From the NCBI GenBank assembly GCA_965221775.1, contig CBDCSU010000004.1, positions 1,116,011 through 1,180,010 on the forward strand: a stretch of DNA of 64,000 nt, written 5' to 3'. The DNA comes from Candidatus Latescibacterota bacterium. Lineage in GTDB: Bacteria > Latescibacterota > UBA2968 > UBA8231. Below are positions 1 through 64,000 of the stretch, one piece after another (within the stretch, counting starts at the first letter, position 1; each line of letters begins with the position of its first letter). A program made the position numbers and the translations under genes. The notes under the pieces were generated by a model. It was not told the DNA's origin and ran no database searches. It was given only the letters and a program-made list of their open reading frames with translations.

Positions 1-954
1 CCGGGGGCCGGGGGCCGTGGCCGCCGCGGCGCCCTGAGAGGATGCGGCCGCAGACCGGGACCGGGTGGAGGGCGCCGCCGGGGGGGGTGTGGCCGCCGCC
101 GTGCCGGCCGCCGCCGCATCCTCCGCTTCGATCCGCCGCGAGCGTTCGATCGCCTGCCGCACCCGCGGGTCGAGGCCTGCCTCGGCGGCGACCGCCACCG
201 GTCTCTTCATGACCTTGTCCTCGGGAGTCGGACGCGGGCGCAGGCCCTCCGGACGGCCGCGCAGCACCAGCGGCCCCTGCCACCAGATCCAGCGGTCCCG
301 GCCGCTGCCGATCTTGGCGCCCACCGCCCGGCCCGGCTGGTCGGCGTCGACGAACAGGAAGAGGGCGTCGAACTCGTCCCCGGGCTGCGGCCAGGCCCCG
401 AGCCAGGTCCAGGGGATGGCCATCTCGAAGGTGCGCGCCCGGCCGCGGACCCGGGAGGCGACCTCCACCGGCGGGCGTTCCACCGGCGCCCGGCGCTGGC
501 GCCCGCCCCACCAGTACGGGAGGGAGCCGCCGTCGCCGCCGCCGGGAGGGGCGAACCACAGGTTGTAGCCGGCGTCGGCCCCGGGCTCGCGCACGAAGAG
601 CTTCATGTGGTCGTAGTAGAACATGCGGTCCTTGCGCTCGCCGGCGGGCCCGTGCCACTCGCGCTCGGCGGGCGGGACCCGGCCGGCGTCGAGGGTGTCG
701 TCGTGGACCGCCGCGGCCACGTAGAGGTGGCGGGCGTCCCACTGCACGAGAACCACCGCCTCGTGGTCGAGAGCGTCGGCGAATACGCCGCGCAGCCCGA
801 CCCCGTCGGCGGCGGGCTCGACCGGGATCCAGGCGGCCTCCCCCCACTCGCGCAGGTCGCCGTCGAGGGCGACGGGACGCGACGGCAGCGGCACATCGAC
901 GGCCGTTGCCGGGGCCGCCAGCAGCAGCGCGAGGAGGGCGGCGGAGCGGTTCAG
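1..954 (-). CDS. Secreted CBM9/DOMON-like sugar-binding protein (partial, runs off left end; CTG start)
   Basis: Not in ORF track. Open minus frame reads LNRSAALLALLLAAPATA (signal peptide) then VALDGDLREW...VQWDARHLYVAAAVHDD, typical of CBM9-like domains. CTG at 954-952 overlaps the upstream TGA. Confidence 0.65.
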   Translation of the reverse strand, partial: MNRSAALLALLLAAPATAVDVPLPSRPVALDGDLREWGEAAWIPVEPAADGVGLRGVFADALDHEAVVLVQWDARHLYVAAAVHDDTLDAGRVPPAEREWHGPAGERKDRMFYYDHMKLFVREPGADAGYNLWFAPPGGGDGGSLPYWWGGRQRRAPVERPPVEVASRVRGRARTFEMAIPWTWLGAWPQPGDEFDALFLFVDADQPGRAVGAKIGSGRDRWIWWQGPLVLRGRPEGLRPRPTPEDKVMKRPVAVAAEAGLDPRVRQAIERSRRIEAEDAAAAGTAAATPPPAAPSTRSRSAAASSQGAAAATAPGPR

Positions 955-1481
955 CCCGAGGCCTCCCGTCTGCGGGAGACGGCCCAGACCGCGTCGGGGT
1001 CGGCCATCTCCACCCGGTGCACGCCCTCGGGGAACCGGGACTGCAGGTTCGCGTAGCTGTGCTGCATCTCTTCGTCCGGGTAGACCCACTCGTGCAGGTA
1101 GTGGACGGAGGAGATCCGCGCCTGCAGCAGCTCCTTGGTGCAGCCGAAGCAGGGGCGCATCGTCGAGTAGAGGACGGCGCCCTCGGTGGCGATGCCGAAG
1201 CGCGCCGCCGCGAGCAGGGCGTTCTGCTCGGCGTGGACGCAGATGCAGATGTCGTAGGCCCGGCCCGAGACGAAGCGCTGGCGGTCGGCGCAGCGGACGC
1301 ACCCCCCCTCGGTGCAGTTGGTCATGTTGGCCGGGGTGCCGTTGTACCCGGTGGAGATGATGCGGTCCTCGAGCACCAGGACCGCCCCGATGCGGTTGCC
1401 GAGGCAGTCGGCGCGGGCCCTCACGGCCATGGCGATGCCCATGTAGTAGGCGGCGCGCTCCGGCCGGGCGTGGTCGCTCAC
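951..1481 (-). CDS. dCMP deaminase (ComEB-like) family protein
   Basis: IISTGYNG, HAEQNAL and PCFGC zinc-deaminase motifs. Confidence 0.92.
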   Translation of the reverse strand: MSDHARPERAAYYMGIAMAVRARADCLGNRIGAVLVLEDRIISTGYNGTPANMTNCTEGGCVRCADRQRFVSGRAYDICICVHAEQNALLAAARFGIATEGAVLYSTMRPCFGCTKELLQARISSVHYLHEWVYPDEEMQHSYANLQSRFPEGVHRVEMADPDAVWAVSRRREASG

Positions 1482-1578
1482 CGGCCCGTCTCCGTCGTCA
1501 TTTGCCGCGGCTCCGGTCCGGTCGGATACTTAGCTCCATCCTCTTTCACCTTCTCCTTCCCGCTCGAAGGAGGTGCCG

Positions 1579-1710
1579 TTGAACCCTCGCGAACAGCGGA
1601 TCATGGCCGCCATCGGAGCGGTCGCCGCCATCTACTTCTTCGGATTCAACTCCGTCTACCTGTTCCTCATCGCCGGCGTCATCTACTACATCCTGCGCAA
1701 CCGCACCTGA
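1579..1710 (+). CDS. Small hydrophobic membrane protein, 43 aa
   Basis: Strong SD AAGGAGGT then TTG; MNPREQRIMAAIGAVAAIYFFGFNSVYLFLIAGVIYYILRNRT; GC3-rich codons. Confidence 0.7.
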   Translation: MNPREQRIMAAIGAVAAIYFFGFNSVYLFLIAGVIYYILRNRT

Positions 1711-1716
1711 CGGCGG

Positions 1717-2259
1717 TCACCCGGCGCCGTGCACATCCCGGACCTCGCCCCGCCGACGCGCCTCCAGGTGCCGGCGGATGCTCGTCAGCCGTTTCCCTCC
1801 CAACCCCTTCACCCCGTCCAGTCCGCCCGCCTCCAGCCGCCGTTCCAGGGCCTCGAGCCCGTCGATGCCCAGCTCCAGGAAGAGGGTGCGGGCCATCTTG
1901 GCGCCGAGACCGGGGATGTCGCGCAGCTCGAGGACCGACTCGGGCACCCGCCGCTTCCAGTCCTCCCACTTGCCGCAGGTCCCGGTGTCGACCAGCTCGG
2001 TGAGCAGCGCCTGGATGGTGGGACCCACGCTCGGCAGCTCCTTCAGCCGGCCCTCGTGCCTCAGCCTCTCCAGCGACTCGGGCCAGCGGCTGACGGTGTA
2101 CGACAGCCGCTTGTAGACCGTGGCGTGCGACTCCTCGTAGCCGCCGATGACGAGGTAGTCGGCCAGGCGTGAGAGCCGGTCGCCGATCCGCTCGTTCCGC
2201 TCCCAGCGGGTGCGCCCCTTGCCGTCGGTGCGCGAACGGTCCGACGCCTCGACGCTCAC
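1717..2259 (-). CDS. Stand-alone DNA polymerase X N-terminal (8-kDa/HhH fingers) domain protein
   Basis: NERIGDRLSRLADYL...LPSVGPTI...IPGLGAK...VKGLGGK HhH motifs; no palm or PHP domain; GTG start with GGAGG. Confidence 0.8.
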   Translation of the reverse strand: MSVEASDRSRTDGKGRTRWERNERIGDRLSRLADYLVIGGYEESHATVYKRLSYTVSRWPESLERLRHEGRLKELPSVGPTIQALLTELVDTGTCGKWEDWKRRVPESVLELRDIPGLGAKMARTLFLELGIDGLEALERRLEAGGLDGVKGLGGKRLTSIRRHLEARRRGEVRDVHGAG

Positions 2260-2345
2260 CGCCCTGCCTCCAGAAGCACCCGCCTGCCGGTCGTGTCCGC
2301 CATCGTCGTCACCGATTCGAGAAGATACGCACTGCGGGACGGGAC

Positions 2346-3767
2346 GTGATACCCGCACCCGGCTCCGGCCACCGGAGCGCGCCGGCCCTCCTGCTGTGGA
2401 CGGCGGCGGCGCTGATCACGGCCACCGAAGCCTGGTCCCAGGACGGGCTCCAGAACCGGGTGGCCAACACCAGCCTCCTCGTCGACCTGGCCGCCGGGCC
2501 GCCTCCCTCCACGATCTCCGCCACCGGCCTGTACAGCGACATCGAGTCCCGGACCCCGTCGCCGGGACTGGTCCCGTTCTCGGTCAACTCGCCCCTGTGG
2601 TCGGACGGGGCCCACAAGGTCCGCTACCTCGCCCTGCCGGGCCTGTCGCAGATCGAGTTCTCCCGCGGCGGCCCCTGGCGGTTCCCGCCCAACACGGTGC
2701 TGGTGAAGAGCTTCTACCTCGACATGGTGCGGGGCGACCCCTCGTCGCGGCGGATCATCGAGACGAGGCTGCTGATCCGGGCTGGCGACAGCGAGCGCTG
2801 GGAGGGCTTCAGCTACCGCTGGAACGAGGCCGGCACCGACGCCGAGCTGCTGATCCCGGGGGGCACCGCGCGCTACGAGATCGTCGATGCAGCGGCCCCC
2901 GGCGGCCGCGCCCACGTGGACTACCGCTTCCCCGCCTCGGAGGACTGCAGCCGCTGCCACACCGCCCAGGTGGGACAGGTGCTCGGCGTGAGGACCGCCC
3001 AGCTCAACGGCTTCCACGACTACGGCGGCGTCTCCGCCCACCAGCTGGAGACCTGGAACCGCCTCGGCCTGTTCACCGAGGACATCGGCGGTGGCTTCGA
3101 GGAGCTCCCGCGGTGGGAGGACCCCGCCGACGGCTCGGCCTCGCTGTCCGGGCGGGCGCGGTCCTACCTGGCGGCCAACTGCGCCAACTGCCATCGGCCC
3201 GGCGGCCTGCGGCGCACCGAGATCGACCTGCGCTACGAGACGGAACTGGAGGCCGCCGGCATCGTGGACGTTCCCCCCAACCTCGGCGTGGACGGCTTCG
3301 ACCGGCGCATCCTCTTGCCCGGCGACGGGGGGAACTCCGTCCTCGTCCTGCGCATGCTGGCCCTCGACGACCGGCGCATGCCGCCCCTGGCCTCGGGGGT
3401 CATCGACGAGGAAGGGGTGCGGATCGTCTCGCGCTGGATCGACGCTCTCGGCGAGCCGACGGCCGTCTCCGGCCCCCTGCCCTCCCCCAAGGCCCCGACC
3501 CTGCTGAGGGGTTGGCCCAACCCCTTCAACGCCTCCACCACGATCGCCTGGTCCCTGGCGCAGGGAGGGCGGGTCGACCTCGCCGTCCACGATGTCGCCG
3601 GCCGGCGGGTCCGCACCCTGGTCTCGTCCCGGCTCGCGGCGGGAGAGCACCAGGCCCGCTGGGACGGCCGCGACGACAGCGGCGCGCCGGCGGCCAGCGG
3701 CGTCTACCTGGCGCGCGTGCGGACGACGGCCGAAACGCGCACCTTCAAGCTGACCCTGCTTCGATGA
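2346..3767 (+). CDS. Secreted SO2930-like diheme c-type cytochrome with FlgD-Ig/T9SS-type C-terminal domain
   Basis: Signal peptide, VNSPLWSDGAHK, CSRCH and CANCH heme motifs, PNPFN...WDGRDDSG..ASGVY...KLTLLR; start approximate. Confidence 0.8.
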   Translation: MIPAPGSGHRSAPALLLWTAAALITATEAWSQDGLQNRVANTSLLVDLAAGPPPSTISATGLYSDIESRTPSPGLVPFSVNSPLWSDGAHKVRYLALPGLSQIEFSRGGPWRFPPNTVLVKSFYLDMVRGDPSSRRIIETRLLIRAGDSERWEGFSYRWNEAGTDAELLIPGGTARYEIVDAAAPGGRAHVDYRFPASEDCSRCHTAQVGQVLGVRTAQLNGFHDYGGVSAHQLETWNRLGLFTEDIGGGFEELPRWEDPADGSASLSGRARSYLAANCANCHRPGGLRRTEIDLRYETELEAAGIVDVPPNLGVDGFDRRILLPGDGGNSVLVLRMLALDDRRMPPLASGVIDEEGVRIVSRWIDALGEPTAVSGPLPSPKAPTLLRGWPNPFNASTTIAWSLAQGGRVDLAVHDVAGRRVRTLVSSRLAAGEHQARWDGRDDSGAPAASGVYLARVRTTAETRTFKLTLLR

Positions 3768-3790
3768 CGCGCCCCCGCGAAAGGAAGCCG

Positions 3791-5374
3791 ATGCACCCTC
3801 TCGCCCTCTCCCTCCTGACGGCCGCCGTCTTCCTCGCCGGCCCCGCCAGCGCCCAGTTCGAGATCGGCGGCGACCCGCGCGTGAACCCGGAGGACTTCAC
3901 CATCACCACCTACGCCGGCGGCCTCAACTTCCCCGTGGGCATGGCCGAGCTGGACGACGGCTCGATCCTCACCGCCGTGGCCAACGGCCCCACCCTCTTC
4001 GGCAGCGCCTCGGGGAGCCTCCTGCGCCTCGTCGACGACGACGGCGACGCCATCGCCGACCGCTGGATCCGGCTCGAGGAGGAGCTGGCCGTGGGCGGTC
4101 CCACGGCCCTCGACCGGGCCGGCGAGCTGCTCTTCGTCACCGGCCAGGGGCAGCCGATCCTCATCCTTCACATGGGTCCGGAGCCCGACTACGAGATCAC
4201 CCAGGTGGGCCGCATCGACCTCAACGACGCCTCCCTGCTGCACCCCAACTCCGCCCTGGCGGCGCGGCAGGTGGACGGCGTCTACGAGCTGTTCTTCCCC
4301 CTCGGCTCGGCGGTGAACTTCGCGAAGACCACCCAGACCCGGCCCCTCGTCAGCGACTTCGGCCTCGCCGCCGACCTGGCCTGCGACGCCATCCACCGCC
4401 TCACCTTCCGCTTCGACGGCGGGACGATCACCGAGGCGGAGGTGATCCAGATCGCCACCGGCCTGCGCTCGGCCTCGGGGCTCGCCTTCCACCCCGAGAC
4501 GGGGGATCTCTACTTCGAGGACAACGGCATCGACGGGCTGCAGAACGCCATCGAGGCCCACAGCGCCGACGAGATCAACATGATCCCCAACGACGAGCTC
4601 GGCGGCGAGATCGAGGACTTCGGCTTCCCCGACCACTACATCGCCTACCGCACCGGCGAGTTCGTCGGCGGCGGCGCCATCCCGCCGCTGGTCGCCTTCC
4701 TGCCCCTGCCCGACCCGGCCACCGGCTCCGAGGCCGAGGGCCCCAACGAGATCGCCTTCGCCCCGCCCGGGTTCCCGCCGGGGCTCAACAACGGCCTCTT
4801 CGTCGGCTTCCACGGCCAGTTCTTCCTCGGCGGCCGCGCCAACGAGGAGAACCCCCTGGTCTACGTCGACCTCGAGACGCGGGAGTACTTCCACTTCATC
4901 AGCAACGAGGAGCCCGCCGTGGGCCACCTCGACGGGCTGCTCTCCTCGGGCGACCGGCTCTACGTCTCCGACATCGCCAACCGCGGCGGCCTCGGCTACG
5001 ATGACCGCAACTCCGGGGCGATCTACGTGATCCGCTACACCGGCCCCGACCTCACCGCCGTCAGCGAGCTCTCCGTCTCCCGGCCCGAGGGGTTCTCCCT
5101 GGACCGGGCCTTCCCCAACCCCTTCAACCCCTCCACGACGATCCGCTTCACCGTGCCCGAGGGGGCGCGCCAGGCGGCGCGGCTGGACGTCCACGACCTG
5201 ACGGGCCGCCGGGTGCGGCGCCTCTTCGACGAGGTGGTGAGCGGCGGCGCCCGGGCCGTCGCCTGGGACGGCCGCGACGACGCCGGGCGTCCGGCGGCCA
5301 GCGGCACCTACGTGTACCGCCTCGTCTGCGGCGACAGGTTCACCGCCGCGGGACGGGTGACCCTGCTCAAGTGA
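3791..5374 (+). CDS. Secreted PQQ-dependent sugar dehydrogenase-like beta-propeller with T9SS-type C-terminal domain
   Basis: Signal peptide; GLNFPVGM, ATGLRSASGLAFHP, DEIN, DFGFP; PNPFNPST...WDGRDDAG..ASGTY...RVTLLK. Confidence 0.8.
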   Translation: MHPLALSLLTAAVFLAGPASAQFEIGGDPRVNPEDFTITTYAGGLNFPVGMAELDDGSILTAVANGPTLFGSASGSLLRLVDDDGDAIADRWIRLEEELAVGGPTALDRAGELLFVTGQGQPILILHMGPEPDYEITQVGRIDLNDASLLHPNSALAARQVDGVYELFFPLGSAVNFAKTTQTRPLVSDFGLAADLACDAIHRLTFRFDGGTITEAEVIQIATGLRSASGLAFHPETGDLYFEDNGIDGLQNAIEAHSADEINMIPNDELGGEIEDFGFPDHYIAYRTGEFVGGGAIPPLVAFLPLPDPATGSEAEGPNEIAFAPPGFPPGLNNGLFVGFHGQFFLGGRANEENPLVYVDLETREYFHFISNEEPAVGHLDGLLSSGDRLYVSDIANRGGLGYDDRNSGAIYVIRYTGPDLTAVSELSVSRPEGFSLDRAFPNPFNPSTTIRFTVPEGARQAARLDVHDLTGRRVRRLFDEVVSGGARAVAWDGRDDAGRPAASGTYVYRLVCGDRFTAAGRVTLLK

Positions 5375-5381
5375 GGATGCC

Positions 5382-6296
5382 ATGAGGCCGGAGCTGCTCT
5401 CTCTCACCCGGGTCTGGGACCGGGCCCCCCACAGCGCCTTCACCGACCTGCTGCGCCACCGCGGCCGCTGGTGGTGCACCTTCCGCGAGGCCGACGATCA
5501 CGGCCCCAGCCTCGGCACCCTGCGGGTCCTCTCCTCGACCGACGGCGCGGGCTGGACCAGCGCCGCCGAAATCGCCGAGGCCGGCGTCGACCTGCGCGAC
5601 CCCAAGCTCTCGGTGACGCCCGGCGGCCGCATGATGCTGCTCACCTGCGCCTGCGTCTACGACGAGGGCAACGAGTATCAAACGCGCTCGCCGAGGGTGT
5701 GCTTCTCCGACGACGGGGAGAGCTGGACGACGCCGGCCCGCTTTCTGGCCGAGGACCACTGGCTGTGGCGCGTGACCTGGCACGGGGAGGTCGGCTACGG
5801 CGTCTCCAAGCTGGGCGAGGGCGACCACCCGCGCCGGGGGTTCCTCTACCGCACGCGGGACGGCCTGGAGTGGGAGTGGCTCACCGAGTTCCTCCTGCCC
5901 CGGGAGACGTGGACGGCGAGCGAGACGACGGTGCGGATCCTGCCCGACGAGCGCATGGTGGCCCTGGTGCGGCCCAACTGGATCGGCGTGAGCGAGCCGC
6001 CGTACCGGGACTTCGGGTGGACCGAGCTGGAGGAGCGCATGGGGGGGCCGAACTTCCTGGTCCTGCCCGGCGGCGCCATGTGGGCCTGCGCCCGGGGACG
6101 GCACCTCGACGGCGGCGCCGCCACCGTCCTGTCACGGATGACGCCGACGGAGTACGAGCCCGTCATGCGGCTGCCGAGCGGCGGCGACTGCTCCTACCCG
6201 GGCATGGTCTGGCACGACGGCCTGCTGTGGATGAGCTACTACTCCTCCCACGAGGGCAAGGCCTGCATCTACCTGGCGAGGCTCCGCCTGCCCTGA
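5382..6296 (+). CDS. BNR/Asp-box (sialidase-fold) protein
   Basis: HSAFTDL, SxDGxxW Asp-boxes, DLRDPKL, GGDCSYPG. Confidence 0.8.
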   Translation: MRPELLSLTRVWDRAPHSAFTDLLRHRGRWWCTFREADDHGPSLGTLRVLSSTDGAGWTSAAEIAEAGVDLRDPKLSVTPGGRMMLLTCACVYDEGNEYQTRSPRVCFSDDGESWTTPARFLAEDHWLWRVTWHGEVGYGVSKLGEGDHPRRGFLYRTRDGLEWEWLTEFLLPRETWTASETTVRILPDERMVALVRPNWIGVSEPPYRDFGWTELEERMGGPNFLVLPGGAMWACARGRHLDGGAATVLSRMTPTEYEPVMRLPSGGDCSYPGMVWHDGLLWMSYYSSHEGKACIYLARLRLP

Positions 6297-6327
6297 GGGA
6301 TCGGCGCCCGGCGCGGTTCCCCCCGCC

Positions 6328-7011
6328 TCAGGAGTCCGCGTCGAGCATGGCCTGCACCTCCCCGGCGACGCCGTCCACCACGGCCTTCATGATCGCCTGG
6401 CCCTTCTCGAGGCTGGCCTTCTTCGCGTTCGCGTAGTTGACGCCGCCGACGCGGACCCGCTGCGGGAAGCGCGCCAGGGCGAAGGAGGTCTCGAACTCGC
6501 CGGCGTGGCCCGCGGAGCGCTCCAGCTCGAGGTTGGCCTCGTACCACTCCTGGCTCACCGTCTCCCAGTAGGTCACGTAGCGCACGCCCATGGCGTCGAG
6601 CCGGGCCAGGCCCTCGGGGGCCTTGGTCTCCATGTTCTTCCTCTTGTTGCCGCCGTGGCCGTTGACCACCATCACCTTGTTCACGCCGAGGCGCATGAGG
6701 CTGTCGCAGACGTCGTGGACCGTCTCCATATGGACCTCGGCGCGCACCGTGAGGGCCCCGCCCCGGGCCATGTGGTGCTCGGAGACGGTCATGGGGATGG
6801 TGGGGGCCACGATCACCCGCGGCCAGAACCGCAGGGCCGCGCGGCGGACGATCTCGGTGACCGACGCCGTGTCGTGGATCATGGCCAGGTGGTCCTGGTG
6901 CTGCTCGGTGGCGCCCGTGGGCACGATGCCGGCCTCGATCGTGCCGTCGGCCACGGCGTCGTTGAACTCCTTCCGCGTCAGCTCCCCGAAGTGGACGTTG
7001 CCCGGTCGCAT
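6328..7011 (-). CDS. Creatininase family amidohydrolase
   Basis: PTGATEQH..HL..D, NGHGGN, HAGEFETS; start set at the ATG after GGAGAG. Confidence 0.9.
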   Translation of the reverse strand: MRPGNVHFGELTRKEFNDAVADGTIEAGIVPTGATEQHQDHLAMIHDTASVTEIVRRAALRFWPRVIVAPTIPMTVSEHHMARGGALTVRAEVHMETVHDVCDSLMRLGVNKVMVVNGHGGNKRKNMETKAPEGLARLDAMGVRYVTYWETVSQEWYEANLELERSAGHAGEFETSFALARFPQRVRVGGVNYANAKKASLEKGQAIMKAVVDGVAGEVQAMLDADS

Positions 7012-7090
7012 CGACTCTCTCCTGTGACTACGATTTGAACCGCCGAGTGCAAGTATAGCCCTTCGCCCCCACCCGATCAGGAGACCGGAC

Positions 7091-7423
7091 ATGTACTCCA
7101 CCGCCCTCGTCATGCGCCTGCGCCCCGGCGGTTACGCCGGCTACAAGAAAGCCCACGACGAGCTCTGGCCCGAGATCAACCGCTCCATGGCCGACCACGG
7201 CGTCAGCATGGGCATCTACCGCCACGGCGACCTGCTCTTCCTCTTCGCCTGCGCCCCCACCGAGGCCGACTGGGAGGCGAGCCGGGAGTACCCGATCCTG
7301 GAGGAGTGGACCAAGTACATGCGCGAGTACCTCGACGACGGCGACGACGGGGAGCTGTTCTTCGAGCCCCTCGAGGAGGCCTTCGTCTTCGGCCTCTTCG
7401 ACGTGGAGGGAATGCACCGATGA
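7091..7423 (+). CDS. rhaM: L-rhamnose mutarotase family protein
   Basis: MRLRPG..GYKKAHDELWPE, W..YM; 110 aa. Confidence 0.8.
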   Translation: MYSTALVMRLRPGGYAGYKKAHDELWPEINRSMADHGVSMGIYRHGDLLFLFACAPTEADWEASREYPILEEWTKYMREYLDDGDDGELFFEPLEEAFVFGLFDVEGMHR

Positions 7424-8433
7424 AGACCCGGGAGCTGGTCGTCGTCGAGCCCGGGCGGATCGAGCTGCAGGAGGCGGACCTCGACGAGGCGCTGGCCCCT
7501 CACGAGATCCTGGTGGAGACGGAGCACTCCATCGTCTCCGCCGGCACCGAGGGCGCCGGGTTCACCGGCCTGGTGAGGCAGATGCCCTTCGGCGACGCCG
7601 GCCGCTACCCCCGCGGCACCGGCTACGGCAACCTCGGCCGCGTCCTCGCCGCCGGCTCACCCGACCTCGGCTGCGCCCCCGGGGACCGGGTCCTCACCTT
7701 CGCCCGCCACGCCTCGCACGCCAAAGCCGACGCCGGCCGCTTCGCCCTGCCCGTGCCGTCCGGACCGCCGGGGGAGCACCTCGTCTTCGCGCGCATGGCC
7801 GGCGTGTCGATCTCGGCCCTGCGCTCCTCCTCCGTGCAGCCGGGAGACGCGGTCCTCGTCATCGGCATGGGCCTGGTGGGCAACCTCGCCGCCCAGCTCT
7901 TCCGTATGGCCGGCGCCGAAGTGGCCGTGGCGGATCTGTCCGGCCTGCGGCTCCAGCGCGCCCGCCAGTGCGGCATCGAGCGCGTCATCCACCCGCCCGG
8001 CGAGGACCTGGTGGAGGCGGTGAAGGAGTGGACCGGCGGCGAGGGGGCGCGCATCACCGTGGAGGCCATCGGCATCAGCGAGGTCATCGCCCGGGCCGTG
8101 GACTGCACCGCCCGCCACGGCGAGGTGATCCTCCTCGGCAGCCCGCGGGCCCCGGCCTCCTTCGACGCCACCCCCATGCTCCTGCGCATCCACCTGGAGG
8201 CGATCCGCATGATCGGCGCCCTGGAGTGGCGCTGGCCGCAGCACCCCACCGAGCGCACCCGCGACCTGGACAGCAACTACCGCCAGCTGGCCGACTGGAT
8301 CGCCGCGGGCCGGCTGCGGGTGGAGCCGCTGCTGACGCACCTGGTCTCGCCGGCGGAGTGCCAGCGCATGTACGACGGGCTCGCCCACCGGCGGGAGGAG
8401 TACCTGGGGGTGGTGTTCGACTGGGGGATGTAG
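7420..8433 (+). CDS. MDR/zinc-binding alcohol dehydrogenase family
   Basis: SIVSAGTE, GYGNLG, GMGLVG Rossmann motif; ATGA overlap with rhaM. Confidence 0.88.
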   Translation: MKTRELVVVEPGRIELQEADLDEALAPHEILVETEHSIVSAGTEGAGFTGLVRQMPFGDAGRYPRGTGYGNLGRVLAAGSPDLGCAPGDRVLTFARHASHAKADAGRFALPVPSGPPGEHLVFARMAGVSISALRSSSVQPGDAVLVIGMGLVGNLAAQLFRMAGAEVAVADLSGLRLQRARQCGIERVIHPPGEDLVEAVKEWTGGEGARITVEAIGISEVIARAVDCTARHGEVILLGSPRAPASFDATPMLLRIHLEAIRMIGALEWRWPQHPTERTRDLDSNYRQLADWIAAGRLRVEPLLTHLVSPAECQRMYDGLAHRREEYLGVVFDWGM

Positions 8434-8472
8434 GGGTGCGGTCCGGGAATCCCCTCGGACAACCGCCGAGCT

Positions 8473-8501
8473 TTGCATAGTGATACCTCCCTTGGTACCA
8501 T
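8473..8501 (+). promoter_or_regulatory. sigma70-type promoter of hicAB with overlapping imperfect palindrome (putative HicB operator)
   Basis: TTGCAT-17nt-TACCAT with extended TGn; TGATACC-N6-GGTACCA at 8481-8500; ATG 9 nt downstream without SD. Confidence 0.65.
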
Positions 8502-8510
8502 TCAACCGTC

Positions 8511-8765
8511 ATGCGAACCAAGCACCGGCGCACTCTGGAGGGTGTGCTCAAGACGCCGACGCCGGCAGGTATCCGATGGACGGACATCATTGCCATGCTG
8601 GGAGCAGCAGGCGTGGAGGTATCCCAGCGTTCGGGATCGCGCATACTGCTGAAGAAGGGAGCGGAACGAATGGTGGTTCACCGGCCCCATCCAGAGCCAG
8701 AGACAGGGAGAGCGACTGTACGCGCCATTGCCGGGTTCCTAAGAGCCGCAGGAGTCAAACCATGA
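8511..8765 (+). CDS. hicA: Type II TA toxin, HicA family
   Basis: 84 aa; IRWTDI..ML...GSR...HRPHP. Confidence 0.9.
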   Translation: MRTKHRRTLEGVLKTPTPAGIRWTDIIAMLGAAGVEVSQRSGSRILLKKGAERMVVHRPHPEPETGRATVRAIAGFLRAAGVKP

Positions 8766-9088
8766 TGAAGTACAAGGGATATACCGCCGAGGTCGAGTTC
8801 GACGACTCCGTGGGGCGTCTCCACGGACGGGTCGTAAACAGCGGACCCTATCCGATTGCCACTTTTGAGGCAACCGATGTCGAGGGGATTCGGCGCGAGT
8901 TCCACCACTCCATTGACGAGTACCTCCAGTCCTGTGAAGAAGACGGCGTGGAGCCTCGGAAGCCTTTCTCAGGCAAGCTCAACCTGCGGCTGGGGCCAGA
9001 CTTGCATCAGCGCGTTGCACGCTCGGCGGCGGAGAGCGGTCTGAGCCTGAACAGTTGGATCACCCAAGCCCTTGAGAAGAGCCTGTGA
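8762..9088 (+). CDS. hicB: Type II TA antitoxin, HicB family (RHH C-terminus)
   Basis: MMKYKGYTA.VEFD...SIDEYL..C...PRKPFSGKLNLR...SLNSWI; ATGA overlap with hicA. Confidence 0.93.
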   Translation: MMKYKGYTAEVEFDDSVGRLHGRVVNSGPYPIATFEATDVEGIRREFHHSIDEYLQSCEEDGVEPRKPFSGKLNLRLGPDLHQRVARSAAESGLSLNSWITQALEKSL

Positions 9089-9154
9089 GAGCAATGCCCG
9101 CCAAGTTTGAGCCAGGATCCCCTCGACGCCGGGTCACCACGTCCCCCCGCGCAT

Positions 9155-9472
9155 ATGCTGCACAACATCGTCTCTGCCGTCTATCGGGGCGGCTACCTGG
9201 TCGAGCTGGAGTTCGACGACGGCCAGAGCGGAACCGTTGACTTCGCAGGGTACCTGTAGAGGCGGGGCGTATTCGAGCGTTTCCGGGATCTCGAGTTCTT
9301 CCGGAGCTTCACCATCAACAAGGAACTCGGAATTCTGACGTGGGGCGGCGGGATCGAGATTGCACCCGAAACTCTGTATGCTGCGGCTACGGGGACGGAT
9401 CTTCCGGCCTGGATGACTCCGGATAGATCGCCAGCCGGTCCAACCGGCTGTGAGACGGAAATGCCGGACTGA
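9155..9472 (+). pseudogene. DUF2442-family protein with in-frame TAG at 9257-9259
   Basis: Reads MLHNIVSAVYRGGYLVELEFDDGQSGTVDFAGYL*RRGVFERFRDLEFFRSF...LTWGGGIEIAPETLY. Confidence 0.8.
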
Positions 9473-9515
9473 AGGAACGGAAGGCGCGCCTCGATACCGA
9501 CGTGCCGCGGTAGCC

Positions 9516-10130
9516 TCAGGCTGCGGCGATTAGACCCCCAAGCCTCTCAAACATCCGCTCGCAGTGAGCGCACCGCGTCCTCACCTTGCTGGCATCCATC
9601 CGTTTCAGAAGTTCGCTCGCATGCTGGATCTTGTGGTAGCGCCCCTTCTGCGTGTCTCTGGTCGCCCCGTCGAGAGACCGCACGATGTCGGCCTTGGGTA
9701 CGGTCTGGAGGTTCATCGCCTTCGGTAGCTGGTTCACCCGGAATCCTTGTCCGTAGTACGCCGCGAGGGCCGCCAAGTCGGCCACGATCCAGGCTTCCAT
9801 GGCCTGCACCATTAGGTGAACCCGGTCCTCCTCGGCAAAGCCCAGATCCCAATGGTCCCGGCCTTCCAGGTAGTCTCGGGGTGATTGGTCAACCGGTCCC
9901 TCGGCATCGACCAGCAGGACACTCACCGCATTGTCGCCGTTGCTGACGGCATTCCTGAACCCCCGGAATGCCTCGTCGCGGGGGCCGCAACAGACCAGCT
10001 TCCAACGCAGCGCCTTGTTTCTGGCGGCTTCCTTGAGGGACTGTAGGAAGGCGTCCATTCCCTGGCGAAGAGCCGCCCGGTTCTCCTTGCCGGTACCCCC
10101 TCCTTCCATGTAGATGGCGATACCGCTCAC
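9516..10130 (-). CDS. DUF4276 family (TOPRIM-like) protein
   Basis: IYMEGGG, LLVDAEGP, MVQAMEAW, YHKIQHA; GTGA coupling to the ATPase. Confidence 0.82.
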   Translation of the reverse strand: MSGIAIYMEGGGTGKENRAALRQGMDAFLQSLKEAARNKALRWKLVCCGPRDEAFRGFRNAVSNGDNAVSVLLVDAEGPVDQSPRDYLEGRDHWDLGFAEEDRVHLMVQAMEAWIVADLAALAAYYGQGFRVNQLPKAMNLQTVPKADIVRSLDGATRDTQKGRYHKIQHASELLKRMDASKVRTRCAHCERMFERLGGLIAAA

Positions 10131-11320
10131 GGGTTGGCGCCAAGCTCCCCCATCCGCCACAGGTCGCCGAGCCGGTATTCGTCCAGCCAGCTCGAGAGTT
10201 TCTCCGGATCGAGCCGACGCAGTTCCGTGCCCGCTCCTGGCCGCTCACATGCGACGATGGCGGCCGGATGGTCGGTCAGCGCCGACACGAGGGCGTCGGA
10301 GTGCGTCGTGACCACAAGCTGCATCCGCTTGGAAGCATCGACGAGAAGCTCGGCGAGCATGGTCACGGCGTCGGGATGCAATCCAAGCTCAGGCTCCTCC
10401 ACGCATACCAGGGGTGGCGGCGACGCAGACAGCAGGGTCGCCAACAACGCGATGAAGCGGAGGGTGCCGTCGGATAGCCGGGTTGGGGGGATCGGCGTAT
10501 GGAACCCGGATTCGTGCAGGTAGAACTGTACTGTGCCCCCCGAGATCGAGGTGGACATGCGCTCGAACCGGGGAAAGAAGCGTCTCAGATACTCGTTGAA
10601 TACCGGACCGGACTTGTGCTCGATCTGGTTGAGCACCAACGCGAGATTGCTGCAGTCGGGAAGCAGCCATTGCCCCGGAAGATCGGCGCGTTGCGGCTGT
10701 CGTATCCCGCCGTAGCGGCCGAAGGTCCATTCCCGGAAGGTCTGAATGAGGTGGAACTTCACGCCGAGCCATGTCAGTTCGGGATAGAGATCCAGGTCCT
10801 TGCGCTGCGACAGGACCGACTGTTCCAAGGTGCCTTCGTCCAACTGCAATGTGCGCTCCTGGGCCTCTTCACCGGGTGTCCTCACTCGAATCTTGACCAC
10901 CCCTTGCTCATGCTTGTAGTAGGTAAGTGGCCCGTCCCCCGGCGGAGCAGCTTCCTCGATCACCTCTTCCTGGATGTGGGCCTTTGGACCCATGATGGTA
11001 AAGGACAGACGGTACTTCAACGGCTTGCCGCTGCCATAGTCGATGCTCTCGTATGAACCTGTCTCGACTTCCAATGTCGAAACACGCGGAGACTTCCCGG
11101 CACTGCCCTTCCAGAGCCACTCCAGGGCACCGCCCCCGTCCCTGATGGCGGCAGCAAAGTCCGCCGGTGCGGCTTTCAGCAGTTCCAGCACCTCAATGAA
11201 GTTGGTCTTTCCCGACGCATTCGGACCGATGAGGACGTTCAGAGGCTGCAGTTCGAAGGACTCCATGTCCGGTGGGAACGACAACAGCCCGCCCGTGCGA
11301 AGACGCTTGATGAATTGCAT
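10127..11320 (-). CDS. ABC/AAA_21-type ATPase
   Basis: GPNASGKT, LSDGTLR, VEEPELGLHP, TTHS, LGDLWRMGELG. Confidence 0.9.
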   Translation of the reverse strand: MQFIKRLRTGGLLSFPPDMESFELQPLNVLIGPNASGKTNFIEVLELLKAAPADFAAAIRDGGGALEWLWKGSAGKSPRVSTLEVETGSYESIDYGSGKPLKYRLSFTIMGPKAHIQEEVIEEAAPPGDGPLTYYKHEQGVVKIRVRTPGEEAQERTLQLDEGTLEQSVLSQRKDLDLYPELTWLGVKFHLIQTFREWTFGRYGGIRQPQRADLPGQWLLPDCSNLALVLNQIEHKSGPVFNEYLRRFFPRFERMSTSISGGTVQFYLHESGFHTPIPPTRLSDGTLRFIALLATLLSASPPPLVCVEEPELGLHPDAVTMLAELLVDASKRMQLVVTTHSDALVSALTDHPAAIVACERPGAGTELRRLDPEKLSSWLDEYRLGDLWRMGELGANP

Positions 11321-11368
11321 GGCTATTGGCTCCTTTCCCCCTGCAGTAATCTGTCAGGCGTGCAGCGA

Positions 11369-11935
11369 CTACCGCACCACCCCGTCCACCTGCGCCAGGA
11401 TCTCCTCGACCGCCGGGCGGTCGGAGCTGCTCTCCCCCACGAACCTCCAGACGATGCGGCCTTCGGGCGTGATGATGAAGGCGGAGGGCGCGGCGACTCC
11501 GTCGTTCAGGAGGTTGAAGACGCCGTAGTCCTTGGCCACCGCGCCTCCTTCGTCCGAGAGAATGGGGAACCCGGCGCCGCTGAGCTCCGCCATGTTGCGC
11601 GCGTCCTCGATATCATCCGTGCTGATCGCCGCGAGCGAAACGTTGCGCTCCACGAAGGCGGGGTGGGACTCTGCCAGCTCACCTAGCTGGGCCTTGCAGA
11701 AGCCTCAGAAGAATCCCCGGTAGAACACCAGCACCGCCGCGGAGCGGTCCTCGAGCAGGTCGCCCAGGGAGACGGAGGTCCCGTCCGCCGCCGGCAGGGT
11801 GAAGGCGGGCGCCCGCTCGTCGACGGAAACGCCCTTGTCGGAATCCGAACCGCAGCCGGCGAGCACCGCCAGGGCCGCTGCCGCCAGGAGCGGGACCACC
11901 GCCCTCGCCCCGCTCCTGGCGAGGACGCCGGTCAT
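11369..11935 (-). CDS. Selenocysteine-containing AhpC/TSA peroxiredoxin-like lipoprotein (UGA at 11707-11705)
   Basis: Lipobox LAGC; APAFTLP..DG..VSL...VLVFYRGFF-U-GFCKAQLGEL...AISTD...FPILSD...PSAFII continuous in one frame across the TGA. Confidence 0.85.
11669..11701 (-). promoter_or_regulatory. Putative bacterial SECIS element
   Basis: mRNA after UGA: GGC UUCUGC AAGGC CCAGCU-AGGUG-AGCUGG CAGAG; 6-bp perfect upper stem, G-containing apical loop about 21 nt after UGA. Confidence 0.7.
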
Positions 11936-12759
11936 CCTCCCTGCGCCTCGTTCAGCACCTCGCGCAGGTGCCGCACGGCGAGGCGGACGCACTCCTCCCA
12001 GTCGCAGCTGTTGCGGTCGCCGATCTCGAAGACGAGACCCAGGCTGCTGTTGAACCCGACCTCCTGCAACAGGCGGACAACCCTCGGGTAGTCGATCCAC
12101 TCCTCGCGGCCGGCGTCGATCTTGTAAATCTTGGCGCGCACGTAGATCGCGTGGGGCGCCGTGGGCCGCAGGTAGTCCTCGTAGAGGTCGACGTCCGGGT
12201 CGAACTCGCCCCGCACGTGGGAGCCGATCGCCCCCTTCCACTGCCCCGTGTCCATGAGGAAGCGGAAGTTGGGACGGTCCACGTCGCCGAGGATGCGCAG
12301 GGCCTGGTGGGCGGTCATGCAGAAGCTGCTCTCGTCGTGGTTCTGCAGGGCCAGCATCAGGCCGCTCTCGGCGGCGTAGTCGGACAGCTCCTGGAAGCTG
12401 GCCACCATGGGCGCCCACAGGCGCTCCTGCTCCTCCACGCTGTCCGGCCACTTGGCGCGGGCGAAGACGCGCAGCATCTGGGCGCCGAGCTGCACCGCCG
12501 TGTCCACGTCCTGCCGGCCCTGGGCGAGGCGCTGCTCCTTCTCCTCCACGGGTCCGGCGTAGGAGCCGGAGCCGGCGTAGCCGATGGTCAGGCCCCGGCG
12601 CACGCAGTGCCAGCGGATGGCCTTGAGCCGCTCCGGGTCGCGGTCCAGGCCCGACAGGTGGATGTCGATTCCGTCGAGGCCCAGCTCGGCGGCCAGGTCC
12701 ACGGTCTCGTCGATGGGGGCTCCCGCCCCCTCGCGCGCCATCATGCTCAGTCGAATCAC
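11932..12759 (-). CDS. Sugar phosphate isomerase/epimerase (AP endonuclease 2 TIM barrel)
   Basis: LGLDGIDIH, LALQNH, MDTGQW, IDYPRVVRLLQEVGF; GTGA coupling. Confidence 0.85.
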   Translation of the reverse strand: MIRLSMMAREGAGAPIDETVDLAAELGLDGIDIHLSGLDRDPERLKAIRWHCVRRGLTIGYAGSGSYAGPVEEKEQRLAQGRQDVDTAVQLGAQMLRVFARAKWPDSVEEQERLWAPMVASFQELSDYAAESGLMLALQNHDESSFCMTAHQALRILGDVDRPNFRFLMDTGQWKGAIGSHVRGEFDPDVDLYEDYLRPTAPHAIYVRAKIYKIDAGREEWIDYPRVVRLLQEVGFNSSLGLVFEIGDRNSCDWEECVRLAVRHLREVLNEAQGG

Positions 12760-13664
12760 TCGTCCCTCTCCTTTGCGCTTTCGGGTGATATGCACTCCAC
12801 GGCCAGACGGCAGGCCTCGGCGATGACCTCGGCGCCGTCGGCCTCGTCGCGGGCGGCGGTAGCGAAGCCGGCCGCCACCAGCGGACCCGACGGCAGGAAC
12901 AGGATACCCACGTCTCCCTTGATCCGTCCGCTGGAACCGTACTTGTGGGCGATGACCACGCCGGGGTCGACGTGGCGGGGCAGCATGCGCCGGTCGCGGC
13001 CGCTCTTCAGCAGCTCCACCATCTGCGCCGAGGCCTCCGCGTCGACCACCCGGCCCTGGTGGAGGGCCTTGAGCAGACCCCCCATGTGGGCCGGGGAGGC
13101 GACGTTGTTCTCGGGCGCGTCGTGGTAGGGCCAGCTGTCGTAGTCGAGGCCCTCCTCCTGCATGCGCCGCGCCATCTCCCTGTCCGCCTCCGGACTCGGG
13201 GTCCGGTCCGCCATGTTCACCATGGCGTAGTGGTAGCGGCTCATGGTGGCGTTGGTGCGCAGGTCCCCGAAGCCGAGGCCCTCCATGGTGCGGTTCACGT
13301 TGTCGAGTCCCACCACCCCCATGAGCATGTCGGTGGCGACGTTGTCGCTGACGAAGATCATGAAGCGGCAGTAGTCGAGCAGCGTCAGCTCCGGCTCGTC
13401 CAGGGCCAGGCCCAGGCCGCCGGTGCCGTGGGTGCTGATGGGACCGGCCAGCCGGCGGCGCTCGGTCAGGGACAGCTCCCCGGCCGCGGCCTGGCGGAAC
13501 AACTCGACCATGACCGGCACCTTGCAGACGCTCGCCGTGGGGAAGCGCTGGTCGGCGTTGACCGCCGCCGCCGCGCCCGAGGCAAGGTCCTCCACGTAGA
13601 AGCCGAAGCGGCCGTCGAAGTCTGCGGCCAGGGCCTCGATCTCCCGCTGTGGGAGGGCGGTCAC
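12756..13664 (-). CDS. Class A beta-lactamase-like serine hydrolase
   Basis: FPTASVCK (SxxK), SDNVATD, AHKYGS; no signal peptide; GTGA coupling. Confidence 0.85.
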   Translation of the reverse strand: MTALPQREIEALAADFDGRFGFYVEDLASGAAAAVNADQRFPTASVCKVPVMVELFRQAAAGELSLTERRRLAGPISTHGTGGLGLALDEPELTLLDYCRFMIFVSDNVATDMLMGVVGLDNVNRTMEGLGFGDLRTNATMSRYHYAMVNMADRTPSPEADREMARRMQEEGLDYDSWPYHDAPENNVASPAHMGGLLKALHQGRVVDAEASAQMVELLKSGRDRRMLPRHVDPGVVIAHKYGSSGRIKGDVGILFLPSGPLVAAGFATAARDEADGAEVIAEACRLAVECISPESAKERDE

Positions 13665-15229
13665 GTCGACTTCGGTCCGATGCGGTCCTGCTGCAGGCCG
13701 AGGGGCCGCTCCATGTCGCGGTAGCGCATGTACAGCTCGACGCCGCTCAGGCTGCGGGTGAAGGTCGCCCGCGGCTCCAGGCGCCTCACCTCGACCTCGA
13801 CGAGGTTCTCGCCGCGGCGCACGCTGTCGGCCGGCAGCCGGAAGCGGAACCAGTGGAAGGAGCCGCCCAGGGGGACCTGCAGCTCCATGGCGCCGTAGAG
13901 GCGCACCGGGAAGAACAGGGCGCGCTCGTCGGTGATCTCGGCGTCGTCGAGATCCAGGACCTGGCCGTTGAAGCGGATCTCCACGTCGTCCTCGATGCAG
14001 AAGAACTGGAAGCGGAGGGTGAGGACCGGCTTGCGCATCTCGCCGTCGGCGCGGGCCCCGTCGACGTCGTCGGCCACGTGGACCGGCGCCCGCAGGACCG
14101 CCCCCTCCTCCAGGGTCAGGGGCAGCGCCCGGTGGGGGGTGGTGGTCTCGGCGTCGGCGGCGCCCTCCCGCGGCTGCAGGAAGTAGCGCTTGTCGCGGCG
14201 GCCCGTGGTCTCGGGGTAGGCCATCTCGCGCAGGAAGGAGTACTCCTCGTCGGCGAAGGGCCAGGGCATGTACCCGTGGTAGAGGCCGGCCCAGCCCTGG
14301 TTGACCAGGGTCTGCTGCAGGGCCCGCCACATCTCGATGTGCATGAAGGGGACGGCCTCGTGGAAGACCCGGCGCGGCGGCCGGTAGTAGGCGGCGGCGC
14401 CGGCGGCGTTGGCCGCCTCCGTCATCCACCCAGGCTTCGGCTCGGTGTCGGTGAGGATGCAGCCGTCCTGGCCGACGACATGGTCGACGCTCCCGGCCTC
14501 GAGCCAGCCGGCCACGTCGAGACCGGCTGCCCGGTTGACTTCCTCATCCAGATCGACGCGCACCATCAGGGGCAGCCGCTCGCTGCCGTCGGGTGTGGTC
14601 TCGTCCATGAGCCGGCGCAGGTCGGCGACGAAGCCGCTCATGATCTCGGCGCCGCGCTCCTCGCCGGTCTTGAAGTACTGGGTGCCGAAGAGGAAGTCGA
14701 GCTCGATGCCGTGGGGGCCGTAGTCCTCGAGGATCTCCCGCAGCAGGGCGAGCTTGTAGTCGCGCACCTCGGCGAGGGCGTAGTCGTACCCGAAGAGGTA
14801 GCGGCCCTCCTCGCCGATGCTGACCTCGGCGCCCTTCTCCCACTTCAGGCTGCCGCAGCGCTGCGCCCCGGGCGCGTGGGAGTCCTGCATCTTCAGGCTC
14901 GGGACGACGCGCACGCCCAGCTCCTTCCCGCGCTCGATGCAGGCCCGCAGCTGGTCCGTGCCCAGGCGCTGCCCTTCCTCGACCATGCGCATGATGCGCC
15001 AGTCGATGTACGACTCCCAGGTCTCCTTCCGCTGGCCCACGGAGCGGCCCACCTTGGTGTTGTGGAAGAACACGTCGCCGTAGCCGAGGCCGAGGGCGAG
15101 GGTATCGGCCCCGGTGCCGGCCAGCTCGTCCACCGGCCACTGCAGCATGTGCAGGCTCGCCGGCGGCTCGATGCGCTTGGCGTGGTAGTGGTGGGCGTCG
15201 TTGTAGTAGATCAGGCGCGGTCGGTGCAT
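13661..15229 (-). CDS. Hypothetical TIM-barrel protein, GHL10-like glycoside hydrolase fold
   Basis: RLIYYND, DYALAEVRDYKL...GIELDF; SD GGAGGGAG upstream of ATG. Confidence 0.55.
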   Translation of the reverse strand: MHRPRLIYYNDAHHYHAKRIEPPASLHMLQWPVDELAGTGADTLALGLGYGDVFFHNTKVGRSVGQRKETWESYIDWRIMRMVEEGQRLGTDQLRACIERGKELGVRVVPSLKMQDSHAPGAQRCGSLKWEKGAEVSIGEEGRYLFGYDYALAEVRDYKLALLREILEDYGPHGIELDFLFGTQYFKTGEERGAEIMSGFVADLRRLMDETTPDGSERLPLMVRVDLDEEVNRAAGLDVAGWLEAGSVDHVVGQDGCILTDTEPKPGWMTEAANAAGAAAYYRPPRRVFHEAVPFMHIEMWRALQQTLVNQGWAGLYHGYMPWPFADEEYSFLREMAYPETTGRRDKRYFLQPREGAADAETTTPHRALPLTLEEGAVLRAPVHVADDVDGARADGEMRKPVLTLRFQFFCIEDDVEIRFNGQVLDLDDAEITDERALFFPVRLYGAMELQVPLGGSFHWFRFRLPADSVRRGENLVEVEVRRLEPRATFTRSLSGVELYMRYRDMERPLGLQQDRIGPKST

Positions 15230-15305
15230 GTTGTCTCTCCCTCCGGAAGGTGCGGGTAAGTTGGGTGCCACGGCCCCGGAGAGGCAAACCCGTCCGAGGG
15301 CCGGG

Positions 15306-16349
15306 TCACCCTTGCCTTGGGTGATCCGCGGCGTGCCTCGGCGGCTCCTTGCGCATGGCGTTGCCGTCGGTGATTCCGCAGCCGGCCAGCAGGGTCCGCT
15401 GCACGGCCAGGTCGTGATCGGCCCCGTAGTCGGGGTCCTTGTCGCCGCCGATGCAGGCGGCCAGCTCGCGCAGCAGGGTGGGGTCGGTCTCGCCCCGGGC
15501 GCGGTCGGCGGTGACCCACTCACCGGCGGGGTAGCCGTCGACGGGGCTCTTCAGGAACAGGCGCAGGCCGTCCGATCCAAGGGGCTCGTGGAGGGCGGTG
15601 CCGGCCGTGCCGTGGACCTCGAGGCGGCGGTCCATGCCGATCTGCATCCCCGTGGTGTCCACCGTCCCGAGGCCATCCCGGCACTCGTGGACCACCACGG
15701 CGTTGTCGACCTCGGAGCGGTCGCCGTAGTGGCAGGCGAGGGCCGAGTGCACGCGCAGGGGCTCCCCCATCATCGTCACCATCAGGTCGAGGAGATGGCC
15801 GGCCATCTCGAAGTAGACGCCGCCGTGGTAGACGGTGAACTCCTCGGCCAGTTGCGGATGCCAGCCCATCGGCTTGGGGATGTGTCCCCGGAACTGGTAG
15901 ATCTGCCCGAGGGCGCCGGCGGCGGCCAGGCGCAGCAGCTCGCGGATGGCGGCGTTGTAGCGCCACATGTAGGCCAGGTGCAGCTGCAGGCCGCTCCGAC
16001 TCGCCAGGTCCTGGAGGCGCGAGAATTGCGCCAGGTCCACGCCCGCCGGCTTCTCCAGGAGGACGTGCTTCCCCGCCTCCAGGGCGGCCTCGGCGTAGTC
16101 GAGGTTCTGGTAGACGTGGCCCTCCACCACCACCGCCTCGGCCTCGCTCTCGAGCACGGCCTCCACCGTCGGGAAGACGGCCAGCGGCCCTCCGAGGTCC
16201 GCCCAGCGCTCCTGCCTGCGGGCGATGACCTCCTCGTCGGGGTCGTGCATGCCCAGCAGCTCGAACTCCTGCGGGCGGCGGTGGGCCTCCTCCACGTGCA
16301 TGGAGGCGTGGCTGTGCCAGGCGCCGAGCAGAGCGAACTTGAGTCTCAT
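15306..16349 (-). CDS. Gfo/Idh/MocA oxidoreductase
   Basis: AGKHVLLEKP, GGVYFEMAGH.LD. Confidence 0.88.
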   Translation of the reverse strand: MRLKFALLGAWHSHASMHVEEAHRRPQEFELLGMHDPDEEVIARRQERWADLGGPLAVFPTVEAVLESEAEAVVVEGHVYQNLDYAEAALEAGKHVLLEKPAGVDLAQFSRLQDLASRSGLQLHLAYMWRYNAAIRELLRLAAAGALGQIYQFRGHIPKPMGWHPQLAEEFTVYHGGVYFEMAGHLLDLMVTMMGEPLRVHSALACHYGDRSEVDNAVVVHECRDGLGTVDTTGMQIGMDRRLEVHGTAGTALHEPLGSDGLRLFLKSPVDGYPAGEWVTADRARGETDPTLLRELAACIGGDKDPDYGADHDLAVQRTLLAGCGITDGNAMRKEPPRHAADHPRQG

Positions 16350-16397
16350 CCTCCCTCTCCCTTATTCTCCGGCCCCCCTCGAAAAGGAGCCCTCGTG

Positions 16398-17405
16398 ATG
16401 ACGGATACACCCCTTGGCTGGGGCCTGATCGGCTGCGGCGGCGCCGGCAGCGGCCACGCCCGCGGCGCCGCGGACAACCCCGACGTGGCCGTGCGCGCCT
16501 TCTGCGACGTCGATCCCCGCTCCGCCGAGCGGCTCGCCGGGGAGCACGGGGACGCCACGCACACCACCGACCCGGAGCGGCTGCTCTCCGACCCGGGGAT
16601 CGACATCCTCTCCATCGCCACGGCCCACGACTCCCATGCCGACCTGGCGGTGGCCGCCTTCGAGGCCGGCAAGCACCTCTGGCTCGAGAAGCCGATGGCC
16701 ATGACCGTGGCCGACTGCCTGCGCATCGAGGCGGCGCGCAAGGCCGCGGACCGGCGCCTGATGCTGAACTTCTCCATCCGCTTCTCCGGCGCCGCCCGCG
16801 CCGTGCGCGAGCGCCTCGGCCGGCCCCTGGTCAGCCACGGCCAGTGCACCCAGGCGCCCGCCGACCTGACGACCTGGCGCTGGCACCCGGAGATCGGCGG
16901 CGGCCCCCTCTACGACGTCGGCGTCCACGCCCTCGACCTGCTGTGCTGGCTCCACGACGACGAGCCGGTGGAGGTCTTCGCCACCGGAGGGCAGGTCACC
17001 CACCCCGGCCAGCTCGGCAGCCCGGAGATGGTCGACACGGCGGCCGCCACCCTGCGCTTCGCCAACGGCTCGGTGGCCACCTTCCTGATGACCGACGCCG
17101 GCCGCAACGAGCTGCTGTCGAAGTGGTTCTTCGAGTTCTTCGACGGCTCCGCCACCGCCGTCCTCCACGAGCACTTCCGCACCGCCACCTTCACCGCCCC
17201 CGACCCGGATTCGGGCGAGGCCGTGAGCGAGACGGTCAAGCCCGACCCGGCGCCGCGGATCGGCGAGCTGGTGGCCGCCATCCGCTCCGGCACCGACCCG
17301 GCCATCGGCGCCCGCGAGGGCATCCGCTCCACCCTGCTGGTGGAACGCATCATCGACTCGATCCACAGCGGCCGGCCGCAGAAGGTGGAGATGCCGGCGT
17401 TCTGA
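16398..17405 (+). CDS. Gfo/Idh/MocA oxidoreductase
   Basis: GLIGCGGAG, AGKHLWLEKP, GGGPLYDVGVH. Confidence 0.9.
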   Translation: MTDTPLGWGLIGCGGAGSGHARGAADNPDVAVRAFCDVDPRSAERLAGEHGDATHTTDPERLLSDPGIDILSIATAHDSHADLAVAAFEAGKHLWLEKPMAMTVADCLRIEAARKAADRRLMLNFSIRFSGAARAVRERLGRPLVSHGQCTQAPADLTTWRWHPEIGGGPLYDVGVHALDLLCWLHDDEPVEVFATGGQVTHPGQLGSPEMVDTAAATLRFANGSVATFLMTDAGRNELLSKWFFEFFDGSATAVLHEHFRTATFTAPDPDSGEAVSETVKPDPAPRIGELVAAIRSGTDPAIGAREGIRSTLLVERIIDSIHSGRPQKVEMPAF

Positions 17406-18249
17406 CATCGGCCCTCGGCGTCGCCAGGCTCCGGTGCCTCTGCTCCCAGCTCCAGCGGCGGCTGCCCGACAGCAGCGGCCGGTGCTCCTCCGGCGCGGCG
17501 GCCACGAAGGCGGCGCCGGGCTCCTGTCCGTTCCAGGCCTGGAACATGGTCGGCGTGTACCCGCCGATGACGATGACGCGCTCCCGGTCCGAGCGGATGT
17601 GCCCCGTGGCGTGGACCAGGGACTCGCCGAAGAGCAGGGTCGAGCCCGCCGGCGCGACGACCTGGTGGATGAGCGACGGGTCCTCGTACGCGCAGGCGAT
17701 GATCTCGTCGCGCGGCGCCTTGATCTTGTGGCTGCCGGCGATGCAGACCGTGCCGCCGTCGTCGGGACCGAGGTCGGTGAGGTTGGTCAGGGTCTTGACG
17801 AAGGTGCAGTGGAACAGGCCGTTCTCGGTGTAGGTCCCCAGGTCGGGGCGGGTGCCGGTGTGGAAGCCGTAGCGGTCCCCGGGCCGCGGCGGGTTGTCCG
17901 GGTCGCGCTCGTTGACGACCGCCTCCGACTCCTCGAGCCGCACCTCGCCCCCCACCAGCTCCTCGGCCATGCCCACCAGCCGCGGGTGGGTGAGGTAGTC
18001 GTAGATCGCCGGGTCGGCTTCGAGGATGTGGGCGAAGTGGCGGTGATGGGGCCGGTCGGCGCTCAGCCGGCAGCCGCGCACGACGGCGCCCTCCCCCGCC
18101 GCCGCGAGATCGGCCTTGAGCCGCTGCATCGCCTCCAGCAGGCGGCCGGTCTCGTCCCCGGTGAGGGTGCCGGGGACGACGACGTAGCCGAAGACATCCA
18201 GGTGGTAGCGCTCGGCGGGGGTCAGGGCGGGGAAGGGGCGTTCGAACAT
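17350..18249 (-). CDS. Phytanoyl-CoA dioxygenase (PhyH) family
   Basis: GYVVVPG.L, DGGTVCIAGSH, PAGSTLLF.E...HA. Confidence 0.85.
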   Translation of the reverse strand: MFERPFPALTPAERYHLDVFGYVVVPGTLTGDETGRLLEAMQRLKADLAAAGEGAVVRGCRLSADRPHHRHFAHILEADPAIYDYLTHPRLVGMAEELVGGEVRLEESEAVVNERDPDNPPRPGDRYGFHTGTRPDLGTYTENGLFHCTFVKTLTNLTDLGPDDGGTVCIAGSHKIKAPRDEIIACAYEDPSLIHQVVAPAGSTLLFGESLVHATGHIRSDRERVIVIGGYTPTMFQAWNGQEPGAAFVAAAPEEHRPLLSGSRRWSWEQRHRSLATPRADVRTPASPPSAAGRCGSSR

Positions 18250-18360
18250 GGCGGTGCAAGATACCGCCCGGTCGGGAGGCTCTCCAAACCAGCGCCCGAG
18301 GACTCACCCCATGTGTCCGTTGACCCCGGGCGGCGCCGCTGCCGACCTTAGCCGCGAGCC

Positions 18361-19608
18361 ATGCAGACGATCACCGTATCCCGCAACGACGAGATCTACG
18401 AGGCCTTCGCCGACGTGGCGCAGGCCGCCGACGGCACCCTGGTCTGCACCTACCGCGAGAGCATGGGCCACAGCTCCCGCCCGTTCTCGCGCGTCATCGT
18501 GCGCCGCAGCTTCGACCGCGGACTCACCTGGGGCCCCCGCCAGGTGGTGGTCGAGCGCACCGAGGAGGAGACGGCCCGGGGGCAGGGCCGGCTCAACTGC
18601 TCGCGCATCGCCGCCTGCGGCGACGGCACCCTGCTGCTCGTCGTCGACCTGCTGCTCAGGGAGACCTTCGACGAGTACCTGGAGCCGCACCCGTGCATGA
18701 ACCTGCTGCTGCGCAGCCGCGACCACGGGGCCACCTGGGAGGGGCCGGAGGAGACCGGCCTCAGCGAGGGCATCGTCCCCTCGATCAAGGAGCTGTCCGA
18801 CGGCGGCCTGATCATCGGCGTCACCGAGCAGTGGCCGGGTCCCAAGGGGGTGGAGGACTACGTGGAAGTGCCGACCTGCTTCCTCTCTGGAGACGGCGGC
18901 CGCACCTGGGACGGCCCCTTCAGGATCCCGGATCCCGAGGGATCGCCCTGGACCGGGCGCCCCTGGCGCCTGAACGAGGGGGACTTCGCCGAGATGGACG
19001 ACGGCACCCTGATCTGCTACCTGCGCGAGGACGGCGAGGGTTTGAGCGGCTGGAAGAGCTTCTCCCGGGACGGCGGCCGCACCTGGTCGACGCCGGTGCG
19101 CACCCACATGATGCACTGCCTCGGCCGCCCCTCGGTGGGGCGCCTGCGCTCGGGGGAGGTGGCCGTCACCTACCGGGTCTCCTGCGGCCTCTCCACCTCC
19201 CTGGGCCTCTACGTGGAGACGCCGGCCGAGGCCCTGCGCGGCGCCCCCGAACGGGCGGGGGCCCCCGCCGACCCGGAGCAGTACCAGGGCGATACCGGGG
19301 CGCGCTTCGCCTTCCTCGACAACGACCGCGCCCTGTCGGCCGACAGCGGCTACTCGGGCTGGGTGCAGCTGCCCGACGGCGCCCTCTACGTGGTCAACTA
19401 CGTCACCGACGACGCCCCCCGCGCCCACATCCGCGGCTACCGCGTCGACCGCGAGGACTGGTACCTCTTTCCCGAGGGGGCGGTCCGCGCCAACCACCCC
19501 CTGTCGGCGAATCCCCGCTACTACGAGAAGGCCCAGCAGATGGCCCGCGAGCAGCAGCAGTGGGTCGACGGGCAGGACTGGTCGCGTCGGGTGCCCACGC
19601 AGAAGTAG
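18361..19608 (+). CDS. BNR/Asp-box sialidase-fold protein
   Basis: Four SxDxGxTW Asp-boxes; DSGYSGW. Confidence 0.85.
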   Translation: MQTITVSRNDEIYEAFADVAQAADGTLVCTYRESMGHSSRPFSRVIVRRSFDRGLTWGPRQVVVERTEEETARGQGRLNCSRIAACGDGTLLLVVDLLLRETFDEYLEPHPCMNLLLRSRDHGATWEGPEETGLSEGIVPSIKELSDGGLIIGVTEQWPGPKGVEDYVEVPTCFLSGDGGRTWDGPFRIPDPEGSPWTGRPWRLNEGDFAEMDDGTLICYLREDGEGLSGWKSFSRDGGRTWSTPVRTHMMHCLGRPSVGRLRSGEVAVTYRVSCGLSTSLGLYVETPAEALRGAPERAGAPADPEQYQGDTGARFAFLDNDRALSADSGYSGWVQLPDGALYVVNYVTDDAPRAHIRGYRVDREDWYLFPEGAVRANHPLSANPRYYEKAQQMAREQQQWVDGQDWSRRVPTQK

Positions 19609-19771
19609 GGTTTCCAACGCCCGAGGGTGATCGGCGGGTACGCAGGTCGGGAGCACTCCGAGGTCCGGCGGGCGCGGCAACCTGATTGCGGACTTCCGGT
19701 CGAGGCCGTCCATGCGTCCCCCGGACCAGGGCAATCCGAGGCCCCGCGAAGGCTGAACCCGATGGCCGGCG

Positions 19772-21127
19772 CTACCGGTCGAGGCCCTCCAGGTGTCTCC
19801 GGAGCAACTCGGCCACCTCCCCCGCGCCTTCCCTCCGCGCCAGGTCCAGCGGCGTGTCGCCGTTGGCATTGGTCAGAGTGGGGTCCGCCCCGGCCGCCAG
19901 CAGCCGCCGCGTGCTCTCCAAGTTTCTGCGCGCGTGATGGAGCGGCGTGTTGTCCATCGCCTCCGGTGCGCGCACGTTCGGGTCCGCGCCGGCGTCGATC
20001 AGCAGCTGCACCGACTGCGGGTTCTCCGCGGCCACCCAGTGCAGGGCCGCGCGCCCGCCGATGGCGTCGGGGTTGCCGCCGTGGACCAGGATCAGCTTCA
20101 GGCAGGCCGGCACCCGGTTGCGCCAGGCGGCGGCGAGGACCGCCTTGTCCGTGACTTCGGCGCCGTGCTCGACGAGGAGACGGCAGGACTCGGTGTCGTC
20201 CCGGCCCGCGGCCCGGGCGAGGGCGTCGCCGGCGTTCGCATCGGCGCCGGCGGCAAGCAGCAGCCCCAGGGTGGCGTGGCTGCCGACGGCGACGGCGAAG
20301 TCGACGGGAGTCCTGCCGTCCCCGAGCCGCTCGTTGGCGCGGGCCGGGTCGGCCTGCAGAAGCGCCCGGAGCCGGGACACGTCATTCAGAGCCGCCGCGG
20401 TGAACACGTCGACCTCGAGGCCGCGCTCGATCAGGGCTTCGACCAGCACCCGGCCGGTCTCCCGCATGCCTTCGCGGGCGTTCCGCTTCAGCTGTTCCGC
20501 CCCTGCCTGCATGAGCGTGCAGCCCCGCTCGTCCCGGCGCTGGAGGAGTCCGGGATCCTCGTCCACCAGCGCGATCACACGATCGGTCAACCCGGCGCGG
20601 ACGAGCATCCAGGGCGTCGCCGTCGCTCCGTGCTGCACGAGCAGGTCGACCCGGTCCGTGCGCCCGTGGTTCGCCGCCTGCAGCAGGGCCGCCGTGCCCT
20701 GATCGCCGGTCACATCGGCGCCCGCCTCCAGCAGCCGCCGCATCTTCTCCGGACCGCCCTCCCAGGCGGCGACGACGATCGGCGCGCAGTGGTCGGTGTT
20801 GACATTGTGGCCCATGGCATCGGGATCGGCGCCGTGCTCCAGGAGAAGGCGGACAACCTCCAGGCTCCGGGGCGGCTCGCCACGCGGATCGAGGAAACTG
20901 TTGGCCGCCAGGTGGAGGGCCGTCGAGCTGCGATCCGTCAACGACTCGCGCAGGGCCGTCTCGAACGCCTGGCCCCGGAGATTCATCGCCTTGTCGCTGA
21001 CGCGGGCCTCGGTCAGCGCCGGGTTGGCCTCCAGACAGGCGCGCAGGGCGTCCAGGTCCAGGTCCCTCACGGCGGCGAACCAGGCGACCCGCTCGGCGTG
21101 GGAGAAGGCCGCATCCGCGTCCCTCAC
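19772..21127 (-). CDS. Ankyrin repeat protein
   Basis: TALHLAA, LLEHGADP, TPLHHA, GDTPLDLA; GTGA coupling. Confidence 0.85.
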   Translation of the reverse strand: MRDADAAFSHAERVAWFAAVRDLDLDALRACLEANPALTEARVSDKAMNLRGQAFETALRESLTDRSSTALHLAANSFLDPRGEPPRSLEVVRLLLEHGADPDAMGHNVNTDHCAPIVVAAWEGGPEKMRRLLEAGADVTGDQGTAALLQAANHGRTDRVDLLVQHGATATPWMLVRAGLTDRVIALVDEDPGLLQRRDERGCTLMQAGAEQLKRNAREGMRETGRVLVEALIERGLEVDVFTAAALNDVSRLRALLQADPARANERLGDGRTPVDFAVAVGSHATLGLLLAAGADANAGDALARAAGRDDTESCRLLVEHGAEVTDKAVLAAAWRNRVPACLKLILVHGGNPDAIGGRAALHWVAAENPQSVQLLIDAGADPNVRAPEAMDNTPLHHARRNLESTRRLLAAGADPTLTNANGDTPLDLARREGAGEVAELLRRHLEGLDR

Positions 21128-22245
21128 GGCGCCTCCTTCAGGAACCTGCACCCGAACCTCGCCAACTGCATCGCCGTCCTGCCCGCCGGCGTCTCGATCG
21201 AGGTGTCGGCCCCGAGGACGATCAGAATCTCCGCCGCCTCGACCTCGCCGGTGTAGGTCGACCTGTGCAGGGGCGTGCGCCCCTTCGCGTCGGGCCAGTC
21301 CAGGTCGGCGCCGTGGGCGGCCAGCAGCCAGATCATCTCCGTGTGTCCCCACTCGGCGGCCAGGTGCAGCGGCGTGCGGTCGGTCTCGGTGATGGCATCG
21401 ACCTCGGCTCCCTTCGCCAGCAGCCACGCCGCGCAGCGCCCGGCATCGCCCCGCACCGCCCAGTGGAGCGGCGTCATGCCGGCCTCGTGGCGGTCGGTGA
21501 CCGCGGCCTCGCCGCTCTCCACCAGTTCCCTTGCGCGGGCCAGGTCGTCCCGGCCGCAGGCGGAGAAGATGTCGTAGTACGCACCGCGCTCCAGGAGGAA
21601 CTCCGCGAAGCCCATCCGCCGGCTCCACAGCTCCGGATTGTGCCAGGGCGCGAAGGCGCCGTCGAAGGGCGGCGCCACCGCGTCCTGCAGCACCGTCCGG
21701 CCACGCTCGCCGTTGCCGGTCATCTCGGCTTCCGGATCGCCCCCGTACTGGAGGATGAACTCCGCCACCTCCCGCGGCCGGCCGACGCACCCGTAGAGCA
21801 GGGTCGCGTTGCCAGGGATGCCCCGGGGCTTGGCGTTGACCACCTTGGCGTTCGAGACCCCGGCGTCGAAGAGGGTCCGCAGGGACTGCAGGTTGCCGTT
21901 GGCGAAGGCCCGGAAGACCGGGTGGTACTCGTGCCGGCGGTCCATCCCCGTCTGGCAGTCGTAGAGCTCATCGACGCCCTGATCGAGCAGGAACCGCACC
22001 GCGTCGTGGGTCCCGTGGTAGACGGTGGCCGGCACGAGAGCCAGCGGTCCGACGGTGGTGAGCAGAGAGGGGTCCTCCTTCAGCAGCGACCTCATCCGGG
22101 GCACGTCGCACTCGGCGTGGCTGTCGTCGCTCGCGTCATGGGCGGCGGCGGTGACGAACTCCCTCTCACGGCGAGTCAGCTTGCGGCCCTCGCGCCGTTC
22201 GAAGGCGGCCTCCACCCGGATCCTCACTCTCTCGGCAGGGTCCAC
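21124..22245 (-). CDS. Ankyrin repeat protein
   Basis: GMTPLHWA, RTPLHLAA, GRTPLH; SD GAGGAGG before GTG. Confidence 0.85.
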   Translation of the reverse strand: MDPAERVRIRVEAAFERREGRKLTRREREFVTAAAHDASDDSHAECDVPRMRSLLKEDPSLLTTVGPLALVPATVYHGTHDAVRFLLDQGVDELYDCQTGMDRRHEYHPVFRAFANGNLQSLRTLFDAGVSNAKVVNAKPRGIPGNATLLYGCVGRPREVAEFILQYGGDPEAEMTGNGERGRTVLQDAVAPPFDGAFAPWHNPELWSRRMGFAEFLLERGAYYDIFSACGRDDLARARELVESGEAAVTDRHEAGMTPLHWAVRGDAGRCAAWLLAKGAEVDAITETDRTPLHLAAEWGHTEMIWLLAAHGADLDWPDAKGRTPLHRSTYTGEVEAAEILIVLGADTSIETPAGRTAMQLARFGCRFLKEAP

Positions 22246-22298
22246 TTCGTCGGTTCCTCCTCGGTCGAAATCGCGTCCGGCGGCCGCCGGAGGGGCTC

Positions 22299-23690
22299 TC
22301 AGCGGAACAGCAGAAGGCCGAAGTCGTCCGGGTTGTGGGCGTCGGAGCCGAAGGTGCGGACCCACTGCGTGTACTCGCGCCCGCGGAAGGTCCGTATGAA
22401 GTTGAACCCCCAGACCGTCCCGGGCCTCGGGCGCGGGAACTGCGGCTGGCCGAACTCCAGCCGGTATTCGAGCGACCAGAGATCGTCCCCCACGTGGGCG
22501 GCGGCCTCGCCGTCGGCGTCCCAGGCCCTTTCCTCGTCACGGACGGACCGGTCGCTCTTGACGAGGTACCTGTCCGATACCACCCCCATCGAATTGACCC
22601 CGGTGTGCACGTAGTTCATCCGGTCGAGGTTCGCGTCGATGAAGAGCTCCACCATGTCATCCCGCCAGATCGCCCCGTCGTGACCGTGATCCCCGACGAC
22701 GATGCTGTCGGGATGGGCGTCGAACCCCCGGAACCCGATGAACAGGGCCTCGGAGGTGTAGCCCGCGAGGAACTCGGTCCGCAGATCGGAGGCCACGGCG
22801 GCGTTGTGGCCTCGGCTGAACTGGTAGAAGGTGTCGGCGCGCGCCGCCTCCGCCCACACGCTCTCGTCGAGCCGTCCGTCGATGCGCGGCTCCGACCGCA
22901 ACCGGGGAATGTCCAGGAGCATGCCGTGCCGCCGCAGGCACTCCAGGCCTTCGTCCGTCCGGCCGTTGTCGTAGAGGTGCCGGCCCAGCCGGTAGTTGGC
23001 TCGCTTGCCGCCGGGCCAGGCGGCGACGGCCTGGCGGTAGAGATCCAGCGCCAGGGCCAGGTCGACTTCCAGCTCGGCCTTGCGGGCGGCGTCCAGGAGC
23101 TCGTCCACGGCGCCGGCGAGTCGAATCCGCGCCTCCATCCGGGTCCCGATGTGGGCGGACCCCGCCAGCCTCAGCGCCGAGGCGCGGGCGCGCTCCTCCA
23201 GGTCCTCTTCCAGTTCGTCGAGACGGTTCAGGGCCAGGAGGCACTCATACAGAACCGAAGCATCCGACTCCGTCTCCAGGGCCTGCACGAGGGCGCCCGC
23301 GGCCTCGACCCGCCCCTGAACCCCCAGCCCCCGGGCGATGCGCGCGCGGACCTCGGGGTCGCCGTCGGTGAGCAGGTGTTGCTCCAGACGGGGCACGATG
23401 CGTCCGTCCCCGACCCGCGTCATCAGGCTCAGCATGACGTCGACCAGGTGGGGCCGGGCCGCGTCCCGGGCGGGGTCCTCCAGGGCGGCCAGCAGCGGCG
23501 TCACGGCGCGGTCGGTGGCCAGCAGCAGCTCCTGGCGCGCCGATTCCCGCTCCTCGGGATCCTCGAGCTGCCCGACCAGGTCGTCGAGACTCGGTCCGCA
23601 GGCCGCAAGACCCAGGGCCTGCAGCAGGACCAGGGGCCACCTGTATCCCCGCGTGTTGAAGAGTCGATCGCACATGCGGACGAGGTCCAC
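22299..23690 (-). CDS. Lipoprotein with HEAT repeats, TPR and C-terminal CBM9-like domain
   Basis: LAAC lipobox; DPEVRARIARGLG; PRIDGRLDESVW...DDMVELFID...WGFNFIR. Confidence 0.7.
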   Translation of the reverse strand: MDLVRMCDRLFNTRGYRWPLVLLQALGLAACGPSLDDLVGQLEDPEERESARQELLLATDRAVTPLLAALEDPARDAARPHLVDVMLSLMTRVGDGRIVPRLEQHLLTDGDPEVRARIARGLGVQGRVEAAGALVQALETESDASVLYECLLALNRLDELEEDLEERARASALRLAGSAHIGTRMEARIRLAGAVDELLDAARKAELEVDLALALDLYRQAVAAWPGGKRANYRLGRHLYDNGRTDEGLECLRRHGMLLDIPRLRSEPRIDGRLDESVWAEAARADTFYQFSRGHNAAVASDLRTEFLAGYTSEALFIGFRGFDAHPDSIVVGDHGHDGAIWRDDMVELFIDANLDRMNYVHTGVNSMGVVSDRYLVKSDRSVRDEERAWDADGEAAAHVGDDLWSLEYRLEFGQPQFPRPRPGTVWGFNFIRTFRGREYTQWVRTFGSDAHNPDDFGLLLFR

Positions 23691-23788
23691 GGAGATCCCT
23701 TACGGAGCCGGGGCCCCTTGAACGCGGGCCCCCGGCTGCACACAATACGACATCCCCAAGGCATTCGTGATTCACCAGGAGCCGCCCC

Positions 23789-24889
23789 ATGACGAACCCC
23801 TCGCCCCACCTGCACCAGGTCGACCCCCTCACCGAGGAGCAGATCGCGCGCTTCAAGCGCGACGGCCTGCTGATCCTGCCGGGCGTGCTCGACGCCGACC
23901 TGTGCCGCCGGGCGCGGGACCAGATGTGGGAGATCATCGACGAGCACCGCCCCGCCATGCGCCGCGACGATCCGGCCACGTGGGTGCCGCTGACCGAGGA
24001 GGAAAAGGCCTCCTACCCGCGCGCCGACACCGGGGGCGATCCCTACTTCTCCGGCGGCGGGCACCGGTACTACATCCGCAACGGCGTCGAGGAGCTGCTG
24101 CTGGACCTGGCCCCCCGCGCCCTGTGGCGCGTCGCCGAGCAGCTGCTGGGCGAGGGCGAGGTGGTGTGGCCCGCGGGCGCCGACGAGGCCGGCGAGACCA
24201 CCGGTCCGTGCCTGCTGACGGAAGGCTCCGTGGGGGGCTTCTCGCCCCACCTCGGCGACGAGCCGGAGAAGTGGACCGGACCGGTCACGGGCCGGACCGA
24301 GCAGGTGCGCCTGCCGAAGACGGGGCCCGTGTGGTTGACGGGCCAGGGCACCCGCGGCCTGTACTGCACCCTCCCCGACAGCCCGCCGCCCCCCGAGAAC
24401 TACCGCGGCGCCCACGCCGAGGCCCTCTACGACACGCGCTGGCGGATCCAGATCGCCGCCTACATCGACGACCTGCCGCCCCGGGCCGGCGGCCTGACCC
24501 TGTTCCCGGGCAGCCACCGGCGCATCTGGGACCACCGGGAGGCCCTGCACCGCGACTGCCCGCCGCCCGCGGTGCCAGAAGGGTCGCCGGAGTGGAACGG
24601 GTACACCGCGCCCCCGCTCCCGGAGATCAAGGCCGACACCGAGCCGGTGGAGACGGCCGGACCCTCGGGCTCGGTCGTGCTCTGGCACGCCAACCTGCTC
24701 CACATGGCCGGTCAGAACCAGCGCCGCGACGTGATCCGCCAGGCGACGATCTACGCCTTCGCCAAGACCGCCGAGGCGGTGCCGGACGAGGTGGTCAAGC
24801 GGGATCCGAGCGGCGACCTGTGGCGCGACTGGTCGGAGGCGGTGCGGTCGATCGAGGCGGCGGCCCCGGAGCAGGAGATTCCTCGATGA
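23789..24889 (+). CDS. Phytanoyl-CoA dioxygenase (PhyH) family
   Basis: LTEEQIARFKRDG, GGLTLFPGSH, GSVVLWH..LLH. Confidence 0.82.
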   Translation: MTNPSPHLHQVDPLTEEQIARFKRDGLLILPGVLDADLCRRARDQMWEIIDEHRPAMRRDDPATWVPLTEEEKASYPRADTGGDPYFSGGGHRYYIRNGVEELLLDLAPRALWRVAEQLLGEGEVVWPAGADEAGETTGPCLLTEGSVGGFSPHLGDEPEKWTGPVTGRTEQVRLPKTGPVWLTGQGTRGLYCTLPDSPPPPENYRGAHAEALYDTRWRIQIAAYIDDLPPRAGGLTLFPGSHRRIWDHREALHRDCPPPAVPEGSPEWNGYTAPPLPEIKADTEPVETAGPSGSVVLWHANLLHMAGQNQRRDVIRQATIYAFAKTAEAVPDEVVKRDPSGDLWRDWSEAVRSIEAAAPEQEIPR

Positions 24890-25887
24890 CCGAGCCCGAA
24901 CCGATCAACTGGGGAATCCTCAGCACCGCCCGCATCGGCGTCACCGCCTTCATCCCCTCGGCCCGGGCCACCCCCGGCGCCCGGGTACAGGCCGTGGCCA
25001 GCCGCAGCCGGGAGAAGGCCGAGGCCTTCGCCCGCGAGCACGACATCCCACTGGCCCTGGGCGGCTACCAGGCCCTGGTGGAACACCCCGACGTCGACGC
25101 GATCTACATCTCGCTGCCCAACTCGCTCCACGCCGAGTGGACCGTCGCCGCCGCCCGGGCCGGCAAGCACGTGTTCTGCGAGAAGCCGCTGGCCGTCACC
25201 GCCGGGGAGGGCCGGCGGATGGCCGCCGCCTGCGGCGAGGCGGGGGTCCTGCTCTTCGAGGCCTTCGTCTTCATGCACCACCCCCAGAGCCGGCGCATCC
25301 GCGAGATCCTCGGGACGGGGGAGATCGGCGCCCTGCGCCACATCGACGCGGGCATGGCCTTCGTCGTCGACGATCCGGCCAACATCCGCCTGATCAAGGC
25401 GCTGGGCGGCGGCAGCATCTACGACGGCGGGGTCTACCCCATCACCTTCGCCCGCTTCATCGCCGGCGCCGACCCCGTGAGCGTGATGGCGAACATGCGC
25501 TTCGACGAGCGCTCCGGGGTGGACGTGGCGGTATCGCTGATCCTCGAGTTCCCCGGCGGCCTCACGGCGACCCTGTACTGCGGCTTCCAGGGCCGCGGCG
25601 GCGCCCATGCCCGGATCATCGGGGACCGGGGCCGGCTGGTGGTGCCCGCCCCCTACCATCCCGGCGCCGAGAGCCGCTTCGAGGTCGTCCCGGCTTCCGG
25701 CGAAGAGCGCACCGAGACGACCCGCACCGGGACCCCGCCGTTTCAGCCGGCGATCGAGTTCTTCCAGCGGTGCATGCGCGGGGAGGAGACCCCCGCGTAC
25801 ATGGCCGACCACGCCGAGGGCACCCTCCGGGTGGTGGAAGCGGCCTTCGAGTCCGCCCGCGGCGGCCGGCGAGTCGACCTGGCCTGA
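24886..25887 (+). CDS. Gfo/Idh/MocA oxidoreductase (xylose dehydrogenase-like)
   Basis: WGILSTARIG, YISLPNSLH, GKHVFCEKP, GGGSIYDGG.Y. Confidence 0.92.
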   Translation: MTEPEPINWGILSTARIGVTAFIPSARATPGARVQAVASRSREKAEAFAREHDIPLALGGYQALVEHPDVDAIYISLPNSLHAEWTVAAARAGKHVFCEKPLAVTAGEGRRMAAACGEAGVLLFEAFVFMHHPQSRRIREILGTGEIGALRHIDAGMAFVVDDPANIRLIKALGGGSIYDGGVYPITFARFIAGADPVSVMANMRFDERSGVDVAVSLILEFPGGLTATLYCGFQGRGGAHARIIGDRGRLVVPAPYHPGAESRFEVVPASGEERTETTRTGTPPFQPAIEFFQRCMRGEETPAYMADHAEGTLRVVEAAFESARGGRRVDLA

Positions 25888-25931
25888 GGGGACCGTGCGA
25901 GCTGTGCGGGACCCCCTCGGTCAGGGCACGG

Positions 25932-27806
25932 TCACTCCGCCGCGACCTTGATCTCCAGGCTCGCGGTGCCCGCGAGATAGAGGTCGACCTCCTCCTGGGC
26001 GGATGCGGTCGGCTGGGGGCCCGGGTCCGGGCCGAAGAAGGTATCCCCGAAACCCCCTGAATCGGGCGGCGGCTGCCCTTCCGTCCCCTCCGCCGGAAGG
26101 GGCATGGCGTAAGTCACCCGCACCTTCAGCTGGACGTTCCCGTCCGCCTCGTTCAACCGCGCAATGGCATCCTCGAGCGTCTCCTCGAGCGTCTCGTCGG
26201 CCCCCGGGCCGGTGCCGAAGAGGCCGAGGAACAGGTCGCCCTCGCCGCCGTCCTGCAGGGACGCCGCGGAGCCGGCCTCCAACTGGTAGACCCCGGCGGG
26301 AAGGGTGTCGGGCAGGTCGAGGTCGACCTCGATCTCCCGGTCCATCCTCCGGCCTACGCGCAGCGAGGTCGTGACCGTCAGCACCTCTCCCGGAGTGACG
26401 ACGGTGTCGGCGGAGACCTCCACCACCTGGGCGAATCGAGGCTCGGCGATCACCTCGACGTGAACCTCCGCCTCCCGCACACCAAGGGTGTAGTCGTGTC
26501 GAGACACGAGTTCCGCGAGGGCGCCGAAGAGGTCGTATTCGGCGTTCGAGACCAGGGGGAACAGGCGCCCGTCGGGATCGGCGTACAGGCGCGATCGAGA
26601 GAGGGTTGCCTCGGTCCCCGCGAAGGAGATGTCCGTCGTCACACGGAGGCTGTGGTCGGCATCGTTGTCGAGCCGGTTGGACAAGGGCGAGAAGACGGCG
26701 ACGGGCAGGAGGCCGCTCGGATTGACGCCCCTGGCGGGCATCCGGTGCACCAGCTCTTCCTCGGCCCCCGAGGGGAAGCGGTAGCGGCTGGTCACCGCCA
26801 GCAGTTCCGGCCCCTCATCGAGGACACCGCGCACGGCGGGCAGGCGGTCCTCGGTAAGGGTGCCGCGAACCGTCGGGTTGAGGGTGGTGAACTTGAACGG
26901 CGCCGAGAGGTTGGAGATCTCTCCGAGGACCTTGGCCTCGATGATCGGCAGGTTCACCGCGCCGGCCTGGTCCATCGGATGCCCGAAGCCGTACACACGA
27001 TCGCCGTCGACGTAGGAGATCGTCCCGACGGCGGCTGCCGTGATCTCTCCCAGCAGCACCCCGACCGTCAGCGGCCGGCCGGCTTCGAAGCTCTCCTGCC
27101 GCTCCTGGGTCAGGGCGGCGGAGACGGCCTCGCTCCATGGGAAGGACCTGTCCGCCGGCAGAGGCTGGGCGGGGTTGAGGCCCGTCACCACCTGGGGCAC
27201 TTCCAGGGGGGCGATGCGGGCGCCGCCCCAGGTGGCGGCCGGTTTCCCCGCCGGCAGCGTGCCGCGCTCTCCGATGACCCACTCGATAGGCGTGGCGAAG
27301 AAGTAGTAGGGCGGGCTGTCCTGGGCGCCGAACCCGTAGGCGATGGCGCCCCAGGTGCCGTCCTCGGAGAACAGTGGAGATCCGCTCATGCCCTTGGCGA
27401 TCCCTCCGAGCTGGATCAGCACCGGGTCGGAGGCCTCCACCATGATCACCGGCATGGGCGGCAGGAAGTCGTCCACCACGGCGACGAACTTCATCTCGAG
27501 ATCGGCGAGCTCGCCGTTGGCGAACTCGGTCCGCAGGTAGACCGGCATGCCCTCGGGCCTGGAACGGACCGAGTCGATGGAGACGATGGCGGACAGATCC
27601 CAGGGCAGCAGCTCTCCGCTTGGCCGCAGGACCTCGTCGCCGGCCGCCGCCAGGGAAGCGGCGGCTGCCACCATCGCATCCGCCGCCGCGATCAGCGAGT
27701 CGGCGGCCGCCTGCCTCGGGTCTACCGGGGCGGTCGGACCATCGTCATCTCCGCAGGCCGACAGGCCGAGGAGGAGCAGCGGCAACAGCACGGTTCGGAT
27801 GGACAT
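25932..27806 (-). CDS. SpoIVB peptidase S55-domain lipoprotein
   Basis: LSAC lipobox; GIAKGMSGSP, GAIAY, TPIE, GFGHPM. Confidence 0.8.
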   Translation of the reverse strand: MSIRTVLLPLLLLGLSACGDDDGPTAPVDPRQAAADSLIAAADAMVAAAASLAAAGDEVLRPSGELLPWDLSAIVSIDSVRSRPEGMPVYLRTEFANGELADLEMKFVAVVDDFLPPMPVIMVEASDPVLIQLGGIAKGMSGSPLFSEDGTWGAIAYGFGAQDSPPYYFFATPIEWVIGERGTLPAGKPAATWGGARIAPLEVPQVVTGLNPAQPLPADRSFPWSEAVSAALTQERQESFEAGRPLTVGVLLGEITAAAVGTISYVDGDRVYGFGHPMDQAGAVNLPIIEAKVLGEISNLSAPFKFTTLNPTVRGTLTEDRLPAVRGVLDEGPELLAVTSRYRFPSGAEEELVHRMPARGVNPSGLLPVAVFSPLSNRLDNDADHSLRVTTDISFAGTEATLSRSRLYADPDGRLFPLVSNAEYDLFGALAELVSRHDYTLGVREAEVHVEVIAEPRFAQVVEVSADTVVTPGEVLTVTTSLRVGRRMDREIEVDLDLPDTLPAGVYQLEAGSAASLQDGGEGDLFLGLFGTGPGADETLEETLEDAIARLNEADGNVQLKVRVTYAMPLPAEGTEGQPPPDSGGFGDTFFGPDPGPQPTASAQEEVDLYLAGTASLEIKVAAE

Positions 27807-28096
27807 TTCTTCCTCCTTGTTCACGTAAGCAGTGGCTCGGGAGGTGGCGCCCCCTCACCCGCGGGGCCCCACCTTGAGGAACAGACGAGCCCTGACGGGA
27901 TTGGTTCCCGTCCTGACGTTTTTCCGGGAACCGGCCGTTTGCCGTTTCCGGCGATACCGGTCAAATGGTTGGAACAGCCGGCCTCCGGGTGCCCGGAGCG
28001 CCAGGGCGCGGCAGGACTTCGGCCAGGCGCGAGCCCCGCGTCCGCCCTTGAGCCACTGCCGGCCAGGCCCTTCCTTCGGGCGCCGGAGGCCTGGCG

Positions 28097-29152
28097 ATGA
28101 ACGACGACCGAACCAGCGGACTGTCCAGCGGCGAGAGGGCCCCCGATTTCGTCGCCCCCCTCGAGGGGGCCGGTCCGGCGCGCTTCTACGGGCGGGCCGG
28201 GGGAAGGCCCGCCCTGGTGATCTTCGCGGCCGGGGTGTGCGCGTCGACGCGGGCGGCTCTCGACATTGCGGAAGCGGCCGCCAGCCGTCACCTGGTCGTG
28301 CCCGACGAGGCCGAAGCGGCCCCCCTGCCGGAGGTCGACCTGTTCCGCGACGACGGCAAGCTGAGGGCGGCCTTCCGCCTGCCGGAGGACGGGTCCGCCC
28401 GCGCCGTCGTCCTCGACCGGAACCTGCGCGTTCTCGACGGCTTCGACCTCGGCGGCGAGGCCGCCGCCGGCCGGCTGGCGGGCCTGCTGCGCCAGGCCTC
28501 GGCCGAGGCCCCGGCCGCCACGGTCACCGCCCAGGCGCCGGTGCTCTTCGTCCCCCGCGTCCTCGATCCGGACCACTGCGAGCACTTGCGGCAACTCTGG
28601 TCCGGGGCCCACGCCGACACCGGCGTCGAGCGCTCGGCCGGGGGCCGCCGCCGGGAGGTGCTGGCGGCGGAATCCAAGCGCCGGCGGGATCACGTCGTCG
28701 AAGACCCCGACCTCCAGCGGCTGCTGACCCGGACCCTCGGCCGCCGGCTGCTGCCCGAGGTGCGGCGTCTCTTCGCCTTCGGCGCCGACCGCTTCGAAGG
28801 CTTCAAGATCGCCTGCTACGAGGCCTCCTCGAGCGGCTTCTTCGCCCCGCACCGCGACAACCTCAGCCCGGCCACCGCCCACCGGCGGTTCGCCCTCTCC
28901 CTCAACCTCAACGACGGCTACGACGGCGGCGAGCTGCGCTTCCCCGAGCACGGGGCGTCCCTCTACCGCCCGGCGGCGGGGGAAGCCCTCGTGTTCTCCT
29001 GCGCCATGCTGCACGAGGTCGTGCCGGTGACGCGGGGCCGGCGGTTCGCCCTGCTCTCCTTCCTCTTCGGACCGCAGACGGCGCGCGCCGGCGGCGCACG
29101 GGCCGCCCCGCCATCGTCGCCGCCGAAGCCTCCCGACACCGGAGAAAGCTGA
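28097..29152 (+). CDS. Redoxin-like plus 2OG-Fe(II) oxygenase fusion
   Basis: GERAPDF N-terminus; PHRDN, YDGGELRF, HEV.PV..G.R. Confidence 0.85.
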   Translation: MNDDRTSGLSSGERAPDFVAPLEGAGPARFYGRAGGRPALVIFAAGVCASTRAALDIAEAAASRHLVVPDEAEAAPLPEVDLFRDDGKLRAAFRLPEDGSARAVVLDRNLRVLDGFDLGGEAAAGRLAGLLRQASAEAPAATVTAQAPVLFVPRVLDPDHCEHLRQLWSGAHADTGVERSAGGRRREVLAAESKRRRDHVVEDPDLQRLLTRTLGRRLLPEVRRLFAFGADRFEGFKIACYEASSSGFFAPHRDNLSPATAHRRFALSLNLNDGYDGGELRFPEHGASLYRPAAGEALVFSCAMLHEVVPVTRGRRFALLSFLFGPQTARAGGARAAPPSSPPKPPDTGES

Positions 29153-29153
29153 A

Positions 29154-30419
29154 ATGCGCATCACCGAGATCGAGGTCATCCCCCTGCGCGTCCCCTACGA
29201 GGACCGCCTGCGCCGGCGCTATCACCACTTCCAGATGGGCGAGGAGGTGACCGTCTACAAGTTCCACACCGACTCGGGACTCGTCGGCCTCGGCGAGAAC
29301 CCCGGCCCGCCGCTGGCCGCCCCGGTGGTCGACGCCTACGCCGGCACCGATCCCTTCGACCACGTCATGAGCACCGGCCCCTTCAACCTGGACATGGCGT
29401 GCTACGACCTGATGGGCAAGCACCTCGGCGTGCCGATGTGGAAGGTCATGGGGCAGCAGGTGCGCCAGTGGGTGAGCATGGGCTGGTGGATGCCGTGCAT
29501 GTCCCCGGAGGACTCGGCCGAGGAGGTCCGGGTCGCCGCGGAGCGCGGCTACCGCGGGCTGAAGTGCAAGGCCCGCGCCTTCTACGACGTGGTCGAGCAG
29601 TCCCGGGCGATGCAGGAGGCGGCGCCGCCCGACTTCCGGGTGGAGTTCGACTTCAACGGCTGCCTGGTCGACGTCGAGCGCGCCCTGCCGATCCTGCGGC
29701 AACTCGAGGAGATCCCCGTGGTCAAGGGCGTGGAGGAGCCGATCTTCGCCTACGACGTGGAGGGCTGGAGGCGCCTGCACAAGGAGGTCCGCATCCCCTT
29801 CTACCTGCACGGCGTGAGCACCATCTTCGACGGCCCCTCGCGGCAGCCGTCGGGTCCGTGGCTGGGGCTGCGGGCGGGGGACTTCGACGGCGCCCTGTGC
29901 AGCCACGAGAACGTGCGCAACGCCATGGCCGCCTCGTGGGCCTTCGCCGCCGCCAACACGCCGATCCTGCTGCAGTACGTGGGCACCGGGATCACCGCCG
30001 CCTTCGCCTGCCACCTGGGCGCGGTCATGCACACCGCCACCCTGCCGGGGGTGACCGCCCATCACACTCGCGACGACCTGATCACCGAGCCCCACGTGAT
30101 GCAGCGCGGCTTCATGAAGGTCCCCGAGGGCCCCGGCCTGGGGGTCGCGCTGGACGAGGACGCGGTGGCCCGCTTCCGGGAGACGCCGGCCGCCGACTGG
30201 CCGCGCCACTTCTCGGTGGTCACCCTGCCCGGCGGGCTGCGGCACTACTACCGGAACCTGCAGCAGGCCGAGCGGCTGATGAAGCGGGGCGTGGACGAGG
30301 CCTTCGCCCCGGGGGTGCGCCTCGACGAGCGCGAGGACGACGGCAGCGACGAGTTCGACCGCATCTGGAACCGCCTGCAGGCGCAGGACTGGCCGATCTG
30401 GGAGACGGAGGGAGCGTGA
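29154..30419 (+). CDS. Mandelate racemase/muconate lactonizing (enolase superfamily) enzyme
   Basis: MACYDLMGK, KCK, DFN, EEP, PEGPGLGV. Confidence 0.88.
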   Translation: MRITEIEVIPLRVPYEDRLRRRYHHFQMGEEVTVYKFHTDSGLVGLGENPGPPLAAPVVDAYAGTDPFDHVMSTGPFNLDMACYDLMGKHLGVPMWKVMGQQVRQWVSMGWWMPCMSPEDSAEEVRVAAERGYRGLKCKARAFYDVVEQSRAMQEAAPPDFRVEFDFNGCLVDVERALPILRQLEEIPVVKGVEEPIFAYDVEGWRRLHKEVRIPFYLHGVSTIFDGPSRQPSGPWLGLRAGDFDGALCSHENVRNAMAASWAFAAANTPILLQYVGTGITAAFACHLGAVMHTATLPGVTAHHTRDDLITEPHVMQRGFMKVPEGPGLGVALDEDAVARFRETPAADWPRHFSVVTLPGGLRHYYRNLQQAERLMKRGVDEAFAPGVRLDEREDDGSDEFDRIWNRLQAQDWPIWETEGA

Positions 30420-31512
30420 CCTCGCCGGCGGCCGGAGGGACCGGCGGCCCCGGCGCCGGCGAGCTGCGCGCCATGCAGGCCGCCGACTACATCCTCCTCG
30501 ACCGCGGCGGCGAGCGGGCGCGGGTGCCGGTGCGCAAGACCCGGCTGCCCCTCGACCCCGTGGGCCACGTGCAGCGGCTGAACTTCGCCGCCGCCCCGGA
30601 CGGGACCCTGTACGCGGCCCAGCACAGCCTCTGGCACCGCTCTGCCGACGGCGGCGACAGCTGGACCCACCTGGAGCGCCCGTCGCCGGGGGGGGCTGGC
30701 GGCTGCAGTTCGCGCCGGACGGATCGATGGTGAACGTCAGCCCGGGGCCCGAGGGCCGGCCGGCCGTGTGGTCATCGGGGGACGAGGGGGAGAGCTGGCG
30801 CCGGATCGGCGGCCTCGATGTCGGCGGCGAGGAGGCGCGCCTCGACCTCGGGTTCTCGGTGACGCGGCTGCCCTGCGGCGCGCTGCTGGTCCCGCTCCTG
30901 GTGGTGGAGGGCGACGACGACACGGGATCGCGGACCTGCCACGTGTACCGGTCCGACGACGGCGGCCGCAACTGGGAGCGGGCCGGCACCATCGGCGAAT
31001 GGTGCCACGAGGTGAACCTGACGCCGCTGCCCGACGGCCGCCTGCTGGCCGTGATCCGCTACCAGCGCCCGCGGTTGAAGGGAGACTCGGAAGAGCTCCT
31101 CCAGGCCGCCCGGCACCCCGACTGGCCGTACAAGCACGTCTTCCTCTCCCACTCCCGGGACGAGGGCGCCACCTGGGAGCCGCCGCGCCAGCTGTGCACG
31201 GTCTACGGGCAGTGCTACGGCGCCGCCGGCGTGCTCGCCGACAACACCGTCGCCGTCGTCCACGACCACCGCTATCCGCGGTCCCTCGGCAGCGGCCGGG
31301 CGCGGGTCAGCCGCGACGGCGGCGACTCCTTCGGCGACGAGGTCTACTACCTGGTCCACGGGTACGCCGCGGGGTACGCCGCCACCCTCTCCCCCGACGG
31401 CGAGACCTTCCTGACCTTCGCCGGCTCTTGCTACGCCGACGTCGACTCCGGCTGGAACGCCGCCATCGGCACGACCCGGTTCCAGATCATCCGCTGGCGG
31501 CCGGTCGACTGA
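30416..31512 (+). pseudogene. BNR/sialidase-fold gene frameshifted at a G8 tract (30688-30695)
   Basis: Frame A (GTGA-coupled) has Asp-box SADGGDSW; frame B continues GWRLQFAPDGSMVN...SGDEGESW, SDDGGRNW, SRDEGATW; adding one G fuses them. Confidence 0.75.
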
Positions 31513-31525
31513 GGGCTCCCCGCCC

Positions 31526-32545
31526 TCAGGAGCGGTCCTGCTCGACGAACTGGATCCACAGGGGGCTCTCGCCGACGTCGCAGGTCTGGATCCGCTCCAG
31601 GGCGCCGCTGCCGGCGTCGATGCGGAAGACCGCCACCTTCCCCGAGGTCTGCCCCGCGGAGTAGAGGTACCGGCCCGTGGGGTCCAGGTCGAAGAACCGG
31701 GGCGTCGCCTCGGTGGGGGTGTGCCCCTTGGGCGTGAGCCGGCCGTCGCCGGCGACCTCGAAGAGGGCGAGGCTGTCGTGGCCGCGGTTGGAGCCGTAGA
31801 GGTGGCGGCCGTCGGGGGTGATGGCGATCTCCGCCGTGGACTCGCCCTCGGCGGGGGCGCCGTGGGGCAGGGTGGAGAGAACCTGGAAGGAGGAGAGCCG
31901 GCCGCTCTCGGCGTCGAAGTGGTGGGCGGAGACGGTGCAGCCGTCCTCGTTGATGGAGTAGAGGACGTGCAGGGACGGGTGGAAGACGAAGTGGCGGGGG
32001 CCTTCGGCGGTCTCGGGCTGGATCTTCGGCGGGTCGTTGGCCGTCAGGGCCCCGGTGGCCTCGTCGAAGCGGAACTGGAAGATGGCGTTGCCCGGCACGG
32101 TGTGCGGCACGTAGGCGAAGCGGTTGGAGCGGTCGGTCTGGATGCTGTGGGCGTGGGTGTCGGTCTCGATCCACTGCAGCGGCTCCGGCGACAGGCTGCC
32201 GTCGGCGCCGATGCCGTGGACGGAGACGCCGCCGGCGCCGTAGTAGGTGGCCAGCAGGAAGCGGTCGGTGTTGTCCGTGGCCAGGTAGGGGGCCCCCTCG
32301 GAGACGCTGGTGGCGCCGATCCTCGACAAGGCGCCGCTGCCGCGGTCGAGGTCGTAGCTGACGTACTCCCCCTGGGAGCGCAGACAGGCGAAGAGGCGGC
32401 TGCCGTCGCGGTTGGTGGCCAGGGCTCCCGGCGAGCCCCCCAGGGAGATGTCGGCCTGCGCCTCCAGGAGGCCGCTCTCCTCGTCCATCAGGAAGTGGGA
32501 CAGGAAGTCGCTTCCGGCGTTCGACACGTACACGTGGTAGGGCAT
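31526..32545 (-). CDS. pgl: Lactonase family beta-propeller (6-phosphogluconolactonase-like)
   Basis: HAHSI, EGPRHFVFHP, SNRGHDS, TPRFF. Confidence 0.85.
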   Translation of the reverse strand: MPYHVYVSNAGSDFLSHFLMDEESGLLEAQADISLGGSPGALATNRDGSRLFACLRSQGEYVSYDLDRGSGALSRIGATSVSEGAPYLATDNTDRFLLATYYGAGGVSVHGIGADGSLSPEPLQWIETDTHAHSIQTDRSNRFAYVPHTVPGNAIFQFRFDEATGALTANDPPKIQPETAEGPRHFVFHPSLHVLYSINEDGCTVSAHHFDAESGRLSSFQVLSTLPHGAPAEGESTAEIAITPDGRHLYGSNRGHDSLALFEVAGDGRLTPKGHTPTEATPRFFDLDPTGRYLYSAGQTSGKVAVFRIDAGSGALERIQTCDVGESPLWIQFVEQDRS

Positions 32546-32686
32546 GATCTCTCCTCGTCCTTCGGTTGTCCACCGCTGTCGACGGCCCCCCGGGGAGGCC
32601 GGGCCGCAGGAAGATAAGGCCCCTTCCCGGGAGCGCGAGCCCCCTGGTTTGGCGCCCCCGGGCGCGGGGTCTACCGTTGTGCGGCC

Positions 32687-34849
32687 ATGAGAATCGGAAT
32701 CCCCCAGGACTTCCGCCGCTACCTGTCCCTGCGGGGCGCCTCGGTGACCCGCGAGGCGGACCAGGACCACCAGCCCCTGACCGCCCGCGCCCTGGCGGTG
32801 GGCACCTTCCTCTCCTTCTTCCTCGGCGTCGGCTCCAACTACGGCGACATCGTGATCAAGGGCAGCTACATGACCCTCGACATGAGCACGCCGGGGGCGA
32901 TCTTCCTGTTCCTCTTCCTGGTAGGGTTCCTCAACACCCTCTTCAAGGCCTCGGCGCGGGCCTGGTGGATCTCCGCCGCGGTCACCGCCGCCCTGGGCGC
33001 GGCCTGCGGCTACCGCTTCGCCCCCTTCGACCAGCTGCCCCTGTACTCCCCCGCCGTGCTCCTCTGCGGGTTCCTGCTGACGGCGATGGCGGTCAACACC
33101 GTTCTCGCCGCCGGAGGCCGCAGCCTGGCCCTCAACCGCTCGGAGCTGATCGTCGTCTACATCATGCTCATCGTCGTCGCCTCGGTCTCGACCATGGGAG
33201 TGTGCGAGGCGATCCTGCCGTCGATGAGCGGCTTCTTCTACTACGCCAACCCCGAGAACAAGTGGCAGGAGCTCCTCCTCCCGCACCTGCCGGCGGCCCT
33301 CACCGTCGACGACGGCAGCGGCAACGAGGCGTTCTTCGAGGGCCTCGGCGCCGACGCCTACAGCGTGCCCTGGGAGCTGTGGCTGCGGCCGGTGGCCCTG
33401 TGGGGCATCTTCCTCGCCGCCCTCTACCTGGCCATGGTCGGCATCGCCGTCATCCTGCGGCGCCAGTGGATGGACCGCGAGCGGCTCTCCTACCCGCTGG
33501 TGCAGGCGGCCCAGGTCATGATCCGCGGCGAGGAGCCCGGCCGGCTGGTCAACCCCTTCTTCCGGAGCCGCGTCATGTGGGCCGGCGCCTCCGTGCCCAT
33601 GCTCGTCGGCCTGCTCACCGGCCTCAACAAGTACCTCGGGGCGTTTCCGATCATACCCACGGCCTGGTCGATCCCCATCGGCTTCGGCCAGTCCCTCAAC
33701 ATGACCCTCAGCTTCGCCGTCGTCGGGTTCTCCTACCTCATCGGACCGGACATCGCCGCGGGCATCTGGGGCTTCGCCCTGCTGTCGAAGGTGGAGAAGA
33801 TGGTCTTCGTCGCCAACGGCGTGACCAAGCAGCAGGACGTGTGGGGCGTCCACGTGACGGAGCTGATGAACTACCAGGGCCTCGGCGCCCTGCTCCTCTT
33901 CGTCGCCCTCGGCCTGTGGGTCGGCCGCGAGCACCTGAAGCAGGTGGGCCGGTGCTTCCTCGGCCTCGACACGCCGCTGAGCGACGACGACGAGATCATG
34001 TCCTACCGCACCGCCGTGCTCGCCACCCTCCTCGGCACGGCGGTGATGGTGGCGTGGTTCGCCTTCATCGGCACGCCCCTGTGGGCCAGCCTGCTCTTCA
34101 TCGTCCTGGTCATGGCGATCTTCACGGCCCTCACGCGAGTCGTCGCCGAGTCGGGGGTGGCCGCCATCATCACTCCCATGAACGCGCCCGACTTCATGAT
34201 GTTCGGCCTCGGCTCGAAGCTCGTGGGCATCAAGGCGATCGCCAACTTCTCCCTCGGCTACATCTTCCTCGCCGACCTGCGCGTCTTCCTCATGGGCGTC
34301 GTCGCCAACGGCCTCAAGCTGATCGAGGGCATGAGCCGGCAGAGCCGCCGGGTGGTGATGCAGGCGATCCTCATCGCCCTGTTCTGCGGCGTCGCCGGCT
34401 CCCTGTACACGGTGCTGGAACTCTCCTACCGCGACGGCGGCATCAACTTCAGCGGCTGGTTCTTCAAGAGCCTGCCCCTGCGCATGGGCAACACCGCCCT
34501 GAAGGGCATGGAAACCCTCGGCGTCTACTGGGCCGGGCTGGGTTTCGCCGGCATCGGCGCGGCGGGCATGGTGGTCCTCACCTGGCTGCGCCAGCGCTTC
34601 CTGTGGTGGCCCCTGCACCCGATCGGCTTTCCCATCATGACGAGCTGGGTCATCGACTGGATGTGGTTCAGCGTGTTCTTCGCCTGGCTCGTGAAGGTGA
34701 CGGTCCTCAAGTACGGCGGCGCCGCCCTCTACACCCGCAGCCGCGACTTCTTCCTCGGCATGATCGTGGGCCGCATGCTGATCAGCGGCGGCTGGCTCGT
34801 GGTCGACTACATGACCGGCATGGTCGGCAATTCCATATTCTGGATCTGA
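32687..34849 (+). CDS. DUF6785/DUF6784 polytopic membrane protein (putative transporter)
   Basis: Many TM segments; LRRQW..ERLSYPL, RVVAESG, WWPLHPIG, LKYGG. Confidence 0.78.
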   Translation: MRIGIPQDFRRYLSLRGASVTREADQDHQPLTARALAVGTFLSFFLGVGSNYGDIVIKGSYMTLDMSTPGAIFLFLFLVGFLNTLFKASARAWWISAAVTAALGAACGYRFAPFDQLPLYSPAVLLCGFLLTAMAVNTVLAAGGRSLALNRSELIVVYIMLIVVASVSTMGVCEAILPSMSGFFYYANPENKWQELLLPHLPAALTVDDGSGNEAFFEGLGADAYSVPWELWLRPVALWGIFLAALYLAMVGIAVILRRQWMDRERLSYPLVQAAQVMIRGEEPGRLVNPFFRSRVMWAGASVPMLVGLLTGLNKYLGAFPIIPTAWSIPIGFGQSLNMTLSFAVVGFSYLIGPDIAAGIWGFALLSKVEKMVFVANGVTKQQDVWGVHVTELMNYQGLGALLLFVALGLWVGREHLKQVGRCFLGLDTPLSDDDEIMSYRTAVLATLLGTAVMVAWFAFIGTPLWASLLFIVLVMAIFTALTRVVAESGVAAIITPMNAPDFMMFGLGSKLVGIKAIANFSLGYIFLADLRVFLMGVVANGLKLIEGMSRQSRRVVMQAILIALFCGVAGSLYTVLELSYRDGGINFSGWFFKSLPLRMGNTALKGMETLGVYWAGLGFAGIGAAGMVVLTWLRQRFLWWPLHPIGFPIMTSWVIDWMWFSVFFAWLVKVTVLKYGGAALYTRSRDFFLGMIVGRMLISGGWLVVDYMTGMVGNSIFWI

Positions 34850-34873
34850 TTCCAGGGAAGTCGAGGAGAGAGC

Positions 34874-36109
34874 ATGCGCATCAGCCAGGTCGACATCATC
34901 CCCATCCGCCCGCGCTTCGCCCGGCGCTACGACGGCCACGAGATCCGCATGCGGTCGATCGATCAGCGCACCGTCTTCCGCGTCACCTGCGACAACGGCG
35001 TCGTCGGCTACGGCGACTACCGCTGCGCGGCGCCGCCGCAGTCGGTGGCCGACGCCATGCTCGGGCAGAGCCCCTTCGCCTTCCTGCGCGACGAGAGCCT
35101 GCCCCTGGGCCTGGGCGCCGCCTGCCACGACGCCGCCGGCAAGCACCTCGGGATCCCCGCCTGGCAACTGATGGGGTCGCGGCAGCGGCAGCGGGTGCCG
35201 GTCTGCGCCTGGACGCGTCCGGGCCCGCCGGCGGTGATGGCGGCGGAGATCGAGCGCGCCGCCGCCGAGGGCTACCTGCTCTTCAAGGTCCACACCTGCC
35301 AGCACCACGACCTGCTGGAGCAGCATCGCGCCATCGACGACGCGGCGCCCGCCGGCTTCCGCATGCACTACGACTTCAACCACAACCGCACCCTGGCGGC
35401 GGTGCTGCCGATTCTCGAGCAGCTGCCCATGGCGCGCGTCGCCTGCGTCGAGGACCCCGTGGTCCTCAGCGACCTCGAGGGCTGGCGGCGCCTGCGCGAG
35501 CGCCTGCCGGTGCCGGTGCTGATGCACGTGCCGCCCCTGAACGGCATCCAGGAGATGCTCATGGGCTGCGCCGACGGCTACATCATCGGCGAGTACTGCG
35601 GCGGCTTCGGAGACGCCCTGGTCCGCGGCCACGCCTACGCCCGCGCCGGCCTGCTCAATGTGGTGCAGCTCACCGGCGGCATGCTCACCAAGGCCTTCGC
35701 CCTGCACTTCGCCTGCACCCTGCCCAAGGGGCACACGATCAACCTCGTGGACCAGTACGAGGACGACGTGACCCGCCAGGTCATCCCCGTCGACGCCGGC
35801 AGCTCGCCCGTGCCCGAAGGGCCGGGCCTCGGGATCGAGGTGGACGAGGAGGCCCTGGCCGAGCTGGCGTCGCGGCCGGCGCCGCGGCTCCCCGAGCACG
35901 TGGGGGTCCTGCGCATGGCCGACGGCCGCCTCCTCTACACGCCCTCGATCCCCGACCCGAGCCAGGTCCTCGGCTTCGAGGAGGGCACCCTGCGGGGCGT
36001 CGACTGCGAGATCTGGGAGGACGACGGCTCGGAGGAGTTCCGGCGCGTCCGGGAGCGGGTTTCCCGGGGGGGCTACTGGTTGGCGCCGGCCGGGGAGGAG
36101 CGGGGGTGA
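34874..36109 (+). CDS. Mandelate racemase/enolase superfamily enzyme
   Basis: ACHDAAGK, KVH, DFN, EDP, PEGPGLGI. Confidence 0.85.
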   Translation: MRISQVDIIPIRPRFARRYDGHEIRMRSIDQRTVFRVTCDNGVVGYGDYRCAAPPQSVADAMLGQSPFAFLRDESLPLGLGAACHDAAGKHLGIPAWQLMGSRQRQRVPVCAWTRPGPPAVMAAEIERAAAEGYLLFKVHTCQHHDLLEQHRAIDDAAPAGFRMHYDFNHNRTLAAVLPILEQLPMARVACVEDPVVLSDLEGWRRLRERLPVPVLMHVPPLNGIQEMLMGCADGYIIGEYCGGFGDALVRGHAYARAGLLNVVQLTGGMLTKAFALHFACTLPKGHTINLVDQYEDDVTRQVIPVDAGSSPVPEGPGLGIEVDEEALAELASRPAPRLPEHVGVLRMADGRLLYTPSIPDPSQVLGFEEGTLRGVDCEIWEDDGSEEFRRVRERVSRGGYWLAPAGEERG

Positions 36110-36227
36110 GTACCTTTGGAGCCGCGGCCGATGGCCGAGGGCATGCCGGATTCGCAGGGGCTTTTTCCGCCCTTGCCTTTCGGGTCTCCCTTGGTCAAGT
36201 TAGGCTCCCCTATTCGGGACAGAGGGC

Positions 36228-37244
36228 ATGACGAAGAAACAGGTCACCATCAAGGACATCGCCGGGGAACTGGGCGTCTCTCACATGACGGTCTCGCGGG
36301 CCCTGTCGCCGGACCCCGAGACGGCGGCCCTGGTGACCGGGAAGACCCGGGACCGCATCCAGAAGCTGGCCGCCGACCTGGGCTACACGCCCAACCTGAT
36401 GGCCAGGGGGTTCGTCACGGGAAGGACGAACACCCTCGGCCTGCTGACCTACGAGATCAACCGCGAGCCCTTCGGCCGTCAGGCCGACGAGATTCTCCGG
36501 GCCGCGGACCGGCAGGACTACCAGATCCTGGTGGCCCTGGCCTCCAGCGTCGGCCCCTCGGACGCGCCGGAGGACCGGAGCCGGCAGATACAGCAGATGA
36601 TGTCCCGAGGCGTGGACGGGCTGCTCATACAAGCGCGAGGGACGAAGGGAGAGTCCGAGCTCATTCTGCGGACGGTGAAGGGGCGGGTGCCGGTGGTGAC
36701 CTTCTTCCAGCCCTCGACCCCGGACTTGAGCGGGGTCGTCCTCGACGAGGCGGAGGGGATTCTCGAAGCCACCTCGCACCTGGTACGCCGGGGGCACGAG
36801 CGGATCGGGTTCGTCGGAACCCATTGGGCCGATGATCTCCCCGGGTCGGCCAAGGCCCGGGGGTATGTCCGTGCCATGGAGACGCAGGGCCTGGCGCCGG
36901 AGCACCTCTGCTCGCCTGCCCCCATGCAAGCGGCGTACGAGCTGGGCAAGACGGTGGCGGACCGGTTCACGGCGTTCGTCTGCCGAAGCGACTACGTGGC
37001 CATCGGCCTCTGCCGCGGGCTGCAGGAGACCGGGCTCCGCGTCCCCGAGGATGTGGCCGTAGTCGGTTGCGGGGATCTGGACGTGTCCGCCTATTCCACT
37101 CCGCCCCTGACGACGCTGGCCATTCCCTACGACAAGATCGCCGAGGCGGTGATGGACCTGATGCTGGAACAGCTTCAGGGCGACTCCCCCCCTCGGCAGG
37201 TGACTCTGACCCACCGGCTGATCGTGCGCGACTCCTGCGGCTGA
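36228..37244 (+). CDS. LacI family transcriptional regulator
   Basis: TIKDIA.ELGVSHMTVSRAL, GYTPN, VPEDVAVVG, PPLTT. Confidence 0.95.
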   Translation: MTKKQVTIKDIAGELGVSHMTVSRALSPDPETAALVTGKTRDRIQKLAADLGYTPNLMARGFVTGRTNTLGLLTYEINREPFGRQADEILRAADRQDYQILVALASSVGPSDAPEDRSRQIQQMMSRGVDGLLIQARGTKGESELILRTVKGRVPVVTFFQPSTPDLSGVVLDEAEGILEATSHLVRRGHERIGFVGTHWADDLPGSAKARGYVRAMETQGLAPEHLCSPAPMQAAYELGKTVADRFTAFVCRSDYVAIGLCRGLQETGLRVPEDVAVVGCGDLDVSAYSTPPLTTLAIPYDKIAEAVMDLMLEQLQGDSPPRQVTLTHRLIVRDSCG

Positions 37245-37322
37245 CCCGTCCCGGCGTCACCGCCGTCGGATCGCGCAACCCCCCGGGCCAGCCGCTCGTC
37301 GCCTGCGGCGGCGCCGCCGGAC

Positions 37323-38678
37323 TCACGTCATCCACCGCGGCCAGACCGCCTCGGCCAGGAAGAGCTGCGACTGCCGGGCGCTGCCCGCGCCCCAGGCCGT
37401 CCAGCGGTCGTCGGGGGAGAACACCGGGTGCGGATGGATGCAGCGCCACACCGTGTCGTGGCGCGCCAGCGGCCGCATCTCCAGGAACGGTCCGCGCTTG
37501 CGGAACACGCCGATCCAGCGGTGCGCCTCCGGCCAGCGGTAGCCTTCCGGCCCGATCGCCTCGGGGTCGCGGCGCGCCGAGGACACCGGGCCTTCGGCGG
37601 CCTCGCCCTCCCCTTCCTGCACGTACCGCTCCAGGTCGGCGCGTCCCTCGAACCAGAACGGGCCGGGGTCGGCGGCGTCTCCCACCCAGAGGTCGGACTT
37701 CGAGTTGCACTTGAAGTGGATCGGCTCGCGGCCCGGAAAGACCCAGCGGCGGTCGACGCGGTTGACCAGGTCGACGTCGATCATCTCGGCGCGCCGCACC
37801 GGGCTCACCGGGATGCCGTCGCGGTCGTGCTGGGTATAGGTGAACAACAGCGACTGCACGTGGTTGTCCGGCGCCGGGTAGTAGTGGTTGACCATCTCGA
37901 AGGGCTGCTGAGCGAAGATCGGCAGCGGGTCCTGGAGCGGCACCAGCCGCTCCAGATCGACGCGCATGAACCACATCGTCTTCAGCCCCGTGGGCTGGGT
38001 GCGGGTGTAGCTGCCGAAGAACAGGTAGGACGGGTCGCCGCGGCAGATGAACAGGTGACTGTCCGCCGCGGCGCGGTTCTCCGCGCTCGGGCCGTGGTAG
38101 ACGACCGCCTGCCGCCCCTCCTGCAGGTCGCACAGCACCACCAGGGTCTCGCTGCCATGCCGGTAGCGGCTCTCGTCCCGCCACGGCCACGCCGATGCGC
38201 CCTCCGGCCGGCAGCTCAGCACCATGTAGCGCCCGCAGCTCGACAGGTCGGGACCGCCCAGCGAACCGCATCCCGGCGGCGACTCGGCCACGACCTCCTC
38301 GCGCAGGGTCTCCATGTCCAGGCTGCAGACCCGCTTGCCGCGGCTGTAGTAGATGCGTCCGCGCGCCGGGTCGCAGGTCAGGCCGCCCGAGCCCGCTCCC
38401 CCGCCGGGCCGATTCTCGATGCCGGCCAGCACCGGCGGATCGTCGGAGTCGGTGAGCTGCACGATCCTGCCGGAGGCGATCTCCACCGCGTAGATCTGGC
38501 CGATGCCCGACCGGTTGGAAGAGAACACGTAGCGCCCGGACCCGTCGACGAACCCCTCCTGGTTGTAGTACGGGTGCACGTTGTGGCACGGCGCGTCGGT
38601 GAGCTGCACCACTCTCACCCCCGTCGCCGGCTCGCGGTACTCCCGTTTCTCCGAAGACAGAACGTCACCCTGTGCCAT
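37323..38678 (-). CDS. Oligogalacturonate lyase-like beta-propeller
   Basis: TGVRVVQLT, HPYY, FSSNRSG, HPHPVFSPD. Confidence 0.72.
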   Translation of the reverse strand: MAQGDVLSSEKREYREPATGVRVVQLTDAPCHNVHPYYNQEGFVDGSGRYVFSSNRSGIGQIYAVEIASGRIVQLTDSDDPPVLAGIENRPGGGAGSGGLTCDPARGRIYYSRGKRVCSLDMETLREEVVAESPPGCGSLGGPDLSSCGRYMVLSCRPEGASAWPWRDESRYRHGSETLVVLCDLQEGRQAVVYHGPSAENRAAADSHLFICRGDPSYLFFGSYTRTQPTGLKTMWFMRVDLERLVPLQDPLPIFAQQPFEMVNHYYPAPDNHVQSLLFTYTQHDRDGIPVSPVRRAEMIDVDLVNRVDRRWVFPGREPIHFKCNSKSDLWVGDAADPGPFWFEGRADLERYVQEGEGEAAEGPVSSARRDPEAIGPEGYRWPEAHRWIGVFRKRGPFLEMRPLARHDTVWRCIHPHPVFSPDDRWTAWGAGSARQSQLFLAEAVWPRWMT

Positions 38679-38801
38679 CTGTGGCCTCCTCGCCGTCAGG
38701 CCGCGCCCGCGGCCGAGTGTGAGAGGCAATCTTAGGCCCGGCGAGTCGCTTCGTCACCGCACCGCTTGCTCCCCGGTCGGGCTCTGCAGAGCTTCTGCGC
38801 C

Positions 38802-39827
38802 ATGAGCCCAGTCACCTGCCACGGGATCGCCGTCATCGGCACCGGCTACATCGGCGGCGAGCACATGCGCGCCATCGCCGCCAGCCCCCGCGCCCGCCTG
38901 GAGGTGATCGCCTCCACCGAGCGCAGCCGCGGCGCCGCCGAGGAGTTGCAGCGGGAGCACGGGGCGGGGCGCACCACCACCGACTACGAGGACGTCCTGA
39001 GCGACGACCGGGTGGACGTCGTCTACCTGTGCACGCCGAACTCCCTGCACCAGACCCAGGCGGTGGCCGCCCTGGAGGCGGGCAAGCATCTCTTCGTCGA
39101 GAAGCCCCTGGCGGTGACGGTGGCCGAGGCCCGCCGCATCGTGGCCGCCGCCCGCGCCGCCGGCACCCGCGTCATGGTCGGCCACGGCGCCCGCTTCAGC
39201 CGCATCTTCATCGCCATCCACGAGCTGGTGCGCAGCGGCCGCCTCGGCGAGGCCTGCTACGTGGAGGGCGACTACGTCCACGACCTGGGCCCCTTCCTCG
39301 GCCTGCCGGGCCACGACTGGTGGATGGACGTGGCCAACGAGGGCCCGCTGCCGATCCTCGGCGGCGCCTGCCACCCCGTGGACCTGATGCGCTGGATCGC
39401 CGGCGAGATCGTCGAGGTGAGCGCCTTCGGCGCCCGCCGCAACCTCCCCGACGCGCCGTGGGACGACACGGTGATCGCCAGCCTGAAGTTCGCCAGCGGC
39501 GCCCTCGGCAAGTGCCTGGTCTCGTGCGGCGCCAAGGTCCCCTACGCCATGAACCTCTCCTACTACGGCACCCGGGGCTCGGTGATCAACGACCGCCTGT
39601 TCCTCGACGGCATTCCCCACGTGGAGGAGTTCATGCGGCTGCCCGTGCCGATCCGGGCCGAGGACCACACCTGCGGCGAGGAGCTGGACCATCTCCTCGA
39701 TTGCGTCGAGTCCGGGGAGCCGACGGCCATCGACGCCGTCGAGGGGGCGCGCTCCCTGGCCGTCTGCTGCGCCATGGCCGAGTCGATCGAGGCCGGCCGT
39801 CCGGTGCCGGTGAGCCTCGACTTCTGA
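38802..39827 (+). CDS. Gfo/Idh/MocA oxidoreductase
   Basis: VIGTGYIG, CTPNSLH, GKHLFVEKP. Confidence 0.9.
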   Translation: MSPVTCHGIAVIGTGYIGGEHMRAIAASPRARLEVIASTERSRGAAEELQREHGAGRTTTDYEDVLSDDRVDVVYLCTPNSLHQTQAVAALEAGKHLFVEKPLAVTVAEARRIVAAARAAGTRVMVGHGARFSRIFIAIHELVRSGRLGEACYVEGDYVHDLGPFLGLPGHDWWMDVANEGPLPILGGACHPVDLMRWIAGEIVEVSAFGARRNLPDAPWDDTVIASLKFASGALGKCLVSCGAKVPYAMNLSYYGTRGSVINDRLFLDGIPHVEEFMRLPVPIRAEDHTCGEELDHLLDCVESGEPTAIDAVEGARSLAVCCAMAESIEAGRPVPVSLDF

Positions 39828-40750
39828 TGGAGACCCTGCGGCGGCTTGATGCGCGGCCCGGGGGCGGTTCCGCCTCCGCCTGGCTCGCGGGGATCCTGCC
39901 GCACCCCTCCGAAGAGCTGGAGTCCCGCCTTCACCGGTGCCGACAGGTGCTCGAGGAGGGAACCTTCGACTCGGGGTCGAGCCTCTTCGCCGGCCGCCGG
40001 GAGAGTCCCTCCGGCCTCGTGGTGTGCACCACGGACGGGACCGGGGCCCGCGTCGAGCTTCTCGCCGTCCGGGAGGGTGACCGGCGGCGCGGCCTCGGGA
40101 GGAGCCTGCTGGAAGCGGCGATCGCATCCCTGCGCAAGAAGGGGCAGCGCATCCTCCGCGCCGAACCGGTCTCCAGCCGCGAGGCGCCGTGGCGCTCGCT
40201 CCTCGAGTCCCTGGGCTTCGAGGGGCGCTCCCTCGGGTCCCTGCGCATGCACCGGCGCCTGAATGGGGAGCTTCCCGCCCACCCCGTTCCGCCGGGATAC
40301 GAGCTGCGCTGCCTCGGGCCCGGGGAGGAGGAGGCCTGGGTCGGCCTGAGGAACGCCTGCTTCCCCGACGACCCCTGGCCGCGGGAGCGCTACCGGGAAG
40401 AGCTGGCCGACAACCCCGTCTACGACCTGGACCGGATCCTGGTGGCCACCCGCGGGGGGAAGCTCGCCGGCACGACGATCGCCTGGGAGGCCGACTACGG
40501 AAAGGCGCCCGGAGGGCTGATCCACTGGGTCGGGGTGCATCCGCGGCACCGCGGCGCCGGCCTGGCCAAGGCCCTGAACGCGCGCGCCCTGCGGCAGCTG
40601 GCGGACCGGGGCTATGCCGAGGCCTGGCTGAACACCTCGCGCCGCTTCGAGGCGGCGGTGGGCCTGTACCACCGCCTGGGCTTCGAGGTCCACCGGGAGC
40701 TGTTCGCCTGCGAGCTGGCCCTGAACGGGTCCGGGGAGCCGGCGCCATGA
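39827..40750 (+). CDS. Tandem GNAT acetyltransferase
   Basis: Two acetyl-CoA motifs RRRGLGRSLL and HRGAGLAKAL; AVGLYHRLGF. Confidence 0.85.
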   Translation: METLRRLDARPGGGSASAWLAGILPHPSEELESRLHRCRQVLEEGTFDSGSSLFAGRRESPSGLVVCTTDGTGARVELLAVREGDRRRGLGRSLLEAAIASLRKKGQRILRAEPVSSREAPWRSLLESLGFEGRSLGSLRMHRRLNGELPAHPVPPGYELRCLGPGEEEAWVGLRNACFPDDPWPRERYREELADNPVYDLDRILVATRGGKLAGTTIAWEADYGKAPGGLIHWVGVHPRHRGAGLAKALNARALRQLADRGYAEAWLNTSRRFEAAVGLYHRLGFEVHRELFACELALNGSGEPAP

Positions 40751-41757
40751 GCGCGATCCCCACCCTCCTCGTCGGCGGCGGGCGCATGGGGACCGCCCAC
40801 CTGCACGGGATCGCCCGCATCCCGGGGCTGGCCGTCGTTACCGCCGCCGTCGAGCCCCACGAGGCGCACCGCGACCGCCTGCGGCGGGACCACGGCATCG
40901 AGCGGCTGTACGACGATCTGGAGTCGGCCCTGGAGGCGGAACCGGTGGACGCGGTCTTCGTCTGCACGCCGAACCACCTGCACGCCCGCTACGCCCTGAC
41001 CTGCCTGCGCTCGGGCCGGCACGTCTTCGTGGAGAAGCCCCTGGCCCTGACCGTGGCCGACGCCGACGCCATGGTCGCCGCCGCCGAGGCGGAGGGCCTC
41101 CGGCTCATGTCGGGGCAGACCCTGCGGTTCGAGCCCCGCCTGCGGCAGGTGAAGGCGCTGCTCGACAGCGGCCGCATCGGCGAGGTGCGGCACGTCCTCC
41201 ACCGGCGCATGAGCCCCGGCCGCGGCGGCGACGAGGGCAGCTGGTTCGCCCGCCAGGCCGAGTCCGGCGGCATTCTGCCGGGGATCGGGTCCCACTCCTT
41301 CGACATCATCCTCTGGTGGCTGGGGGACCGGGCGGTCACGGCCTATGCCGTGGTGCGGGCCCTCGATCCCCACCCCGCCGTCGACATCGAGGACGAGGTC
41401 TCCATGGTGGCCGTCACCCGCCGGGGGGCGATCCTCAACGTGGCCCTCTCCTTCCACCACCCGGCGGGCTACGAGTGGACCGTGGCCGGCAGCGAAGGGG
41501 TGATTCAGCTCGGTTCCACCAGCGGAGCGCTCTTGGTCGACGGCACTCCCGTCGAGCCGGAGGAGCCGGTGGACCTGCCCGGGGAGGCGGACATCCACCG
41601 CGAGTTCTTCACCGCCATCCGCGACGCCCGCCCCCTGGCCCAGGCCGCCGGCGCCGAGGTCCGCCACACGGTAGCCCTCTCGTGCGCCGCCGGGGAGTCG
41701 GGGCGCACCGGCCGGGTCGTCACCGTCGACCCGGGGCCGTCGGACCGAGGAGGCTGA
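40747..41757 (+). CDS. Gfo/Idh/MocA oxidoreductase
   Basis: VGGGRMG, CTPNHLH, GRHVFVEKP. Confidence 0.9.
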   Translation: MSAIPTLLVGGGRMGTAHLHGIARIPGLAVVTAAVEPHEAHRDRLRRDHGIERLYDDLESALEAEPVDAVFVCTPNHLHARYALTCLRSGRHVFVEKPLALTVADADAMVAAAEAEGLRLMSGQTLRFEPRLRQVKALLDSGRIGEVRHVLHRRMSPGRGGDEGSWFARQAESGGILPGIGSHSFDIILWWLGDRAVTAYAVVRALDPHPAVDIEDEVSMVAVTRRGAILNVALSFHHPAGYEWTVAGSEGVIQLGSTSGALLVDGTPVEPEEPVDLPGEADIHREFFTAIRDARPLAQAAGAEVRHTVALSCAAGESGRTGRVVTVDPGPSDRGG

Positions 41758-42659
41758 TGTTCCCCATCGGCGCCATGAGCATCGCCCTGGCGGGGCTGGT
41801 CGACGGTGAGCCGACGCCGGAGCGGATCCTGCGCGAGGCCGCCCGCCTCGGCCTCGACGGGGTCGAGTTCTACGAGTCCGACTGGGGCGGCGCCCCGGGC
41901 GACCTGGAGGAAGCGGCTTGCCTCGCCGAGACCGCCGCCGCCGCCGGGGTGCGGCTCTTCGCCATCGGGTCGGCGGCGCGCCTCGGGTACCACGACGGGC
42001 GCGCGGCAGCGGCCCTGGAGACGCTCCGGCGGCAGGTCGACGCGGCCGCCGCCGTGGGCGCCCGCTGCGTGACCTTCGCCGCCATCGACACCCAGCCCCT
42101 GCCCGACGGGCGGGACCCGGCCGAGGGCGGCCTGCCCTTCGCCGTCGCCGCGGCACCCCTCGTCCGGCAGATGCGGGAGCTGGCCGAATACGCCGGCCAG
42201 CGGCAGGTGCAGGTGGCCCTCCTCAACCACGGCTCCTTCGCCTGCACCAGCTGGCACCAGGAGTGGGTGGTGCGGCTGGTGGACGCCGCCAACGCCGGGG
42301 CCTGCCTCGATCCCGGCAACTACCTCTACTACGAGGGCGAGGACCCCGTGGCCGCCACGCGGCGGCTGCGGCGGCGGGTCGCCGCCGTGCGCCTCGGAGA
42401 CTGGCGCCCCCGGGACGCGGAGGCCGTGGCGGACGAGTTCGCCGCCGAGGCGCGGCTGAGCCCCTGGGAGGCGGCCGTCTTCGGCGAGGGCGAGGTCGAC
42501 CACGGCGCCTGCCTGCGCCTCCTGCGGGAGGGGGGCTACGACGGCTGGCTCTCCATCAAGAGTGCCGGCTCCTCCCCCCTGGGGCCGGAAGACGCTTTGC
42601 GCCGCACCCTCGACAACGTCCGGCAGCTCGCGGCTTCGATCGACGGAGGATCCCCATGA
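41757..42659 (+). CDS. Sugar phosphate isomerase/epimerase TIM barrel
   Basis: GLDGVEF, LLNH, DPGNY, GEGEVD, GYDGWLSI. Confidence 0.82.
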   Translation: MFPIGAMSIALAGLVDGEPTPERILREAARLGLDGVEFYESDWGGAPGDLEEAACLAETAAAAGVRLFAIGSAARLGYHDGRAAAALETLRRQVDAAAAVGARCVTFAAIDTQPLPDGRDPAEGGLPFAVAAAPLVRQMRELAEYAGQRQVQVALLNHGSFACTSWHQEWVVRLVDAANAGACLDPGNYLYYEGEDPVAATRRLRRRVAAVRLGDWRPRDAEAVADEFAAEARLSPWEAAVFGEGEVDHGACLRLLREGGYDGWLSIKSAGSSPLGPEDALRRTLDNVRQLAASIDGGSP

Positions 42660-42748
42660 CCGGCCCCTTCGACCTCGTCCTCGGCCGCGGCCACGTCATC
42701 GATCCACTCAACGGTCTGGACGGCCCCGCGGCTTCGGCGGCGCCCTGA
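42656..42748 (+). pseudogene. 5' remnant of an amidohydrolase gene (paralog of 45374..46540)
   Basis: MTGPFDLVLGRGHVIDPLNGLDGP vs MPNTFDLVLTGGHVIDPRNGLDGP (18/24 identical), then truncated; GGAGG SD and ATGA coupling. Confidence 0.8.
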
Positions 42749-42825
42749 TCCGCCCTACGCCTGCGCCCGCGCCGGCCGGGGACCCACGGATCAGGAACAC
42801 CGCTCGGAGCGCCGAGGAGGGCGAC

Positions 42826-44067
42826 ATGAGCCGATTCCGACTTCGAGAGATCCGCCTCGAAAACTACCGCTGCTTCGAAGATCTGAAGCTCTCACTCGAA
42901 GAAGACACCACGGTGCTCTTCGCCGAGAACGGCGGCGGAAAGACCGCGTTGCTCACGGCTCTCGCCATGGGCCTTGCCGTGTTCCAGAGGGGAGCGCCGA
43001 GAACCCTGAAGCTCGACGCGCGGCGCGATCCCACGATGCGCACCGTCAACGAGCAGAGGCGACGCGTGTCGCTCGCTCCATGCAAACTCTCCTGGACCGC
43101 CGCCGCGGGTGACTCGGAATCCGTGGCGTGGTCGACGGCCATTCAACCCGCCTCCGGACGCACCAGGAACGAGCACCAGCCGATTCTCGAAGCCGTCGAG
43201 CGAGTTCTCGTCCCCGGAGTGCGGTGGCCGCTATTCGCGTGGTACGGCGTCGATCGCCTGGCCCGCCACCATGATCGCCGTCGCAAGGTCGAGTTCACAT
43301 GGGATCGCTGGGAAGCCTATGCCTCCGCGCTCGACCCGGGCCTCGATGAAGCCCCGCTGCTCCAGTGGCTGCAGGACGAGATGCTCGGAGACGCAGGCCG
43401 GAGGCAGCGGGAAGAACCGGAGCGGCTGTTCCACACTTCCGTGTTGCAGGCAGCTGTTGAAGCAACTCCCGGCGCCAAGAACGCATGGTACGACCCGGTG
43501 GCGAGAAGTCCCATGGTCTGCTTTGAAGATGGGCACATCGCCCCGTGGTCCGCGCTGTCCGACGGTTACCACGGGTTCATCGCTCTGATCGCCGACATCG
43601 CCCGCCGCGCGGTGATGCTCAACCAGATCGACGGCGCCGACGCACCCGCGCGAGTGGAGGGCGTGGTGCTCATCGACGTGCTCGACCTCCATCTCCACCC
43701 ACGTTGGCAACGCGTGGCGCTACCGCGCCTTCGCGAGGCGTTCCCACGGATGCAGTTCATCATCACCACGCATTCGCCGCAGGTATTGAGTAGCGCGGAA
43801 AACCGCCAGGCGCGCCGGCTCGTCGACGGGCAGCTTCAGGAATACCCCGTGTTCGCGGAGGGGAGAGACACGAACGCGATCCTCCGCGAGCACATGAACA
43901 CCGACGATCGCGACAAGGAAGGGACGCGCGCGCTGCGGGCGCTGCACGACTACATTGATCAAGGTCGCCGCGAGGAGGCCGAGGAGCTGTACAAGAGGCT
44001 GCTTGCTCGGTGGGGCAACCTCGATCCTGCCTTGATTCGGGCCAAGGGGCTCATTGATCCGCCTTGA
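42826..44067 (+). CDS. PtuA/retron-effector-like ABC ATPase (AAA_21) with Walker B E->V
   Basis: LENYRCF, AENGGGKT, LSDGY, VLIDVLDLHLHPRWQ, TTHSPQV, GRDTNAIL. Confidence 0.85.
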   Translation: MSRFRLREIRLENYRCFEDLKLSLEEDTTVLFAENGGGKTALLTALAMGLAVFQRGAPRTLKLDARRDPTMRTVNEQRRRVSLAPCKLSWTAAAGDSESVAWSTAIQPASGRTRNEHQPILEAVERVLVPGVRWPLFAWYGVDRLARHHDRRRKVEFTWDRWEAYASALDPGLDEAPLLQWLQDEMLGDAGRRQREEPERLFHTSVLQAAVEATPGAKNAWYDPVARSPMVCFEDGHIAPWSALSDGYHGFIALIADIARRAVMLNQIDGADAPARVEGVVLIDVLDLHLHPRWQRVALPRLREAFPRMQFIITTHSPQVLSSAENRQARRLVDGQLQEYPVFAEGRDTNAILREHMNTDDRDKEGTRALRALHDYIDQGRREEAEELYKRLLARWGNLDPALIRAKGLIDPP

Positions 44068-44218
44068 CAGGCCCCCAAGATGGGTCTGACTCTTCTCCAG
44101 TACCTCTGCTCTCCATGCGCGCGTTGGCGGTCCGCCACGGCCGTGAAAGACAGCCGCTCAATCCGCGAGGAGGCAGCAATCCTCGATCTTGTTGAATTGA
44201 ATTGAAAGGGAGATAGAA

Positions 44219-44986
44219 ATGGCAGACTTCCTTACTACAGCAGCCGTGTCGGAGAGGCTTGAGAATATCATCAAGGACGCCACGGAGGAGCTGGTGCTCA
44301 TCAGTCCGTACCTCAAGGTCAACGATCGCATCAGGGAATCCCTTGAGAATAAGGCCCGTGAGTTCCTCGATGAAGAGGAAGGCACGCTCGCTCGCGTCAA
44401 GAACCTCATTTTGGGCGAGACAGAAAAAGAGCAGAAGAGAATCCAAATAGTCTACGGAAAGGAGATCGACCAGCCGGAAGTACGCACCTGGCTCGCTTCT
44501 TCTTCTTCCATAGAGATACTCTTTCGAAAGAACCTTCATGCGAAATGCTATCTGAACGAAACCGAGGCATTGTTGACCTCAATGAACCTCTATGAGTTCT
44601 CCCAGCAGAATAACGATGAAATGGGAATACTCGTTTCTCGAAAGCATGATCGGGAGTTGTACGACGACATTCATGAGGATGCGATACGAATCTTGGATGG
44701 AAGCGAGGAGGTGGCTCTTGTTGCGGGTGCGGAGCCAAGGATGCCGAAGATGCCAGGAAGAGTTCCGGAGCGAGGATTCTGTATCAGGTGTAGAGTCGAC
44801 TTGGCGGCAAACCCAGTGAAGCCCTATTGTGACAAACATTTCCAGTCATGGAACCGCTACAAGAACCCGGAGTACAAAGAGGAATATTGCCACATTTGCG
44901 GGGACGCATTCCAGGCGACGCTGCTCAAGCCCTTGTGCTCGAAGTGTTACAGAAGACACAACAGGAGCTTCGAGTTTGCCTCCTGA
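44219..44986 (+). CDS. Phospholipase D-like (HKD) nuclease with C-terminal Cys-rich zinc finger
   Basis: ISPYL, LHAKCYLNE, TSMNL, NDEMG; CIRC/CDKH/CHIC/CSKC; AT-richer codons. Confidence 0.82.
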   Translation: MADFLTTAAVSERLENIIKDATEELVLISPYLKVNDRIRESLENKAREFLDEEEGTLARVKNLILGETEKEQKRIQIVYGKEIDQPEVRTWLASSSSIEILFRKNLHAKCYLNETEALLTSMNLYEFSQQNNDEMGILVSRKHDRELYDDIHEDAIRILDGSEEVALVAGAEPRMPKMPGRVPERGFCIRCRVDLAANPVKPYCDKHFQSWNRYKNPEYKEEYCHICGDAFQATLLKPLCSKCYRRHNRSFEFAS

Positions 44987-45048
44987 GCCACCCGTTCCAA
45001 CGGGGCCAATACACCTTGGTGTCGAAGGCTGGACTGGGAGTATCTCTC

Positions 45049-45289
45049 TCAGAAGAGCGCGATCTTGAGCAGCAGCGCCAGAATGACGGACCGTATCCGA
45101 ACTTGAGCAGGGCCCAGTCGCGCTCGATTCTGGCGAAGCGCTCGTCAGAGGCGGCTTTCAGTTCGTCCAGGTCCTCCTTGCTGGCAAGCCCTTCGGCGAG
45201 GGGTATCGCCCCCGCAGCGGCCTTGGCCCTTTCCTTGGACGTTCCCGCCTCAATCAGCGGCCATAGACTTCAGCGACTATCAGACCCAT
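45049..45289 (-). pseudogene. Frameshifted copy of the small coiled-coil membrane-anchored protein at 46676..46924
   Basis: MGLIVAEVY/LIEAGTSKERAKAAAGAIPLAEGLASKEDL...RFARIERDWALLKFGYG/VILALLLKIALF; two 1-nt deletions. Confidence 0.8.
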
Positions 45290-45373
45290 CGTTTCTTCCC
45301 GTCTCCTCATCGACTTGCTCGGCCGAATAGACTACGTCCTGCAACTCGCCGCACCGATCAACGGAGATTCCTG

Positions 45374-46540
45374 ATGCCCAACACCTTCGACCTCGTCCTC
45401 ACGGGCGGCCACGTCATCGACCCGCGCAACGGCCTCGACGGCCCCATGGACGTGGCCGTGTGCGACGGACGCATCGCCGCCGTGGGCCCCGGCCTGGGCG
45501 CCAGCGCCTCCCCCTGCGTCGACGTCTCCGGTCTCCATGTCACGCCGGGGCTGATCGACATCCACCTCCACGCCTTCGGCGGCTTCAACGCCTGGTTGTT
45601 TCCCGACCCCTACTGCCTGAGCTGCGGGGTCACCACTGCCGTCGATACCGGCAGCAGCGGCTTCAAGGACTTCGAGCGCTTCCGGGAGACGATCATGGAA
45701 CCGTCGACGACGCGGGTCCTCGCCTTCCTCAACATCGTCGGCGCCGGCATGACCGGGCCCCCGGAGCAGGACACGACCGACATGGACCCGCGGCCCTGCG
45801 CCGAGACGGTGGGCCGCCACCGGGACCGCCTCGTGGGCACCAAGTCCGCCCACTTCGGGGGGCCGGGATGGGAGTCGGCGGGTGGCGCCATCGAGGCCGC
45901 CCGCCTGAGCGGCACCATCGCCATGGTCGACTTCTCGCCGCGGCCCACGCGCACCTACGCCGAGCTTCTCGAGCGCTTCGACGCCGGCGACATCCACACC
46001 CATCTCTACTCGACGCGCACGCCCCTGGTGGACAAGGAGACCCGGAGCGTCGCCGACTACGTGTGGGCCGCCCGCGAGCGCGGCGTCGTCTTCGACCTGG
46101 GCCACGGCAACCAGAGCTTCTACTGGCACCTGGCGGTGCCGGCCATGGAGCAGGGCTTCCCGCCCGACACGATCAGCACCGACCTGCACCGCCGCAGCCG
46201 CCTGCTGTCGAACGCCACCATGGACGTGACCATGTCGAAGATGCTGGCCCTGGGGATGCCGCTGCCGGAGGTCGTGCACCGCTCCACCTGGCGCCCGGCG
46301 CAGGTCATCGGCCGCCCGGAGCTGGGACACCTGGGCGTGGGCGCCGAGGCCGACATCGCCGTCCTCGAGATGGTCCCCGGGGAGTTCCGCTTCGTCGACA
46401 GCACCCGCAGCACCCGGCCCGGGAGCCACCGCCTGCAATGTCAGATGACCCTGCGCGCCGGCGAGGTGGTTTGGGACCTGAACGGCCGTTCCTTCCCCGA
46501 CTGGCGGGAGACCCTGCCCGCCGTCTGGCGGCGGGAGTAG
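45374..46540 (+). CDS. Amidohydrolase/deacetylase (dihydroorotase-like) metallohydrolase
   Basis: PGLIDIHLH, GDIHTH, FDLGHG, PDTISTDLH. Confidence 0.9.
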   Translation: MPNTFDLVLTGGHVIDPRNGLDGPMDVAVCDGRIAAVGPGLGASASPCVDVSGLHVTPGLIDIHLHAFGGFNAWLFPDPYCLSCGVTTAVDTGSSGFKDFERFRETIMEPSTTRVLAFLNIVGAGMTGPPEQDTTDMDPRPCAETVGRHRDRLVGTKSAHFGGPGWESAGGAIEAARLSGTIAMVDFSPRPTRTYAELLERFDAGDIHTHLYSTRTPLVDKETRSVADYVWAARERGVVFDLGHGNQSFYWHLAVPAMEQGFPPDTISTDLHRRSRLLSNATMDVTMSKMLALGMPLPEVVHRSTWRPAQVIGRPELGHLGVGAEADIAVLEMVPGEFRFVDSTRSTRPGSHRLQCQMTLRAGEVVWDLNGRSFPDWRETLPAVWRRE

Positions 46541-46675
46541 CTCGCCGCCGGGCCGCCTCTCTGGAAAAGGCCGCGGTACTTCAACGCGCAACGTGTGGAG
46601 CTGCGAACCTGCGGGCTGGCTTGGTCCGCAGAGGCATCGAGGTTGTCGGGACGATAGGGGTGGGGAGGGGCTCTC

Positions 46676-46924
46676 TCAGAAAAACGCGATCTTGATCAGA
46701 AGCGCCATGATGACGGGGCCGTATCCGAACTTGAGCAGTGCCAGGTCGCGCTCGATCCTGGCGAGGCGCTCGTCAAGGCCGACTCTCACTCTCGGTTTGC
46801 GCAGGTCCTCTTTGGTGGCAAGCCCTTGGGCGAGAGGTATCGCCCCCGCGGCGGCCTTGGCCTTTTCCTCGGACGCTCCCGCCTCGATCAGCGCATCATA
46901 GACTTCAATAACTATCAGACTCAT
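46676..46924 (-). CDS. Small coiled-coil protein with C-terminal TM helix (DUF1640/Bdr-like)
   Basis: EVYDALIEAGASEEKAKAAA...LATKEDL...hydrophobic C-terminus; SD GGAG. Confidence 0.7.
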   Translation of the reverse strand: MSLIVIEVYDALIEAGASEEKAKAAAGAIPLAQGLATKEDLRKPRVRVGLDERLARIERDLALLKFGYGPVIMALLIKIAFF

Positions 46925-47124
46925 CGTTTCTCCACCCATCGGCGGCGAGCTTGAAGCTGACGGTGCGGTATGCGTCCATCCAGATGAAGTCGAAGGAGTG
47001 TGTCACGACATGTCGTGAGTTGCTCCCGTGGAACCTTGATGCGCTCGACCAGAAGCCCACCATGCAACTCCTCGAACCCCTCGCTCTGCCGCAGCGTATC
47101 AGGTTTCTGCTGTGTCGTCGTCAT
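46921..47124 (-). CDS. Hypothetical 67-aa protein (possibly degenerate)
   Basis: GGAGG SD; ATGA coupling at both ends; no recognisable family. Confidence 0.4.
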   Translation of the reverse strand: MTTTQQKPDTLRQSEGFEELHGGLLVERIKVPREQLTTCRDTLLRLHLDGRIPHRQLQARRRWVEKR

Positions 47125-47461
47125 GCGTCCTCCGGGTTCACTGCAGGGTCTCGGGCTTCTTTGTCAGTCGGCATGCCTCCTCCGAGGGCTGGACTGCCGG
47201 CCGCATGAACACACCCTATGGGGTATTTCGGTTCCCCTCAAGGACGGAGGCGAGCTTCACACCCAGTGACCGACAACTCTCCTCGATTGCCTCTTGGGGC
47301 CCCCGAGGGCGCCTGGCGCCGGTAGCAGCCCGCCGCCGGGGCCGCCCCGCCCCGGGGCGAGTTCGGCTCTCCGTGACGGGGACCCCGCAAATCCCGTAAT
47401 TGTCCCGCCGCCGCCCCGCGGCAGGCGCCCTGCAAGGGCATTCACCCAGAGGAACCGCCCC

Positions 47462-48487
47462 ATGCGCCCAGACGAGATCCAGGCCGCCATCGACCGCTGC
47501 CCCCGCCGGCGGCTGCTGCACCTGCCCACCCCCCTGCAGCCGCTGGACCGCCTCCGGGAGGTCGTCGGCGGCCCCCGGGTCTGGGTGAAGCGCGACGACC
47601 TGACGGGGCTCGCCTTCGGCGGCAACAAGTCCCGCTATCTCGAGTTCACCCTCGCCGAGGCGATCGAGCAGGGCGCCGACGCCGTGGTGCTCAGCGCCGT
47701 GGTGCACTCCAACCACTGCCGGCAGTTCGCCGCCGCCGCCGCCCGCCTGGGGCTGGAGGCGGTGGTCGTCCTGCGGCAGAGCGACACCCCCATGGGGCTC
47801 ACCGATCCGGTGACCGGCAACTACCTGCTGCACCAGCTCTTCGGCGCCCGGGTGCGGATCGCCCCGCCGGAGGGGGTGGGGGCGGTCATCGAGGAGGAGA
47901 TGGAGCGCCTCCGGCGCCGCGGCCGCACCCCCTTCACCGGGGTCTCCGCGGTCCTGTCCCGCGTCGCCTACGTGCAGTGCGCCCTGGAGCTGGCCGCCCA
48001 GTGCGACGCGGCCGGCCTCGACCCGGCGGAGGTCTTCGTCGGCTCCGGCGGCAACAGTCTCGCCGGACTGGTGGCGGGCTTCCGGCTGCTGGGCCGGCCG
48101 ACCCCCTTCATCGGCACCCCCCAGAGCCACCTGGCCGACGCCGCGTCGGCCGCCGAATCGGTCGCCGCGAGAGCGGCCGAGGCGATCGACCGCCTCGGCC
48201 TGGCCTGCGATCCGCCGGCGACGGAGGGCATCCGGGTGGACGACCGCTGGGTCGGCCCGGGGTTCGGGATCCTCGACGGGCCCACCCGCGAGGCGATCGG
48301 TCTGCTGGCGCGGACGGAGGGGGTCCTGGTCGATCCCACCTACACGGGCAAGGCCTTCACCGGCCTGCTGGCCGAGATCCGCGGCGGCCGCTGGCCGGAG
48401 GAGGCCGATGTCGTCTTCGTGCACACCGGCGGCACGCCGCTGGTCTTCACCTACGGGCAGAGCCTGCTGGAGTCCCCGCCGGCCTGA
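47462..48487 (+). CDS. D-cysteine desulfhydrase/ACC deaminase family PLP enzyme
   Basis: LPTPL, VKRDDLTG.AFGGNK.R, SNHCR, DPTYTGKA, HTGG. Confidence 0.92.
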   Translation: MRPDEIQAAIDRCPRRRLLHLPTPLQPLDRLREVVGGPRVWVKRDDLTGLAFGGNKSRYLEFTLAEAIEQGADAVVLSAVVHSNHCRQFAAAAARLGLEAVVVLRQSDTPMGLTDPVTGNYLLHQLFGARVRIAPPEGVGAVIEEEMERLRRRGRTPFTGVSAVLSRVAYVQCALELAAQCDAAGLDPAEVFVGSGGNSLAGLVAGFRLLGRPTPFIGTPQSHLADAASAAESVAARAAEAIDRLGLACDPPATEGIRVDDRWVGPGFGILDGPTREAIGLLARTEGVLVDPTYTGKAFTGLLAEIRGGRWPEEADVVFVHTGGTPLVFTYGQSLLESPPA

Positions 48488-48505
48488 GCGCGCCCGAGCA
48501 GCGCC

Positions 48506-50473
48506 ATGTCCTCGACCACCGCCGCCGAGACCGCGAGCCAGCCGGTAACCCTCCGAGGGCTGCTGGTGGGGGCCGTCATGTGCGCGGTCATCGCCGTGGG
48601 CATCCCCTACGGCAGCATGGTGGTGCAGGGCACGCGCATGGGCCTCAGCTCGTGCACTCCTGCGGCGTTCTTCCTGCTCTTCGTGCTGCTCCTCACGGTG
48701 CAGGTCATGCTCGGGACCGTGCGCCGCACCTGGGCCCTGACCCGCGCCGAGCTGGTCACCGTCTTCATCATGATGGCCGTGGCCACCGCCATCCCCACCC
48801 GCGGGGTCACGGGCATGCTGCTGCCCATGATCACGGGGACCTTCTACTACGCCACGCCGGAGAACGACTGGGCGACCCTGATCCATCCGCTGCTCTCCGA
48901 CTGGATGGTGGTCTACAACCCGACGGCGGTGAAGGAGTTCTACGAGGGCAGCCGCAGCGGCACGGGGATCCCCCTGGACGTCTGGGCGCCGCCCCTGCTG
49001 CGCTGGTTCTCCTTCTTCGCCGGGTTCTGGCTCGTCCTCGTGTGCTCCATGGTCATCCTGCGGCGCCCGTGGGTCGAGCACGAGCGCCTCGTCTTCCCCC
49101 TGGCCCAGCTCTCCCTGGCCATGATCGAGGACCGCCGCGGCGACCGCGGCGAGATCCTCAAGCCGTTCTTCAAGTCCCCGGTCATGTGGTGCGGCCTCGC
49201 CATCCCGCTGATCCTGGGCAGCGTCAACGCCCTGAGCCACTACTTCCACTTCCTCTCGCCCATCAACCCCGCCGCCTCCGTGCCCCTCTTCCGCGACTCG
49301 GTGATCCTGCGGCTGCGGATCAACTACCTGATGTTCGGCTTCGCCTACTTCATCAACTCCGGCATCGCCTTCAGCCTGTGGTTCTTCTACCTCCTCAACA
49401 CCCTGCAGGAGGGCCTCTTCCGCATCGTCGGGATCCACAACGCCGAGGAGCTGGGGCCGTGGACCGGCTCCGGGCCGGTGGGGGCGATCATGGGCCACCA
49501 GATGATGGGCGCCCTCTTCGTGCTCGTGTTCTTCAGCCTGTGGACCGCCCGCGGCCACCTGAAGCAGGTGGCGCGCAAGGCCCTGGGCCGGGCCCCCGAG
49601 GTCGACGACAGCGGCGAGATCCTCTCCTACCGGGGCGCCCTCGGCGGGTTCGCCGCCGGCGTCCTCTTCATGGGCTACTGGCTGTGGAAGAGCGGCATCC
49701 CGCCGCACATCGTGCCCCTCTTCATCCTCTCGGCCCTGGTGATCCTCATCGGCCTGGCGCGGGTCATCGCCGAGGCGGGCATGCCCACGGTGACGCCGGA
49801 GATGGTGCCCGCCGGATTCGTGGTCTCGGGGGTGGGGGTCCCCGCCCTCGGCATGCAGGGCATGATCGCCACCGGGTACACCCTCGCCTGGATGGGAGAC
49901 CTGCTGGTCTTCATGACCGCGCCCCTGGCCAACGCCATGCGCCTCGGCTCCGAGGCCACGGCGAGGCGCCGCTGGCTGGCCGTGGCCATCGCCGTGGCCA
50001 TGGCCGTCGGCCTGGTCCTGTCGGCGTGGATGCTGCTGCACCTGGCCTACCGCGACGGCGCCCTCAACCTGCACCGGCAGTACTTCGGCGGCTTCGCCCA
50101 GTACCCCTCCAGCTTCGCCGCCAAGAAGCTGGCCACCCCCACCGGCCCGAACCTGATCGGCTGGCTGTGGACCGGCGGCGGCGGCGGCGTCATGGCCCTG
50201 CTCATGATGGCCCGCCACCGCTTCCCCTGGTGGCCCCTCCATCCCCTCGGCTTCGCGGTGAGCCCGGGCTGGGCCCTCAACAACATCTGGTTCTCCATCT
50301 TCCTCGCCTGGCTGATCAAGGTGGTGGTCCTCAAGTACGGGGGCCCGGGCCTGTACCGGTCGACGCGCCCCTTCTTCCTCGGCATCGTCCTCGGACAGTT
50401 CGTCGTCGGCGGACTGTGGCTGGTGATCGACGGCTTCACCGGGACCGTGGGCAACCGGATCCCGGTGTACTAA
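48506..50473 (+). CDS. DUF6785/DUF6784 polytopic membrane protein (putative transporter)
   Basis: LRRPW..ERLVFPL, RVIAEAG, WWPLHPLG, LKYGG; paralog of 32687..34849. Confidence 0.78.
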   Translation: MSSTTAAETASQPVTLRGLLVGAVMCAVIAVGIPYGSMVVQGTRMGLSSCTPAAFFLLFVLLLTVQVMLGTVRRTWALTRAELVTVFIMMAVATAIPTRGVTGMLLPMITGTFYYATPENDWATLIHPLLSDWMVVYNPTAVKEFYEGSRSGTGIPLDVWAPPLLRWFSFFAGFWLVLVCSMVILRRPWVEHERLVFPLAQLSLAMIEDRRGDRGEILKPFFKSPVMWCGLAIPLILGSVNALSHYFHFLSPINPAASVPLFRDSVILRLRINYLMFGFAYFINSGIAFSLWFFYLLNTLQEGLFRIVGIHNAEELGPWTGSGPVGAIMGHQMMGALFVLVFFSLWTARGHLKQVARKALGRAPEVDDSGEILSYRGALGGFAAGVLFMGYWLWKSGIPPHIVPLFILSALVILIGLARVIAEAGMPTVTPEMVPAGFVVSGVGVPALGMQGMIATGYTLAWMGDLLVFMTAPLANAMRLGSEATARRRWLAVAIAVAMAVGLVLSAWMLLHLAYRDGALNLHRQYFGGFAQYPSSFAAKKLATPTGPNLIGWLWTGGGGGVMALLMMARHRFPWWPLHPLGFAVSPGWALNNIWFSIFLAWLIKVVVLKYGGPGLYRSTRPFFLGIVLGQFVVGGLWLVIDGFTGTVGNRIPVY

Positions 50474-50487
50474 GGGCGGGAGTCCGC

Positions 50488-53400
50488 TCAGCGGGCGACG
50501 ACGAGGACGCCCGTCCGCCGGCTGTCGCCGCCGTCGACCCGGGCGCTGAAGAGGTAGGCGCCGTTGGCCAGGCCGGCCGGCGCCTCCCAGGGCAGGGCGT
50601 TGTACCCGGCCTCGCCGCTGGCCGTCACTTCCCCGACGAGGCGTCCCGCGAGGGTGTGCACGGTGATCCTCACCCGCCCCGCGGGAGCGCTGAGGGTATA
50701 GGAGAAGTGGCCCCCCTCGGCGGCCAGCGGGTTGGGATGGAACAGGAGGTCGGCCAGCTCCGCGTCGACCTCCTCCGAGACCCGCACCTCGAGCTCCCCC
50801 TCGGCCCAGTTGTTGCGCGCGTCCCAGGCCTCCAGGCGGATGCGGTGGCGCCCCGGCTCGAAGCCGGGCAGGTCGAAGCGGACCTCGCCCCGGCGGAAGT
50901 CGCCCACGGCGTGGTAGTCCCGGGTGACGTCGAGAACCGCGTCGTCGAGGTGCAGGCGGATGCCGTGGCCCACGTCGCCGGTGATGTTGACGCCGCTGGC
51001 GTCCCGCAGCGTCGCCCGCAGGGAGGCGTCGCCGCGCAGGACGTGGCCCTCCTCGAGGACGCGGCCGGCGTGCTCGAAGGCGATCGCCGGCCCCTCGTCG
51101 TCGTCGGAGGCCGCGGCCCCCGAGAGCCCGGTGAAGGCCAGCGGCCCGGCGGCTCCGTACGCCGAGACGCCCGGGCTCCAGGCGAGGGCGCTCGCCCGGC
51201 CGGCGAGGCCGCGGTAGGTGATGTCGCGGGGGACGAGGAAGTCCACGGCGAAGCGGCCCGAGGCGACGGGGAAGATCCCGCGGAAGAGCGGGTTCCCCGG
51301 GCGCTGGTACTCCAGGGTGAGGCCCTGCTCCACGCGGCGCCGCAGCGAGCTGGAGTCGAAGACCTGGAGGCGGACCCGGCCGTCGAAGGAGGGGACCTCC
51401 TCCCCCCCGCGGGTGATCCGCCCCACGAGGCGGGCCATCTCCAGGGCGCGCAGGGTGTCGGCCACCTCCAGCTCGACCCGCAGGCGCGGCAGCGCCAGGC
51501 GCGTCGCCGGATCTCCGAAGAGGCTGAAGCGGCGCGTGTTGTTGCGGTTCTGCACCGACACCAGCTTGGCCTCGAGCAGGGCCTGCCCCACGGGGACGCC
51601 CTCGCGGCCGCTGGTGAGCAGCCTCGCGTGGAAGTGCCGGGCCAGTTCCATGTTGCTGGGGTGGAACCCGACGCGGGTGGCGGCGATCATCGCCACCACG
51701 CCGCCCTCGCGCCGCTTCAGGAGGGCCTCCGGGATCGAGTCGCGGTTGGGATCGTCGAAGATGCCGAGCTGGCTGGCGGCGCCGTAGACCAGGGGCAGTC
51801 GGCGCCCGTTGTTCAGCTCCTGCAGGTCCTGGCTGAGGCGGAATATGACCTCGTGGGACAGGACCTGGGAGTTGCCGTGCCCCACCCAGGTGAGCAGCAG
51901 CGAACCCCGGGAGAAGCTCTCGAGGAAGTCCTCCCGGGCGCGCGGCTTGAAGCGGCCCTCCAGGGGGTAGTCGACGAGGTAGAGCTTCTCCACGTCGAGG
52001 TCCGGCGGCAGTTCGGCCGCCAGCTTCTCGGCGTCGATGACGAAGTCCCCCTCCACCCGCTCGGGCTTGTCCGCGTGGTAGGTGTCGTCTGCGGCCAGCA
52101 GCATGCGGCTGCGCCAGGGGCCCTGCTCCGGCTCGCGGTCGTAGGCGATGAGCTTGTCCACCACGGCGGCGGCCTCCTCGGTGGAGCGCACCGGGATCCG
52201 TCCCACGGCCATGTCCGGCAGGTCGTCGGCGCCGGAGACGCGCACGTACCACTCGTCGTAGGTGCTCTCCTCCTCCTCGTAGGGGGGGACCCAGTTGCCG
52301 ACCCCCGTCCCCAGGTTGTCGCGGTAGTCGAAGTTGCCGTCGCCGAGGAGGAGGACGAAGGCCGGGGAAGGCCGTCCCTCCTCGAAGGCGTGGTGGAGGA
52401 AGTTGCGCAGCGCCGACGGGTCGAGGAGCCCGCCGGAGAAGGCGTCGTAGATCTCGTCGGTGAGGACCACCTCGGTGGAGAAAGGCGGGCCGTGGCGGTC
52501 GTCGGCGGCGCGCCAGGCCGCCAGCCGGGCCGCCTCCGCCTCGAGGTCGGGGTGGGTGAGGACGAGGTAGTCGGCTCCCGGGAACCTGTCGAGGAGCCGA
52601 TGAGGCTGGCGCTCCTCGATCCTCGGGGGGCGGCGGATCCCCGCGGGCCCGGCCACGGCGTACCGGGCCCCGGGGGCGGCGCTGTCGGCGAAGGTCACGC
52701 GGCCCTCGGCCGGGGAGTGCTCCAGCCCCGCCACCTCGCGCAGGCCGCCGTCCTCCACGGCGAAGACGCGGGGGGCCTCCTCGAAACCCGTGGCGCGGTA
52801 GGCGGCGGCCCCCGGCCGGGCCGGCAGGAACAGCTGCCCCGCCTCGGCGTGGGGGCGGCGCTCGTACTCCACCTCGAACCAGTCGATCAGCACCCGCCAC
52901 CCCCGGAGGTGACGGACGCGGAGCTCGTTGATCCCCTCCACCGCCCCCGTGGTCCGCACCTCGGAGACGAAGGGACCGTCCTCGCCGGCCCTCGCCTCAC
53001 CGGCTCGACGCCCGTTCCAGTAGATGCGCAGGGACTCGCCGGCCTTCGTCTGCGAGATGCCCCCGAGGCGTATGAGGACCGGCGTCTCCCCGGCGGGCGA
53101 CCGCAGCACGGCGGAGAAGGTCTCCTCGTCGCCGGCCGACATCCTCAGCCAGTACCACTCGGTGCCGCTGGCGATCCTCTCCGGCGTGGTGTGGGTCGGG
53201 AAGTGCTCGCCCTCGAGGCGGAGCCGCTCGGTGAAGCGGTCGACGGCCTCGGCCGCCGCCGCCGGAGGCGGGCGAGGCTCCCGGCGCAGGGCGCGCCCGG
53301 GATCGGCGGCGGCGAGCCAGTACACGTTCTCGCCGGTGAAGGGGTTGTGCAGCCAGCGGCTGTCGTCCCCCTCCCCCTCCCAGCGGGAGGAGGCCTCGCC

Positions 53401-54168
53401 GTAGAACAGCAGCTGGTCCTCCGCGTCGAAGGTGCCGTCTCCCCCGTCGTCGACGATCACCGCCACCGGCTCGAGGGGGTGGGGCCCCCGGAGGTCGTCC
53501 GCGGCGAGGGGGCGGCCGCCGCCGTAGAGCAGGGCCAGGCCGGAGCTGGCCGCGCCCCGGGCCCCCGGCAGGTCGGCGCCGGTGAGGCGGTAGAGCCCGG
53601 TGCTGCGGATTGTGATCTTGTACACGGGCCCGGCCGCGGCGGGTCCGGCGGGCCTCAGAGCCTGCCGCGGCCGGCGCGGCAGCCGCCACCGGCGGGCCTG
53701 CTCGTGGTTGAGTACGGTGCCGGCGTAGAGGGCCTCGTCCGTCCCCGGGGAGGAGGGCCGCCCCGGGCCGCGGGGCTCGGCGAAGCGGACCTCGGCCACG
53801 ACCCGGCCCAGCGGCTGCGGCCCCTGGCGTCCGGAGAACCGGATGCGGGCCACGCGCTGGCGGCGGAAGCGGCCCACCTCGAGCAGCTCCGCCGCCGGCG
53901 GCGGCGGCAGCCACACCTCCGGCTCCGGCCCGGACCCTTCGCCGCAGACGATCCCCGCCGGCCCCTCCTCGAGAGTCAGCAGGTGCAGGGTGGGCTCCGC
54001 CCCCGGAGGCAGGCCGACGAGCACGCTCTCCGAGGCGGCGCAGGGCCGCGTGACGCGGTGCTCCAGGCGCAGCGAAGAGTCGTCGAGGCCCAGCATCCGC
54101 ACGTCGCCCGCGGTCGCCGCCGCCGCGGCCAGCAGCAGAAAGGGGAGCCTCCGGCCGGGCTCAGTCAT
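50488..54168 (-). CDS. porU: Type IX secretion sortase PorU-like (peptidase C25)
   Basis: EIYDAFSGG..DP.ALRNF, LLLGDG.FDY, VGRIP, ADD, WVGHG, LFGDPA, DDEGPAI, DASGVN..G.VGH, AWDARNN, C-terminal PNP domain. Confidence 0.85.
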   Translation of the reverse strand: MTEPGRRLPFLLLAAAAATAGDVRMLGLDDSSLRLEHRVTRPCAASESVLVGLPPGAEPTLHLLTLEEGPAGIVCGEGSGPEPEVWLPPPPAAELLEVGRFRRQRVARIRFSGRQGPQPLGRVVAEVRFAEPRGPGRPSSPGTDEALYAGTVLNHEQARRWRLPRRPRQALRPAGPAAAGPVYKITIRSTGLYRLTGADLPGARGAASSGLALLYGGGRPLAADDLRGPHPLEPVAVIVDDGGDGTFDAEDQLLFYGEASSRWEGEGDDSRWLHNPFTGENVYWLAAADPGRALRREPRPPPAAAAEAVDRFTERLRLEGEHFPTHTTPERIASGTEWYWLRMSAGDEETFSAVLRSPAGETPVLIRLGGISQTKAGESLRIYWNGRRAGEARAGEDGPFVSEVRTTGAVEGINELRVRHLRGWRVLIDWFEVEYERRPHAEAGQLFLPARPGAAAYRATGFEEAPRVFAVEDGGLREVAGLEHSPAEGRVTFADSAAPGARYAVAGPAGIRRPPRIEERQPHRLLDRFPGADYLVLTHPDLEAEAARLAAWRAADDRHGPPFSTEVVLTDEIYDAFSGGLLDPSALRNFLHHAFEEGRPSPAFVLLLGDGNFDYRDNLGTGVGNWVPPYEEEESTYDEWYVRVSGADDLPDMAVGRIPVRSTEEAAAVVDKLIAYDREPEQGPWRSRMLLAADDTYHADKPERVEGDFVIDAEKLAAELPPDLDVEKLYLVDYPLEGRFKPRAREDFLESFSRGSLLLTWVGHGNSQVLSHEVIFRLSQDLQELNNGRRLPLVYGAASQLGIFDDPNRDSIPEALLKRREGGVVAMIAATRVGFHPSNMELARHFHARLLTSGREGVPVGQALLEAKLVSVQNRNNTRRFSLFGDPATRLALPRLRVELEVADTLRALEMARLVGRITRGGEEVPSFDGRVRLQVFDSSSLRRRVEQGLTLEYQRPGNPLFRGIFPVASGRFAVDFLVPRDITYRGLAGRASALAWSPGVSAYGAAGPLAFTGLSGAAASDDDEGPAIAFEHAGRVLEEGHVLRGDASLRATLRDASGVNITGDVGHGIRLHLDDAVLDVTRDYHAVGDFRRGEVRFDLPGFEPGRHRIRLEAWDARNNWAEGELEVRVSEEVDAELADLLFHPNPLAAEGGHFSYTLSAPAGRVRITVHTLAGRLVGEVTASGEAGYNALPWEAPAGLANGAYLFSARVDGGDSRRTGVLVVAR

Positions 54169-56389
54169 CGCGGATCACCGCCAGCTTCCCCCGCGCCCTC
54201 GCCGCGGCGCCGCCCAGGCCGAGGGTGTAGTAGTAGACCCCCGAGGCGACGGCGGAGCCGCCGTCGTTCCTCCCGTCCCAGAGGACCGCCCCCCCGAGGT
54301 CGGTCTCCAGGGTGCGCACCAGGCTCCCGGCGGCGGAGAACAGGCGGACCCGGGCGCCCGGCGGCAGGCCCTCGAAGGTGACCCGGGCGCCGGCCCCGGA
54401 GACGAAGGGATTGGGGTAGATCCGCACCCCCTCGTCCAGCTCTCCCTGCCCGGCGGCCACGCGCAGCCCGCCGAGGCCCCCGCGGGTGCCGATCCACAGC
54501 TGGCCGCTGGTCTCGTCGAAGCGCAGGGCCAGCACGTGGTCGTCCACCAGGCAGCTGTTTTCGGCGGTGTACGTCTCCACGAGGCGGCCGGAGTCGTGGA
54601 GCTGGGTCAGCCCCCCCTCGGTACCGACCCAGACCGACCCGCGGCCGTCGAGCTCGATGTCGGTGATCACCGGGGAGGCGAGGCCGTGGTCGCGCCGGTA
54701 GGCCCGCCAGCTGACGATCTCGAACTCCCTCGACTCCCGGTCGTACCGGTAGCGGGCCCGGAACAGGCCCTCGGGCGTGCCGATGTAGAGGACCTCGCCG
54801 GTGGCGGCCAGGGTCCTGACCTCGTCGCTGGTCATGCGCGGCTCGGTGCCGGAATCGAGGGAGATGACGTGATCGTCCCCCGGGTCGAAGGGGGTGCCGC
54901 CGTCGTCGAAGAGGAGGACGCCGTCGAGGACGGCGGCCATCAGCAGCAGCCCCTGGCCGTCGGCGACGACCTCGTTCAGCTCGCGGCCCCGGGTCAGCCC
55001 GAGGCTCTCTAGATCGTGGAGGTGGCTGGCGCCGGTGCCCGGGTCGAAGACGGCGAGCCCGGCCTGCAGGTTGAGGGCCCACACCCGGCCGCCGCCATCG
55101 ACGGTCAGGTCGTTCACCACGACGAAGCTGGAGGAAGCGACGACCCCCCGGAGAGCGGAGTTCGTCTGGTCCAGCCGCCGCCAGCCGCCGCCCGGGCCCC
55201 GGACCCCGATCCCCTGGCCCCAGGTCCCCGCCCACACGCCGCCGTCGGCGGTGACCTCCACGGCCACGGCCACGTCCGAGGGCAGGCCGGAGCCGACTCC
55301 GTGGACCCTCCAGCCCACGGCGGTCATGTGCGCCACCCCGATGGGGCTCCCCTCGCGGTCGTTGGGCACCACCGCCGCCCACAGCTCTCCGTCCGGGGTC
55401 GCGGCCAGGTCGTGGAAGCTGGTGGCCGGGGGATCCCCGGCGTCGGGAAGGGGAGGGCCTCCGAGGGAGCGGAGCCCGCCCCTCGTGCCCACCCAGGTCT
55501 CGCCCTCCCCCCTGGCGATGGCCAGCGGCTCCGCCGGCGCGGAGCCCACCACCGTCCACTCTCCGGGGCCGCGGCGCTCGTAGACGATGCCGCGGGTGGC
55601 CGCCAGGAGCGCACCGCCGCCGCCGCCGAGCACGCGCACGCCGACCGGGGCGGCCTCCGGTTTCCACCCTCCCTCCTCCAGGCGCCACGGCCCCGTCTCG
55701 CCCAGGGCCAGCAGGGCGCCCCCGGCGGAGACCAGGGCTGCCACCGCCCCGGGCCTGTCCTCGGTGAGCCAGGAGTCCGGGTTCTGCAGGTTCTCCGCCG
55801 CCAGGTCGGCCCAGGCCACGCCCTCGGGGGTGCCGGCCACCAGCATTCCCGAGTGCTCCACGAGGGCGGTGACCCCCGTGTTGCGGGGGAAGTCGCCCAG
55901 TTGCCAGTAGTTCTCCTGCACCCGCAGGACCTCGGTGAGGAGGACGCTGATGCCGGCGTCGCTGCCCACGTACATCCTGTCCCGCACGTGCAGGAGGGCC
56001 CTCACGCCGAGGTCGGCGAACGTCGTCAGGAGCGGGTCGAAGCGCGAGCCGGCCCTCCGGTAGCGGCCGATGCCGCCGAAGTCGGAACCGAACCACAGAT
56101 CTGCCGCCGCGTCCGCGGCGATGGAGGTGATGCGGCCCTCGGGCAGGCCCTGCAGGCGGGTGAGGCGGGCGTACTCGCCGGTCCTCCGGTCGAAGTGCAG
56201 CACCCCTCCGTCGGTGGCCGCCCACACGCCGCCGGACTCGGAGAGGAGGGCGTTCACCGGCCGCATCCGGGTCAGGGCGGACCAGTTCCCGCACCCCGCC
56301 TGCGCGTCGGCCGGGCCCGCCAGGGGGAGGAGACCGGCGAGGACGGCCGGGGACAGGCTTCTCAGGATGTGCTGGCTCTTGAGAGACAC
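54161..56389 (-). CDS. porZ: PorZ-like double beta-propeller protein with C-terminal sorting domain
   Basis: Signal peptide, WAATDGG, repeated W.GT..G propeller blades, YPNPF...WDGRN..VASGVY...GKLAVIR; adjacent to porU. Confidence 0.75.
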   Translation of the reverse strand: MSLKSQHILRSLSPAVLAGLLPLAGPADAQAGCGNWSALTRMRPVNALLSESGGVWAATDGGVLHFDRRTGEYARLTRLQGLPEGRITSIAADAAADLWFGSDFGGIGRYRRAGSRFDPLLTTFADLGVRALLHVRDRMYVGSDAGISVLLTEVLRVQENYWQLGDFPRNTGVTALVEHSGMLVAGTPEGVAWADLAAENLQNPDSWLTEDRPGAVAALVSAGGALLALGETGPWRLEEGGWKPEAAPVGVRVLGGGGGALLAATRGIVYERRGPGEWTVVGSAPAEPLAIARGEGETWVGTRGGLRSLGGPPLPDAGDPPATSFHDLAATPDGELWAAVVPNDREGSPIGVAHMTAVGWRVHGVGSGLPSDVAVAVEVTADGGVWAGTWGQGIGVRGPGGGWRRLDQTNSALRGVVASSSFVVVNDLTVDGGGRVWALNLQAGLAVFDPGTGASHLHDLESLGLTRGRELNEVVADGQGLLLMAAVLDGVLLFDDGGTPFDPGDDHVISLDSGTEPRMTSDEVRTLAATGEVLYIGTPEGLFRARYRYDRESREFEIVSWRAYRRDHGLASPVITDIELDGRGSVWVGTEGGLTQLHDSGRLVETYTAENSCLVDDHVLALRFDETSGQLWIGTRGGLGGLRVAAGQGELDEGVRIYPNPFVSGAGARVTFEGLPPGARVRLFSAAGSLVRTLETDLGGAVLWDGRNDGGSAVASGVYYYTLGLGGAAARARGKLAVIRDD

Positions 56390-56395
56390 CCCACG

Positions 56396-57340
56396 TCAGC
56401 GGAAGACGGCCTGGATCATGGCGCGGATGTAGCCGATCGCGTAGGCGGTGCCCGCCCACCCGGCGCCCGCGGAGGCGATGCCGGGAGTGTGGTCGAGCAT
56501 GAAGGGGCCGTCGAAGCCGATCTCCCGGTAGGTCCGCATGGCCAGGTACATGTCCATGTCGCCCTCGTCGACGAAGACCTCCTGGAAGTTCCCGAGGCCG
56601 CCGCGGATGTTGCGGAAGTGGACGGTGCCGATCTTGCCGAGGCGGCCGATGCGGCGGATGGCGGCGGGGATCTCCTCGCCCATCTCGGCGACGCAGCCCT
56701 GGCAGAAGAGCATGGCATTCGCCTCGCTGGGGGCCAGGCCGAAGAGGCTCTCGAAGTCATCGAGGGTGGACAGGACCCGGGCGGCTCCCCCGAGGGGCTC
56801 GGCGATGGGCGGGTCGTCGGGATGCGCGGTGAGCAGCACGCCGCTCTCCTCGGCGGCCGGGACGATGCGCTCGACGAAGGTGGCCAGGTTCCGGCGCAGG
56901 CGCTCCTCGGAGATGCGCAGCTGCGGATGGTCCTGCGGGTTGGCCCGGAACTCGTCTTGGTCGAAGGTGCTGTAGCGCGCGCCCCCCCGGCCGATGGTCG
57001 GCTCGGTGCGGAAGTTGCCGATGCCCCGGAAGTTGTAGCCCAGGGTGGGGATCCCAGCGGCGCCGAGGTTGCGGATCATCGTGCACCAGCCCTCGATGCC
57101 CTCGTCGCGGCCGTCGCGGCCGTGGATGATCGTGCGCTCCGGCCGCAGGCCGACGTTGTGGAGCTTCATGCCGTGGGCCTCGACCTTGCGGCAGGCGTCC
57201 TTCCACAGTTCGGTGCGGTCCTCGCCGGCCCGCGGAGGCGGCGGGTGCATGATCGCCACGTAGTCCACGCCGATCGCCTTCAGGGTCCCGAGGGTGTCGT
57301 CGGTGAGGTCGTCGAGCGTCAGGTGGTGTTGCACCGTCAT
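56396..57340 (-). CDS. uxuA: Mannonate dehydratase
   Basis: GIPTLGYNF, HPDDPP, FCQG, VHFRN, FVDEGDMD, DHTP, YAIGYI. Confidence 0.88.
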   Translation of the reverse strand: MTVQHHLTLDDLTDDTLGTLKAIGVDYVAIMHPPPPRAGEDRTELWKDACRKVEAHGMKLHNVGLRPERTIIHGRDGRDEGIEGWCTMIRNLGAAGIPTLGYNFRGIGNFRTEPTIGRGGARYSTFDQDEFRANPQDHPQLRISEERLRRNLATFVERIVPAAEESGVLLTAHPDDPPIAEPLGGAARVLSTLDDFESLFGLAPSEANAMLFCQGCVAEMGEEIPAAIRRIGRLGKIGTVHFRNIRGGLGNFQEVFVDEGDMDMYLAMRTYREIGFDGPFMLDHTPGIASAGAGWAGTAYAIGYIRAMIQAVFR

Positions 57341-57492
57341 CGCATCGCTCCGGATAGCCGTGAGGGGCGGGCGGCCGGATAAACGGGCCTGACCGCGAGG
57401 TGGTCAAGATCGGATCGGTTGACGGAGTCTCGAGGACGGAGCGAGATTCGCCGGTTGTCCCCGGCGCGCCCGGTCCGCGAAAGGAGTCCGCC

Positions 57493-59886
57493 ATGACCAT
57501 CCCTCGCCCACTCTGGAGGACGGCCGCCCCCGGCCTCGCCCTGCTGCTCCTAGGCCTGCCGGCGCCGGAAGGCCTGCGCGGCGAGGAGGACTACCCGCCC
57601 GGCACGTTTCAGCTGACGCCCACGGTGGACCTCGGGTTGCAGCCCGTTTCCGTCCACGTGCCGGATCGCTTCAGCGGCATCCCCCGCGACCTCGTCCTCA
57701 ACCTGCCCCCCGGCTTCTCCGCCTCCGTCTTCGCGGCGTACGGCTTCACGCAGCCGCGCTTCATGGCGGTGAGCCCCGAGGGCGTTCTCCACGTGGCCGA
57801 CATGAGGGCCAAGACGATCGTCGCCCTGCCCGACGCCGACGGCGACGGCGTCGCCGACGAGGCGATCGTCGCCGCCCGCGGGTTCACGCGCGCCCACAGC
57901 CTGGCCTTCTACGAGGGGGCGATGTACGTGGCCGATACGAACCGCATCGTGCGTCTCACCGACGCTGACGGCGACGGCGTCTACGAGGAGCGGGAGAACC
58001 TCGTGCGCTCCCTGCCCGAAGGGGGGTGGCACTCGACGCGCACCATCGTCTTCGACGAGGAGAACGACCGGTTCTACGTGGGCGTCGGCTGGCCCTGCGA
58101 CATGTGCCGGCACCCCGATCCCGAGCGCGGGACGGTGCTGCGCTTCAACGCCGACGGCAGCGGCCGCCGGGTCTTCGCCAGCGGCATCCGCAACCCCATC
58201 GGCATGGCCCTGCACCCGGTGACCAACCAGCTGTGGGCGACCAACAACGGCCACGATACCGAGGGCGCCAGCCTGCCGCCGGAGTGGATCGACATCATCC
58301 GCGACGGCGGCTTCTACGGCACCCCCCTGGCCTACGGCTACCAGGTCTACGTCGACTTCGACCTGCCCCGGTACCGCGAGAACCTGCCGCTCTCGCCCGA
58401 GGACTCGACCCTGGTGCAGAGCATGGTGCGCCCCGCCGCCCTGATCCCCGCCCACCTGGCGCCCATGGGCCTGCACTTCTACACCGGCGACCAGTTCCCG
58501 GCCCGCTACCAGGGAGCCGCCTTCGTCGCCATCCACGCCGGGCACGCCAAGCTGGCGCCGGTCCCCGGGTACAGCGTCGTCGCCCTCTTCAGCGAGCCCG
58601 ACGGGTCCGACGCCCGCATCGCCGACTTCGCCACCGGCTTCCAGACCGGCACCGAGGTCTCCGACGTGTGGGGGTTTCCGGTGGGGATCGTCAGCGACGA
58701 GGCGGGCAACCTCTACGTCTCCAGCGACCGCCACGTGCGCGCCATCCTGAGGATCACCCACGGGCCCGTCGCCGCCTCCTGGGAGCACACCTTCCCCGGC
58801 TCGATCGTGAACGGCGCCACCCTGGCGGTGGAGGCCGGCGTCCGTGTGGAGCGGCTGGCCCCCGGCGGGGAGAGCCCCGCGGTCACCGCCGATCTCAGCG
58901 CCCTCGGAGGCGCCTCGCGGGTGCCCCTGGAAGAGGTGGGAGAGCGCACCTGGCGCCTGCGGACCTCGCTCCCGGTGGACGCGCCGCCGGGGCTGAAGAC
59001 GGTATCCGTCCTCGTCGAGCAGCGCGCCGGCTCCGAGACCCACGCCACGCGGTTGACGGCCACGGTGATGGTGGAGCCCGCCGAGGTGGTCCCCGATCTG
59101 GTGATCTACGACGACAGCCTGGCCGATGGCTGGTCGGTCTTCAACGGCACCTGGCTCGACGACTTCTCCTTCGACCTGGCCGACGAGGAGGAGGTCTTCC
59201 GGGGCCGGCGGTCCGCCACCTTCCCCGTGCGCTGGGACGACTGGGACTGGGTGGTGAAGTTCCTCCCCGACGAACCCCTGGACCCGGCGGGCTACGGCCG
59301 CCTGCGCTTCGCCTTCCATCCGGGCCTCTCGGTGGTCCAGGGCCCCCCGCGCTTCACCGTCTACCTGGCCGAGACGACGATCGACCTGGCGGCGGAGGGA
59401 CGGGTGGAGACCGAACCCGCGCGCCCCGGCCGCCATCGCTTCGGCGACGACCGCTGGCAGGTGGTGGAGGTGCCCCTCGCCGCCTTCGGCCCGCCCAAGG
59501 AGATCCGTGAGGTGACGTTCTCGGGCAACTTCGGGGGCCGCTTCTTCATCGACGACCTGCGGCTCACGGGAGCGGTGCCGACCGCCGTGGGAGAGGTGGA
59601 GGCGGTGCCTTCCGCCTTCGCCCTGGAGCAGAACCACCCCAACCCCTTCAACAGCTCCACGCGCATCGGCTTCAGCCTGCCCGGCGGCGCGGCGCGGCTC
59701 ACCATCTACAACCTGCTGGGCCAGAAGGTCGCCACGCTCCTGGAAGGCGACAGCCCCGCCGGGGCCCGCTCCATCCTCTGGGAGGGCCGCGGCGACGGCG
59801 GCCGCGAGCTGGCCACCGGGGTCTACCTCTACCGGCTGGAAGCGGCGGGACAGGTGCAGACGCGGAGGCTGGTGCTCCTGCGCTGA
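57493..59886 (+). CDS. Secreted PQQ/L-sorbosone dehydrogenase-like propeller plus CBM-like domain and T9SS-type C-terminal domain
   Basis: LPPGFS, GGWHSTRTI, GIRNPIG, AHLAPMGLHFY, IYDDSLADGW, PNPFN...WEGRG..LATGVY...RLVLLR. Confidence 0.85.
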   Translation: MTIPRPLWRTAAPGLALLLLGLPAPEGLRGEEDYPPGTFQLTPTVDLGLQPVSVHVPDRFSGIPRDLVLNLPPGFSASVFAAYGFTQPRFMAVSPEGVLHVADMRAKTIVALPDADGDGVADEAIVAARGFTRAHSLAFYEGAMYVADTNRIVRLTDADGDGVYEERENLVRSLPEGGWHSTRTIVFDEENDRFYVGVGWPCDMCRHPDPERGTVLRFNADGSGRRVFASGIRNPIGMALHPVTNQLWATNNGHDTEGASLPPEWIDIIRDGGFYGTPLAYGYQVYVDFDLPRYRENLPLSPEDSTLVQSMVRPAALIPAHLAPMGLHFYTGDQFPARYQGAAFVAIHAGHAKLAPVPGYSVVALFSEPDGSDARIADFATGFQTGTEVSDVWGFPVGIVSDEAGNLYVSSDRHVRAILRITHGPVAASWEHTFPGSIVNGATLAVEAGVRVERLAPGGESPAVTADLSALGGASRVPLEEVGERTWRLRTSLPVDAPPGLKTVSVLVEQRAGSETHATRLTATVMVEPAEVVPDLVIYDDSLADGWSVFNGTWLDDFSFDLADEEEVFRGRRSATFPVRWDDWDWVVKFLPDEPLDPAGYGRLRFAFHPGLSVVQGPPRFTVYLAETTIDLAAEGRVETEPARPGRHRFGDDRWQVVEVPLAAFGPPKEIREVTFSGNFGGRFFIDDLRLTGAVPTAVGEVEAVPSAFALEQNHPNPFNSSTRIGFSLPGGAARLTIYNLLGQKVATLLEGDSPAGARSILWEGRGDGGRELATGVYLYRLEAAGQVQTRRLVLLR

Positions 59887-59898
59887 CCGCCGGCGGCG

Positions 59899-60876
59899 TC
59901 AGCGCTCCCGCAGCACCAGGTGGAGCTGCCGGGCGATGGTCCCCGTCGTCATGGCGTGGACCACGGCGTTGATGCCCAGGCGCAGGTGGGCCTCGTTGCC
60001 GAAGGGCTGGGCCCAGAAGTGGACGTAGCCCTTGTCGGCGAAGAGGCCGGCGAGGCGCCCCTCGAGAAAGACCCCTTCCAGGTAGTGCCGCGGCCAGGCC
60101 TCCTCCCAGCCGGGAGGGGGGCCGTTGAAGTCGTAGAAGCAGCTGTAGACCGGGTGGCCGTCCGGGATGCGCCGCAGCCGCCCGCGGTGGCCGAGGGCCT
60201 CCTGGAAGAGGCCGCGCAGGGCCGCCTCGGCCTGGCTGAACTCCAGGCCGGGCCTGGCGTTGTCGGCGAAGACGAAGCCGCCGCCGCGCAGGTACTCCGC
60301 GAGGGCCCGGGTCTCGCTGTCGGTGAGGTCGAAGACCTCGTCGGCGGTGATGTAGACGAAGGGGCTGCGCATGAACTGCGGCGAGCCGATGAAGATGTGG
60401 CGGTCCACGGCGGCGGCGATGCCGGTCTGCTCCGTGAGGGCGTCGGCGAGATTGGGGATGGCCAGGGCGGCGCTGTCGAAGCGCGGCCGCAGGCCGGTCC
60501 CCCAGGCGGTGGCCAGACGGATGAAGCCCCGCAGGTCCCGGCGGCCTTCGCCGGTGCGCGCGATCAGCCCCCGGTAGCGCCCGGAGTGGAGGCTGGCGCC
60601 GCGGAACAGCTCGCCGAGCCAGGTCTCGTCCTCCTTCCCGGAGTGCAGGACGTAGAGGGTGTCCCCCGGGACCAGGGGACTGGCGGCCCGGTCCAGGCTG
60701 GCGCAGGGAGAGGAGAGGCTGCAGTCCGAGTCGTCCGAGCCGCCCCGGGCCAGGTACCCCGACTCCGGGTGCGCCTTGGGAGGGAGGGCGGCGCCGGCCG
60801 CCAGCAGGGCGAGGACGGGGATCCGTAGGCGCGTCGGGGTCGGTCGGGTTCCAGGGGCCATGGGCGGATCGATCAC
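59899..60876 (-). CDS. DUF4159 domain-containing exported protein
   Basis: PFVYIT, LAEYLRGGGFVFAD, IPDGHPVY, LGINAVVHAMT; GTGA coupling; signal-like N-terminus. Confidence 0.75.
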   Translation of the reverse strand: MIDPPMAPGTRPTPTRLRIPVLALLAAGAALPPKAHPESGYLARGGSDDSDCSLSSPCASLDRAASPLVPGDTLYVLHSGKEDETWLGELFRGASLHSGRYRGLIARTGEGRRDLRGFIRLATAWGTGLRPRFDSAALAIPNLADALTEQTGIAAAVDRHIFIGSPQFMRSPFVYITADEVFDLTDSETRALAEYLRGGGFVFADNARPGLEFSQAEAALRGLFQEALGHRGRLRRIPDGHPVYSCFYDFNGPPPGWEEAWPRHYLEGVFLEGRLAGLFADKGYVHFWAQPFGNEAHLRLGINAVVHAMTTGTIARQLHLVLRER

Positions 60877-63800
60877 TTTCTCCGGGCCGCCGCCAGGGCG
60901 CGGGAGGCGTACATCATCTCGCGCACGGCGGCCAGGACGTGCTGGGTGGCGTGGGCGATCCCCCAGCGCAGGGGATCCTCGCGTTCGGGGTCGCGGCGCC
61001 GGGCGCCGGCGGCGTAGCTGTCGAAGACGGGCACCATGGCGTCGGCGTACTTCGGGTCTCCCGTATCCTCGTACAGGGCCGCCAGGGCGTCGAGGTGGTG
61101 GAAGGCGCGGTCCTCCCCGGCGGCGCCGGTGCGCTCGATCCAGAGCCGCCGGACCTCGTCGTTGATCCGCCCGTACCAGAGGGCCATGCGGGCCCCGTGG
61201 CCGCCGGCGTACCAGCGGTTGCGGTCGGTCCGGGCGTGGGTGCTCCAGAGGCGATCGGCCTCCTGCCGCCAGACCTCCTCCCCGGTCTCCAGGTACATCC
61301 GCGCGAGCCCGGCGATCGGGTTGGAGAGGTAGCGCCAGCCGTAGTCGTGGAAGGCGGCGCCGGGGTGGGCCATGGCCCGCGCCATGCGCCGGCCCGCCTC
61401 CCAGGCCGGCAGGTAGCCGGTGACGCGGTACATCTCCAGGAAGGGGTCGACCATCGAGTGGCCGGAGTCGCCGGGGGAGAGCCAGATGCACTCGTGGTGG
61501 CGGCGGCTGAGGCCGCTCGCGGCGGGGTCCCGCGGATCGTGGCGGATGGTGCCCACCTCCAGCAGGTGGCGGGTGTGGGCCGAGGCCAGCTCGAGCCAGC
61601 GGCGGTCGCCGGAGCGCAGGAAGGCGAGCCACGGGACGTGGGCGATGTTCTGCTCGTTCAGCAGGTGACCGTAGCGCCCATGGTTCTCCCAGCGCCCCTG
61701 GCGGGCCACGTAGGCCGCCGGCAGCGAGCCCCAGACCCACTGGCCGTACCAGCGGTAGACGCGCTGGTTGAGCCGCCAGCTCTCCAGCGCCTCCTCCACC
61801 AGGGCCTCGAGATCGGGGCAGACCTCCGGGTCGTAGGGCTGCAGGTGCATGAGCGCCCCGGTGGCCGTCAGGTACCGCGGCGGCACGGCGCAGACCACGG
61901 GCTCGCCGAAGATGCGCTCGTACAGGGGCAGCTCGAACCACGCGGCGGGGTCGATGATGAACTCGTGGGTGCGCGAGACCCCGGCCGCCAGGGCCCAGGT
62001 GGGAGCGCTGCTTGATGTCAGCATGCCGTCCTCCCGCGGGCGCCAGTCCATCGCCCCCCGGTCCTCCGGCCAGTAGTGGAAGGTCACCGTGCCCTCCTCC
62101 ACGGAGGCCTCGATGCGCTTGGGGAAGAGGCGCCAGAAGTCGCGGTGATGGATGATCAGATCGCGCTCCTTGCGGCGCATCCTCACGGTGCCGGTGGAGC
62201 GCGAGCCCTGCCGGCTCAGCCGCGACGTCGCCGCCTCGGCGTGCTCGTCGTCGAGCTGCCGGACCACCACCAGGCTGTCGCTGGAGACCTCCTCGCCGTC
62301 GAGGTCGACGGCGGCCTCCTTCCAGAAGGGGCCCTCCGGGCGGAAGCGGATGCCGGCGCCGCCGAGGGTGTCCTCCCACGGATCCCCCGTGTAGGTCCAG
62401 GTGTGGTACAGGCGGAAGAACGGACTGCCGCGGTAGAACTCGGCGTCCAGCTCCCCGCGCGCCACCGGGTCCCCTTCCCCCTTCGCGGGGTGGTACCAGC
62501 CGGTGATCCGGACGCGGCAGCGGAGGGGCCCGTTCTCCACGATGCGAACCCCGGCCTCCGGACCGGCGACGAGGAACCGGTAGAGGCGCCCCTCCCCGGT
62601 CTTCCACCACAGGTCCCCGGGCTGCAGCAGGCCCTCGATGGTGCCGTCGGCCCCGAAGACCCAGACGCGGGTGCCCACGTCGACGGCGACGCCGTCCCCC
62701 CGGCGTCCGGCCATGGCCGGCCCCGGCCCGGGGTCGTCGGACCGGTCCAGGGTCAGGAAGCCGTTGCCGCCGCCGACGACATCGCTCTGGAAGTCGACGA
62801 GGAGCCAGCGGACGCTGCCGTCGGGCCACGTGCCCGTGACCTTCGTCTGCGTGTCGAGCCGCCGTCCGAGGGCGTCGCTGAGGGTGATCCCGGCGCCCGG
62901 CGGGAACGCTCCCGGGGCGAAGGGGACCCCCACCCGCATGGGCCAGTCGACGCGGGTCAGCCCGGCCGCTTCCTCGACGCCGATGGGCACCCGGCCGCCG
63001 CCGGGCAGCTCCACCTGGCGCAGGGCGGTGACGAAGGGGCGCTCCCTCTCGGCGAAGGACCCCGCCGAGCGCCGGGCCTCCGCGGCGCGGCCGCGGGCGC
63101 GGCCGGCGAGGACGCGTTCCTCCGCGTAGGAGTGGAGGGCTTCCTCCTCTCCCAGATCGACGTCGAGCCGGAAGGTGTAGCGGCCGTCCTCCAGCTCTCC
63201 GAGGTCGAGTTCCACGCGGCGGTCGAGGGTGCGGGTCTCCATGGGGTTCAGGTCGTACTTCCAGGCCTCCCGGAGCGCGGTCCGGCCGAGGACGTCCGTC
63301 ACCGTCAGCCGGAAGCGGACCGGCGTGCGGTCGTAGCAGCTGTCGTAGAGGCGCGCGTAGTGGCGCATGCGCAGCGGGATCGACTGGATCCCGGGGACCG
63401 CCATGAGGGCGTCGGCGATGCCGGCGTCGGCCAGACCGAAGCGGTCGCGGCGCAGGTTGTTGAAGTAGAACCTGCTCTGCGCGGCGGCGCTGCGGCCCTC
63501 GTTGGGCCAGGGCACCATCGTGTGCCCGGCGATGACGGCGGCGTTGTCGCGCACCAGCCGCGCGAAGCGCTGCGCCGCGGAGCGCTCCTCCGGCTTGACG
63601 AAACCCGGGTGGAGGCGGTCCCCCGGGGCGAAGGGCTGGTAGGTGAGGTGCATCTCCACCCTCTCGCCGGGCGCCAGCAGTTCCTTCTTGCGCCGCGGCT
63701 CCACCGTGAACCACCCCCGCTTCGGGTGCTTCTCGCGGCGGTAGTCGGTCCAGGTGGCGCAGACCTGCGCGTCCCCCCGGCGGAAGGTCATCCACACGCC

Positions 63801-63998
63801 GTTGCCGGTGCGCGGGTTGATCGCCATCCAGTAGCCGGGCACGTCGAGGAAGTGGGTGTCGCGCCCCAGTCCCACGCGGATGCGGCGCATCTGCCCCCGG
63901 CCGGGGCCCGGCGCGACGATGACGGAGTGCTCGCCGTAGGGATCGTCCAGCATCAGGTACGGATGCCAGCGGATCCACAGGGGAACCGCCTCCTCGCC
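60873..63998 (-). CDS. Exo-rhamnogalacturonan lyase (PcRGLX/YetA)-like large protein, 5' partial
   Basis: WPMRVGVPFAPG, WPDGSVRWLLVDF, DFWRLFPK, G.SRTHE, YGQW.WG; frame open to the window end. Confidence 0.6.
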   Translation of the reverse strand, partial: GEEAVPLWIRWHPYLMLDDPYGEHSVIVAPGPGRGQMRRIRVGLGRDTHFLDVPGYWMAINPRTGNGVWMTFRRGDAQVCATWTDYRREKHPKRGWFTVEPRRKKELLAPGERVEMHLTYQPFAPGDRLHPGFVKPEERSAAQRFARLVRDNAAVIAGHTMVPWPNEGRSAAAQSRFYFNNLRRDRFGLADAGIADALMAVPGIQSIPLRMRHYARLYDSCYDRTPVRFRLTVTDVLGRTALREAWKYDLNPMETRTLDRRVELDLGELEDGRYTFRLDVDLGEEEALHSYAEERVLAGRARGRAAEARRSAGSFAERERPFVTALRQVELPGGGRVPIGVEEAAGLTRVDWPMRVGVPFAPGAFPPGAGITLSDALGRRLDTQTKVTGTWPDGSVRWLLVDFQSDVVGGGNGFLTLDRSDDPGPGPAMAGRRGDGVAVDVGTRVWVFGADGTIEGLLQPGDLWWKTGEGRLYRFLVAGPEAGVRIVENGPLRCRVRITGWYHPAKGEGDPVARGELDAEFYRGSPFFRLYHTWTYTGDPWEDTLGGAGIRFRPEGPFWKEAAVDLDGEEVSSDSLVVVRQLDDEHAEAATSRLSRQGSRSTGTVRMRRKERDLIIHHRDFWRLFPKRIEASVEEGTVTFHYWPEDRGAMDWRPREDGMLTSSSAPTWALAAGVSRTHEFIIDPAAWFELPLYERIFGEPVVCAVPPRYLTATGALMHLQPYDPEVCPDLEALVEEALESWRLNQRVYRWYGQWVWGSLPAAYVARQGRWENHGRYGHLLNEQNIAHVPWLAFLRSGDRRWLELASAHTRHLLEVGTIRHDPRDPAASGLSRRHHECIWLSPGDSGHSMVDPFLEMYRVTGYLPAWEAGRRMARAMAHPGAAFHDYGWRYLSNPIAGLARMYLETGEEVWRQEADRLWSTHARTDRNRWYAGGHGARMALWYGRINDEVRRLWIERTGAAGEDRAFHHLDALAALYEDTGDPKYADAMVPVFDSYAAGARRRDPEREDPLRWGIAHATQHVLAAVREMMYASRALAAARRK

Positions 63999-64000
63999 GA

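Follow-up and report, generated by a model that had tools for sequence, protein, structure and literature searches.

The closest described systems to the protein reported here are PorU of P. gingivalis and the gingipains. P. gingivalis PorU (PG0026, structure 6za2) is the type IX secretion system's (T9SS) C-terminal signal peptidase, or sortase, and it has a gingipain-like C25 fold. Its catalytic cysteine, C690 in the published numbering and chain index 688 in 6za2, lies 33 residues past the histidine of the GHG motif, and the C690A mutant is reported to be inactive (PMC5121618). In P. gingivalis, PorU is described as sharing its attachment complex with PorZ and PorV (PMC5562754). A conserved PorU arginine, R722, is described in PMC4560394, in whose account the gingipains figure as secreted cargo proteases without this residue. 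PorU and the gingipains RgpB and Kgp (MEROPS C25, clan CD) all have a cysteine nucleophile. Replacement of the catalytic cysteine by serine is routinely used to inactivate clan CD proteases, for example caspases and separase, and we know of no characterised serine-nucleophile member of this clan. The chymotrypsin-like clan PA does offer a precedent for one protease fold carrying either serine or cysteine next to the histidine, although that fold is a different one.

The window analysed here is a stretch of DNA of 64,000 nucleotides (64 kb) with 72% GC, from an organism outside the Bacteroidota. It contains a PorU-family gene whose product has serine at the nucleophile position. The gene and the parts of its product that matter for catalysis are the following:

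50488..54168, minus strand: PorU-family gene (P0001), 1226 codons plus stop, NCBIfam T9SS_sortase match of 541.9 bits
51496..52569, minus strand: Peptidase C25 catalytic domain (gingipain-like, clan CD), residues 534-891, Pfam PF01364, 263.8 bits
52084..52089, minus strand: Asp694-Asp695 pair closing the strand that precedes the histidine strand, candidate acidic partner of His764
51877..51879, minus strand: His764 (CAC), catalytic histidine of the GHG motif, within WVGHG, aligned to 6za2 and RgpB
51772..51774, minus strand: Ser799 (AGC), nucleophile position in a conserved A-A-S-Q segment, from alignments to PorU and RgpB
51673..51675, minus strand: Arg832, equivalent of the PorU-specific P. 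gingivalis R722, from residue-to-residue alignment with 6za2
51628..51669, minus strand: Gly834, His836 and His847, just past Arg832 and specific to the serine clade, from the alignment of serine- and cysteine-type sequences
50533..50712, minus strand: C-terminal Ig-like domain, putative retained T9SS CTD, weak Pfam FlgD_ig match

The protein shares its NCBIfam equivalog domain with P. gingivalis PorU: the T9SS sortase PorU model (NF033707) passes its curated threshold of 420 bits with a score of 541.9, and model positions 3-1078 of 1095 are matched by residues 178-1212. A phmmer search aligns residues 652-1212 with 6za2 at an E-value of 4.2e-51. Up to residue 1212 the alignment takes in the P. 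gingivalis PorU C-terminus, where our protein also has a weak FlgD_ig match (19.1 bits, under the cutoff of 27); this terminal Ig-like domain is a candidate for a retained T9SS CTD. For the C25 domain, AlphaFold2 modelling of residues 500-900 (pLDDT 92.4) predicts a gingipain-like fold. The top Foldseek matches of the model were RgpB (1cvr, E 7.5e-20, TMq 0.69), Kgp (6i9a/4rbm) and PorU 6za2 (E 4.5e-8), the gingipain matches having an identity of just 16-20%. The gingipains are the best structural matches, with both the histidine and the nucleophile positions aligned, but they differ from our protein in their cysteine nucleophile and in lacking the PorU domain architecture.

The initial annotation placed a serine (AGC, 51774-51772) at the nucleophile position behind an intact WVGHG histidine motif, and both observations are borne out by alignment to solved structures. 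In phmmer comparisons Ser799 pairs with the cysteine of 6za2 and with the catalytic cysteine of RgpB (1cvr, 4ief), while His764 pairs with the GHG histidine of both proteins. In the model each of the two residues directly follows a beta-strand (model strands 259-263 for His764 and 294-298 for Ser799). The Bacteroidota PorU motif given in that annotation had its cysteine at the right aligned position, but its details are not quite those of the P. gingivalis segment, which reads T-A-T-C-D against A-A-S-Q here. Another cysteine at the nucleophile position would have undermined the claim; none was found, and the C25 domain holds no substitute cysteine at all, as the only two in the protein (C43 and C75) lie outside it. 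Likewise, 90 of the 122 serine-type sequences are without any cysteine in the aligned C25 columns. Since the histidine is kept and the cysteine is replaced by serine, the protein is by definition not a cysteine peptidase of MEROPS C25/clan CD, yet it is still a homologue of these enzymes.

Arg832 is located 33 residues past Ser799, as R722 of P. gingivalis is about 32 past its nucleophile, and it is kept in 122/122 serine-type and 111/119 cysteine-type sequences of our residue comparison set (241 aligned PorU homologues, 122 serine-type and 119 cysteine-type). The catalytic histidine is present in all 241 homologues and in 62/62 related genome loci. Asp694 (121/122 serine-type, 119/119 cysteine-type) and Asp695 (122/122 and 119/119) come to lie 1-4 residues or less from the glutamate that ends the RgpB strand in the phmmer comparison, the strand being model residues 189-194, and may possibly serve as the acidic partner of His764.

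The serine at the nucleophile site characterises an entire clade, of which this gene is but one member. The initial annotation had asked whether it is conserved among relatives, and indeed, when the 120 closest protein clusters (90% identity) are compared, 118 have it, as do 60 of the 62 related genome loci covering the site, where it is encoded by AGC (31) or AGT (29). The use of both synonymous codons points to long-term selection on the serine itself. Among more distant PorUs, 135 of 150 representatives have cysteine. In our trees the serine forms make up a single well-supported clade, which is older than the split between porZ-linked paralogs, to which this gene belongs, and porV-linked ones; cysteine was regained at least 2-3 times within it. 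Close relatives with TGC had been named as evidence that would speak against the serine, and it is due to these regains that cysteine does appear, but in distant members of the clade only: the four closest loci (79-94% protein identity) all have AGC. The attribution to a non-Bacteroidota lineage also holds, 57 of 64 related record titles naming Latescibacterota or Gemmatimonadota.

A one-base sequencing or assembly error, or an incipient pseudogene, could in principle explain such a serine, as AGC is one base away from TGC. We reject this explanation, to which we attach a negligible probability. The open reading frame, described at the outset as intact over 1226 codons, indeed gives a stop-free translation of 1226 aa at 50488-54168 on the minus strand, with a GC3 of 0.96 that matches real genes of this GC-rich window. 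Chance or error is also contradicted by the presence of AGY in 60/62 independently assembled loci, including the four that are 79-94% identical, and by the strong conservation of the C25 domain, so that the early judgement against simple decay can be sharpened to its exclusion. Since the swap has been kept across a whole group of uncultured bacteria, it represents an enzyme variant shared by the lineage rather than a damaged gene.

We give a probability of roughly 55% to the reading that the Ser799 protein is a functional serine-nucleophile PorU, belonging to the attachment complex for type IX secretion in a bacterium of the FCB group. The neighbourhood of the gene is in line with such a complex:

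54161..56389, minus strand: PorZ-like gene, directly upstream of porU, 742 aa, with propeller repeats and a C-terminal domain of Ig-like type
54161..54168, minus strand: overlap of the porZ stop and the porU start, ATGACTGA, 8 nt, translational coupling as read from the sequence
57400..59886, plus strand: candidate T9SS cargo, heme-binding/glucose-sorbosone-dehydrogenase-like, with a type A sorting domain (TIGR04183; Pfam GSDH and FlgD_ig)
2169..3767, plus strand: second candidate T9SS cargo, SO2930-family diheme cytochrome c whose C-terminal domain is Ig-like

The coupling of porU to porZ, claimed from the outset, stands: the two genes overlap by 8 nt, and the best PDB sequence match of the upstream product is PorZ of P. 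gingivalis (5m11, PG93; E 1.1e-21, residues 374-721). In Pfam the product matches Reg_prop repeats and, weakly, FlgD_ig. We call it PorZ-like because the NCBIfam model T9SS_PorZ (NF052228) scores 131.7 bits, below its curated cutoff of 260, and covers only the C-terminal half (residues 375-724). A PorZ-like homologue is found at the same upstream position in 10/62 related loci, and in 44/62 the gene directly downstream of a serine-type PorU belongs to the PorV family. The P. gingivalis enzyme is thus matched in the link to PorZ- and PorV-family genes, but the operon with the PorZ-like gene and the division into porZ-linked and porV-linked paralogs are features of our system. As for cargo, the product of 57400..59886 matches the TIGR04183 Por_Secre_tail at residues 747-825 (31.2 bits, cutoff 23), and that of 2169..3767 matches TIGR03806 below its cutoff (241.7 bits) and Pfam FlgD_ig at residues 468-520 (42.4 bits, cutoff 27). 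No T9SS core component (SprA/Sov, PorK/L/M/N) was found in the 64-kb window when 29 ORFs were compared with NCBIfam and 27 with Pfam.

The relatives hold 2-3 PorU paralogs, nearly all of the serine type and some of them in porU-porV operons; the porV-linked serine paralogs L030, L050 and L056 score 557-629 bits on the NCBIfam PorU model. Overall identity between serine-type paralogs is only about 40%. In the multi-paralog genomes OZ252098.1 (L004, L050), COS4_bin_9 (L003, L056) and NP952 (three paralogs) all copies retrieved have serine. One genome is mixed, with a serine-type L024 and a cysteine-type L047, the sole Cys-PorU that was retrieved beside a serine paralog.

The main rival reading is a PorU that does not catalyze anything. 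Such a pseudo-enzyme would dock on PorV and PorZ, bind the sorting domains of cargo and serve the attachment complex as a receptor or scaffold, the cargo being bound non-covalently or trimmed by another protease. We regard this as a possible but less likely explanation. The change from cysteine to serine is the classic inactivating one in clan CD, as the PDB title of one Foldseek match, 9hm7 (separase C2029S mutant), illustrates; given this routine use, one would expect a bare replacement to disable the enzyme unless other changes make up for it. A natural parallel is found in the cyanobacterial pseudo-orthocaspases, clan CD homologues described as having Tyr-Ser in place of His-Cys and presumed inactive (PMC6426788). 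They too hold a conserved serine at the nucleophile position in a bacterial lineage, but according to the same source their histidine is lost as well, whereas here the histidine and other pocket residues are invariant. The porU-porV operons of the porV-linked serine forms also encode a family named by NCBI 'T9SS-dependent M6-like inactivated metalloprotease', which implies that the system can accommodate inactive protease folds.

The pattern of conservation speaks against a scaffold. H764, D695, E773, D781, F804, D805 and R832 are invariant in 122/122 serine-type sequences, even though these include paralogs of about 40% identity. At matched divergence of the remaining protein the C25 domain of serine-type PorUs is under tighter, not looser, constraint than that of cysteine-type ones, for example with an identity of 0.558 against 0.389 where the remainder is 30-35% identical. 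Of 358 C25 columns, 47 are invariant in the serine-type set and 12 in the cysteine-type set. Moreover, the nucleophile site holds nucleophilic residues only: neither the 241 aligned homologues nor the 62 loci have anything but serine or cysteine there, and Thr, Asn and Gly, each one base away from AGY, are all absent. A site restricted to serine and cysteine, with cysteine regained within the clade, is what one would expect if the side chain has to be a nucleophile. It may be argued that the two residues are nearly isosteric, so that swaps at a binding site could be near-neutral and the same pattern could reflect binding. With a non-catalytic PorU, the several genomes whose retrieved paralogs are all of the serine type would be left without a PorU-type signal peptidase.

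The serine clade has also acquired residues of its own. Next to the nucleophile A798 is present in 100% and Q800 in 97% of serine-type sequences. Just past the conserved arginine, G834 is found in 100% of them (V/T/A in cysteine types), H836 in 94% (A/S) and H847 in 85% (Y/F), while two residues typical of cysteine types are lost, H becoming F at position 709 and N becoming T at position 760. Thus G834, H836, H847, F709 and T760 all set our protein apart from P. gingivalis PorU. It could be that the enzyme is active with another nucleophile or catalytic arrangement, having recruited for instance His836 or His847, or relying on water, and that Ser799 merely supports it. The clade-specific residues near the arginine and the loss of the cysteine-type ones would agree with this, but the C25 domain offers no cysteine for the role, and Ser799 is invariant save for reversions to cysteine, which marks this very position as critical. 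Thus we find such an arrangement quite improbable. The new invariant residues around the nucleophile and Arg832 fit a re-tuned active site.

Of the two readings that the initial annotation set side by side, a serine nucleophile or a non-catalytic scaffold, the comparative evidence favours a working serine, from which we infer the different chemistry suggested there. For a functional serine-nucleophile PorU the following course can be proposed. A single-base change in the nucleophile codon of the clade ancestor, from TGY (Cys) to AGY (Ser), would have produced the serine form, which is presumably co-translated here with its PorZ-like partner. The retained His764, perhaps with the conserved Asp694/Asp695 pair behind it, would activate Ser799, which would attack the bond preceding the C-terminal sorting domain of the cargo. 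The acyl-enzyme would then be an ester instead of a thioester, and it may be resolved by water, releasing the cargo, or by the amine of a surface glycolipid, attaching it, as was proposed for Cys-PorU. The identity of the residue, its alignment to the catalytic cysteine, its conservation across the clade, the intact active-site residues around it and the operon are observed, and the serine catalysis, the triad and the acceptor are the inferred parts of this scheme.

In the literature searched we found no published description of a PorU with serine in place of cysteine. The broader proposition appears to us evenly balanced: that an FCB lineage, represented by Latescibacterota and Gemmatimonadota titles, runs T9SS attachment with a serine-nucleophile enzyme on the clan CD fold, through ester intermediates and with serine and cysteine interchangeable. 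If this is true, a clan from which cysteine enzymes alone are known would gain its first natural Ser-His member, and the occasional switches back to cysteine would show that both nucleophiles are interchangeable on the caspase/gingipain scaffold.

The PorU gene of the window encodes a serine (Ser799, codon AGC at 51772-51774) where PorU normally carries its catalytic cysteine. The open reading frames (ORFs) and the domain concerned are listed below; residue numbers refer to the window PorU unless another protein is named.

50488-54168, minus strand: PorU ORF, 1226 codons without interruption, GC3 0.96, as in the window's other real genes
PorU residues 534-891: Peptidase_C25 domain (Pfam), 263.8 bits
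54161-56389, minus strand: PorZ-like ORF directly upstream of the PorU ORF, 742 aa, propeller repeats
57400-59886: candidate T9SS cargo gene, C-terminal sorting domain (Por_Secre_tail, 31.2 bits, cutoff 23)
2169-3767: second candidate T9SS cargo gene, T9SS-type C-terminal sorting domain (FlgD_ig, 42.4 bits)

The NCBIfam equivalog-domain model 'type IX secretion system sortase PorU' matches residues 178-1212 with 541.9 bits against a cutoff of 420. The initial annotation described an intact 1226-codon frame coupled to porZ; the intact frame and the overlap, in which the stop of the upstream ORF and the start of the PorU ORF share ATGACTGA, are borne out, but the upstream gene can only be called PorZ-like, since it scores 131.7 bits with the NCBIfam PorZ model, below the cutoff of 260. 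Its nearest solved relative is PorZ of P. gingivalis (5m11, E 1.1e-21). None of the window ORFs scanned is a T9SS core gene, and a promoter and terminator scan of 50000-57600 returned zero sites, such a scan being uninformative at the G+C content of the window (about 72%).

The phmmer alignments against all PDB sequences place Ser799 opposite the Cys of P. gingivalis PorU (6za2) that lies 33 residues past the GHG His, in agreement with the published C690/H657 spacing, and also opposite the catalytic Cys of the gingipain RgpB (1cvr, 4ief). Two reports describe C690 as the catalytic cysteine of P. gingivalis PorU and C690A as an inactive mutant (PMC5121618; PMC5562754). His764 is retained within a W-V-G-H-G motif, and Arg832 is aligned with the PorU-specific Arg, named R722 by Gorasia et al. 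(PMC4560394). In an AlphaFold2 model of residues 500-900 (70-row alignment, mean pLDDT 92.4) His764 and Ser799 each directly follow a beta-strand, and the best PDB matches to the model found by Foldseek were RgpB (E 7.5e-20, TMq 0.69), Kgp and PorU 6za2. The serine at the nucleophile position and the preserved His motif, as first read from the DNA, are thus confirmed. Asp694-Asp695 lies at a strand end, within 1-4 residues of the strand-end Glu of RgpB in the phmmer alignment, which is regarded as the third catalytic residue of that enzyme; one of the two aspartates may polarise His764.

Ser799 characterises a clade and is not confined to the window PorU. With the C25 region as query, 118 of the 120 nearest 90%-identity clusters have Ser and 2 have Cys, and all 120 have the His; where these clusters are named at all, the names are PorU of Latescibacteria or Gemmatimonadetes MAGs, and the proteins are publicly annotated as 'sortase PorU' or 'C25 family cysteine peptidase'. 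The ESM Atlas gave nothing beyond generic PorU/C25 clusters, most of them lacking a taxon on record. When species-representative genomes were scanned, the best 80 of 378 matches corresponded to 64 distinct loci, and the nucleophile site is covered in 62 of them (all except L019 and L064). Ser occurs in 60 of the 62 (AGC in 31, AGT in 29, TCN in none), Cys in L047 (TGC) and L063 (TGT), and the His in every one. The initial annotation had asked whether homologs in related genomes conserve the Ser or close relatives carry TGC: the clusters and loci show that it is conserved, and the four nearest loci (79-94% protein identity) all have AGC. That the serine reflects a sequencing error or a decaying gene is therefore hardly credible and was rejected, given AGY in 60 of 62 loci and the strong constraint on the C25 domain described below; the earlier judgement that simple decay was improbable holds. 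Searching 1.84 billion 50%-identity representatives with residues 520-1226 as query, we found among the best 150 of 14,759 matches 14 with Ser, 135 with Cys and 1 without the region, and all 14 Ser representatives are at least 43% identical to the window PorU. As this census covers the best 150 of the matches, independent Ser variants may exist elsewhere in the PorU family.

The 64 loci are titled Latescibacterota (34), Gemmatimonadota, -etes or -aceae (23), 'uncultured bacterium' (4) or otherwise (3). Both phyla belong to the FCB group and their labels are interleaved on the tree, so the labels are not trusted to separate them. Three loci (L001-L003) that are 91-94% identical to the window protein bear 'Gemmatimonadaceae' and 'Latescibacterota' titles, a clash at phylum level, and among L018, L040 and L022 the titles Gemmatimonas phototrophica, Planctomycetota and Handelsmanbacteria occur on single loci; such conflicts make MAG taxonomy labels unreliable for placing the Ser clade. 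The Cys-type sister L063, titled Latescibacterota, is the sole Cys-type sister with a name.

Two trees were built with FastTree, with local support only and no inferred root. The first (139 rows, sequences shorter than 900 aa dropped and the nucleophile columns left out) places 20 of 20 Ser rows inside one 23-row clade with 100% local support and requires at least three Ser/Cys changes. The second, of 80 rows, combines the window PorU and 22 database proteins with 57 loci whose PorU ORF reaches 1000 aa or more. Its 62-row clade (100%) has three parts: a porZ-linked subclade of 11 rows, all Ser and including the window; a porV-linked subclade in which 45 of 48 rows have Ser and 3 have Cys (P0091 and the identical pair L047 and P0121); and a basal trio in which P0127 and P0129 have Ser and P0128 has Cys. 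The closest outgroups (P0130, L063/P0131, P0133, P0134) are Cys-type. Rooted on distant Cys-type PorUs, the simplest history would be a single change from Cys to Ser with two or three later reversions.

The two kinds of locus differ in their neighbours. Of 62 loci, 10 have a PorZ homologue directly upstream of PorU; in 44, PorU is followed after 12-269 nt by a PorV-family gene (NF033709, 227-286 bits) in the same orientation; and 8 have neither, 5 of these being truncated on one side by the end of the contig. Genomes close to that of the window hold both kinds, each with Ser (OZ252098.1, loci L004 and L050; COS4_bin_9, loci L003 and L056); in one MAG there are three copies, all Ser (L006, L016, L055), and in another a Ser copy (L024) together with a Cys copy (L047). 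The porV-linked operon is conserved (within L009-L063, e.g. L030:9764-20629, L022:8390-20791 and L009:9923-20915) in the order PorU, PorV-family gene, M6-like protein and a TolB-like propeller protein of about 1000 aa. The M6-like protein matches the NCBIfam family 'T9SS-dependent M6-like inactivated metalloprotease' with 244-336 bits, below the cutoff of 600. A divergent gene for a DegT/PseC-type sugar aminotransferase stands just upstream of the porV-linked Ser-PorU in L024:8047-9381(-), L050:8279-9754(-) and L056:8181-9428(-); an amino-sugar pathway beside the sortase gene would fit an amine-bearing glycan acceptor.

Constraint was assessed on 241 aligned homologues, each 900 aa or longer, of which 122 are Ser-type and 119 Cys-type; the way they were gathered biases the set towards the Ser clade. 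In these homologues and in the 62 loci the nucleophile site holds Ser or Cys only; Thr, Asn and Gly, each one base away from AGY, are absent. H764, D695, H772, E773, D781, F804, D805 and R832 are present in 122 of 122 Ser-type sequences and D694 in 121. Among pairs whose non-catalytic parts are 30-35% identical, mean identity in the C25 domain is 0.558 for Ser-type (44 pairs) versus 0.389 for Cys-type (641 pairs), and at 35-40% it is 0.573 (399 pairs) versus 0.426 (238 pairs). After thinning to below 70% identity, the C25 columns without variation number 47 of 358 across 52 Ser-type sequences and 12 of 358 across 119 Cys-type ones, a comparison that is only indicative because the Cys-type set is deeper. 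Judged by such identities, the catalytic domain of the Ser-type PorUs is not relaxed. A substitute Cys elsewhere in the C25 domain was rejected: the window PorU has only C43 and C75, 90 of 122 Ser-type sequences are free of Cys across the aligned C25 columns, and in no column of the protein do 20% or more of the 122 have one.

The surroundings of the site changed as well. A798 (T/S in Cys-type) and G834 are found in 100% of Ser-type sequences, Q800 in 97%, H836 in 94% (A/S in Cys-type), H847 in 85% (Y/F in Cys-type), F709 in 98% (His in 85% of Cys-type) and T760 in 89% (Asn in 87% of Cys-type). These clade-specific residues are mostly retained in the natural Cys revertants and are therefore features of the clade and not strict partners of Ser. 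Among the revertants, P0091 has Thr again at position 798, P0121 (=L047) and P0128 have Cys where the Ser clade has Arg880, and both revertants of the porV-linked subclade have Ala in place of Val/Ile four residues past the nucleophile.

A working Ser nucleophile best explains this pattern, with a probability of roughly 0.55, because the His is invariant, only nucleophilic residues occur at the site, the domain is more tightly constrained, the flanks are re-tuned and most genomes have no Cys-type back-up. Ser799 would then form an ester acyl-enzyme, which would be resolved by water or a glycolipid amine, as is proposed for the thioester of Cys-PorU (PMC4560394). It is also possible, with distinctly lower probability, that the Ser-type PorU is a non-catalytic subunit of the attachment complex. 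Ser and Cys are isosteric, so a role in binding only could leave a similar pattern, and the same operons encode a protease-fold family that NCBI names 'inactivated'. Replacing Cys by Ser is a standard inactivating mutation in clan CD enzymes. Pseudo-orthocaspases with a conserved Ser at the nucleophile position are presumed inactive (PMC6426788). Against a subunit without catalysis stand the invariant His, the restriction of the site to Ser and Cys and the tighter constraint on the C25 domain. Activity by another catalytic arrangement we regard as improbable.

A 1026-aa protein at 60873-63953(-) has all three PcRGLX-like (rhamnogalacturonan lyase) domains. Along with the oligogalacturonate-lyase-like ORF at 37323-38729, several BNR/sialidase-like ORFs and the UxuA-like genes, it suggests that the porZ-porU pair lies within a region for pectin/uronate utilisation. 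Two large DUF6785 + DUF6784 paralogs with no assigned function (32687-34849(+) and 48506-50473(+), 347 and 402 bits) sit amid genes of sugar-acid and inositol catabolism, the second being convergent with porU with 14 nt between the ends. A lower-GC island at 8480-11320 (0.64 versus about 0.72), which encodes an AAA_21/AAA_15 ATPase and a DUF4276 protein beside a HicB-family antitoxin-like ORF, resembles a small insert of defence or mobile type. Another at 42562-45330 (GC 0.60), where an ORF weakly resembling a PLD-like nuclease accompanies an AAA_15/AAA_21/AAA_23 ATPase, is possibly a further insert of the defence type.

HMM score, architecture, His, Arg and gene neighbours all mark the window PorU as a PorU orthologue, yet it lacks the catalytic Cys, the one chemical feature by which PorU and family C25 count as cysteine peptidases; it is therefore classed as a Ser variant within the PorU family rather than as an ordinary member. 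Our full-text searches found no paper joining Latescibacter with T9SS or 'type IX secretion', nothing on Ser under PorU and 'nucleophile', and C690A as the only C690 variant; among the papers listed for T9SS, Gemmatimonad and PorU the phylum is merely mentioned. No non-Cys PorU is discussed in the literature covered, which excludes the PorU structure paper PMC8501833 and the alignment supplement of PMC4560394.

Clan CD, with caspases, separase, legumain, gingipains and GPI transamidase, is a textbook group of cysteine enzymes, and no serine enzyme on this fold is known to us; PorU is, to our knowledge, the sole Gram-negative 'sortase'. If Ser799 is catalytic, the Ser-type PorU would provide the first known case of a serine enzyme with the clan CD fold, a natural experiment in which a gingipain-like fold runs on serine. 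This would be useful for the study of protease mechanism and for the engineering of oxidation-resistant transpeptidases, and would bear on annotation rules that now choose between 'cysteine peptidase' and 'non-peptidase homologue'. The co-changes at A798, Q800, G834, H836, H847, F709 and T760, together with the natural Cys revertants, provide a ready mutational map. If the protein is non-catalytic, a whole bacterial group would have kept the T9SS attachment complex and given up its covalent chemistry. Either reading alters the prediction of T9SS cargo processing outside Bacteroidota.
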